A stretch of DNA of 54,967 bases from Catajapyx aquilonaris (Eukaryota), in assembly GCA_000934665.2 (NCBI GenBank), contig JYFJ02002547.1, positions 1-54,967 of the forward strand, given 5' to 3'. The notes below the pieces were generated by a model. The model saw only the letters and a program-made list of their open reading frames with translations. It was not told the DNA's origin and made no database searches. Below are positions 1 through 54,967 of the stretch, piece after piece. How positions within the stretch are numbered: position 1 is the first letter of the stretch; each line of letters starts with the position of its first letter. The translations under genes and the position numbers were made by a program.

Positions 1-504
1 CCCCCGTGGGGTAATGAAAAAAAAAAAAGCAACAAATTATCTAAAAATTGCTTTCCCCCATAATTTAGTCTAATTCATGGTATTCCCGAATGACCATTTG
101 TCACCGTAAAATAGAGCTGTTACTTTGCAACCATTATATTATTCTAAAATGAGTTTTTGGCACCACAGGATGCAGGACTCTGGCAGACAGTGCCCTGTAA
201 ATGCCTCATATTTCTTTGGCCAGTAATTCCCCTTCTACACGCTTGCAAAGATACCTCATACAATGCAGCAGCTTCAGCCAAAACTCTTGTTTTTCATCTC
301 CTCCATTAAACTGTCATCTATTTTGGGCAATACATTGCAACTCAAAAGTTTTAAACATCATTGCAGTTAGCAGATAAAGGATTAGCTGTAAAATGTGACA
401 TGATTTCTGAAACTCACTTTAGAAAAACTCTGTCCATAACAGGCAATTGAACCATAGTGAAACTGGGCATTTGCCAAGATGTCAGAATTTAGAATTTAGA
501 ACTA

Positions 505-762
505 CACTTGAGGGGTGTGGTGGAAAAAGGTGATAACCCACTAAAGTGTACTTTTTCAGGAGAGCGAATTTAAGTTTGCACTCTCTTCACAAATCATAGG
601 GAATGCAGATTTTGATCTAGTCCATGCTGCCCTCTCGTGCATGATATGTGAACTTGGAGTATACCAAACTATTTTGCATGTCTTTTACATAGTTGCTAAG
701 GGTTCAGGTCAAATATGACAAAATGAAGGGTTATCACCTTTTTCCACCACACCCCTCAAGTG
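505..762. mobile_element. MITE, Tc1/mariner-like (TA-flanked)
   Basis: Perfect 40-bp inverted repeat 500-539 / 728-767, including TA|CACTTGAGG...CCTCAAGTG|TA. Confidence 0.8.
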
Positions 763-851
763 TAGTTGGTTGAGATCAACGTTTCTGAGATGAATAGGCT
801 ACTGTATATCTATTTTCATACTCAATATAAATGAGAAAACATGAGACATAC

Positions 852-1741
852 CTTTCCTTGAGAGTAGAATCAGGCAGGCGCCGAAGCAAAGTCTCCTCTC
901 CTCCACCTGCAGTGTCTAAGTCTATAGCTTTGGGTTCTTCCACAGGTACTAGAAGTGTCTTGCCAAGATGCTGGTTGTATTGCAAACACCAGGCTTCAGC
1001 AGGAAAGCCAGTACAATACTGCCTCACTGAGCCTGGGCTCAGCCTCAACCACACCCCATCATCATTGTGCAATTCCTCCAGAAAGGCCACAGTCCCATCC
1101 TGATGCACCAACCCAACCTGCTCACCCTGAAGAGATGGATGTGCCCGAACACGTAACCCGGCAGAGTTCTTAGCTGAGAAACGACGCAGTTTGGGACCTG
1201 ACGTTGAGCATGGAGGGACCATCTGGTGTAAAGGTACAGGAGGTCGACCTGTGGGTGGTCCTGGGGCAGAGGCAGGGGCAGGTGACTGGCGTTGAGGGCG
1301 TACTGTAGGTACTACTTTTTGAACAGTTGCTGTTGTTGTTCTTGAAGGTGCCTCCTCCACCTCCATGCGATAAGTTTGGTCAAGTGTATATCCATCTACA
1401 GACACATGTATGGAATACCAGCCAACAGCACCAGGTGTCCATGTAGCACGATATGTCCCATCACCATTGGGACGCACCAGCAGTGTCTCTGAGGGCCTAC
1501 GTAGCCATGGAGAGCTAAAACGTAGCTCCTCAAATGAATAGCGCTCATACGCTTTCATCATGCTGATTGCATAGTATCGCATTTTGTCTTTTAGTGTTAC
1601 TTCATAGGGGGTGCTAAGAGATGGTGATGGGTGGCCCCCAAATGCAAGTGCATCAGGCTGGCTTGCCCGCCTTGCAGATATGTCACCTTCTCCAACTCCG
1701 CTGCCACATTTCTTCTCCACAGGGACAGCTCTCACTTCAAT
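852..1741 (-). CDS. MYCBP2: MYCBP2 coding exon 18
   Basis: IEVRAVPV...YSFEELRF...DGTYRATWTPGAVG...SAGLRVRAHPSLQ...NDDGVWLRL...EAWCLQYNQHLGK; donor AG|GTATG. Confidence 0.95.
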
Positions 1742-4700
1742 CTGGTGGTTGAACACAAAATTTTCTCACAATTAAGAATGTCTATGATATGCATACAATA
1801 AAAAAAATAACACTTTAATTCTTATTTTTAATTTTTAATTTTTATTTGTTACCCCGTGATAGGGCCACGGGCTCTTTCAGGGGGGTAGAACACCACCATA
1901 TTTTCCATTCAATTTTCTATGATTATTCTTCAGACACCATACAGGGATGAAAGGATATAGGGTACGGATGGGGATTTCTGGGGAAGAGAGACAGGTGCAG
2001 GTGCAATGTCTTAAATGTTGGGCCATGTGCAGTCTCCCAGGGATCTATGGCCTATCGGCCAGGTCAACCCTTAAAGTCCCTATCGAAGTCTCCCAGGACG
2101 TTAGGTTGCCAGACACCTCCAAAGCCGAGTCAGAGACCCTTCTGACTCAGGCGAAAGGGAACTCCCGGGTGGCGACGAACCCGGGACCTTTTACTCAGCA
2201 AGCCGAGGCATTACCATCTTGGCCACCACACCTCCCCCAAATAACACTTTAATAGTGTCCCATTAAGATATTTTGAACAATATTAAGTCATAGCAAGCTG
2301 TAGATGAGGTGTGATCCAAGTGTTGCTGAACTAATATTTTAGTACTTTCAAAAAAAGACTGCACCTACTAACTGCTGGATGCCATAACAGTCGTCACCTG
2401 CATTCCAACATACTTTCAATATTTTTCACTCTGTGCAGACATTCTTCAATACCACTTCCAGTGCCTCGACTAAATTGATTTGCACAGGCTTTACTTTGTT
2501 GAATCTTTCTCCCATTAGTGCCGAGTTTACTTTTAGGAAGAAACAGATATCATGATGTGCCAAATGCAATGAATATGACATTTTGGAAACCTGTGCCACA
2601 TCTTTTCTAAAAACCAGCTAGCTTCATTAATGGTCAATCACATGAGTCAACTAGCAGAACTTACCTGACAAATTATTATAAGTCACAAGCAAAACAACAG
2701 AGTAAGAACAAAAACAAACCCTCAGAGATGGGACATGCACCACATCCCCATACTGGTCCTTGGTGGTGACCTGCAGTGTGAAGGGCCACCCACATCTGAC
2801 AGGTTCCCTTGAAAAAGTGACCTCGCACCTTTGGGGATCGACAGCCGGGTCAGGCTGCAGCCAACGGGCAAGGCGTCCGCCACTAGTTCCCCCACTGCAG
2901 CTGATGAAGTCTCTCAGGAACAGCCTCTCATTCGAGTGCATGCTATGGAATAAAAGCATCATTTTTAGAGTGATTACCGCATAAATTAAGTAGAAAACAA
3001 ACCCACAATATTAAAATCATTAGAATATGAGGTATAACTTATCCATTTGTTAAATATACCTTGGTAAAAGCACATTGTAGCGTAATAGAGAAAAATATTT
3101 GTAATTTTTGTGTATACAAGATGCCACGTTCCATTCACTACCTTCAACTTCGACAAAAATATGATTGGGGAATACACATGGTAAGAAAAACAGTGTACAA
3201 TGGGTTAGCTGGATCTCACAGTATCTCATGAACAGGTAAGGTTGAAAAACATCACAGTTTGTAGCAGGTTAGTTTCTTAACAACACTTTCAAATTTTATA
3301 GAGCATTATTTCTCCATTCTGTCTGCTCAACATCTCCTCAACTTTGCATTCGTATCTGACGTCAATTGTAACATAACTGGCAAACCTCACAATACTCTAA
3401 ATCTTTATGGGTCTATCCACCTGTGTGTCTTAGAAGCATTTTCAAAAATAGCACTGTAATTAGCCCATATCTCCAATTTATACAGCTGGCCAAGGGACAA
3501 AGGCATAATTATACAATATCCCTATCAAAGTATGCATAAGTCTCAACTTTTCCATAACCATCATTTCTCATATCAACTATTCCTTTTGGAGTTATCTTCC
3601 AACACCATGATCTTATACAGGGTGTTCCAAGTATCCGGGTCACTTTTGGATAACCACTATCGTCTGATAGCAGTCATCCAAAAGTGACCCGGATACTTGG
3701 AACACCCTGTATATCAATTTAATCAGCACATTTTAGTACAAATACAATATAATTACACATGTAACTCAAATATATGATTTTATATTAATTTCAACATGAT
3801 TTTGAAATAATGTTTCTGAGTTTTGTATAGGTTATGCTTGCATTTCAACTACGATTCTGATTTTTAAATAACCATGATAATCCAACATGATTGTAAGCTG
3901 CCTTTCATGATCATCTGAAATCATGTCAAGTGAAACACAACAGTTTTTAGAAACATGGCTTCAACTCGTCATTTTCAAAAATATTTTGAAACTAATCTAT
4001 TTTGTATTTGAATTACATGTGCAAAATTCTACTAACATGTTGTTCAGATTAAATTGATATACAACATCGTGAGCTAGGCGGGTAATTTGGGAAGAAATAA
4101 ATGATGCAAGAAATTAATGAAAATTATGAATCTTATACGGTAGGCCTACACTTATTTTTGGGTATGCACTCACATGTAGACACCAAAGTTTCAATCCATA
4201 TACCAAGGGCTCAGCTACCTGATTTTCACATTAGGCATGGAGTGACACCAGGCTTAGGCACGACACCTGTCTCAAACCCATGGATTATGAAAATTCGTAT
4301 CTCAGTTTCTGATTGGGGCGAAAGAACTTTTCATATGTCATTGAAATATCATATAAGACAAGTATCGGTATTTAACGTTGTAAAGAATGGCACCAGGGGC
4401 GTATCTACCATAGGGGCAGGTGGGGCGACTGCCCCAGGGCCCCCGAGCAAAGGGGCCCCCGAATTTTCCGACGAGTTTTAGAAAATTTTGAGGAAACCCA
4501 CAAATCCACAATAGGCCTAACGTCTATAACTTATATTCTATATTCTATAAGACGTAAGAAACCGGGTTCGATCCAATCAATTCGGGGTCTTAGCTCGTAC
4601 TATCTCACGGTCAGACTCTCGCAGTCGCAGTGTCAGTAATCAGTATGGCACAAAAACAATGAAAATGAGAAATCATTACATTAATAGTTAGCCTATACGT

Positions 4701-7700
4701 AATCATTACGTATTACCAGTGGCGGATTTAGGGGGGGCAAAAAGGAACAAAAGAAAAAACGGGTGGAAAACTCGCAAAAACCCTCTAGAACAGTGCAATT
4801 TTGCGGTCGTGACTCCAAATTTGGGGTCGCGAGGAAGGGTTGTGACCTTGAACCGAAAAAAATTTTGCCTGCGGCGGGCCCTGATCGCCCCCCCCCCCNN
4901 CCCAGAAAAATTCCTGGATCCGCCACTGCTGCGTATTACTATGGAGGGGGCCCCGCGTACCTTTTTGCCCCAGGGCCCCCAAGAGTCTTGATACGCCAGT
5001 GAATGGCACACACATCTTTGCACCTTACGAGTCGTCCATAAAGTACGACATGCTGACCTTGGCTCCCCCTCCCCCTCCCCCTTCAGGAGTGGCCAACCTA
5101 GCTCCGGTTCAACATAACGTATACATAATTCGGTTTTCCAAGGTCCAATTACCACCATAATTACTTTCCTTCAAATAATTCGACTCGACTGGTTAAAATG
5201 AGCAATACCATGCTAATCTGGTTCCTTTCCGTGACGCCTATCATCATGGCATTCTTGATCACACCCAAATGTTGCAGTGCAGTCAAGAATGTCCTCAGTG
5301 GACTTTGAGCTCCAAACCAGGATTAAGAGTCCGACGTACACCATGTGCTGCATCTCTGACCGATCACACTATCAGATTCCAAGAATCAGTTTTTGAAGCC
5401 AAGCATACGTAGCTCTGCATTTAATATTTGTCAGCTTCAGATAGGCGAAGTTTCACCCCAGAATCACGCTACAGGCATTTCACTTGCGACTGACTGGGAG
5501 GATCCAGTACGTATAATGCCTGCTACAAATTGGGTAGAAAGTAGCTCTCAAGTCAGTGTATGGACCCCCAACAATCACTCTAATGTTAACGCAGGTTCCC
5601 ACCCATCCCTTAACCCTCCCACAAACAATTTGCAAGGGTTGTTGCGCGCAATTTTATTCTTCCTCGCAAATTGGAACAAAGTTGGCGACCTAGAAATTAC
5701 CCGCACGCTTCCATCTCCACCGTGAGAATAGAAACCTGCTCATCTCGACCCGAAGGACAGTCACCGCACCACACACTCGGACGCCCCCATCCTGTCAAAC
5801 GCAACCCGTCACGCGCATATGACCATCACCTTGGTATTCCACAGGATGAGTCGCCCCGGGCCAATCTTTCCCCCCAAAAAATCAGTTGCATCCATTCAAG
5901 CTGCACCTCCATCCCTCCATATGAATGAGTAATCAAATCCCCCCATCCAACCCCCGCTTCCTATTCTTGTCACGCCGTCCTTTTGGTGCACCTGGACGTT
6001 CTGTTCCGCTGCTAAAATGCCCATTTCCTCAGCCGGCACCCCCTTGATTCATTCAGCAAACGACCAATTCGCCTGACCCCAATTTGCGCGCTCTTCAACC
6101 ACGATGGCATGTAGTGCACCGGGGTAATATGTCCATAATGAGCTAATTGTGTGAATAAACGAAGAATGTGCCCGGTTGCAGCGCCTGCGTGCAGATGGCG
6201 GGTGAAGATGCGTAGGTTGGTAGGCCCGAGTGAAACCTTCCCCCGAAGAGAGTCCAAGAGGAGAGGGGGACCAGTTGAGCACGAGTAGTGGCCGGGATTG
6301 GTAGGGCGAAGAAGGCGGTCTGTGTGACACGAGTGACAACTAATAGAAGCATCTCTTGTGTGATGGTGGTGTCAAGCAGGCGCCCTTATAAGGGCAGCCG
6401 AGTGTGGCTGGGGGGAAGGTTCAGATGATGGCGTCCAGGCTTCTTCTGGTTCTGGTGCTGGTGGTGCATGTCGCCGCCCAGGCTCCCACCCCTCTGCCCC
6501 CTGACCCTCGACTAGCTGGTTCCTTATGCAGCTCCCCAGGATGCGCTTGCACCAGACAACCACAGCCGCCCGGAGGACTCCTCCTCTCCTGCACCTGTGC
6601 CCACACCCCGGATAAGGTAAGCACCTGCCATTGTCCATGCATTCCTCAACCTGATCCCTCCGCTTCTTCACGAGAATGGAATGTGGAGGTCCAGATGAGG
6701 ACAAGGGGGGGCCCCCAAAAAGAAATCTATCAAGCTAAGAGGAAGCAGATTGGGAGAGAAAGGATAGGACAAGAATCTGAGGAAGGGACGGATGAAGGCC
6801 ATCTGAGGACTCATTCGTCTATCTAACCGCAGATAAAAGATGTCTCCCCCCCCCCCCNCAACTGCCTCAGGCGACACCCATTCCCATGACTCTCAATTGT
6901 CAACAGGAAACGGCCGACTCAGATTGTCTCACTACCGCCGTCATTCCGTCAGGTTTCAATCTGAATCTGGCCAAGAATAACGTGGAGGTGTAACCGGCAA
7001 ATGGCGCGTCAACTTCGTGTCAACAACTTGGCGGTGATATTATGATCGTTGCGTCCTTCCTGTTCCAGTCTTTGTCACCGTTTTCTTCCATGTTGATAAA
7101 CATCTTTAGAGCAAAAAATAGCGGAGACCTGGCACAGAAATAAAAACGGGAGGGAAAAATAACGGGAAATGGGAAACAGAATACGTAGATAAATATATCT
7201 CGGGTGGCGCATATTAAGTGAGCACGTTTCGGAGGATGCAGACCGGAAAGCCTTGGGGAAGGCTCAGATTTTACAGGGCAATAAGGGCATGATATAAATA
7301 AAGCCATATTCTCCGAGACATTTAGTGCAAACCACCGTGAGAAATTGGCGCGGTTGGTCACCTGCGTTATCTGATGCTACGGTTTCAGGGTCGACGATTC
7401 CTTTTTTGTATTCCTTTTCTTTTACCTCCTACCTCCACCCCTCATTTCGCCAGCATGGTGGTTTGTAAAGTGTTCCCCTGCGAGGGTAATAGCGGGGTGC
7501 AGTGCCACGCCTTGACCCTGAAGGACTCATAGGAGCGCGCACGTCTCGACATGTCTGGACCATAGTGAGATAGTTGGCAGAGAAAGCAGTGCGCGAGGGC
7601 CAAGACTGGCGGGTTCTTCTTGCTTTGGGTTGTTGGCCAAGAGACATGCCCCTCCAACTATACAAAGACCGGTTCTCGCAATGACAAGGGGGGGTTCAAA

Positions 7701-10700
7701 AAAAAAAAAATCTAGCTAACTATCTCATTCTGTGTCCACCCTAGTCGTTAATGCGACGCTCATTGGACTATAGTGGACACGAAACACCTACGGACAGCAC
7801 TCCCTTGTAAACAAAATCGGCTTTTTCATGAACACGATCCCATTCCCTTATCTGTGGAAAATATACCCACGCATGACACGCATCTCTACTTGCTTCCTCT
7901 TCAATTACGAGCACCGCCCCNCCCCCCCCCTGCAAACGCCTGTCCATCTATAACCCATCAGCCGTGTATGGAAGCATCCATACGTGGTGCTTGGTGGTCA
8001 GCATGCACTCATGCCTTTTCCTCCTTTTCCTTTTGGCCATCATGCAAAACTCCGCACTGCCATGTATGGTTCCTTGGCCGCCATTCTCAAATCAGTGACA
8101 ACTCAAGGCAGGCCACCTCACCAGCCGCAGAAGGACGAATGTCATCCTAACCACTTTTTGTTGTTTACATCTTTTGTACCGCACATACCATATGCGCCCC
8201 ACTGGCCTGTCCCCCTTCCGCACTACTTGTTTCGCTAAGCATGTGCTTTCACCTGCACTTCCCCCATTGCCTTCCTTTTTTTGTGCTGAATTCAATCCAG
8301 ACATGAGCCAAACAGGCCCGCATGTGCTCAGCCGGGGATGCTCCAGAGGAGGAAGCCGCCACCAGCACTGTACACATCCGGTGTTGTCCACATTCATCCT
8401 GCCCGTTATCAAACAGTTGTTTCGCGATGGCCGCATCGAGTATACCATTTGGTACACTTCCAAGACGACTGTACGGTGTGAGAAAGTATATCATTCGTAC
8501 GTGTGGCCTACATAGCAATTGCGCCCTGGGGCACTGGAGAAAAATTTTGCGCACCTTGCCAAACTGGTCAAGACCTGTATACACCTTTAATGCGATAAGG
8601 GGCTTCTAGCACACATTTGTATGCCTAATAACAGCTTAACAAGTAGTTTTGACAGGCGCCTGCCGTCCTCCCACACTGTATTCGCGCCACAAGTTGAGCA
8701 AGTTGAGCGGAGGTTCCAGGAAAAAAGAGGTTCGCAGCATCTCTCAAGGGCGACGGCTGCAACCGATCTCGGGGAAAAAGTCGAGTCATTTGAGCAATCC
8801 GGGGTTGGCACGCATATGAATCAAGAAACGGACTAGAGTTAATGCGGAGGTCAGCACCTTTGCACTCACTGCTGACGTCACCCCCAAAAATCTGACAGGC
8901 CGGCCTGTTGACCTTTGTTCTTACGATTGTGGCAGACTCAATCCCTCCTGTTCCTTTTTCTTGGCACCAGTACGGAAACAAAGGTCGCGGGAGAAGGGGG
9001 GGTAGGGTTGTTGTTGTAATCATACAAAACAACTTGTTGAAATGTTTGGCAAAAGCCGCGATCGTGGAACAGAATGAATGGGAATGAATGGACGGCCACG
9101 TGGACCACTCGCATGTTTCAAAACGCAAACAACAGACCCGTTGTCTGTATATAGCTTTTTTTTTTTCTTCCCGCCCCATTTGGGCCCTGCATATCATCCG
9201 AGTCGGGTTCCATCCGACAACCGAGATCAATCAGCTAAAAAAGCAACGAGGTAAGCAGCATGTGAACAAAAAATCTGGCGACAAAAAGAGTTGTCAAAGA
9301 TGAGCCGCTCCGTCGGAGAGGCAAAATGGTCGCCAAGGGTTCTTGACCCAGAAGAAAGAGAGTAGCATCCTAACCACCCCCGACTAAAAATAGTGAGGGG
9401 CGGCATCCAGTGGCTATAAAAATGGGGTGAGGGCAGGAAATGGCACGAATTTCGCGCACCATAGTGTCGCCTACAGATTCCACCACAATTCTTTGTCATC
9501 GCCATCACACCATTAAATGACCGGGCCAAATATTTTGCTCGCTTGTCCCCCAACCATGGATCAATCTTGGGCCGGACTTTTCTCACCACAGCATTTATCA
9601 CTAGAGAGATACGTGGCAAATGGATTCGTTGAGGCGAAGTATGCGTTAGAGGTTGGGCCGGGTTCAATTAGAGGCATGCGAGAATAGAGAGATGGAAGAG
9701 GGCATCCACTATTTCAAAGTGGAGGAGGAGTAGGATGAATTAGGACGAGAGCCAGATGCGCCAGGAACTGGATTAGTGCTCTTCTTTTCTCCGGTTCTTC
9801 TTCTTTCTTTCTTTCTTTTTCTTTTTTATGTGGCTGCAAGATGAGCCCACCGCGACTGAGTCGGCGGCTCAACCCGACCACCCCGTATTTCTTTTTCTGA
9901 CACTTCCTGGAGGCCATTTTTTGCGCTTTTTTGCTGCTGCCCTCCCCGACTCAGATCCGCACAAAACAAACACGTGCGTGTCCTGCCGGTGACGTGTGAG
10001 ATTATTTTTATTTGCCATTTTTCCTGCAGGAGTTGCGACTGTTCCGAGAGGCCCCTGTACCGGAGGACATCTGGGAGGTATGGGTGGGCGATTGCGAACG
10101 AGTGGTGTTGGGTCAAGGGGCCTTCTGGCAGCGGGGCGGGTACCATCAGCGCCAGCACCAGCTGCGGTCATTGCAGCTGCAGGCGGTAGGCGAAGTGAAG
10201 GTGGAAGCCGATGCCTTTCTACAGCTGCCCAACCTTCGGAACGTCTCCTTCCGGGACTGCCAGCAGGTGCACCTGGCCAAGGGCGCCTTCCGCAATGTGC
10301 ATCAGGTGACTGACGGACCAAGGGTGCACTCATTACGTGTAATAACACCATGCTCTCTGCAGGAATGTCGACTGGAAGTGGACAACTGCGGGTGGTTGCA
10401 AGTCGAGGGCAACACCTTCGCCTGGATGAGGACCATCAGCATATACAGAGTGACCGATGTTCTGCTTCACCCTGGATCATTCGCCTTCCATGCCGAAACG
10501 GTAGGAAATGTGCGCACCTCTCTTCTACATTTCCACTATTAATGATGGCGTTGAGTCTGTCTTTCACGGCTTCCTTTGTTCCGGGTGACAAACAGATGTT
10601 CTTGTTACAGGTTGCGGGCCGAGAAGCAGTGGGTGAGGTGGAGATGGCAGAAAGCGGCCTGCAGGAGATCCCCAGCCATGCATTCCCGACCTCTTTGGCC

Positions 10701-13700
10701 TCTGTCAGACTGGAGGCCTGCTCGGTGGGGACTCTTCTGTCGGACGCATTCTCGCCCTTGTCCTTGAAGCATTTGCAGCTGGTCAACTGCAGCGTTGAAC
10801 GCATAGAAAAAGGAGCTCTTAGTCCCAGGACCCTCCTCAGCCTATTGGAACTGCGGGGGACCAGAGTGAGGATGATGGCTACAGGTGCCATGCAGTCCGG
10901 GATGGAATCCTTGGAGGTGGAGGAATGCACCCTGGACCACATGGAATCGGGGGCGATCCAGGCAACAGTGGTGCATGCACGCATATCAGGGAGTCAACTG
11001 GGGGAGGTGGCTACCGGTGCTCTGGCTCTGGCGCACTGGAGCCGCCTGGATCTGATCAACAACCGGTGGTTGAGGCTCTCTTCAGGAGCTTTGTCGCAGC
11101 TGAGGCCAGCTCCTGGTGGACCGGTGGCTCTTCACTTGGAAGACAACGTGTTCAGCAGCGCCACCGAGCCAACGTCCCTGAAGATACCACTAACGCTTGC
11201 CCATCAGCTTCACGCCAACGTTCGACAGAACCTCTTTGACGTCCCATGCCAATGCGACGGCGGTTCTTGGCTGCGAGAACTGTGCTCGACCCCTGAGGAC
11301 CACGACCTGACCTGGTTTGTTCTGCTGTTTAACTCCAGCTGGTGTCGTATGGACCGAGCTTTGGCTCTCTGCTTGGGGATGGACACAGCCGAGGCCGACG
11401 ACGTAGAAGTGGAGGGGCACTCGACCTTTGTGGCAGTGGCCAACCATACTGATGTTCTGTGCGGAGGCGGTGCTGGAGCCGGATCCGAAGAGCTGCATGC
11501 CTGTTTGGCCACGGCGGCTTCAGTCTCGGAAGAACCGCACCCGATGGATGGCGAAGGCGACATCAATTCTGGCACCACTATGGAGCTGGACGCTTCTAAG
11601 CATATGCTTTTGGTCATCTTCCTGGCCGTGGTTTGCACCCTGGGAGTAGCTGGAGCGGTCGCCGTGGCTCTATACGCCCGCCGTAAAAATGCACATCACC
11701 TGTCCAAAAGGAGTGTGCTCGAAGAGCCTGTTCTGGCTCCACCTACCCCGGCTCCAACAGGGTTGCTGCGCCAGAAGAAGGAAAAGGACAACCAGGAGAC
11801 TGACGACGAAGACGACGACGAAGATTCCCGAGCCGACAAGGCTGTCCAAACGCTGCCGGACCAACTTACGGCAGAATTGCTCCAGTCTCTACGTGAGAGG
11901 CTGGAGGACCCTTCGTCTTTCGTGGAGGCCAAGGACGCCATTGAGCACCTGTACGACCTCGTCAAGGTGAGTGCCACCCAAATTCCGTACGTTTCTAGGT
12001 CATGGGCTCCCCGTCTAATGACCCACCCACGTCATCCACAGGTGGAAGAGGCAGCTGCAGCAGCCACCACCTCCGGAAACGGGTGGGCATCGACCGGTAC
12101 TCAGTGCAACAACGACTACGAACCAATAGTGCTACGACCACCGCAGTCACAGTGTCCTAGCACCCAGCAAAAGAAGGAGTCCAAGAGCAGCACCTTCGCT
12201 ACACCCAAAAGTTTCTGGCTACGTGTCCGTGGTCCTCGGGGCCCGTTGCCACTTCAGGACTCCCCTCAACCAGGCAGGCAGACACAGCAACCCGCAGGAC
12301 AATACGCCCGGCCTAACACCTGTTCGAAAGGTCGGCCACCTTCCATGTGTGGGGTTGGCGGCGCCGTCCTGTGCGACTACGCCGAGCCCAGGGACGCCCC
12401 GGTGCATATCTACACCGAGATTGGCCCCGGGGCTGACGTCACCACGCGACGACGATCTGGAGCTCCCCTCCTGCAGAGACTCCAGCCGTTCTTCCGCATC
12501 GGAGGTTCCAGATCATCCGCCAACAACTGCCCCGCATCCCGACAGCCCCTCTCCCCACCAGTATGCGACTATTCCGAACCGAACGACTCTCAGGTCCATC
12601 TCTACGCGGAGATATGCCCTCCTCCACCTCTTCACCCCCCACCACCACCTCTGCACCCACCCCCATCTCACCCACCTCCACCTCCTCCTAACCGGTGACC
12701 ACCTATCACCCCACACTATACGCCGACAGACATTGAGTACATATATACCTAGTGCGACTACGAATATGTCGCACGGTGTGTGCCTTTCGTCTTTATTTTA
12801 TTTTATTTTCGCACCCGTCTTGCCACCTGTCTGGAGCACGGGCATATGTACTATAGTGTGAAGTGCACTCCTCTGCCTGCCACCATCCGTCCTCCGCTTC
12901 TCGGGCCACTACCTCAGGGATACATCTGGCACCAGCCATTGAAGTTGCCATTTCAAAAAAATAATAATGGTGCAGTCCAGCACACAAGGTGCCTTTTCTT
13001 TCTAATCCCTGCCACCATATAGACCTTTTCTTCCTCTCCGCCAGCCAAAAATTCCTCCCTCCGGAGCAACAAGGTGTGTGAGCAGCCTGCCCGGCCAGTG
13101 CCAAGACTCTAAAGTGCAAAGAACCATTTCCGGCGTTAAGAGCTTGGCAACCCACTCACGGGAGTCAATCCTCGACTGCTGCATGTGATGGATGGATAGA
13201 TGGATGTATGGATCAACTGAGACATGGACGCATTTACACTTTAGGGTAGTAGTGGTGTATACAGAGTACGAACTGTGATATGCGGTGTGATGCAATAATA
13301 ACTCAGATAAACCGTTCTTCTGCCTACTGGTCATTCATTTCCTCCTAATATAACCAGAGGTAATAAAAAGGACCCTCGTCCCCCTTTTTCTTTCGCGAGG
13401 GGTATGTAGCATAGTCACAAAATTCCGTTGCAGACTTGTCTTGAAAGGTGTTTTTCGAGGCGGCGGGGGCTATTTCCAGACGCTGGCTTAGAGAGGCCTG
13501 TTGGACGGCGGCCAGCACTGGAAGAAATCCGCAAAAAGATGTGTGGCCGGCCATGCAGACATTGCCCTCTTCTTCAGCCACCACCCCATACACACGCTGC
13601 CACCACATCCAAATAATTTGGGGGGCGGCCAATCTGGCTTTTGTTTTTATTTATCCAACTCCCCAACCCTGACTCTTTATGAAGGAGGTGATGCTATTCA

Positions 13701-16700
13701 GGTGGCAGCCTTTTTCCGGTCCTCATAGTTCCTTATCTCGGTTGCTCCAAAACACGGCCTCATTCAAAAAACAACCCAGCTGCTTATCGATACTTTGAAC
13801 GACGGCCTCTTTTGATCTCCCCTTTCCGGCAGCCATATAATTAAATCCGTACCACTCATCTGTATAGATCCAGCCCGTTTCTCCGAATCGATGCTGTGTG
13901 CCAACACAAAGTCGCGGGCAAGGACTTCAACATCACTGGCGGATAGAGCATAATCAGCCAAATGGACCTCACCCGTCTAATTGGATAAGTGAATCGGGAA
14001 TCATGCCAGCAAGTTCTCTCTACCAACATTGCATGCCTCATCTACACTCTGCTCTGCACCTTTCACAGATTATGCCAACCCCAATCCCTCTAAACGCCTG
14101 CTCCTTTGCTTTCGAAATTCCAGCTATTACATGGGTGCTGTGGGTGTCGCAACCGGGCTCTTGATTGGAGCAGCACTGTTGCCGCTTCAGCTCTGAACAA
14201 TATGACCAACAGGAAATGAAGCTCCCGACCTGTCCTGATTAGATGTCCAAGCAAGGGGTCAGAAACCGGTCGTTCCGGCTAATTTCTCAGGACCAATTGC
14301 AAAACAGCATCGTGTCCTCTGATTGTCTTGTAACACTCGACGGATTCATCGAACGCGGTCTTTTATCATCAAGTGGGCGGAATTGATGAATCCAGAGGCA
14401 ATTGACCTCTGGAGGTGTTTCGTCCTCGCGATTCACGATGAGAGCCCTCGAGTATTATGTTATCTATTATTGGGAAAGAGGCGTGTTTGTGATGATGATG
14501 ATTCGCGTGCTGGCGTTATTTCCAGATCCAGGTCATCCGCGCTCGAAAAAGCCGGCAGGCAAAATAGGTAGTGCTGGGGATGGGCTAGGGAGGGGTGGGA
14601 GGGTGTCTCTTCTTTTTCCATAGTTTTTTTTCTCCTGTCTTGTTGTTGCCACTAGTCCCACCGAGTTTTTGGGGGTTGCCAGGGAAACTCTGGCCCACCC
14701 ACGCCCGGCAGGAGTGCTCCCCTCCCTAGTGTCCCCCCCTCATTCCAGCCCAATAATCCTTCGCTCTCCCCTCCCTCCCATGCAGGCGAATATTGGAGCA
14801 TGGAAGAGGGAAACCTACTGACTACCGACCCTCTCCCTCCAGCTCTCACTCATTCTGGTCCCTTCCTCTTCCCACCCCTGCTCCCTGCCATTCAGCCAGC
14901 CCTGCCCCACGGCCATCCGGCTATTCCCCTCTCAATCTGACCGGTATCTTTTCTCCACTAGACCGCACCTTCACCATGGGGTCTCACACCTAACCGCTGG
15001 AAATACACGCTCTCATTTTTAGAATCCAGCCGCATTATGGTGACAACAATCGTTCTGTGACTGCATGTTACAACATAGACGACCCATAATATAGGCTGGG
15101 TGAGGGAAACTCTAAAATAAGAACCCGACACTGGCTAACCTGTCACATTGTGTTTGTTACAAGGCGCCCTAGAATTTCCCAATGGCGTTATTGGCAGGTT
15201 TGGCCAAAGTTCCCAAATTCTTAAGTTGAGCTCGCAAGAAAACCGGTGTCGTCGGGTCACGCCCGCTGCGAGCCATCTGCATTCTTGAGCGGGAATAATT
15301 TGAGGTCACATTATGAATGGACGTAAACGACCAGATTATTTTGGATTCACAGCAGGTGGATGCTAGTTTGTTCACATTATAATTCCGCCATTACGAGCGA
15401 CCAACAAAAGTGCATCGTACTCTGCGGTGTGCCAAAAGGTATACCTCATGCTCAAATAGCGTTGCCACAATATCAATTCATTATTACTATTTTGAATAAT
15501 AATGCCACCAACAATGTGTCCCCATCAGTCTTATGATTTTCCTGGGGTAAAATTACCATTAGACATTGCACCATAGGTAGAGTATATAATGTCTCTTTGG
15601 GGGGGGGGGGGGGGGACCANNNNNNNNGTGTCCCACAGAGCTGGTATACTTTAGAAAACCAAACCGCATATGTTTAAGGAAGAAATATATATCCTCCCCA
15701 GATCTAGACCTTCCCCGTTCCCCCTCATGACCATCCAGAAGACCCTTGGCCACAACCCTGCTGGGTTTGGAAAACACTGTTCTAGGGTGTGGCTTCCTCA
15801 AGATGACAAGGGGACAGCACAATCTCTGTCACTCATTTCCATACACATCACATGGTAGATACAGTCAATGGCGAACAGCCAGTCAGTGGGGGGGAAGGAA
15901 AGGATGGTTGAAGGGGGGGGGGGGGGTGAGAGGTTACAACCACCCCTCCGTGGGATTTTAAAAAATCAGATTAGTATTATCTGAAGACCAGAATTAGTCC
16001 ATGAAAGTTACACAATACAGCTCGAGTCTTCCGGCTGTAATCTATACCATATCTCCTCCTCCCCCTAAACCACCTTCCCGCCGAAACGCAGCACACGTCC
16101 ACTACTGGTTTACCTAGATTTCTATGCGGAGGATGGGAGCTGCTCCGGAAATATGTCCCACAACCCCATCTTTATGGGTACATGCTATATACCAGCTACC
16201 CTGCGATTCTCTCTTCTTCTCACACCTCAAGGACTCCCTGGTCAACCAGCACCTAAGCTCTCCAAGTGATGTTCCTTTCCAATAGCCACAGAACAGTTTA
16301 TAATGGGCTGAGAAATAGGTGCAAGGTAAGACTTTTCATTTAGTGCCGACCTATTACTCTTACTTCGTCCAACCACCAGCATCAGTGGGGAGTTTCAAGG
16401 ATAAAAGAAGAGCAGAAGAGCTCGAACTATGCCTCATTCATGCCGCAGGCTACTACACACTTACAATGGGCCATAAAGTCGTACCGGAAGGCCTGCAGTG
16501 CATGCCCGCCTGGACACAACAAGCTACCAGATATGCTCAATCTACAAGGGCACACAACTGAAAAAACTTAGGAGTCGGTTCTTCGTCATACCTTTTAGTA
16601 CTATTAACGCTAATAGTAGCTTCCCAATTATAAGTCACTGTGTAAAAATGTTGAGTCAAGTACGGTTACTACTATGTCTAATATGTTGACAACCTTTCCA

Positions 16701-19700
16701 ACACATTCAAGAAGCACTTTGGGATCAAGGTAGCAAGAAGGCTGACTATATGAAGAAGTGTATGTGACCTGATGACCAATGATAATTACTGCCACATATG
16801 TGGAGGTTCATCTGCTCTGAACACTACAAATGAGTCAGTGCTGGGAATCGCAGATGCTCTTTGCCACTGGTTTCTTCAACACGTCACAAACACATATTAT
16901 AATTACCCCTTTGTGCTATCTTGACCTTTGCCCACCAGTGTTCCACTAACATTGTAAACACGTCTTTAGACCTGTGAGTAACGATGCCTGAACTTCAACA
17001 TCCTGCTAACACTGCCATTCTAAAGCTATCGTAAACGGTGATGCATCAACGTGTATCAAAGAGTCAGATGGCAGTACATGAATTTCATGAAGATGTATCA
17101 TATTTCTTCAGACAGGGCAATGTTGCCACTACCTTTTGCCATCCTTACAGAATGATATTCTCAGGTCAATGGGATGGAATAATGCACACCTGTCCTGAGA
17201 GCTTTCGATATGTTCATGACATACAGTATAATGCCCACCAACAAAACATTCACTGTCAATAAAAAGGTAATATCAAGGTAGACGTAAGTTCTATCCCAGT
17301 AATAGCATAACTGATCCTGTTGGTCAGGAAATTAAAGAGCCTAATTCCGTCCAGGTTGATATAAAGATTAAATCGAATAAATTTTGCAGACAAGACAAAT
17401 TTAGTTTTCAATAGGTGTATAGCCTCTTAATCTGGGTGTAATAAGAAAGGTACACTTTCCATACCTGTTCGACTTTTCTTCGTTTCAAAAAATCATCAAA
17501 TCCACATCCACAGATAAAAGCTTACTTAAATAAGATATTTTGAATATAACAACAGTGCAGGTCAGGCTGCCTTGAAACTGTTGGAATTCTTTTTTTAAAT
17601 TACAGTTGTCAAAGTGGTAGGCAATAGAAGTTGGCAGTTATTTTCATGTAGAAGCTTTGATACATTATTCTTAATCATGAAAATGTATTACAGGAGACTC
17701 CGGATATATCAGACTTCAAGGGACTGCAGAAATCAGTCTGCTATAGCCGAGGCCGTTATATCTGGAGTCAACTGTATCAGGTTTCAAAAGTATACCATTT
17801 GGCCATAATATTCTTAAAAACAGACTGCCACCCAATACATGTACAAAAGCTCACTTGTATTTAGATGGTACTGCACACAAACACCATGTCAATTTTTGGA
17901 ACCATGGTAACAAATCATGTAAGCCTGTGTCAAGCACTCCTACAGTCACGCCCATTCTTTAGTCTCTTGGTCACTTCCTATGCTCCTGCCTGTCAAAAAT
18001 TGGCTACACTTACGTAACGGGAGACCCCGCACTTTTACCTACTCGCCTAGGGGTTGAAATAATTTAAACGGTCTTTCCAGCTGCTGAAGGATAGGCGTGA
18101 ATCCGCCAGAAAGGTTAGGTCATGGGGTAGGTCGGTATCCCATTATGAAAGTCCTTCCCAAAAATTTCTTGGAAGAGGCAAAACAAGCGAGGATAATTTG
18201 GTGTGAGGTCTGGGCCATGGTCTGGACTGTTTGGGGGATGCTCAAAGATGTTCCAATTGAACTTTTTGATGATAGTGGATGACAAGACTGACTACACATT
18301 ACAGGCCTTACACGGGAAGTACTCAAAGTCTACAATACTGCAATTCAAGTGGATCACTCTTGAGCATCTTCCACATGACATTCACTTGTTTCATCACCAT
18401 ATGAAAATTTTTGGCAGATGAGAGCCTGTAAAGTGTAGACAGTGCAGAGAGTGACCAAGAGATGAATGTATAGGCTTGGAGGCAAGATCACTAGCTAGTT
18501 GCTTACAAAATCAGGTACCACAGCTTGAAAAATACTTTGACTGACATGACGCTTGTGGGAAATCTTTTTAAAAAACACAGCCAAATGGTATTCACTTTTG
18601 TAAGACAGAAATGCTTGCAGTCCAAGTTGTAATTTTTTATTTTGTCTGAAGTAGTTAAATCTTGTCAGTTTTGGACTGCTATAACCTCCCATTTTTGAAG
18701 TTTTTATGACATCAACACCTATTCCTCAGCACTTGGTCTTATCGTGCACTAATGTATTTGCCAACAGATGTACTCTCGTACAAATCCCCATTAAAAATAA
18801 ATACATAAAACCCGATTTGGGAGTGACAAATTACCCGCTGGTATCATAAGCATTATTACTTAAAGTAACACAATAAATGGGTAGTTCTGTACTTGGTATG
18901 ATCCATTCAGTCAACCCTGCTTGTGAAGTTGTGGTGGCTTTATGTCCTGTCTGATACCACCCTCATTTCCTTTAGAAATATTCCATGTCATTTGGTATTA
19001 TTACTCTTTTCATGCTAATGACCCATAATCAACCAAATTATTGCACTGCAAAGAGTTGCAACAGATAAAGCAAATGAGTAGCAATTTGGGAGAATAATCC
19101 CAATCAGATACTGATATATCCAATTTGCTGAGCGAGTAATCAAGTACAGGGAATTGCAAAAGGTGAACCAGAAAACAAACAAGTGCAGTTTCAGACCCAC
19201 TTCACACACTCAATTCCATCTCTGCATGTACAGGTGACAAATAATTATGGTCAAGACACATCAGATGCTTCTGATACTACTTGCTACATGTGGCATCTCT
19301 CTGACGCAAAGCTTAAAATTTCAATACATTCGTCTAACTGGTTTGGTAAGTACAGTCTAACTTCTACAAATCAAACTTCCCTAATAAGTCCTGAATAAAT
19401 TGAAGAAAAGCATGGCATTGGTTGGTCACAATGTAAAGTACTAGAAATTGATCGTTAAAAATCCAGTAAAGTGTTACAACTGACCCCAGGCTCCTCTATA
19501 AGTGAGAGCTCCCAAAAAAAAATCTGGAATAAAGGCACCTATTTGCAAAGTTTGAATGAAATACATGCAGTATAGTTCTGACTGAGACTGTGCTAGCTCT
19601 TACCTTTCTGGAACACACTGCATTTACAATGGTTATAAACAATTTTGGAGAGTGAAGAAATATTCAACATTCTACCACAATGACCTCCTAATAAAAACTG

Positions 19701-22700
19701 TGATGTGGCCCTAGCCAGAGCAGTAAGGATGAAAAGCACCCTGGAGAGAAATAATGCCTAACTTACACTTACTAATGTATTTGTGAGAGTACTCGTTAAA
19801 ATATCTAGCTAATTGTCAGAAGCTCAGTTTTATACAGAATTTCCACAAAATTTTCAATAACTTATTCCAACAATTCAAAATAAAGAAATTTCCACATACC
19901 TGTACGGCAAGATTCCCTCAAGGGCCTGCAATACACTGGGAGGATGTGCCAAAGCAAATCCCTTGCTCAGCAGACTGGAGTGTGCTTCAAAGATTTGCTG
20001 TGCAACTTCCTCTACTGCCTCCATATCTTCCTCCACCTCCTCCACAGATGCTGGGGGTAACAACAAATCTCGCCTGAGCAGTGATGCCGAACACATCCCA
20101 CCAAGATATGCAAGTTCTGTCTCCAAGTGCACCAGGGCTGCTCCTAGACCTGCACTAGCACCACCCCACTCATAGCCTTGCACCAAGCACCGAAATCCAT
20201 AAAAACAAGCCTTTTCATCCCGCACATAATCCGAAGCTGTCTCTAGGGAGAAGACTACTTCACTGCCAGGAAGTACCACAGCCATCTGGGGCCATCCTTT
20301 GCTCCCACTCAGTCGCCTCAATACTGGCCAGTATGGAGGGTACCCACTTCCTCCCCCTCGGGGTACATAAAGCTGGAGGGTATCCTCTGCCTGAGCTGTG
20401 CCACACCGTGGGTCGAATTCAAGTGCCATCCACTGGACTGTGTCAGGGAAGGCAACCTTGTAGTTGGCAACTGTGGCTGGCTTGTATGGATGAGGTGATT
20501 CTACCCAGGCATAGTGCACTGTTGTGGTGTGAGGTGAGGATGCAGGGTGGGTTGGAGATGGGGGATCATCAGCCAGGGAAGAGGAGGTGCTCTGTTGGAG
20601 GCCATTTGTCGTGTTGTTCAAGGCAGCCACATGTGGGAGAAGCTCACGCACCAAAGACAGCACTTGAACGGCACTCTGAAAACACAATGAGTAACTGGAA
20701 TGTTTAATCTGTATAAGTGGTAAAAGTACATTTTATTCCCTCAGTACCTAAAATATATCACTGATATGTCTTGATGTTCTTTTTTCCTTAAATAATAATT
20801 GCAGAAACAAAATAATGGCTTTATAGAGTTTTCATTTCACAAAAGTGCTACTAATTCCTGTGCAAATAATTGTCAGACACTGCTGCAGGGGTGATGTGGA
20901 AGGAGAGAGGCCCATATTGGATTCACCATGACAAACTTACGTTGAAGTAGAGTTATAAATGTTTGCATAATTGCGTGGAGTCATATAAGATGGGCATATA
21001 TCTGCCTGGAGAGATGGCAGGCCCGTGAAAGACAACATTTATCACCATCCAGTCAATAATTATCCATGGCAAAAATACACGAGTCCTCTATGATGCAGCA
21101 CAATTTTACCATTGAGAGCAACATGTTAGTAGTACCGTATTACCTCTAATATTGCGGCATGGTGGTATAAAACGAGGTCGACCAGCATGCCGGTATAACC
21201 CGGGGGTGGCCGGCATGCCGCAATAACCGCGGTAGATTTCCGTAATTTTGATCCTTGTCAAATTTTTTGGAGTGCTTCTGGTACCATACTAAAATAATGT
21301 TACAATGAAAATGGTCAAGTGTACAGGCTGTGAGAATATGTCAGCTCTGTTGCACAATGCATTTAAATAATGTAGAGTGTATGACCAATCCCATTGACAG
21401 GGGCACCCCCTGCTCTAACATATACTGTTTAAATAGAGATTATTGCCAAACACTGCTATTGAAAACAATATATGGTACGGGTACCCTATTTGGAAAATGT
21501 GCCTTTTCGATGGCCTTCACGTGAATTTCGATTTTCAGGCAAATGTAAAGTTCAGAAAGGATAATGTAACTTATGTGAAAACCTCGCCTTATACCGGCAT
21601 ACCTCACCCTATACCGGCACGCCGGTATAGCCACCAGATCGTGCATTTCTAAAAACTGGTCCACCTCGCCTACACCGGCATGCCGCAATATGAGAGGTAA
21701 TACGGTACAATATACGGTACAATATACCGGTACTAAAAACATTCCATTTTGAGATAACTCTGCAGTGAATCTGTTAAATATATGACAAAATCATACCTGT
21801 TGAGATCTAGCAAACATTTTTTAATGAACCCATTTATAATTAATCCAGGATATGTTACAAAACAAGATCCACTCCACTTATACTGGATATGGGGCATGGA
21901 ATTAAAAATTTGTCTCAACCCCCTAGAACAGTGGTTCACGACCCCAATTTAGGGGGTCGCAACCCGAAAAAGGTTGGGAAACACTGCCCTAGAACCATAA
22001 CTGACTGACTTACCCTTGGGTGTGATGCTGCAACTGGAGCTACATGTGCCAAAACCAAAGGCAGCAAGGTAGTTACCACCCCAGCGCTACCCAGAACTCC
22101 TAGTGTACCAATATCTTGGGCAGCAGCTCCTCTGGCTGCCCTAAGAAGGTCAGCACAGGATGACACAACTGCAGAAGCAAGAGCCAGAGTGGCCTTCCTG
22201 GCCCTCATCTGGGCTAGCACTCTCTCTGCCCTTTGGGAATCCGAGTCTTGTGGATAGCTATAGTACAAAACTTGCGGGAGTTGACCACGGGTCTGATTGG
22301 TGCCATTGAAGCTCAGTGAGCAGGTGCCAAAAAAGAAAGTAGTGCCATCAGGGCCTTTTACAGAAATGGCTCCACCATCTCCATTGCTGGTGCGCCCTCC
22401 ATGGTTGCGCAAGCGAAAGGCATACTTGCATCCTTCTTTGACTGGGACAGGCCGTTCAAACCTGATTTCTGCAACATCCCCTACACAGTCCTCAGGGCCA
22501 AAAGTGCCTCGGGCAGTCTCAAGGCTGTTCCACCGCTGGGCATGAGATTCTCCTCCACTTCCACCGCTGCCCCCTCCTCCAGCAGCTGCTCCGCTAGCTG
22601 ATCCACTCCCTGTTGCACCAACACCACCACTGCTGCCACCCTAATAAATTAAAAAGCAAGTAAGTAAAGGCATGTCTCTCACCACTCACCTCAGTGGACA

Positions 22701-25700
22701 TTCATCTACAAAACATGACTAATCTTGAGACACAGCACAATGCTGTGTTCAAAAATATTTTAAAAGGGCTTCAATATTCTTGGAAGCAATGCTTAAAGGG
22801 CCATTGTCCCAAAAATTACTACTTGAAATAATTGTACTTTTCAAGGGACACTCCACTCCAAAAACAAGTTGGTCTCTAAAAATTGGGCAAAAAATCCTGA
22901 ATCCGATGGTGCAATCCGTTTTTTGCTACGCGAAACGGTAATCCAGGGCGAGGGGCCAATGTGGTGAATTCAAATGGTGCGCTACAAGCTAGCCGCTCCG
23001 CCAGCGCCACCCTCGGGACCATGGGAACTGGAGGGCTGCTCCTGCCTGCCCGCGCACTTAGGCCCAGCCCAGAGCGGAGCTGCCCTCCAGTTCCCCTGTT
23101 CCCCGTGTGGCGGCCCCACTCATTAGCATACGAGAGACTTTGACCCCTCGCCCTGGGATTACCATTCCTCGTAGCAAAAAAAGGATTGCACCGTCGGATT
23201 CAGGATTTATCACCCAATTTTTACAGACCAACTTGTTTTTGGAGTGGAGTGTCCCTTTAAAGTTTAAAGCATCACAAGATCTTCAAAAAGGCATGTCGGT
23301 GAAAGTCAGAAATGTTTTTAACAATTGAAGAAATAAATTTTCAGGGTTTGAAACTGGCAAGAGCACATGGCTGTACATGACATCATGAGTAACTCACTTC
23401 AACAAAGGAAGTTGTGCTGTTGTTGCCCTTCACAGCCAAGTGTGATGCTTTTGTTGCTATCAGAGGCAACTATATCCAACATGGGAGATCAGGCTTTGCT
23501 TCTCATAGCATTTACAGGGGGTGTGAAACTCAAATCATAGTGGCTACTCCACAGCTGGACTGAGGCATTGACCCTTTCATACATCCTGCTATCAGCCCGA
23601 GTTATATTATAGTGGCTTAATTGCATGCCAAAAGCTGCCTGCTTCCATTTGTTTATCATGCTGCCATTTATGAGCCATAGACTGACGATATCATGAGAAA
23701 CAGGTGCATTCAGAATAGCTTCCCTTTTCCTCCCATTTTAACTGGATCAATTGAATTTTTATTGTAATAAATGTCACTTTTTGGATAGTAGTGACCCATG
23801 TGGACACATTCCAGCAATTAGCTCAAAAATTCTGAATTTGGAGATATCGGCCAAGTAGCCTACTGGCATAAAGTGTAAGTACAAACAAGTCACTAATGTG
23901 GATCTTTCTGTAATCTTTTGCTACCTCAACCATTAAGACAACCCAAAAAATGTTTCCCGTCAAGTCAGGAACATCACAATCAGATTTGCTGTGCTCATGG
24001 ATTTATTTTTGTCTTTAGGTTGTGGTGGTGGCATCTACCAATCAACTCCAGCCATATAACAAGGACAGGTGTGGCTCTTTCAAACCCAATTACAAATACA
24101 ATGATGCAAGTGTAAACCCAACTTGAATAAAATAATCTATAAGGGATGTCATGTTGATTTTCATCATTTTGGAACTTCTCCCCATTTGGGAATTTGGGAG
24201 GGTAGGGGGCTGAGTTGTCACATCTGGCAGCATTTCTCGTGACATTTATACAAAAGTGTCAAATAAAATGTTTACTAAACTCCCTGAAAATATGAAAGTC
24301 CTGTTGTTTTACTCTGACTAAGATGTTATGCTCCAGCAGCCTTCATCACTCCCTTGTCATGGTCATCACATTCACATCAATCCCACTCCCTACTCCTTAT
24401 CAGAGTGTGACATAAATGACCCCTAAGTCTGTTATTGGGTGATCATCTGAATTTTAAATACAGGGTGCTAGAAAATGAATGCGCAGATTTTAAAACTCTG
24501 TAACTCGAAAACTTGTAGACATATCTACATGATTTAAGTTTGGAAATGCTAAGAAATGTATACAGTTTTGGTCTTACCATAGTTTCAACATGAGCTCCAT
24601 TTGTCACGTAAATATGGTGATCAGTGTCATGCCTAACACACTCAGGCATGTCTGGAGTTACTGTTGACATCTTTTCCAGTAGGCATTGGAGATAGGTTTT
24701 TTTTTTTTTTNTGGGGGGTGGGGGGGGGGGCGGCTAGACTTCACACACTGGGAGGCTGAACAAATGACACTTTTCTACAGCAGGTTTGTTTCGTGGATGA
24801 GGCGACTTTTTTATTTGAATCATCAAGAACAATGTGTGTGGTGTAATGATACGAGATATCCAGCACCTACGGGATAGGATTGCAATGGTAACTCTAGATA
24901 TGATTGAGCGGGTTGTGCATGAGACCAACAACCGTGTTTTTTAATTTGCCGAGCAATAAATGAAGCTCATATTAAAACAAATTAAGGCAAGTCCAAAACT
25001 TTAGACATTTCTAGCATTTCAAAACTTAAATCCTTGAGATATGTCTTCAAGTTTTGGAGTTATAGGGTTTCAAAATCCACATATTCTTTTTCGATCACCC
25101 TGTATTTTCATTCAGTTACAATTGACCACACTGAAGAAACAGAATGTTTTATACTGCACCGTCTGCTTTTCTAATCCAGACGCAAGTTTTAATCACTTAA
25201 GCCCACTCTGGTATTGCACAATTAGAAATGGTGATGATAAACGATGCACTCACATCATCAAGAAGCTCCAACTCATATTCATAGGTACCAGCCCCACCAT
25301 ACACACATGCTCCAGCTATGACAATCCCTGGGCGGTCAACAGAGAAGCACACAGCATCTGGGGACCCATTTCCGGTGTTCCAAGTGCGGCTTTGATTAGT
25401 GCGGGTGAACCGAGAAGGGGTGCAGTGAAGCACCTGACCTCCCATACGGTGAGGATCAGGCTGTAAGACAAATCAATGTTATATTAAGTACAGAGTCTAT
25501 GTTACTAATTATGAGAGGAAACATTAACAAAGAAAGTGGCAACACAAACTCTCTATCACATATTCCCATAAAATATGAAATGTGTTACCTAGCTAGTTAA
25601 TTAAACTATAATCAGCGAATATTACTTACGTCAGTGCTATCAGCCTGAGCTGCTAGGTCAGCAATCACTGTGGCCAGGAGAAGGCAAGTGTGATGCACTA

Positions 25701-28700
25701 GGTGCTTTGAATATGATGGTACCTCATGGCTCAGAGACTGGCTCACAGGCAAGGTAGCAATTTTGAGAAGTCGATTTAACACCTCAGGAAATCCCCACCG
25801 ACTTGAATTGGCTGGTGCGGCCTTTTTGGGAGGCACATAGTTTGAGGAGCATGAAGGTGCTTCCCAGTCTGATGGGCTTCCAGCAGACAGACGATGCATC
25901 ATTGTTGTTGCTCCCCCAGATGACGAGGATGAGGATGAGGATGACGAAGACTCATTTCCTGTATCATTGCCTCTTGAAGACACAATTGGTAAAATACCCC
26001 TCAGGTCCATGCCGGGACTGCACAGAGCAGCCAATGCAGCACTCAAGAGCCGGTCATAGTTTACAGTTGATTCTTCACAGCCCTGTAATCATGTGTGGTT
26101 TAGCCAAAGGCTCAGAGCAGTCAGTTATTGCCATAAAGTACCAGAAAAAAAATCAAATGCTACTAACTTCCATTTTGTAACCTTTGCCTGTGTTGTTGAA
26201 CAACTGATATATTTTTTAAATACATGCAAGATGCCATTAACTTTCCTATGCTACATTCATGTTCAACATGCCTAGTCAATTTTGCTTATAATATTCTTAC
26301 TTGATAACACTTTACAAATGCCCCAAGTTCCTAAGTGGAATGCTGACCAATCTTAAAAGGCAGCAGATGGATTATTTTGAGCTTGAGACTTCCCACACCA
26401 AATCAACTTCATGCATTTTCACAGATATCACAGAATTTTATTTCAGCAAAAAATTTGAAGACAATCCATGTTGTAAGGTTCCAACAAGCTAACTGAAAAT
26501 CTATAAGGGTAGGCTAGTCATAAGCCTTGATGTCTGCAATCATACATTCAAGTTGGTGTCAAGACATCACCAAGTGTACAGTAATCTCATGCAAGGTTGC
26601 AACATGGACCATCTTCATATTTTCAGCTGCAATCATAAGACATTCCATCACTACACAAAATGAGTGAGGGGGACATGGTGGTCTAGTGATAATGCCATTG
26701 GCCATCAAAGCTTGAACTCAGGGGTCATGTTCATGGCCCCTGTGCCTCTTCGTCAAGGTTTTTTTCCTACCCCTCTATGTACGTTCTATGTATGTATGTG
26801 CAACAACACAATCCAGTTTTTAGCAAAATTATAAATATTCACCATGGAGGGACATCATCGATTGATTGACTGTTTTACTTCGGGCCTAATACAGTGATAC
26901 ATCTTGGAGATGCCTCAATCACTACTGACATCTTAATTTCATCATCAGAGGGCACTGCCAAGAAACCCTAGCCTTTGTCACATAATACCTTTTCTGCAGC
27001 AGCCAGCAGGTCACACAGACAGGTCCATTTGAGCTGACCAGTGGGGTAGAAGGCATGGAAGCAGGCAATGAATGTGGCATGGCACTCCTCCAGGATTCCC
27101 TCAGTCATCTCCAGGAATGGAGCTGGAAGAGCTGCTATCTCCCCAGATCTTATTGGCAGTGGATCAGAGAGAATCTGCCTCAGGAGTCCACGCACATCGG
27201 CTACACACTCTGACAACTTCCCTGACTCCATGCTCCTCTTAACACCACCACCATCTGAGTAGACCTCATCAGTGAAGACCCGTAGCAGGCGGAGAGATGA
27301 CCTGCAGATGTATACCAGGCGGCGAAGGTCCATTAGTGCAGCTGCATTTGACAGTGAAACTGGTGCTGTAGGAGAAGTGGGGGTCAAGGGCGAAGTGGGG
27401 GTAAGGGGTGAAAGAGGACAATCTGGAAGCGATGCCTTGAAGGTATTCCAGCTCCACTGAAGCAGGGCCAGCAGGGCCTGTAAATTAGAAAATTCATAAT
27501 TTAATATAATTATCTCTCTCTTACTCTCTCAACAGCAGGTGGACATATCCAGAAGGCTGCAAATTTGGACATGGTGGAGATTGGTGGAATGGACTGGATG
27601 TGACAGAATAAAATTCACCATGGCTCTACAGTTATGAGAGGAACTATAAAAATCATATCTCAAGGCCAGGTTGAAATAATATTGGTACAAAAATAAGCAG
27701 GTAAGCCATTCAATGAAGAAGAATTGTTAGGGCAGCCAGGGATAAGGCAACCTGTACAGCACAAGTGATCTCTCTACCTGAAAGCAGTCCGGGCTGACAG
27801 ACCTCGACAGGTCACGACTCAACACATAGACTGGCTCAGGTTGCTCTGGCTTCCCACCAGAGGTTTGCTTCTCAGGAGTAATGACACGGTACAAAAGCTG
27901 CGGGATCTGTCCTGCATTCACATCTGTGCCATTGTTAGATTTCTTGGAGCTCTTAAAGTGAAACACCACCCTGCAAAAAAAGAAGTAACCCTGTTACAAA
28001 ATGTCCACTATAAAAATACATTCCCTGTCATGCATCTCCTTATCACATGCCCTTTTGCTCTAATGTATGTCTCCTGGACTGACAACCAAAGTAACTCTTC
28101 TTACCCTCCTTAATTTTGAAAAATTTCGGATTTTCTAATATGATTCTGCTCAGCCGATAGTGTTAAGAAAACATCACCTCCGCTGCTAATTTCCACGTTA
28201 GCAGGGTGAAAATACAGGCAAAAGGCAATATTCTGAAGCAACAACACCTGCATCCGGTCGTGAGTTGCCGGTCCTGGCCGCCTTTCACGCGTCTGTAGCG
28301 TTCTCTGGTGCCGCAAAGGAGAAGGGTCATCTCACACGCTTTGAAGGCGATTATAATAATGGAGAGACTGGGCATCCTGGCTCTCCATTATTATAATTGC
28401 GTTCGACTTCAAAGCGTGCGAGATGACCCTTCTCCTTCGCGGCACCAGAGAGCGCTACAGACGCGGTGAAAGGCGACCGGGCAGCCGGGACAGGCGACTC
28501 GCGACCAGATGCAGGTGTTGTGGCTTCGGAATATCACCTTTTGGCTGTATTTTCACCCTGCTAACGTCAAAATTAGCAGCGGCAGTGATGTTTTCTCAAC
28601 ACTATAGGCCAAGCAGAATTAGAAAATCTGAAAATTTACAAAATTCAGGAGGGTAGGAAGTGTTACTTTGGTTGTGAGTGTACATATTTTCTGCTGACTG

Positions 28701-31700
28701 GTAATTGCAAGAAGTTGAAGAAGAGGAAGTAATTTTTCCCCCTGTGATTAGCACTGCCTCGACTAACTGGAAGTGGCCTTCTGCCAACTTGCATAAATTC
28801 CCAAATGAAGTGAAAACTCAGCATCTGATCTCAAAAGATATACTGTATTATTGTACACATTTCAACTAAGTATGACTCCCACTGTCAGTATGGCAGTTGT
28901 GATTGGTGAAATCACATCTAATGTATCATATCTAATGTCTCACACTGACACAGTATGAAAATGCATTCCATTATTATTGGGGGAAAGCTTCAAGCATTCA
29001 TAAATGTACTATATCGCTCAAAAACATAAGAGACGATTTTGCATTTGATTCAAGTCCAGGCTGTACTTGAGTCAACTGCAAAATCGTCTCTATGTTATTG
29101 AGCAATATGTAGCACCTCAGAAAAAAAACACGGCATATGGAAAGTTTCTCCCATGAGTATCAGGTTAGCATTTTTTGAGATCTTAGGATGATTTCTTTTC
29201 AGTGAATGTGCATTTAACTGTGCATTATATAAAAATTGGAAGCTGTGCCTCTGTTCTTGAGGTAGTCTCAAATTAACATACGAATACTTTCACTTGAATG
29301 GCTGCATATTATTTAACAATTGGGCCAGAAACATTCCCAAACAAAAATTAACTTCAATGACACATTGTGTAAAGGGAACAGACAATACTGAGCCTACTGT
29401 CTGATTTATTCTACTCCTGACACACGTCATCAAGCCCCCTTCTCCTCCACCCGTCCACCCTTTCACGAACTGTACTTGTTACCAACCTAACCTCACGCAT
29501 GTGGTCACCGCTGTCACCATTAATGCAATGCTGTTCCTTCCTGTCCGTGACAAGGGAATACGCAGAGCGTCGATTAACACTCACATTATAATTTATATCG
29601 CAAATGTATGCTGTATTACAACATTGTTTGTGATACCATGTGTGTTAGGTTAGTTAGGTTGGTAACAAGTACAGTTCATGAAAGGGTGGACGGGTGAAGG
29701 AGAAGGGGGCTTGATGATGTGTGTCAGGAGTAGAATAAATCAGACAGTAGTAATAATAAGACAGATGGAATAACATCATACGCTCACAATTTACATATTA
29801 CATAAACCGTGGCATTTTCTATATCAATGAAAAAAGTACCCACTCTGTAGGTATGTTCCTTAGTGATATCTGCCAGTGACCAATGCACCCTGTCAGAGGA
29901 AGACTGGTATACAAGGGGCGTTCCTAAAGTTCGCACCTTCTGGTTGAAGAAAAAATAGAGAAATTGCACACACGTGTTAGTCCTTCTCTCTATTTTAATC
30001 CTGCAGAGCCACAAATTTTTCCCAGCAATGTATGACGTGACAGACACGATCATTGTCGAAGTCGACACTATGTGCTTGAAAAATGTTTTCAATCTCTGTT
30101 GTCGTGGTCGGGGGCTTTTGTTTCTCCCATGACCCCGAAGAGCTATGCTGGAAGCAGTTTCGTCTACTGTAAGGGTTTCCCAAGTCGGATAGGTCTCTCG
30201 GGTCATGGGAGAAACACAAGGGCCCCCCACCTTCCCAACAGAGGTTGAAAACAATCTTCAAGCACAGAATGTCGACTTCTACAATGGTGGTGTCTGACAG
30301 GTCGTACATCGCTGGGAAAAATGTGTGGTTCTGCAGGATTAAAATAGAGAGAAGGACTAATACATGTGTGCAATTTGATACCTTTCTCTTCTCCTTGAAC
30401 CCAAAGGTACGAACTTTATGAACACCCCACGCATGTAAGTTAAGAGATGTTTCTTAAGTTCTGCCAGTCAAATACATTTGAAAATTAATGAAGTGTGAGT
30501 GCACTCAAATTGCAAGGGAATTGCTCAGTTTGATAAAAAGTGCCTTTAACCCAATAGGAGGGAGAGACACTGTATTTCAAAGATTTATTTATTTATTTTA
30601 TTTATTTACCCCATGATACAACTTTTCTAAGTCGCATACCACCATCAGTTTTCTGGGGTTTTTCTACTTCGCTCACCGTGCAAGGACTTCAGGATGTAGG
30701 GTAGGGATATGGATTGTTGGGGAGGGGACACTTGTGCAGGTGCAATGTCTTAAACGTTTGGGCCATGTGCAGTCCCCCAGGAGGTTAGGTTGCCAGACAC
30801 CTCCCTGGTGCAGGTCAGAGACCCTCCCGACGCAGGTGAAAGGGAACTCCCAGGCGGGGATCGAACCTGGGACCTTTCACTCAGCAAGCCGAGACGTTAC
30901 CATCTCGGCCACCACACCTCTCCCGTATTTCAAAGATTTATGGCCTTATGTTGGACTGGTAGTGGTAAATTCATTTGGTGGTAAGATTCCATTCCTAAGG
31001 AGACTTTGATAGAGTATTTCTATACATTGCATATGGAAGAGGAATTCAAAGCAAGGAAGTCTTCATCAGCACACCTTCTAGGTGCATTAAGTTGCAGTTC
31101 TGCCAGATCAATATTTACATTTTCCATAAGGGGCAATCCATAGCATTCTATCATTTCATCAGTTTGCCTAACCCAGCTGACTGAGCGAGATATATTTTCT
31201 TCTGCTACCTGCAAGGCATGTAATAAACTTCCCAAGGGAACAAACCACAAAGAACATGGTGGGGTCCTTATGAAAGAAGTAGGGTCAGATGGATTTGGTT
31301 GAAACCAGGTCAGTTGATAAACCTTGACCTGAGGCCAAAGAAAATCTACCCTGCTGTTTGGCCACTAGAGGCAACTCAGGTGGTTCAGGTGGCTCCTATC
31401 AGGCTCTATTTTCATATACAGGGTAAAGGGAAACTCGCGGGCAATCATCAGGTAGACTGACAGTACTCGTAAAACCAGGGGCGGATCCAGTGAGGAATTT
31501 TGGGGAAGGAAGCTCCCCCCCACACCCCCCCGTGGGGCTGCGCCCCACTTGCTCGCCTGCAGCGCAAATTGGTCCGGTCCCGCGCAGGTCCTCCTTGGTC
31601 TCCGTAACTCACCAAGGCCCAGTGCACCCGGCCGCCCCACACTTACCCCACTCTCCGATGCGAACAGAGCAAGTCTTTTTACGCAAAAATCGGTCGGAGC

Positions 31701-34700
31701 AGGATGGCGTCCATTTACAGAACCTGTGACGTCATCGCTCAAGGTGTGGAGTATGAGAATGCGCCCTAGCTGACGTATGGTGAGAAAAGGCACTGAGGTG
31801 GGATTAGAGTGGATCCAGATTGTCAGCGGTGGGGGGAGGGAGCGCCGGAGAGGGGCTATTATTCTCCGGCGGCTTAATGACGAGCAGATGGGCAAGGTGG
31901 CACGTGCAAAAGTCGACTTTTTGCCATCTCTCTGGGAATTTTGCGATTATGAGGATTTTTGGCATTGGTAAACTGGAGGCAAGAAATCCAACGAAGCTTC
32001 GACCAGCGTTCTACGACCTCGGGAAGAGCGAAATCTTTTCCATCCTATATCCTCCTCGGATTGGGGCTTTATATACAGGGTGTAACAAGACCCAATGCAT
32101 AAATTTTAAAGGTGGGTAGGGGACCCCAAAACAAACATTTTTGACCAATGAACCCACCCTCTAAAAAAATCAGCAAATTTACTGAAATTGCTAACTGGTT
32201 AGTACCTGTAGTAACAGTTATGTGGGGGATGATACTCAACAGGAGCGTTGTCATGGTATAGTGTTGACAATTTAGTACAGTACCGGTACTGTAAAAAGTC
32301 ATCACCACCACAAATCAATGAAAGCTGACATGAAACTCACCACCACCTTTATTGCACCCAACACAAAACTGTAATCAAAGGAGCTGCTAAAAGTGTCCTC
32401 CAGCCACTTGTACACACAGCCTACAACGACGCACAAGAGATTCCCGAGTTGATTGGAACAACACTGAATTGTTTATTTTCCAGACTTTTACTTGTTGTGT
32501 TGTACCAGACAATTACTTGTCAACACTACCATGACAACGCTACCATAGAGTAGCAGCAAACCACATAACTGTTACCGTACCACAGGTACTAACAAGTTAT
32601 CGATTTCAGTAAATTTGATGATTTTTTAGAGGGTGGGTGATTTTTTTAGAGGGTGGGTTCATTGGTCAAAAATGTTTGTTTTGGGGTCCCCTACCCACCT
32701 TTAAAATTTATGCATTGGGTCTTGTTACACCCTGTATACAGTGGAGCATCAATTATACGAACACCAATCAACCGAACGTTTTCAGGTCGGAAAAAAACAA
32801 CCAAAACCCCCCCAAAAAACAAAAACAAAAAACCACCTTTTTTTTCCCCCCCCCCTAAACTGCAGGACAACTTCATGTAAGGACAGTAAGGTACATGTAC
32901 AGTATTTTTTAAGACGTGCCTGTGACAGAAAATATACAGTTTTGTGGTTAATATCACTGTTTCTTAGTTTCATATTGCTCCTATGACACCAGTACAATTT
33001 TTTTCCGTAAATGATCGGTTATCCGAACAATCAGTTATCCGAATACCCCCCTGGCAGACTCTGTTCGGATAATCGATGCTCCACTGTACTTGATTTGTAA
33101 AATAACTTGTTTTTACCTTCAGAGTACATGTAAGCAAAATTCGAGGTGATTGCCTAACAGTTGGCCGGTGGTACTCGAATGTCAAGCTTTTACAGCAATC
33201 TCTTTGAAAATTAATTCCAGGATTTCTAGACACTGGAAATTGTTCCAAACACATTCATAGTGTTTTGCATGAACATGTAAGTATATCTATTATTATTTGT
33301 AAAATATCTTGTCCTTATATTCAGAAGTGCAAGAGAAAATATAGGGGCTGGCAGTACAGGCATGCTATAGCCTTCTTTTTGGAAATTAATTTAGGGACTT
33401 CTAGACGAGAAAAATTCTTCCAAATGCATTCATAGTGTTTTCCCTGAATGAATAATTATAGCTGTTATTATTTGCAAAATATCTTGTTCGTATCTTCAGA
33501 GTACTAGTAAGTGAAAATCGAGGCGATTTTGGCCTCGCTGGTAGCGAAGGGGTTAATTCACTATAGAAAAACATATCTTACTAACACTACAATGTGCTTT
33601 TACTCAACACACATACAGTGCATGGTCCAAGACCTGAGTTCAAGGTAGTGAAGAAAGAAGTTACAAATAATAATTTACTGGACCAACCAGTTTAATCTGA
33701 ATCAAGAATTATGGTAGGTGAATGTTGCCTTGACTGTTGCTTTCAATGAGTTTCTCCTCTTTACAGTGGGTGCTGTGGTCAAGATCCATAACTTCTTCAC
33801 CTACCTACCCTCTTGAACTGGGCATTTGGGTAGTGCACTACCTTGCATGTCGCACCAACAGAAACTGTGTATGTATAAATATATGAAGAAGCAGAGATAC
33901 TAACTGGTCTTCAGTTGTAACTGTGGTCTGACCTCCCGAGCCGCAGTCACTTGAGGGTCCTCCAACTCTGGCCCAAGCAACATACCATCGGTTGGCCTGT
34001 AGTGGAAGAGGCTCCTCCAGCATAAGAGGATACTTTTGTCTGGGACCACACTCGTAGAGCACTTCCTCTGTCTCGGCCAGCAGATCCCCATCGCCCTCCT
34101 GCTCTCCACCCTCTCCACCCAGGTCCAACACCTTCACCTTAGCTGTATATTCTCCTCTTCCCCCAAACAGCCCCACACCTCCCAGGAGTATGTCTGAGTC
34201 TGCCATAAAGCGGATTGCCTCAATGGAGTGTCCTGAGTAGCCCCACCCACCACCATGGCCTGAAAAGTCACAACAAAACAGTGATTATAATTCGTGCAAT
34301 TAATATTTACTGCAAGAACAGAAACCATTGGGCCAGGTATGCATTCACATCTCCGCAACTATTCCTGCAAGCAACTGGTTTGCAACAATTGCTAAGATCT
34401 GTTGGGAATGTACAGAAGACTGGGCAATGAGACAGGACTGGAGGGAAGAGGCAAGCAGTCTGCATTGAGGGATATAGTTAGAAATGCAGATTCCCTTCCT
34501 TACTGGCATAAATAAATTGAGCATGCCCAAAAAGAAGATATAATATTTTATGAGGTCAGAGTTTTCATTTTTAACCAAGAGTTAAGTGAGCTTTACACAG
34601 GGCCTTCGACTTCGACTCTCTCCGAATCGGAGGTATCAGATCCCTTTTGCAGACAGATGTCTGCTCGTCAACGTCCTCAGCCCCCCTGACACCTGGTCTA

Positions 34701-37700
34701 CACCACTTCTGCCCCGCTCCTATCTTTCAGGCAGATACAAGCCTAGGAAAGTAGGTAAAAGTGCTGTGTCAGCCAATATGAAAGTGTAGCCCTAAAATGA
34801 CCTGCATACTTCATACTCCCTGCATATGCACAGGGGTAAAGGAAGGACTTGCACTCCTATAAAGCATGGCATGGTGAATCACAGGGTGGGTGGTGTTTGG
34901 AAATTGCTATCCGTGGATCACAGTTGTAAGATTACAGATTCTTTCCTGCTTTCTAGAGACTCTACTGTAACTGGGATGGATTATGATGATTCCTCAATCT
35001 CTGCCACTACTCTCCAGCCAGCCTGCCACCCTCACTGCAGACTTCTGACCTCTGCCTGCCTCCTCCAATTCTGGTGGAATCAGTCATCAATCCAACACTT
35101 AATGCCAATCATGAATTAGTGGACATATGAATCTGGTTTTACAATGGGCATCCTTTTGGGCTGAGTTGAAGGCCTCTCCTCAGTTGGGAGCCACCTGTCA
35201 GCCCATCAACTTGATTGAGACCTATCCCTCTCACCTGCCTCAAGCACCCTTCCCTCAATCCATATTCCCATACCTGGATAACCTTCCTCTCTCTATTTGT
35301 CTGAAAACTTTCCATAATATCATTTGGCTGGATCTGACATCAGGATACCTTTTCCAACTCTCTGCTGGAGTGGAGGACGACTGGACACTGGATAGTAGTT
35401 TTCACACAGTCTTAGCATCACATGTTATCTTGAGCCAGTTTACTCCGGGAAACCCACTTTGCCAAACAACCTTCTCACATTGCCAGGTGGAGGAAATATA
35501 CTCACTTTCAAACCTGTTGACAGCCAGGAAGTCATCTCTGCCATAAAGCTTGAGGCATGAGTGTGTCTCTGGCCTGTCTTCATGTATACCCAAGCCTCTC
35601 TCCTGCGCCTGTGCCAAGGTGTCGACACAAGCAAGCAGATGTATGGCTGCACGAGAACGGCTCACAAAACAATCCGGAGCTGTTGGTAAGGACAGGTGTG
35701 GCTGGAGGAGCTCTGGTAGACTTGGTTGCTGCTGCTGAACACCTTGATCCTGCCCCTGGACTTGGACACCAGCCCCGCCATCCCAAACCCAGCGGGCTTC
35801 TGATCCAATCAAATCATAGCAACTCAATTCATGTGTGTCAGCATTGAGGCTCCACAGGATATCATATAGTGGATCCAAGCAGGTAGCAGCTCCTCCAAAG
35901 TCTGCCTGCTCTTCCCCAGCAAAACTGCAACAATTCCCATCCCGGCGGTTTATTACCAAGCACTTGAAGAAGATGGGCTGTTCTCCACCTGTTGGCTGGA
36001 CCACTAGAGGGAAAGGGACACGAAAATTAGTATGCACATCCAAAAATGCTAACTTTCCCTCAATAATCCAAGCCTTACTTATGCAATGCCTGTTGGCTAG
36101 CACAGTTGACTTTCGCAGGTTATGTGCATTAACTAGGCTCTCATCAACTCGCACAAAGGTCTGGTCCCCAGAGGCTCCCACCCATGTGACCCTCCGTCCA
36201 TGTTTGGGTCCCAGCTGGGGAACAAGCCCAGGATATGAGTGCCATGGACTTTCCCTGGATGCCCCAGAGGAAGAGGAGGTCCCTCCCCCAGCAGTGCTGC
36301 TGCCACTCTTGCTGCACCCAGCTGCCCCTTCCTCAGCCACAGATCCAGAAAATATGACTCCAACAGGAGGTGATCTTCCCAGTTGTCCCTTGTGAAAGTT
36401 TCCACATGTGAACACTTCTCCTCTGGTGGTGAGGAAGGCTGAATGGTTACTCCCTGCAGCCAACTGAGCCACACCACAGGGAAGGCGCACCCTGCAAGGG
36501 GAACCCCTCACGGTCTGATCTCCTAGGCCAAGCTGCCCATGGGAGTTGCTGCCAAATGAGTACACTTCCAAGCTCTGCAGCAACAGGAGGGTGTGATGCA
36601 GACCGCAAGCAACCTGAACCACTCTTACATCTCCTGGAACCTGTGAGACAATTCTTCAATCAACAATCATATTAAAGGTATCACTAATATCTGCATGTGG
36701 AACACTACTGTGTCGGGTGTGGGCCAGTCACTTGACATGCTTACAAAATATTGCACAACATTCATGAACTAAGATCAAATGGTAGCATAATGGGGCACAA
36801 TAGTGCCAAGGAGTGTTCATGATCTCTGGAAGAAGCCAGTGGTAGTAATCAAGCCAACAATGATAACTACTGTCACATGAACCACAATCTGCATCCCATT
36901 TTGATAGACAGTGATTAATAGATCAAGAATCTGTTGCAGGGTCAATTTTGTTTGGTACCATAATTTTCAGTGGAAGTTGTTTCTAACGATATTCAGTTAC
37001 AAGTGAAACATTTCTATTTTATTTCTTAGTTGTGAAAGTCTATAAGTTCTTAATTTGGAATTTTTTTGCTTTTCAAATGGTCATAGAAGGTGCTGGGAAG
37101 TTGACAGAATGAGCAGGCTAGTGCCAGCAGCAAAACTGAAGTTCATGCAATTTCAACTGTGTTGATTTATCATCGCCTGTACTGTCAGCTACCTCTCCAG
37201 CGAAATGGAGAAGTTAAAAAGTCTGTTTCTTTGGTGAGTCCATTTGAAAAAATTCCTACATTGCCAAAAGAATGAATGTGTTAAGAGATGGTGCTTCCCA
37301 TTCATCTCCCTCTCCCTTCCAAAACCATGTCCTGCAGATCTTGCCAAATCTGTTTACATTCCTTCAAGATTACTGACCAGTCATTCTACCTAATAATAGC
37401 ATGAAATATATTGATACCTTACTAAAAGTAACTGTTCAATAATTAGCACCTTCATGAAAAAAAAACACCATAAACAGTGTGGACATTGGTACACATGGTA
37501 TTGCAATATATTGCATGTGACATCAAACCCACCTGCAAACGTCCTGGTGGAAGTGAAGCCACCCTCCCTGCTTCCCTCTCAGCATCGCTCCCTGCTCCTC
37601 CTGTGCCACTGGAGGCCTCTTCCTTGCTGCTCTTGAGCAAACCTTTCACAGGCGAGCAGGTAGTAGAATGACCTCTGTGATGCAAGTGGCGTCGCTCTTC

Positions 37701-40700
37701 CATCCGCCGCTGGTACTGTTCTTGCAGACGAGCCCCAGGACGTCCACTGCCTATGGGTCCTATTAACCCCCCTTCTACTGATTAATGAAACAGCATGATA
37801 TCTGCCAATAACTTATGGTGCATACCTTCCATCTTTCCTGCTGGCAGCAATTCAAAAAATGGCGCATTAATTTAATATGCCTGATATGCAAGGACTAAAT
37901 AAAATGTAATGGCAACCTGTTTTCTATGTCAAAATAAGTGAATTAGGCTGATCATTACCCTCCTGCCTTGTGTTGTTCATTGTACCAAATGTTGATGTGC
38001 TGGTTGCCATACTATTGAGTGATTCTTGTCACTGTCTGCCTACTCTGCCATTGCCCACCCTGTACTGCTCATGTCACCTCTGCCAAATGACTGAATGCAT
38101 TGTCATGCAGTAGACATCCTGATGGAGCACAGCTTATGAAATGCTGGTGATTTTGTCATTTGGTATGGCAATGCACTGTAACCATATACTACCTGAAAAC
38201 CAGGTCAACACTCCTTTGTATTATGATCATGTGGAACCTTCCATATTCATCTAGGAATGATGTTCCAGTTAGGTAAACATGTTCTAGAGCACTGCATCAG
38301 GAGATGCCAATTTTACTGACATGTCCACACACAGTCAACATTCACATGGGCATGAGCATATGCCAGAAAATAACTAGCAGGACACCAACATGCAGTTACT
38401 TTAGCAGCATTCTGTGCTGCTGGAAGCAGTGTTGCCACCATTTATTTAGCCTTGAACATTTTTACACAAAAAGTATGGCTGAAGATTCCCTTCCATAATA
38501 ATCATTGGAACAAGCAAAACTGAACTGGGAATGTGAAATTAGGAAGAATTCCCTTCTGAAGTGGTTATGATCTGGTATGGACAATCAGGAGAATTTATTG
38601 TACCCATTTCTTCCTCACCAAGATAAGCCATTCACGAATCACTGTCATTACTAAAACTTTCCATGGGTGGCTTTCACCGACAGATATGGAAGCAACTTCC
38701 AACTAAAGGGTGCCATAGTTTACCCGCATTGCGGCTCCCACATCCTCTAGTCCACTATAGATTATTTGTTGTAAGAAATATAATGATGTAATTACCCAGA
38801 TTATGAGGAACATGAGGAACACCTCCAAATATGAAGTCAAGGCGTATGATCTCCCTCATCTTCATGTCAACCAGGTCCCCTCCAACACCCATCTCCAGCA
38901 TCATCAGTTCCGAGTCATTTGGATTCTCCTTTGCACATGCCCTACAGCATCCACACTCAGCACATCCCGAGTCACCTGAACCACACCCACACTTTTGTCC
39001 TGGGTTGCGATCAGGACGGGTACTACGGATGCAGCTGCTCCCATACCCAGTGCATTCCCGACATACTGTGCACACCATGCATTGCTCCTTGCGCCATACA
39101 TGTTTGCCAGCAGGACAAGAGGAGCCTCCAGTCCCATCTATTTCTCCATCAGTCAACATTCCTGCTGCTCCTTCTTCTGCACCACCAATTGCCATGTACT
39201 CCATGTCATCTATTGGCCCTTCATCATCTTCACCTGCAGTCACCATAGGGACTACATTGGCTTCCTTGGACACGTTGGTGGTAGGGGCTCCAGACCCACT
39301 GAATTCACGTCCACATTGACCCTAGCAGGAGAACAGAAAAACAAAACATTAATGTCTTTTATCAAAGAATCAACACAGTAAATCTCCTCTTGCTTTGGGA
39401 GCTGCAGAATTTCCTTCAGTATGGATCCACTGTTTCACTTGACACTACCACAACGATAATCACAACTGACATGGACAGGGTAAAATTTATCAAATTTAAA
39501 CCTGCAAAATTACAATGACAACAAATTATGGCTTAAAAGGGTGTTCTAATTAAGGTTTATAATTAATAATCGCTGGTAAATCTGGAGAGAAGAGAATGGG
39601 GGACACAGAACTAGCTCAATGCTCTCTCACTGGCAATTCTTCATGTCACTCGATTTAAGCATCAAAGCATACACTTATGTGCAATGAACTCAACTTGTCC
39701 CACGTACATCATGAACTGAAAAGTTTCCTGCACCTCAAGGGAATACACTAACTGTGGAAGACATCTCACACCACTTATTTATGTCTCAAAGGAAAAAAAT
39801 TATCATCAAAACATCTATTTTTTCTTCCTGGCTATTTTAGACTGCAACAGAACAATGAAAGGTCAATTACACACAAGAACCAAACCAAAAAAGGCAGTGC
39901 ATATCCACTTCATAAACTATTTATGGAAACCCCATGCTAAATGTACACATCCACATGCGACTTGACAGTATGTTGGGTAAAATCATCAAATGATACGTAA
40001 TTTTTCTTCTGTACACAACAAAACAGATATCAGGTCCAACATGAAGTAGGTAGGAAATACATTGCGTCGCAAACTTCCAGTCTGTTTCAGAGGCAGTAAT
40101 TTTGTTTGGCACTAAGCTTAATATGGAGCAGTTACTCTTATGAAGTTATCAAAATATTTGCTATTAATATTAGCAGCCTCTCTTCACAATGGAACAACCG
40201 GGAACAACCTACATCCACCAAATGCTGCTGGTAAAGCATATGTACCACACATCTAACTAGTATTATACGCATATATATTAGAAATCAGGGGCAGAAAAGA
40301 TGTTTTATTCAGCCTAATACTTACAGCTATTCTGCTTAATAGCCCCTTAACCCAGTTATGCCGGGAAAAGTTTTTGTTGAATTTTTGAACTTTTATTGTT
40401 TCTATTAGTTCATATTAGTTCCCAAAACACAAAAATCGAGATAAAACATTTTTCTGAATACTTGTTTGTGAGAAAATGGCCGTTCCCTATAAACATGGGA
40501 TGCTAGGAAAATGTAACCTAGTATGGCTTTAACAGTTGTTGATTACATTACCATGGCAACAGTGACATTCAGCAATATCCATAGTTTCATAACATCACCA
40601 ATGATTGATTGTTGTCGATTGCATTACCACAGAAACAGGCCGTGCAAAGAAGGGGTTGTATTTGAGGAACAATCAACAACAATCAAGGATTGTTGCAATG

Positions 40701-43700
40701 GTTGCCATGTTAACCAATTGCCATGTAATCTCGTTTTAATTGCATGGATTCATTAAAATACAGTCTACAAAGCGTACAAAATCCTCACACATACTTTACT
40801 TGTCCAAATGTGGGTGCATTTGCCTCTTGTGTTCCCCCGAGGGGACACCAGATTTCAACACTACTCTCAGACAATACAAGGAAAGTAAAAAATATGCCTA
40901 CATTTCCCCGTCGACATCATCATTCATAAGTTTTCTAAGTATTACAAACAATAAATAACTCATAACATTAATCAATATTCGAGAATTAATTGCTAATCAT
41001 ATTCGGAACATGAAGGTGCAGCCATTATTTCCTGAGTTAAAATTCAAGCACCTGTATCTTAAAAAGCTGAAGCAATATTTGAGCAGGTTTGAACTTGCAT
41101 CATTAGCTGGGACTCTCCTAAAGCCCCCGTGACTACTGCCAGCTCTTTAGCAGCAGAAGAACCAGCGCAAAGAAATTAAAATATAACAACTGTGCAGGTG
41201 TCCCCTATAGGGGACACTCGGCATATCTGGGTTAAAATATTGTACGGTACCTATTCTAAAGTAACTGCTTAATGTAGCATATTAATGCCTGAAAAACTGC
41301 AAAGTGAAACAGACAATTCAATTAGAACACTGCATAAATATTAGCAGTCATTGCCATGCCATAAGAAACAATAGTATCCAAACCTTGTTGTTAATGCCAA
41401 ATGTGTACACATGTCCCTTTGAGCTCAGCACAATGCCATGGGCCTTTCCAAGAGCAGCAGAGACAACCTGCACCTCCCTGAGGTCAGTAACCTGTCCTGT
41501 AGAGTGGTCACAGTAGGCGGATGTGGCTTCCTTTCCGAAAAGATACAACTCTCCTTCTTTGGTCACTAGGGCAGTACTACCATTGTTGCAAGCAGCTGAT
41601 ACTACCTGACGTCCTTCCATCTTTATCATCTTCTTTGGCTTCACAGGCTTAGGCTGCCAACGTGCTTTGCCTGGACAGGAAAAAAAAAACAAGTGTTCAA
41701 ATTACAGTGGTAAATCAAATAAGGTTCCAAAAACCATCACAACATTATAATGTTAATTGGGTAGTAATGACATTTTTATTATATCACGGCAATCAATGAC
41801 AGCATATTTTATATGACACTAGATTCTAAAGTGTGGAATTCTGGAGTTCGAAAATGCATTCATATTAATTACCTAACTGCTGATACCAATTTGTCAGTCA
41901 TTCATAGGAAGAAATGGAGTTCAAATAGGATCGAGAGGACTAAACCTACACAGACCTGACAATACCTCAACTCTTCATTTCAAATAAACAGGATAGCTTC
42001 AGCAAAACCTAAAAACATGCTGTCACTGAATAAAATTAACCTTATGAAAGAATAAAACCAGTACCTTTCCCTCGCTTTTACACTTGCTGGCCAATTTAAA
42101 AAACCTATCAACAGTACTAATACAGTAGAACCCAAAGTATCCGACTCCTCGGTTTATCCGAGCGTCGTGCTCCGGCAATAAATCTGTTTTCTAAGGAAAT
42201 ACTGTAATGTTCTATACATTTGTTTGTTTTGCCTTAGTTAAATATATTGTAAATACAGTACAGTAGATTGTGTGTGTAAAGAAAACACTTCACTATTTTT
42301 TAGAAAACCATAATATTGTACATTATTTCATGCTTTAATATGTTTTTTGTTGTGCTTTATTGAAGTGTTTTTACTCCTCATGTTATCCGACCTTTTCTGT
42401 TATCCGACGATGTCCCGGTACCGTGGATGACGAATAATCAGGGTTCAACTCTACATTGATCACAATATACTGTACAATTACATGTGGTTGGTTGCTGCTT
42501 CCATACACCAGTTTCAATGATCTAATTCACTGTGCTACATAATGTTGAGGATATATCTGTCCAAATAATTTAAAATGTTCAGTTCTGAGTAATACAAGAT
42601 GGCTTCTTCCCGTGGCACAAGTGTAAGACTGCATGAATGAAAGTGTACAGCTCTTGTGTAAAGACATAAATGGTCTACAACATTGGACTTCTAAGTTCCA
42701 CACTTCCCTATTTCAGGGTTGCGCTTGCAACACCTTTCTCTGCTCACAACTCAAAAATGGCTCCAAAGTATGATCTACAAGCCAACCCCCCCGCAACTCC
42801 TACGATATGGTTGGGTACTTAGAGAGTCTCCACCAGCCTAGAATCTGGCGCTGGCATCACTCACTGGGGTCATCGGGTTGCCAGGTGCATTTGGGCGGGT
42901 GGCCGAATCTGCAGAATGAGGCTGAGGGTGCTGTATTGACGACTTTGACGTGAGTATTGATGGTTTGGGTTGGTTCAGAAGGCGTCCACCGGATTGAATC
43001 TGGCAACCCGCTGGCCTCGGTGAGAGCCAGCAGAGACTCTCCAAGTACACTACGGTCACCAGAAGACTAGGGTGGGAGTTGCTACACGCTAACATGCCCT
43101 TTACCCCTGATTTAACTACTATACATAACTGTCACCTGTTACTTCTCAGCTTTCCTGAGTTAGGTATCAATGCCCTTCCAACCCTGAAGATGCTTATTAA
43201 AATAACAAATATGTCTGACTCACTTTGGTCAGCATCTTCCCCACGTCGTGCAGTCCCAACGAAGAACACAGCACCGTCCTCTGCCACTAGCACCGCGTGC
43301 AATCCTTCATGTCCTGCTGCACAGTGAACAATCTTGGGTGACTTTGTGATGGGCAGTTCCCCCCATTTGGCTCCGCTTTTGGTTCCTCCTGGACCCTGCT
43401 TGACACCCAAACTTGACCCTCTCCCAGCATAAAGAACTTTCCCTGAGTGGGTTCTGACAAGTGCAAAGTCTTTTCCGGCAACCACTGAAGCAGTGTCTTC
43501 TTCAGCACCACTCAAAATCCCCCTGCACCCTGACTCAGAGTCAAATGCTGTGGCACCAAAGACATCCAAGCACTTGCGTGCCAATTTTAGGGGCAGCTCA
43601 CTGGTGCAGGACATGCTGCGCCAATTATTGCTTGTGCCAGAGCGCCAATCAAAGGATTGTACCACCACAGTGTCCTCCTTGGCAGCAGTGATAAGTCCGA

Positions 43701-46287
43701 TGCTCTCGCCATCACTGAAAGTCACACTTGCAGAATGCTCTCGAGTGGTCATATCCAGAAGAACAGAACCACATTCCACGAGGCGTTCCTTGCACACCAA
43801 CACAATCTCACTTCCTTTGCTGCTACGGGGCTTGAAGTATAGCTTGTCCTACAAGGTGAAATACAAGATGGTGTTAATCAGGTTTTCTGGAACATGTGCA
43901 GAATTTCACAACCAGTTATTTTGGTTTTTCTTGCCAGTTTTATTTAAGCAAGCAGCAATAAAAAGCTTCCCATGGCCTAATTTCATATTTAGGTACCAGC
44001 ATTACACAAACTCAAAACAAGGCAAGCAATTAAGTTGTAATGTGGTTATTTCCAGTTTACCTTATATTTCAATTACTGTCTCATTATCATATACTATAAT
44101 GCATGGCTCCAATAAAATAAACTGCATAATAAGTCTTACGCTAAATAAGACAGACAACACCTCTTTCACACGAGGCCACCACGGACGAGCGACCAAGGCA
44201 CCGCCGCCATGTCTTTGCATTGCTGCAAGTGTAGCCTTTCACAAGTGGTGGTGGCCACATCCGTGGTCGCACCGCCAGAAATACTGGTGGTGGGCAGGGC
44301 GATTATTGGTGCCAAGCACCAACTGGCCTTGCCACCACGTGTTTGCATTGAATCAACACACAGCCAGAGAAGCACTGCCAAATTAATGTGGTGGCATGTC
44401 CATGGTGGCCTCGTGTGAAAGAGGCCTTACTGACCCATCCATCAAGAAATATTCACCATCTCAAGACATGAAGGATATGTGCCCTATTCTGTGATTGTAA
44501 AATGCACAACTCACCATGGCACAGCCAAGCCACCCTTTCTTATCAGGATAGAAGTCCGGCCTATGGGCATACAGATGACCTCGCACAGTGTCTCCATATC
44601 CAGATCCAATCTTCAGTAAACCCAGACCACAATGTAGGTACAGGAATCGCCCATCACTTGCTAAAGAACACCCTCCATGACCTAGGTCTCTTCCAGGCAC
44701 CTTCAACCTGAACTTGTGTACCACGGCACTTTTAGGTATACCATGTGTCAGCCATGTTGGACGAGCTAGTCTTCCCAAGATAACTGCATGCACACTCCTC
44801 TGCAATGCTGCCAGTGCTGATGGCATTCTCACATTCTGAGAGGACAGCTGACGTGGGCTCATCAACAATGCAGAGGCTGCCCGAAGCATCTTTCCCGTAT
44901 GGCCACGGACAACAACCAGATCAAGAAGGCAAGCGCATGCAATTGCTGTTGGATGCTGTCCATCATCAAGGGCAGAGGCTTCAGGGCCATGAGAAGTAGC
45001 CAGGTCCAGCAGCAGGGAGAAGAGGGATTCAAGTGCATCTGATGGCTCATTGCGAAGGCCCTCTGGGCGCTGACCTTGAAGCACATCTAGGAGGGCTGAT
45101 AGGGCACGGCCACACAGTCCTGGGTGCAAACTCCTGCTCTCCCTGCACAAGCATAACACCAGCAATATATTTAAATTGCAAACATTGAGTTATGGAGAAT
45201 TTCGAGACGCAAAAAATCAACTTAGGGAATGTTACATTATGGGAAAACCAATATCATTGTTCTTTTTGACTTACGGATGCTCAAGTTATAGAAGTTCCAC
45301 TGTATTGTTATTATTATTACTAATGAAGAAATGAAAGACCTGAGGTCTGCATTCATTGGCAATAAAACAATTTCCTTGCCCGCATGTGCTAAAGGTATTG
45401 TTGCTGAGCACATCCACAGATGGCAAAAATAATTGTACTGAACTAAAATATATGATTCAAAATCTCACCTGATGAGTTCAAAGACACTGCGGAGCCCCAT
45501 TCCAACAACTTTTGGCACCTGAACTGCTTCATTAGTTGTTCTGCCATCTTCATCTCCTCCTCCTGCTTCAGAAGAATCATCCTCTCCCAAGCGGGTTGGG
45601 GACCCAGACAGCAGCAGTCGACAAGCTTGCCTGTATCTGTGCTCAAGGACAGCTTGCCTGATCCCAGCAAACACAGCAAATGCTGATGGGTTACCATGGA
45701 GCTCAACCTCAGGAGGGGTCTGGCTCCATCCATCCAAATCCTGCAAGATTCATGGATAATAATTTCTCATGAAACTAGTGCATGCTAATGATCTAAAGGA
45801 CATTGCTTGTGCTTAAATAATTTTTAAAAAACCTTCTTATTCTGCAAAAATTGGAAACATATCACATAACAGGAATGTCTCACCACCACATCATCAAACC
45901 AAGCGTCTCACTTTAATGTACGGTGGTGTTAACGAAATCAATTGATGGGCTTGTTGACAATGTTACATGACATCAACAAATACATCAAGAGACAACTCAA
46001 CATGATGGCAACATCACCATTTTCTTCAAGTGCAATGTTCAAAATGCAAACAGTCATGCACTGCATACCTTAGCCTTAGCCTCCCGCTTAACAGCTTTCT
46101 TGACATTGTTGACCTGTTGGTGCTGCTGTTGCGTTCTCTGCGCTGCTGCCTTTGCTCTCTGCGAACTCCTGTCGCCAGACCTCCTCCTATGCAAGGGCAG
46201 TTCTGGAGCAGAGCGGAATAACTCATGGAAGTGTCCTGCTAGCAGCTCTGGTGATGGGGCCACTTTCTCCAAGCATGTACTCCACAT
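852..46287 (-). CDS. MYCBP2: E3 ubiquitin-protein ligase MYCBP2/highwire (PHR family), 5' part; 18 coding exons, continues beyond the left edge
   Basis: Spliced translation is collinear with MYCBP2 motifs recalled from memory (NPSAF, GSGYGDTVRGH, ELPITKSPKIVH, CMVCTVC..CTGYG, HGGGWGYS, NNGTDVNAGQIPQLLY, WNTGNGSPDA, NGTNQTRGQ, FSLETASDY, GGRLARWLQPD, SAGLRVRAHPSLQ). All introns are GT-AG with consistent phases. Confidence 0.97.
1820..2238 (-). mobile_element. tRNA-derived SINE, copy 1
   Basis: A box TGGCCAAGATGG, B-box-like GGTTCGTCGCC, A-rich tail, 15-bp TSD AAATAACACTTTAAT (1805-1819 / 2239-2253); homologous to 30589-30924. Confidence 0.88.
2380..2630 (-). pseudogene. Degenerate mariner transposase C-terminal fragment
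   Basis: Translates to ...SYSLHLAHHDICFFLKVNSALMGERF...CWNAGDDCY, resembling the mariner YSPDLAPCDFFLF..LK..L.G.RF...GDY segment. Confidence 0.55.
2720..2942 (-). CDS. MYCBP2: MYCBP2 coding exon 17 (filamin-like start)
   Basis: SNERLFLRDFI...GGRLARWLQPD...RCGWP...TKDQYGDVVHVP; phase 2 matches exon 16 across the 17 kb intron. Confidence 0.95.
3618..3709. mobile_element. Miniature mariner-type hairpin MITE
   Basis: TA|CAGGGTGTTCCAAGTATCCGGGTCACTTTTGGAT ... exact reverse complement|TA. Confidence 0.85.
3710..4061. repeat. Degenerate foldback / inverted repeat
   Basis: TATATCAATTTAATC ... GATTAAATTGATATA with further imperfect inward complementarity. Confidence 0.5.
4394..5001. mobile_element. 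hAT-like MITE (outer)
   Basis: Ends CAGGGGCGTATC / GATACGCCAGTG; 8-bp TSD AATGGCAC (4386-4393 / 5002-5009). Confidence 0.85.
4717..4931. mobile_element. hAT-like MITE nested inside the previous element
   Basis: CAGTGGCGGAT ... ATCCGCCACTG(CTG); 8-bp TSD CGTATTAC (4709-4716 / 4932-4939). Confidence 0.85.
6425..6616 (+). CDS. Nested LRR gene exon 1 (signal peptide, N-cap)
   Basis: ATGATG start, hydrophobic leader, Cys cluster, AAG|GTAAG donor. Confidence 0.82.
6425..12698 (+). CDS. Nested type-I transmembrane leucine-rich-repeat protein, about 872 aa, 5 exons (6425-6616, 10030-10305, 10363-10500, 10611-11966, 12042-12698)
   Basis: Signal peptide MMASRLLLVLVLVVHVAA, Cys cap (CSSPGCAC..SCTC), LRR-like repeats (LxxLxLxxC/N..I...AF), LRRCT-like NLFDVPCQC..WL..C, hydrophobic TM followed by RRK, Tyr/Pro-rich tail; all four introns GT-AG in phase 0. 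Confidence 0.88.
10030..10305 (+). CDS. Nested LRR gene exon 2
   Basis: TTTTTCCTGCAG acceptor; LRSLQLQAV..VEADAFLQLPNLRNVSF; CAG|GTGAC donor. Confidence 0.85.
10363..10500 (+). CDS. Nested LRR gene exon 3
   Basis: CTCTCTGCAG acceptor; RLEVDNC..VEGNTF..LHPGSF; ACG|GTAGG donor. Confidence 0.78.
10611..11966 (+). CDS. Nested LRR gene exon 4 (LRRs, LRRCT, TM, juxtamembrane)
   Basis: TTGTTACAG acceptor; IPSHAF, LLSDAF, IEKGAL, MATGAM, MESGAI repeats; TM at about 11601-11679; AAG|GTGAG donor. Confidence 0.9.
12042..12698 (+). CDS. Nested LRR gene exon 5 (cytoplasmic tail)
   Basis: Branch-like CTAAT then CACAG acceptor; YEPI, YARP, two CDYxEP..VHxYxEI motifs, poly-Pro, TGA. Confidence 0.82.
   Translation: MEEAAAAATTSGNGWASTGTQCNNDYEPIVLRPPQSQCPSTQQKKESKSSTFATPKSFWLRVRGPRGPLPLQDSPQPGRQTQQPAGQYARPNTCSKGRPPSMCGVGGAVLCDYAEPRDAPVHIYTEIGPGADVTTRRRSGAPLLQRLQPFFRIGGSRSSANNCPASRQPLSPPVCDYSEPNDSQVHLYAEICPPPPLHPPPPPLHPPPSHPPPPPPNR
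13362..13367 (+). terminator. Candidate polyadenylation signal of the nested gene
   Basis: AATAAA about 660 nt after the stop codon. Confidence 0.3.
13800..14050 (-). pseudogene. Possible degenerate pogo/Tigger CENP-B-type HTH remnant
   Basis: ERELAG...YALSASDVEVLARDFV...KRAG...EWYGF across frames; weak resemblance only. Confidence 0.3.
18090..18500. pseudogene. Two degenerate mariner transposase fragments in opposite orientation
   Basis: Minus strand WNIFEHPPNSPD..DL..LF; plus strand KWITLEHLP..HLFHHHMKIFGR; both resemble mariner W..L.HPPYSPDL...HLF. Confidence 0.5.
19900..20675 (-). CDS. MYCBP2: MYCBP2 coding exon 16
   Basis: ESPHPYKPA...EFDPRCGTAQAED...FSLETASDYVRD...QALEGILPY. Confidence 0.96.
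21135..21705. mobile_element. pogo/Tigger-like MITE
   Basis: TA|CCGTATTACCTC..ATATTGCGGCATG ... CATGCCGCAATAT.GAGGTAATACGG|TA with subterminal repeats. Confidence 0.82.
21929..21986. mobile_element. 58-bp hAT (Charlie-like) remnant
   Basis: CAGTGGTTC ... GGGAAACACTG; 8-bp TSD CCCTAGAA (21921-21928 / 21987-21994). Confidence 0.8.
22014..22640 (-). CDS. MYCBP2: MYCBP2 coding exon 15 (PHR2 end)
   Basis: Gly-rich start, RWNSLE...LRNHGGRTSNGDGG...CSLSFNGTNQTRGQLPQVLYY. Confidence 0.94.
22843..23257. mobile_element. Foldback MITE, Kolobok-like ends
   Basis: AAGGGACACTCCACTCCAAAAACAAGTTGGTC ... GACCAACTTGTTTTTGGAGTGGAGTGTCCCTT-TAA; complementarity over most of its length. Confidence 0.8.
24461..25102. 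mobile_element. Tc1/mariner-derived non-autonomous element
   Basis: TA|CAGGGTG ... CACCCTG|TA with imperfect long TIRs; transposase remnants (VCFVDEATF; TNGAHVE). Confidence 0.72.
25254..25460 (-). CDS. MYCBP2: MYCBP2 coding exon 14 (PHR2 start)
   Basis: RFTRTNQSRTWNTGNGSPDAVCFSVDRPGIV...YEYELELLDD. Confidence 0.96.
25630..26082 (-). CDS. MYCBP2: MYCBP2 coding exon 13
   Basis: RLLSAALAALC...FPEVLNRLLKIATLPV...HLVHHTCLLLA; phase 0 at both ends. Confidence 0.9.
26667..26870 (+). mobile_element. Possible degenerate tRNA-derived SINE
   Basis: GGGGACATGGTGGTCTAGTG A-box-like head and (GATT)n tail; no clear TSD. Confidence 0.3.
26989..27477 (-). CDS. MYCBP2: MYCBP2 coding exon 12
   Basis: LLQWSWNT...LRLLRVFT...ECHATFIACFHAFYPT...WTCLCDLL. 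Confidence 0.94.
27778..27970 (-). CDS. MYCBP2: MYCBP2 coding exon 11 (end of PHR1)
   Basis: VVFHFKSSKKSNNGTDVNAGQIPQLLYR. Confidence 0.96.
28083..28674. mobile_element. Long foldback element (about 590 bp), PIF/Harbinger-like
   Basis: CAACCAAAGTAAC ... GTTACTTTGGTTG; two arms of about 285 bp complementary around 28375; 3-bp TGA on both sides. Confidence 0.85.
29397..29747. mobile_element. TA-flanked MITE with about 100-bp TIRs containing AACCT/TTAGG repeats
   Basis: TA|CTGTCTGATTTATTCTACTCCTGACACAC ... GTGTGTCAGGAGTAGAATAAATCAGACAG|TA. Confidence 0.85.
29912..30431. mobile_element. Mariner-derived foldback element
   Basis: TA|CAAGGGGCGTTC..AAAGTTCG ... CGAACTTT..GAACACCCC; each arm encodes a (R/C)WEK(C/F)V.LQ mariner C-terminus-like peptide. 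Confidence 0.75.
30589..30924 (-). mobile_element. tRNA-derived SINE, copy 2
   Basis: A box TGGCCGAGATGG, B box GGTTCGATCCC, (TAAA)n tail, 17-bp TSD GTATTTCAAAGATTTAT (30572-30588 / 30925-30941). Confidence 0.9.
31476..32070. mobile_element. Probable hAT-like element, left end only
   Basis: Starts CAGGGGCGGATCCAG like the 4717 element; GC-rich; no right TIR found. Confidence 0.4.
32076..32734. mobile_element. Tc1/mariner-type MITE with long TIRs
   Basis: TA|CAGGGTGTAACAAGACCCAATGCATAAATTTTAAAGG ... reverse complement|TA; about 95 bp near-perfect, then imperfect. Confidence 0.88.
32739..33086. mobile_element. Tigger/pogo-like MITE abutting the previous element
   Basis: TA|CAGTGGAGCATC.ATTAT ... 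ATAATCGATGCTCCACTG|TA; internal TTATCCGAA repeats. Confidence 0.82.
33093..33556. repeat. Imperfect tandem repeats of about 190 bp ending in a piggyBac-like end
   Basis: Recurrent ATTTG(T/C)AAAATA.CTTGT...TTCAGA units; ends GTAGCGAAGGGG|TTAA. Confidence 0.45.
33905..34259 (-). CDS. MYCBP2: MYCBP2 coding exon 10 (PHR1 domain)
   Basis: HGGGWGYSGHSIEAIRF...GLFGGRGEYTAK...WYVAWARVGGPSSDCGS. Confidence 0.96.
35506..36003 (-). CDS. MYCBP2: MYCBP2 coding exon 9
   Basis: FKCLVINRRDG...CLDPLYDILW...AAIHLLACVDTL...VNRFE. Confidence 0.93.
36079..36640 (-). CDS. MYCBP2: MYCBP2 coding exon 8 (RCC1 repeats)
   Basis: VQVACGLHHT...HGQLGLGD...AGSNHS...KGQLGR...GASGDQTF. Confidence 0.95.
37533..37777 (-). 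CDS. MYCBP2: MYCBP2 coding exon 7
   Basis: RLQEQYQRRMEERR...EREAGRVASLPPGRLQ; phase-1 acceptor (CAGTAG), CAG|GTGGG donor. Confidence 0.85.
38796..39321 (-). CDS. MYCBP2: MYCBP2 coding exon 6 (Cys-rich insert)
   Basis: GQCGR...CPAGKHVW..EQCMVCTVCRECTGYG...CGCGSGDSGCAECGCCRACA. Confidence 0.95.
40351..41231. mobile_element. piggyBac-like non-autonomous element
   Basis: TTAA|CCCAGTTATGCCG ... CGGCATATCTGGG|TTAA (12/13 TIR match). Confidence 0.72.
41384..41670 (-). CDS. MYCBP2: MYCBP2 coding exon 5 (RCC1 repeats)
   Basis: KPKKMIKMEG...ACNNGS...LGKAH...TFGINNK. Confidence 0.95.
42123..42451. mobile_element. Tigger/pogo-like MITE
   Basis: TA|CAGTAGAACCC ... GGGTTCAACT; internal TTATCCGA repeats. 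Confidence 0.7.
42793..43082. repeat. Degenerate inverted-repeat element
   Basis: GCAACTCC..GTACTTAGAGAGTCTC versus GAGACTCTCCAAGTAC..GGAGTTGC. Confidence 0.4.
43224..43848 (-). CDS. MYCBP2: MYCBP2 coding exon 4 (start of RCC1-like domain)
   Basis: DKLYFK...LKLARKCL...WGELPITKSPKIVH...RRGEDADQ. Confidence 0.95.
44160..44426. mobile_element. PIF/Harbinger-like MITE
   Basis: CCTCTTTCACACGAGGCCACCA.GGAC ... GTCC.TGGTGGCCTCGTGTGAAAGAGGCC|TTA. Confidence 0.75.
44515..45142 (-). CDS. MYCBP2: MYCBP2 coding exon 3
   Basis: HPGLCGRALSALLDVLQGQ...KIGSGYGDTVRGH...WLGCAM; GT-AG borders. Confidence 0.95.
45469..45740 (-). CDS. MYCBP2: MYCBP2 coding exon 2
   Basis: ELHGNPSAF...VPKVVGMGLRSVFELI; TTGCAG acceptor, AG|GTGAG donor. 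Confidence 0.93.
46069..46287 (-). CDS. MYCBP2: MYCBP2 coding exon 1 (MWSTCLEK...KREAKAK)
   Basis: ATG at 46287, basic N-terminal stretch, donor AAG|GTATG in phase 0 with the next exon; poorly conserved, so the start is less certain. Confidence 0.7.
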
Positions 46288-47750
46288 CCTGACTTGTTTT
46301 CCTAATTCCCAAGAAGAAATGTACAAGTTAGTTACAGAGTTGGAGCATTAAAAAATAGTTTTTAAATGAATACTTAAAACCATTTACAACCCTTGATCTG
46401 GAAGGAATCATTGGATGGGAGAACATTATTTATTAACAAATCCCAGCCAGTAAAATTACATGCGCCAGGCTAGCACTGGCTAGGGTAGCTACCAGACCTT
46501 CCTTCTAGCAGTTTATTCTTGCAATAACATCTTACCAATGAAAAAGGAGTGCCAGCTAGCTAAAGTGCCAGCCAGCCAGGTGTTACCAGCTCTACAATGG
46601 TTTTCTCGAATGTGAGGGGATATTGCGGGAGTGGCAGGACGGGAGAAAGCAAAAGAGGAGAGGGTTGAAAACCAACCCTTCCATCCCACCTGGATAGCAG
46701 CCTGTTCATTTCATTCACTTTCCTACTAAATCTCATTTATCTCATAAAAACTGGACAGTATTACTCTCTTATCCGCAGTGGAAGAGCTTCAATCCTCCTC
46801 CCCCATGTATGCTTGAAACTGTGGGTAATACTGAACCCAATGTAGGATTTTTAAAATACGTACTTATGATGCATTTTAATTTTAAAATTATATGCAAAAA
46901 TAATTAACAACGTAAAATCAGTTACAACAGTACTGTAGTGTAATAAAAGTCCTCATTCCTCAACCCGTCATCTTTACATGTGTTATTATGATAAAACCTA
47001 CACACAGTAAGAAGACGTACAACTTGAACACAAGTTATATAGATTTAACCTAGCTTTCAGGCTATACGTCAATACGGGTCAATTATTTTTTGTCGTATCT
47101 GTGTTAAATCTATTGAAAGTTAAACAGGATGGCCTAACTTAATGAGATGGACAAACATTTATACTGCTTGGCAGACAGCTAGGCCATAGCAGACAGAGGA
47201 TCATGCAGCCAAATTTGGTAGACTGACAATGGCTGGCCAGCCCCCAGCCCTGGCTCACTGCTAGCACTAGCTGCCAGCCAGTCAGTTGGCACATATGAGC
47301 ATAAGGAATTTAAGAAGCTTTTTTTCCATTCCGGTATGCATTTGTACAAGGGGCAAAAGTGTCCAGTACTCGAGCCTTATGCTATAGGTAAGCTTCACTT
47401 CCTTTCGCTGGTCAAGGAGTGCTCGGCAGCATTTCCTTTCAAAGAAGTTATGCACAAAGGTCCATTGTCCATATCTCAGGGCTACTGACCTCTCAGGAGA
47501 CAAGCCAATGACCACAACATGATAGTACAAATACGAATGTCCCAGTTGCAGTTTACTACGATTTGAATATTTGGCAAGTATTACTGCATATTTCGAAGGA
47601 TTCAAATACTCTGGCACCTGGTGGATATAGTAGACGCCAGCGTGGACCGATTCAAACTTGCCTGTAGATCCCGTGCACATCAGTATCAGCCCCGAGCTTA
47701 CCCCAGGGCAAAACACCGGCTGGCTGCTTTCAGCTGGTGTGTCGTCTCAC

Positions 47751-47960
47751 CTTTTCTGTTCTCGTCCTGACCACAATTCGCCGTCCCCACAGCGACGTGC
47801 GTGGTTCCGTACCGGCGGTGTCACCGCATGATCCCCATCATAACGTTGCTCTCACTGGACAGTAAATCTGAAGCACAGTAAAGGCAGCAGATCGGGTAAA
47901 TGACATTCACGGGGAAAAACGATGGGAGCGACGCCGCCAACTCTTCACCACCAATATCAA
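47751..47960 (-). other. Putative non-coding first exon / 5' UTR of MYCBP2
   Basis: CpG-rich stretch ending in AAG|GTGAG at 47751 (alternative GGG|GTAAG at 47702), about 1.5 kb upstream of the first coding exon. The upstream boundary is a guess. Confidence 0.4.
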
Positions 47961-48823
47961 ATAGCTGTCAGGTTCAACTGGCAGTGTAGCGTAACTGCTG
48001 TCACCTGCACCAATAGCTCTTTGTGTACCCAACTATTATGATACACTAGGCTTTGCCCAAATGTTAACCCTGGACCACGTTTAGCCATGTAGTAATTACT
48101 TTATCATCTTACTCGGAGGGTATATGTGTTACAGTAGTGTAAACCGTACGTAGTTTTGTGTGTCGTGGCTGCACATACAAACATAATAATTAGCTACTGT
48201 CACTGAAAGCTACTTGTGCGGCATTCTGGCTATTCTCCAAAATAGCTCCTTACCTCCCGAAAATCGATCGGCCTCCTTGGCATATGAGCAGTTTGGCAAT
48301 GGCGCAACCGCTCAGTCGAACAAGTGACGGTCACGACACGCAAAATAAATCACATGACGCACGTTTTTACGACCACAGTAGCCTCTGGACCACAGTATTA
48401 AAAGAAGAGTAAAAGATTGCAAGCCTGTGGGTTGGACATTTCCCAAACGTCGAGTGAGAAAATATGGCGAAAATATTTATTTTATGATAGTAGCTTATAC
48501 AGCATGCGTAACAGTCTGGGTACTAAACTTCTACTCTATGTACATGTTTGCAGCATGACTTTGGATGAGTCTCAGATCAACTGTCATGCACATGCAGTTC
48601 ACCATGACGTTTTCCTATAAAACCGGTAGCCAACATGGCAACAATGAATCTGTGAATGGAGGCATAAGTCAATCGTTACCTAACTGCACGACATTGTTAG
48701 TTAATAGTGTCACATTTAAGGTGACCATCAGTTGTCACGAATTTTCACCTTTTGTCTCTCAAGGATCATTCGGGACACCTATTTGCCTCACATTTGGCCA
48801 AGTTGTCACTATATATTAGGATA

Positions 48824-49087
48824 AGGGCGACACGGTGGCCGAATGGTTAGCGCCGCAGCCTTCCACCTCTAAGGTCCCGAGTTCGATCCCCGGGTCAGAC
48901 GGAGGATACTTATGTGGATAGAGTTTCGATGGGTTCTCTCCGTGTTCGCGTGGGTTTTCTCGGGGTTCTCCCGTTTCCTCCCACTATCAAAATCCATCAC
49001 ATTACAGGCAAATGATTAAAGTCGGATATTCAAAAGATGAACCCCTAAGAGGTCCAATATCACGGGGTATCCATTATTATTATTATA
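48824..49087 (+). mobile_element. tRNA-derived SINE with V-domain-like core
   Basis: A box TGGCCGAATGG, B box GAGTTCGATCCC, core GCGTGGGTTTTCTCGGGGTTCTCCCGTTTCCTCCCAC, (ATT)n tail, 14-bp TSD TATATATTAGGATA (48810-48823 / 49088-49101). Confidence 0.9.
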
Positions 49088-49303
49088 TATATATTAGGAT
49101 AGGGTTCGTACAGTAGTGTGACTGTAAGAGCAGTAAGTAGGATTACAAGCCGAGGTGGCCTGTTAGCGAGCAACTTGGATGAGATATGGGTAAGGCCCAT
49201 ACCATAAAATTTTAAGGATAGGAGCCCCTAAGCAAGACCACATAGTGTAAGGTACCTTTTCAACAATGAATAATTCATTGTCAAGTAAAGTTTTAATTTT
49301 ATT

Positions 49304-49407
49304 ATTTAATTATTTGGAAATAAATATTTCGTTGTTTTCTAAATTTAAAGTGTCCTGGTCACTTTAAATTTAGAAAACAACAAAATATTTATTTTCAAAT
49401 AATGAAT
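49304..49407. repeat. AT-rich hairpin of about 100 bp
   Basis: TTGTTTTCTAAATTTAAAGTG-tcctggt-CACTTTAAATTTAGAAAACAA with extended imperfect arms. Confidence 0.7.
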
Positions 49408-50210
49408 CAATGAACATCTTTGAATGTTCCAGCACTAATCACATTATGTATACATTGGCACAAAACAGATGAAACTATTGATGCTTCCATACATGGCAGT
49501 AATCACAAAATTAAATTCTCAATACGACAGCGTCCAGTTTGGCAATTGAGTAGTGTCAAGTAACTGGTCACCCATGAACGCTGACAAGTAAATCTTTCAC
49601 CTGGAGGATTTAAAAGGGCAATGTTCTGAACTAGAGAGTGATCCACTGTTGCAATAATGATGAATCATTTTCAACAAGACATGATCAGGTACGGGACATA
49701 TAATACTGTTGACTCCAGATATAACAGACTTCATGTGACTTACACGACACACAAAGATGGTATTTAAACATGCTAATTTTTATGCTGAATAAGTCGTTGC
49801 AATGGAAAGATAAATATATGGTACATTCATCCAGTTCTTATGTGATAGAAATCACAGTTTACTATGAAAAACAGTAGCTTACTTGTTGAATTATGAAGAT
49901 TTTTATGGAGCCTTAGACCAAATAAATTTGCACACCCGCCACATAGGAAATAAACAGTGTTGTTAACTTGAACGTATGTTACAATTCTCTAATATCTGTT
50001 CAAAAATATAAAAACTACACAATCTCAGCTTTCAGAAAAGATCATGAGATCATAGAAATTATTTATTTTATAATCTGACCCTGATGTATACTTTATTGCA
50101 TGGAATTAGCCAAATTCATAATATCCTGAATGCGGAGCGTCAGTTTCAGATACTTCTGTTAAACTCCTCTCTCACTTTTTTCCGTCTATGTAGTACCTTT
50201 TGCACTAAAA

Positions 50211-50573
50211 CAGTGGTTCCCAACCTGGGGGGCGTGAGAGGATTTCAGGGGGGGCGTGAGGCCATGAGAAATACGTAAAATAATGTAACATGTTTCCGCT
50301 TGGCGCTGCTGGAAATATGAAGGGACAGACTTTTCTCCTTGCGTGCATCCGATGTGCTTACAGTGTCTATTCCACTGTACTTTGTGACCTACATTCACCT
50401 AAACTTTGTGACCTTGAACCCCCCCAAAAATTGGCCCTTTTGTTGTTGCCCCTATTTAAACAAGTTTTCATTCCTCAGTTATAAAATTTTCTTTCAAGAA
50501 ACTCTTGCTACAATATTGGGGGCGGGGGGNACCTAAAAGGGGGGCGTCATGGCGAAAAGGTTGGGAACCACTG
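50211..50573. mobile_element. hAT (Charlie-like) MITE
   Basis: CAGTGGTTCCCAACCT ... AGGTTGGGAACCACTG; 8-bp TSD CACTAAAA. Confidence 0.88.
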
Positions 50574-51713
50574 CACTAAAAGGAATTAGGCGGAATTAGG
50601 CCTATTCACGAGGTGTAATAGCTGTCCTACAAAATACCTACTGTATCTTTTGTAGCAATATTATGGGGGGGGATTTGTCCTGCTTTATCAGAAATTACCA
50701 TGGTTCTCTGCTACATGTAGGAACATGCTGAATGATAAAAGCATCAGCATTTAAAAAATTATTTTTGCCAATGGGCTTTTGGCAACTTTTTATTCCAGTC
50801 AATGTGGAAACCAGGTTTTCACAGAAGTCACATGTCCAACATTGCAAGCACCTTACTTTAGGTCAGGGGTTCCCAACCTGGAAGTCGTGGCCCCCCAAGG
50901 GGGCCGTGGAGCAGGTCCATCACAAATACAAGACACGAAGTTAAACATGACAGGCTGGTGAAAATTAGGTTATAAACAGGATATATAAAATTATATAGCC
51001 TACTGCTATTTACACACAAAAAAAATTCCACCTGTCCTTTAATTTATGCACAACTACAGTATTATGCCTGATGGGTTGTCTCATATCTTTTGAAGGGGAA
51101 CAAGCAGCAGATGATGATAGAGCATCATGTCACACTAATTGATGTGTCTAATTCATGTGTCAGTTCTTCTTCTCGCCATTCACTCTGGAAACTCTAATTC
51201 CTAAGAACATCCACAGAAGCAAAAAATTATTATTTGGAGGAAGCAATGATTCTTCAAAACAGCCCATGTGTTAATGTGACATCATAATGGAAGCAAACTC
51301 CCAGCATATCAGTTATACCTATATATATCATATACCTTATATATATTTACCTAATACTGAACAATGAAAATTATGATATGATATGAATATATATGATATG
51401 ATATGAATATAATATGATATGGGCTTATTATTAATGCCATATTACCATGTATGGAAAATAACAGATTGTTATATTGATACCAGAACCAGCACTTGTTGTG
51501 GATTGTAAGCAAATATTGTTAGCACACCTTTGCACTGGTGGTAGTTGCAAACACTATGGTTTGGAACATGGTGCAATCCAGGCAATTACTGTGTAGTTAT
51601 CAGCATTCAACAGCAATTGGTAAAATTTCTCATTTAGGATCCTTAATTTATTGTATATACCATGGTCCCAATGGGGCAACTTTTTGCTTACTTTTAACAT
51701 TCTTAATTACTAT

Positions 51714-52060
51714 GAGGGTTACTACATGGAGCAGTTACCCAAGGGGGTTACCACTTCCCAAAACAGTGTACACCAGTTCTGGAACCAACATGGTTCCACC
51801 TGCCAGTTCCAGGCCGGTTCCACAGGGACCCGGGTCCCTGTGGAACCGGCCTGTACACCGGTTCCACGAAGTGGTTACCCCCTTGCAGTTACCTCCACTG
51901 TCCAGAAGTAGGCCCCTAGTCTGGTCAGTCTGGTCACTTTGGGTAACTTACCCACTAGGTTATGGACATGGCAATGTACCCGTATATAAATTGACATAGG
52001 TAAAGACCAAGTTACCCAAGTGGGTAAACTACCCTGGGTGACCAGACTACGTGGCATAGT
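51714..52060. repeat. Repeat-rich element with short inverted motifs
   Basis: Recurrent GTTACCCAAG / GGGTAAC and GGAACC / GGTTCC motifs; family not recognised. Confidence 0.4.
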
Positions 52061-52667
52061 CTATTCAACACAGCTGAAACTGGAATGCTGCTATGCAGCA
52101 TAACAACAACCAATAGGGGGAAGCCCCCCCGAAATGTTAAGAAAAAATCATTAAATGCATTATGGTATACCTATGTTAGATGTGTGGTTGGTGTCTTACA
52201 ATATTATGAAACGGACATAATCCCCCCCGAAAAAATTTCCTGCCCACGCCACTGCAATAGTTATACCTATATTACACAAGTGCAAGTGCATCGTCATGGA
52301 ATTAACACGGATTAATAGTCGCTTTCATTCTACTAGGAGATACGAACAGATATAAGACAGAAAATCCCACCTTGACTAGATGAACGACGTGCTGATCAGA
52401 CTCGACGGTTATAAGACACTGCCACCATTTTGCTTTTTATGAGAGGGAGGAAATATGCCCTTCTTGCGCGGATTGGCTGAGGCGTCCTCCACGTCACCTC
52501 CGGCTCCACATCACCTCCACGTGCTTCCACGTCACCTCCAACTCACCTCCACCTGCCCACCCTGGCGGACTGATTTCGAACTATGAAATGACAACTGCCG
52601 ATCGTGATATACAGTATCACTGTATTCCTTACTTGCAGATTCAGCACCACTTGCATACAAGAAATCA

Positions 52668-53270
52668 GGGTGGCGCCCATAAATTAGGACAAGTAGATAG
52701 AAACGTCATTAAAAAGAGGAATAGATGATAACAATGAAATGAATTATGTCAAACATAAGTACTGTATCTACAGCAGTTTACATTTTCAATGCGTCCACCA
52801 TTGGTGGCCACAACAGCGCAGTAGTCAAAGGGTTACAGTTTGGGAAGCTGCGGGGACATAAGTCCGACCCCCAGTGGTACCTTAAGTATCGTCTGTGTGG
52901 CATCCGTCAGGAGAGGGCCAGTCCTCAAGAATAGGACTTCATCATAAGTCCTCATTCACCATCTTGGAGATGATCTTGTGGTTCACACGATTCTCTTTGG
53001 CCACGCATATGGACTTATTGCCAGGGTGCTTTCCTTCTTCTCAATCTTCTCGACAACTGCGGTGACAAACTCCTTTCCTTTCTTGGTGATACAGCGATGG
53101 GCATGCATTTTGCGTAAGGAAAGAACTCTTCCTGGTTCTCGGCAGCATCATAGTTTTTTAAATCTAGTAAATCATACTCTTTTGGGAGCTTGAGGAACTC
53201 CACTATCTCCTTGGGGGTACCGAAGCAGGTTGGTGTAGTGGATATGGAGTCCCCCTGGGTTCGTCCCTGA
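52668..53270 (-). pseudogene. Degenerate Tc1/mariner (maT-like) transposase remnant
   Basis: Frameshifted pieces TPKEIVEFLKLPK, MRVAKENRV..KIISKMVNEDL.MKSY, P.CNP.DY, AVVATNGGRIE; CAGGGTG end near 52668. Confidence 0.6.
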
Positions 53271-53483
53271 CCGTGGTTTTCAGTGGTTTTCCACGGTCCT
53301 CCCCGGATAATTCCGGGGTCGTTTCCGTAAAAATAGGCCACAGCCGCTTCCTTCCATCCCTATATCCTATCCCAAAAAGCAAATAAAAATGAAAGCAAAG
53401 AGTTCCAGTCAAAAAAAAAAAAACCCTAAAGACCCGCCGCGCCGGCTGATAACGGGGTATGAATTATTATTGGGCATTTTTGC

Positions 53484-53892
53484 GGTAACGAACCAAGGTT
53501 CGGACGATTTTTTTTCAACTTTCATTGTGATTTTCCATGCTTGTGGTAAACCTTAGGGGATACTTTTTTTTCCTATTGAGTTCCAGGTACAGAGGGCTGA
53601 ATTTTGCCACAAATCCGACACAAAATAATTATATCATTCGATAGCGCCCGAGGAGCGAGAACAAACACGGTAACGAACCAAAGTTTCGAGGACACGCATT
53701 TCTGCACCGGGTTGCATTGCGTAATAACTCTGCGAATTCAAAGTGGTTTTGATGGCAGTATAGAGATTCTCTAGAGAAGAAAAGTGCGAGGAATCCATTG
53801 GTCACCTTGCCGTTCCGGTATCTGCTTTCCTTTGCATCGTAGAGCAACAAAACTCTCGGTAACGAACCAAGAAAAAAAGTAACGAACCAAGG
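53484..53892. repeat. Dispersed (G)GTAACGAACCAA repeats (4 copies)
   Basis: Copies at 53484, 53669, 53858 and 53879. Confidence 0.65.
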
Positions 53893-54784
53893 CGTGCGAT
53901 TTTCCACCGTTCAGAACCTTTTCTCGGGTAGTATTTGTGAGCTGTTTTACCACTTCAGGGCGTACATAATTAAAACGAGACACATCATGACACTGACCAG
54001 TCATCAGAGGATTCTCGTGTATTGGTCGATTGAGATGGCTGGGTCGTATGACCTGGACCAGCCATTTTAGCTGCACCACATTGTAATGCATATGCATATG
54101 ACTGTATAAGGAGTTATAATGTGACCATCTATACAAATTTACTAAGCCTATAAATGAAGGTAGGCCTATTTGAAAATGGGTCATTTCAGTCAATTTTCCA
54201 ATAAACTCAGACCTGCAAAAATTCAGATAAATGCACAATTTTTGATTTACGGCCTATAAAAAGCGGGAGGCTCTCATGACTGAGAAGAACCAAAGACTAG
54301 CTGCCACCACCTGCCATCTGCCACCTTGACCGCTAGAGACAATTAACTTCCGGACCACCCATCTTGCAGTGGCATTGTAAATAGAGGCAACTGTTTATAA
54401 CATGAAGAATTCGTGAAAATTTGTTTTCAGCATCATAATTTAATAAGAACCATTGAAGAGCTGCATCTCTCCCCCTTCCTCCCAATAAAATCGGCGGTAG
54501 CATCAGGGCATATCCGGATAACACGTCGCGCCACTTTGATTTGTAACTTTTTACATTGAATTTGATATCAGAGCCCTCTAAAGCCGCCGTAAACTAATTT
54601 TGACGCTAATACTGTATATCTGTCCAATTCTCTGCACATGCTGTCTGCTGCCATACTGGATCAACCATTTTGATTTTTGAATTTCTGACATCGGATCTGA
54701 AATCAGCGCCATTGAAAACCATTAGGGGCTACATAAAAATTTCTGCATTATTGGGCGTGGATTTGCTTATTATCAAAGGTGGGC

Positions 54785-54940
54785 ATTAGCTCCTCCAATC
54801 AGCTAACAGCTAATAGCTGAACTAGCTTTTCGTTAGCTGATTAGCTGTTTTCTCTAACTGGTCAGGCCACTAGCTGACTAATTAGCTCCCACTAAATTGG
54901 TGCCACACTGCAGCTAAATAAATTCAGCTAACAAAATTCA
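54785..54940. repeat. AGCTAA/TAGCT-rich repeat, probably a transposon subterminal region
   Basis: Many AGCTAA(C), TAGCTG and CTAGCT motifs near CCACACTG. Confidence 0.4.
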
Positions 54941-54967
54941 TTCGTGTTCCTGTCTCGCTGTCTGTTC

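Follow-up and report, generated by a model that had tools for sequence, protein, structure and literature searches.

The window (the whole analysed stretch of 54,967 nucleotides) harbors a complete five-exon gene, embedded in antisense orientation within a single intron of MYCBP2/highwire and belonging, with high probability on sequence grounds, to the be orthogroup, whose fly member would very probably be ben. Taken as a whole, the explanation that we prefer and consider reasonably likely is that of a be-family receptor, nested long ago in its host and endowed with a cytoplasmic tail for phosphotyrosine docking.

The nested gene and its host

The nested gene spans positions 6425-12698 of the plus strand; the splicing and translation of its five exons yields a protein of 872 aa with no internal stop, and all four introns are GT-AG and in phase 0. 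Exon 1 (6425..6616, aa 1-64) encodes the signal peptide and a Cys-rich N-cap (C35, C40, C42, C56, and C58); intron 1 falls six codons beyond the last cap cysteine, the same position and phase being observed in the fetched loci of relatives. Exons 2 (10030..10305, aa 65-156) and 3 (10363..10500, aa 157-202) encode degenerate LRR/beta-solenoid repeats, and exon 4 (10611..11966, aa 203-654) comprises the remaining solenoid, a Cys-rich C-cap, the stalk, the transmembrane (TM) helix, an acidic linker, and a helical hairpin. The cysteines of the LRRCT-like cap (11247..11504, aa 415-500) are invariant across the family in two alignments; the single TM helix (11604..11675, about aa 534-557) corresponds to a hydropathy peak of 2.7 and to a long helix in the model; the cytoplasmic hairpin (QTLP...LYDL; 11835..11966, aa 611-654) is modelled as two helices in both of the models. 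Exon 5 (12042..12698, aa 655-872) contains the tail, predicted to be disordered from a relative's model, and the stop codon. Two paired-tyrosine motifs, each with its tyrosines 11 residues apart, are located at 12375..12422 (starting at aa 766, Y767 and Y778) and 12567..12614 (starting at aa 830, Y831 and Y842), followed by a poly-proline end (12618..12695) with one PxxPxR. On the same strand, string matches disclosed a putative TATA-like element (6387..6391), 38 nt 5' of the ATG, and a candidate polyadenylation signal AATAAA (13362..13367).

A family profile was built from 120 relatives, the window sequence being left out. It matches exon 1 with an E of 0.004, exons 2-3 with 2e-15, and exons 4-5 with 2e-108, and no match better than E 0.9 was found elsewhere in the window, which thus contains one family gene. 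Among four splice forms tested, the five-exon one scored best (467 bits vs 457, 456, and 435), and the skipping of exon 3 costs 32 bits. The idea that the gene might have died or fallen silent, or that its reading frame arose by chance, has a negligible probability in view of 872 stop-free codons over four canonical introns, of the 467-bit match extending from aa 6 to aa 854, and of the retention of all the cap cysteines, the hairpin, and both tyrosine pairs; that the gene is real is virtually certain. The first-pass annotation was therefore right in describing a complete five-exon gene coding for a signal peptide (a signal-like stretch at aa 1-19 by hydropathy, which also gives the one TM segment) and a tail rich in tyrosine motifs and proline.

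The host, lying on the minus strand, is MYCBP2/highwire, a PHR ligase, as judged from the sequence of the 18 coding exons of its 5' part (850..46288; exon edges are approximate save for exons 16 and 17). The gene extends past the low end of the window, beyond which the C-terminal RING and tandem-cysteine ligase module would be located. RCC1 and two PHR domains score above the Pfam cut-off, and the PHR domain matches the solved MYCBP2 PHR domains with an E of 1.5e-38; the filamin and Nup98_GLEBS-like matches of exon 18, which would answer to the filamin repeat and the RAE1-binding segment of PHR ligases, are both under the cut-off. Highwire models from insects and from krill placed coding exon 16 at 19900..20675 by tblastn, with 48-51% identity, and its splice sites were read; coding exon 17 (2720..2942), spanned by none of the fetched homologues, is assigned from its being in frame with exons 16 and 18 and from the domains of exon 18. 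Between them, intron 16 (2943..19899, 16,957 nt, GT-AG, phase 2) is the largest of the host, the second largest being about 5.9 kb. The whole nested coding sequence falls within it on the opposite strand, so that the antisense nesting in a host intron of about 17 kb, already proposed from the sequence alone, is borne out. Highwire/MYCBP2 is a regulator of synapse growth.

Family membership and the cytoplasmic tail

A sequence search retrieved 130 relatives at E≤1e-3 and 66 at E≤1e-10; hence, the nested gene is not the orphan it had been taken for. Named members account for at least 49 entries, from at least 48 insect species, among the 120 listed of 185, and springtail, mayfly, and housefly members are also present. 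Each named insect has one member among the entries listed, with the exception of a 285-aa partial copy in Apolygus. On these sequences, the family is mostly single-copy and the window gene is its Catajapyx member.

The only gene name found among the members listed, carried by one of the 49 named records, is that of a wasp protein, Chelonus XP_034938612.1, which NCBI calls "uncharacterized protein be". It aligns with aa 34-860 of the window protein (24% identity, pairwise E 6e-60) and shares with it the caps, the hairpin, and the tyrosine motifs. We take be to be the symbol of Drosophila ben (CG32594), a long-term-memory gene. PMC4235465, citing Zhao et al. 2009, gives ben as CG32594 and describes its mutant as one affecting long-term memory and interacting with Scamp. 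The likeness to ben is drawn through the full-length wasp protein rather than from the fly sequence itself; no Drosophila family protein appears by name among the matches listed, the nearest being Musca LOC101895188 (E 1.4e-4), and CG32594 gave no matches in the six supplements of the extracellular-LRR catalogue published in 2007 (PMC2235866). Since the hairpin of the housefly member is strongly diverged, the function known from the fly may not carry over. If the assignment is right, an "uncharacterized" memory gene would gain a testable identity as a receptor of type I that combines a straight, LRR-derived solenoid with an unnamed conserved hairpin and paired tyrosines.

Within the family, conservation is highest in the cytoplasmic part and above all in the hairpin, whose mean majority-residue share is 0.71 vs 0.40 in the solenoid; its comparison with Pfam gave nothing better than E 0.1. 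The paired-tyrosine motif has the form YxxP...YxE, the second half (HxYxE[LI]) lying 11 residues on. At least one copy occurs in 134 of the 142 hairpin-bearing members and none in 20000 shuffled tails, and the spacing of 11 is kept in 165/221 motifs. The C-terminus of 127/142 relatives carries RPLPxxP (shuffle rates of about 0.001 or less), a common and yet not invariant trait of the ben family, absent from the window protein, where the poly-proline end with PxxPxR is found instead. Such Pro-rich ends can act as SH3 ligands, and the Src SH3 site of p130Cas resembles the RPLPxxP of most relatives. An Asn-rich stretch, a possible SPRY-domain degron, follows the hairpin in 73/147 relatives and is absent from the window protein.

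The paired-tyrosine motifs are probably SH2 docking sites, and a phosphotyrosine-docking mechanism, which these motifs suggest, appears somewhat likely. According to PMC10470053, the SH2 domains of RasGAP prefer pYxxP and bind tandem sites, with partner classes defined by tyrosine spacings of 6, 18, and 19-28; the spacing of 11 of the window protein fits none of the three, and its second tyrosine is in a YxE[LI] rather than a YxxP context. YXXP is also the Abl consensus, and phosphorylated tyrosines of Dok1 recruit Nck (PMC2172353). Dok1 and p190RhoGAP likewise have repeated YxxP in a disordered tail; unlike the window protein, they are cytosolic, and there is no homology. In the preferred explanation, the product would be a non-catalytic type I receptor whose straight solenoid might bind a partner on the cell surface or in the matrix; a kinase of the Abl/Src type could dock via its SH3 domain on the Pro-rich end and phosphorylate the YxxP and YxE tyrosines, after which pYxxP-preferring SH2 proteins (of the RasGAP, Nck, and Crk types) might be recruited, so that contact at the synapse would be relayed to actin and to membrane traffic.

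Age of the nesting and relation between host and guest

In the louse Menopon, PYX00_001618 (the 5' half of highwire, one isoform of which terminates at the intron-16 donor) is followed by the family member PYX00_001619, with consecutive accessions and equal-sized contigs, in records flagged UNVERIFIED_CONTAM. In the mirid bug Apolygus, four tags separate GE061_005112 (highwire, terminating at the intron-16 donor) from the family member GE061_005117, again on equal-sized contigs. The family member lies one or five locus tags from the highwire model in both of the two comparable species, i.e., those in which a single assembly provides locus tags for the two genes, and in which strand and the 3' half of highwire are not visible. 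Highwire models terminate at the intron-16 donor in 9 of 21 named species, krill included, a figure that is inflated because the proteins were capped at 2080 aa and models crossing the intron could not appear. Drosophila be presumably lies within hiw, in line with indirect mapping. The mapping places CG32594 next to CG5541 and hiw: PMC1308810 gives rover{}133 in CG32594 and HB{}134 in CG5541 as consecutive transposons of the Drosophila X, and PMC3424412 puts hiw and CG5541 in one 16-kb interval.

The pairing looks old, since other insects appear to keep both genes together, and it is quite likely that the nesting is shared with insects. On this view, the gene would already have lain antisense in intron 16 of highwire when the insect orders diverged, and perhaps as early as in the pancrustacean ancestor, so that this nesting seems far older than most of those known in flies. 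The earlier proposal of a conserved host/nested unit is indirectly supported as far as the tag adjacency in Menopon and Apolygus, the model ends at intron 16, and the position of CG32594 near hiw are concerned; on the other side, none of 13 metagenome loci of the family carries a highwire exon, although their upstream flanks reach 8.6 kb and their downstream flanks 8.9 kb at most, and exon 16 of the window sits 7.2 kb beyond the stop of the nested gene. A full-text literature search, whose coverage leaves out subscription papers and among them the ben paper, returned no account of a ben-in-highwire nesting.

A further question is whether host and guest form a functional unit, the receptor being a substrate or partner of Highwire/Fsn, or transcriptional interference in the same neurons preserving the nesting. 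This might be suggested by the memory phenotypes, as olfactory long-term memory is lost in ben mutants (PMC4235465), while highwire mutants, according to a review, gain long-term memory with fewer trials, i.e., with the opposite sign. The linkage also seems to persist in the louse, bug, fly, and Catajapyx lineages, whereas in a published survey no more than 20-34% of nestings are retained, even between one Drosophila species and another, and the conserved hairpin implies a conserved partner inside the cell. In contrast, published surveys indicate that co-expression or a functional relation between host and nested genes is not the rule, and in PMC3814207 they are co-expressed less often than neighbours; moreover, the putative degron is missing from the window protein.

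The closest comparable pair, tim2 (timeout)/2mit (PMC3786989, Baggio et al. 2013), also speaks against a functional unit: a type I TM gene of LRR type lies antisense in a long intron, is kept across distant insects and has a memory phenotype, and no functional relation was found between the two genes. The nested gene was also considered as 2mit itself and set apart by description, its architecture and host being different (872 aa, TM at about 534-557, highwire), since 2MIT is a protein of 1141 aa with 16 canonical LRRs, a stalk that is long and rich in Thr, a TM at 931-953, and a tail of 187 aa. As tim2-2mit is a precedent for the arrangement and the counterpart in flies probably already has a name, the highwire nesting does not represent a novel type of system; it differs from tim2/2mit in that its host also regulates synapses and memory.

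On the whole, a functional unit is considered unlikely, and the preferred explanation is that the nesting has most likely persisted through inertia, or because the intron contains enhancers, rather than through a biochemical link to Highwire. Slightly more doubtful still is the stronger version in which highwire-be would be a host-guest module 450-500 million years old, with a synaptic phosphotyrosine receptor as the guest and its level set by the host ligase or by host transcription. If true, the opposite memory phenotypes of the two fly mutants would reflect a single switch, and part of what is seen with large deletions of hiw, or with insertions in ben, would be due to the partner gene. Since host and guest both alter long-term memory in flies, with opposite signs, alleles with deletions or insertions in this hiw intron may affect both genes.

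It might also be that the family is often near highwire and a mere neighbour elsewhere, or that the nesting arose repeatedly in a large, insertion-prone intron. Locus-tag adjacency reveals neither strand nor enclosure, and the metagenome loci without highwire exons are in line with this possibility. However, in both comparable species the highwire model terminates exactly at the donor and the family member comes one or five tags on, a pattern that a gene past the 3' end of highwire would not give; that one gene should have entered one intron several times independently also seems unlikely. Both scenarios together are thus regarded as improbable, in favor of a single and old nesting.

The ectodomain and the fly gene CG5541

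The repeats of the ectodomain are LRRs of degenerate type, and the model shows a straight beta-solenoid, not a curved horseshoe. The description of the protein as an LRR receptor holds for the Cys caps and for the extracellular LRR proteins matched by the family profile; it is weakened by the score of Pfam LRR_8 (18.4 bits vs a cut-off of 27) and by the straight solenoid of the model. At E≤0.01, LRR_5 and LRR_8 were each found in 9 of 28 members and Beta_helix in 17, and the Pfam scans of the five exons and of these 28 members revealed no Ig, FN3, TIR, or other domain. Lyases and tailspikes with a parallel beta-helix head the fold matches, with Z 16.3 for the exon 4 model (rmsd 3.2 over 202 residues) and Z 20.1 for a relative's model (rmsd 4.0 over 328); TSHR, FSHR, and NgR2 reach a Z of 13-14.

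These structural matches and the Beta_helix hits might suggest an ectodomain that binds or cuts polysaccharide, or else a receptor that is mainly non-neuronal (epithelial or muscle adhesion, or immune sensing). Against this, only extracellular LRR proteins are found by the family profile among the best 60 of 119 PDB sequence matches (LRIG1, E 9e-24), with no lyase or tailspike among those 60, so that the likeness to the latter is one of fold only; identity in the structural alignments is 14-17% with LRR receptors vs 5-13% with lyases; the LRR-type Cys caps are invariant; and the only genetic data known for the family, those on ben (PMC4235465), are neuronal. The probability of such a role is accordingly low, and a neuronal receptor derived from LRR proteins is preferred. 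The solved sequences closest to the family profile are those of extracellular LRR receptors (LRIG1, LRRC15, NGL/LRRC4, the Nogo receptor, and the TSHR/FSHR ectodomains), which share the Cys caps; the window protein differs from them in repeats devoid of most canonical Asn and Leu positions, in a straight two-stranded solenoid whose model fits beta-helix proteins equally well or better, and in having no Ig, FN3, or TIR domain. Its signal peptide, single TM (from hydropathy and models), and Cys-rich caps match the LRR_Only class of Dolan et al. 2007.

To this class belongs, as a singleton, CG5541, which the first-pass annotation had put forward as the fly counterpart and which is described as an SS-LRRNT-6LRR-TM protein of 463 aa, with a TM at 401-423 and a tail of 40 residues (PMC2235866). 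That the window gene is an orthologue of CG5541, or a paralogue of be, is very unlikely. The likeness consists of a signal peptide, an LRRNT, few recognisable LRRs, one TM, and the mapping with hiw. The tail of the window protein has 315 residues and that of the family about 300, whereas the 40 residues of CG5541 are too few for the hairpin and the tyrosine motifs by which the family is defined; CG5541 was therefore rejected as probably wrong, being set apart by description and not by sequence, and the sole gene name on a member remains be. A paralogue would also be at odds with the one family gene of the window and with the one per named insect among the entries listed, the partial Apolygus copy excepted. 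Lastly, exon 4 has a score of 0.93 with a cluster of arthropod beta-helix/LRR proteins of 439 aa in the Atlas, which is in line with the CG5541 assignment and suggests that a short-tailed paralogue may exist.

The nested gene and its host intron

The host gene, transcribed from the minus strand, is MYCBP2/highwire (hiw in the fly): its RCC1 and PHR domains score above the Pfam cut-offs, exon 15 matches the solved MYCBP2 PHR domains (E 1.5e-38), and highwire models of insects and krill cover 16 exons, tiling the stretch from 46288 to 19900. Because no homologue compared spans exon 17, this exon is assigned by its frame continuity and by exon 18, where filamin and GLEBS-like domains are hit below the cut-off. 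The intron between coding exons 16 and 17 (19899 to 2943, minus strand, 16,957 nt) is by far longer than the second-largest host intron (about 5.9 kb), and a plus-strand gene (6425-12698) is entirely embedded in it; the antisense nesting described in the first-pass annotation is therefore real.

On the basis of splice-site reading, the nested gene is composed of five plus-strand exons (6425-6616, 10030-10305, 10363-10500, 10611-11966 and 12042-12698), separated by four GT-AG introns, all in phase 0, and the spliced ORF consists of 872 codons with no internal stop. A family profile was built from 120 relatives longer than 600 aa, leaving out the window protein; in the window its matches are confined to exon 1, exons 2-3 and exons 4-5, and the five-exon model reaches 467 bits, beating three alternative splice forms. 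Moreover, the position and phase of intron 1 are the same in the nested gene and in the fetched loci of its relatives. The gene is thus real, and its description as an intact five-exon gene holds. By hydropathy, the product begins with a signal-like stretch (aa 1-19) and has a single membrane-spanning segment (about aa 534-557). Two plus-strand elements, TATA-like at 6387 and AATAAA at 13362, are string matches only.

The lengths of intron 4 (11967-12041, 75 nt) and intron 2 (10306-10362, 57 nt) are divisible by three and both are stop-free, so that their retention would keep the frame; the spliced form outscores each form retaining one of them by about 10 bits against the family profile. The host intron between exons 8 and 9 (36006-36079, 74-75 nt) is likewise readable in frame (ORF 35402-36655).

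No second family gene was found in the host intron by the family profile and tblastn, nor any other coding content by Pfam on 18 intronic and 6 other ORFs; Rfam likewise returned nothing. Upstream of the nested gene, the same intron harbors an inverted repeat (3614-3713) with 48-nt arms, 94% complementary, and a 4-nt loop, which looks like a small foldback transposon. Near-duplicate ORF translations (29784-30453; 32622-32963 with 32069-32314; 28110-28656) suggest that host introns 9 and 10 contain local repeats, and host exon 13 (25767-25900, minus strand) carries a low-complexity Ser/Gly-rich insertion.

Relatives and architecture of the encoded protein

The nested gene had been regarded as an orphan, and a word-index protein search with 10611-12695 as the query matched none of 8000 candidates. 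This empty result was overturned by an exhaustive HMMER search with the same query, which disclosed 130 proteins at E ≤ 1e-3 (66 of them at ≤ 1e-10, 9 of them at ≤ 1e-30), the named relatives belonging to termite, stick insect, wasp, springtail, beetle, mayfly and housefly. The termite protein's conserved cytoplasmic block, used as a further query, hit 185 of 214 candidates; the best 120 of these 185 include 49 rows naming 48 insect species (a single row per species, except for Periplaneta). Orphan status is thus rejected, with at least 48 insect species among the matches listed.

Unnamed relatives of 460-810 aa (P0169, P0173, P0183, P0185, P0186, P0190, P0192, P0194, P0197, P0198, P0201, P0204, P0216 and P0233) form a clade with good support, in which the hairpin is reduced and one terminal LYxDP-like motif takes the place of the paired tyrosines. 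Within an intron of a relative (locus L007, 4351-5045), there are ORFs resembling a decayed transposase, presumably of the mariner/Tc1 type.

As for the ectodomain, Pfam LRR_8 falls below its cut-off in the window protein, and among 28 members, at E ≤ 0.01, Beta_helix was found in 17, LRR_5 in 9 and LRR_8 in 9. The AlphaFold models of exon 4 (mean pLDDT 79) and of a full-length relative (78) depict a confident all-beta solenoid, a Cys-rich cap, a membrane helix, a two-helix hairpin and a disordered tail. In the structural search, beta-helix lyases and tailspikes come first both for exon 4 (Z 16.3, rmsd 3.2, 202 aligned) and for the relative (Z 20.1, rmsd 4.0, 328 aligned), closely followed by TSHR, FSHR, Nogo receptor 2 and Lingo-1. 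Foldseek against the PDB gave no match at E ≤ 0.001, its top rows being LRR proteins with an rmsd of 8-11. The possibility that the ectodomain is an enzyme was set aside, since the best 60 of the 119 PDB sequences matched by the family profile are all extracellular LRR proteins, with LRIG1 at the top (E 9e-24). The LRR assignment made at first sight needs a qualifier: these profile matches favour it, and neither LRR_8 nor the leading structural hits speak for it; on the models, the ectodomain is read as a putative LRR fold whose curvature has been lost.

The most conserved part of the family is the cytoplasmic hairpin (0.71 vs. 0.40 for the solenoid), for which there is no Pfam family. One or two copies of the motif [DE]YxxPxD...YxE[LI] are present in 134 of the 142 hairpin-bearing members, with the tyrosines 11 apart in 165/221 motifs, and 127/142 end at the C-terminus with RPLPxxP; the shuffle rates are near 0.0001 for the paired-tyrosine motif and near 0.001 for the RPLPxxP end. 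The tail of the window protein contains two paired-tyrosine motifs and a poly-Pro end in which PxxPxR replaces RPLPxxP. Motifs of these two forms are SH3 ligands, as in p130Cas. Three short blocks conserved in the family, i.e., SISRxS.HEY (just inside the membrane), VEESCNNN and GTRAPS, are absent or weak in the window protein.

An Asn-rich degron was dropped, as the stretch is absent from the window protein. An ITAM/ITIM reading was also rejected: the first tyrosine lies in YxxP in all 197 motifs, a position fixed by the counting pattern, and a His two residues before the second tyrosine in 168/197 is a further ground. The SH2 domains of RasGAP have a preference for pYxxP and can bind sites in tandem (PMC10470053); Abl has YXXP as its consensus, and Nck is recruited by a phosphorylated site of Dok1 (PMC2172353). 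With tyrosines 11 residues apart and YxE[LI] as the second site, the family motif fits none of the three partner classes described for RasGAP (PMC10470053). Judging from its sequence, the window protein is most likely a non-catalytic receptor with a scaffold tail: a kinase would dock on the Pro-rich end, the paired tyrosines would then be phosphorylated, and SH2 adaptors might be recruited after ligand contact.

The probable fly counterpart and the age of the nesting

A family member from Chelonus insularis (XP_034938612.1), whose record name is "uncharacterized protein be", aligns with aa 34-860 of the window protein (24% identity, pairwise E 6e-60). NCBI passes such gene names on by orthology, and be is the FlyBase symbol of ben, a gene that presumably lies within hiw. 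In the literature, ben is CG32594, a long-term-memory mutant interacting with Scamp (PMC4235465); CG32594 does not appear in an extracellular-LRR catalogue (PMC2235866), which describes CG5541 as an SS-LRRNT-6LRR-TM protein of 463 aa (TM 401-423; X:14,878,045-14,885,437). Transposon rover{}133 is located in CG32594 and HB{}134 in CG5541 (supplement 1, PMC1308810), the numbering appearing to follow chromosome order, and one 16-kb window contains both hiw and CG5541 (table, PMC3424412); CG32594 is therefore a close neighbour of hiw. CG5541, the fly candidate first proposed, probably gives way to be, since its 40-residue tail is too short for the family-defining modules. The nested gene is probably the counterpart of ben.

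Linkage was assessed in the two species for which a single assembly supplies locus tags of both genes, and was found in both. In Menopon gallinae, the 5' half of highwire (PYX00_001618, with one isoform stopping at the donor of host intron 16) and the family member (PYX00_001619) have consecutive accessions, the records being flagged UNVERIFIED_CONTAM. In Apolygus lucorum, a highwire half (GE061_005112) stops at this donor too, and GE061_005117 is the family member. Two tags further, GE061_005119 (P0360, 285 aa), sharing a 90% cluster with the full receptor, might be either a partial duplicate or an assembly repeat.

Highwire models end at this donor in 9 of the 21 named species with a partial model (ant, louse, three beetles, moth, two bugs and krill), a count limited to proteins of up to 2080 aa, so that models crossing the intron are invisible; this suggests a long intron at this position in all nine. 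Gene predictors thus split highwire here, and many database entries are consequently half proteins.

At 13 metagenome loci of relatives (from 230 pattern matches) no highwire exon was detected, even at E 5; their flanks reach at most 8.6 kb on the upstream side and 8.9 kb on the downstream side, on contigs that may be shorter than the intron, and in the window exon 16 is located 7.2 kb beyond the stop of the nested gene. No other recognisable host gene was found at these loci, as expected inside a longer intron. In the receptor trees, the window protein falls outside the main winged-insect clade, each of the three times in a different place, and in the highwire tree the window lies just outside the sampled insects, without support; because of this instability, the nesting was not dated from the window. 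The suggestion that orthologues occupy the equivalent hiw intron gains indirect support from the linkage in the two species, and the 13 metagenome loci count against it; the pair is probably old, its linkage outside the window being read from locus tags and model ends.

Relation between host and nested gene

In the full-text literature searched, subscription papers excluded, no paper was found that describes the nesting of be in hiw, dates it or treats be as a receptor; the arrangement itself is not new in kind, and the fly gene probably already has a name. A functional link is attractive because both fly genes have memory phenotypes: ben mutants lose long-term memory (PMC4235465), while highwire mutants form it from fewer trials (review PMC4806438). 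The base rate from surveys argues against it. Nested genes represent about 6% of fly genes and no host-nested co-expression was found (PMC3786989, PMC3814207), only 20-34% of nestings are retained among Drosophila species, and the nearest precedent, 2mit in tim2, has no functional relation to its host (PMC3786989). A direct link between highwire and the receptor is accordingly considered unlikely; it has been argued in the same source that enhancers embedded in an intron can give a nesting long persistence (PMC3786989).
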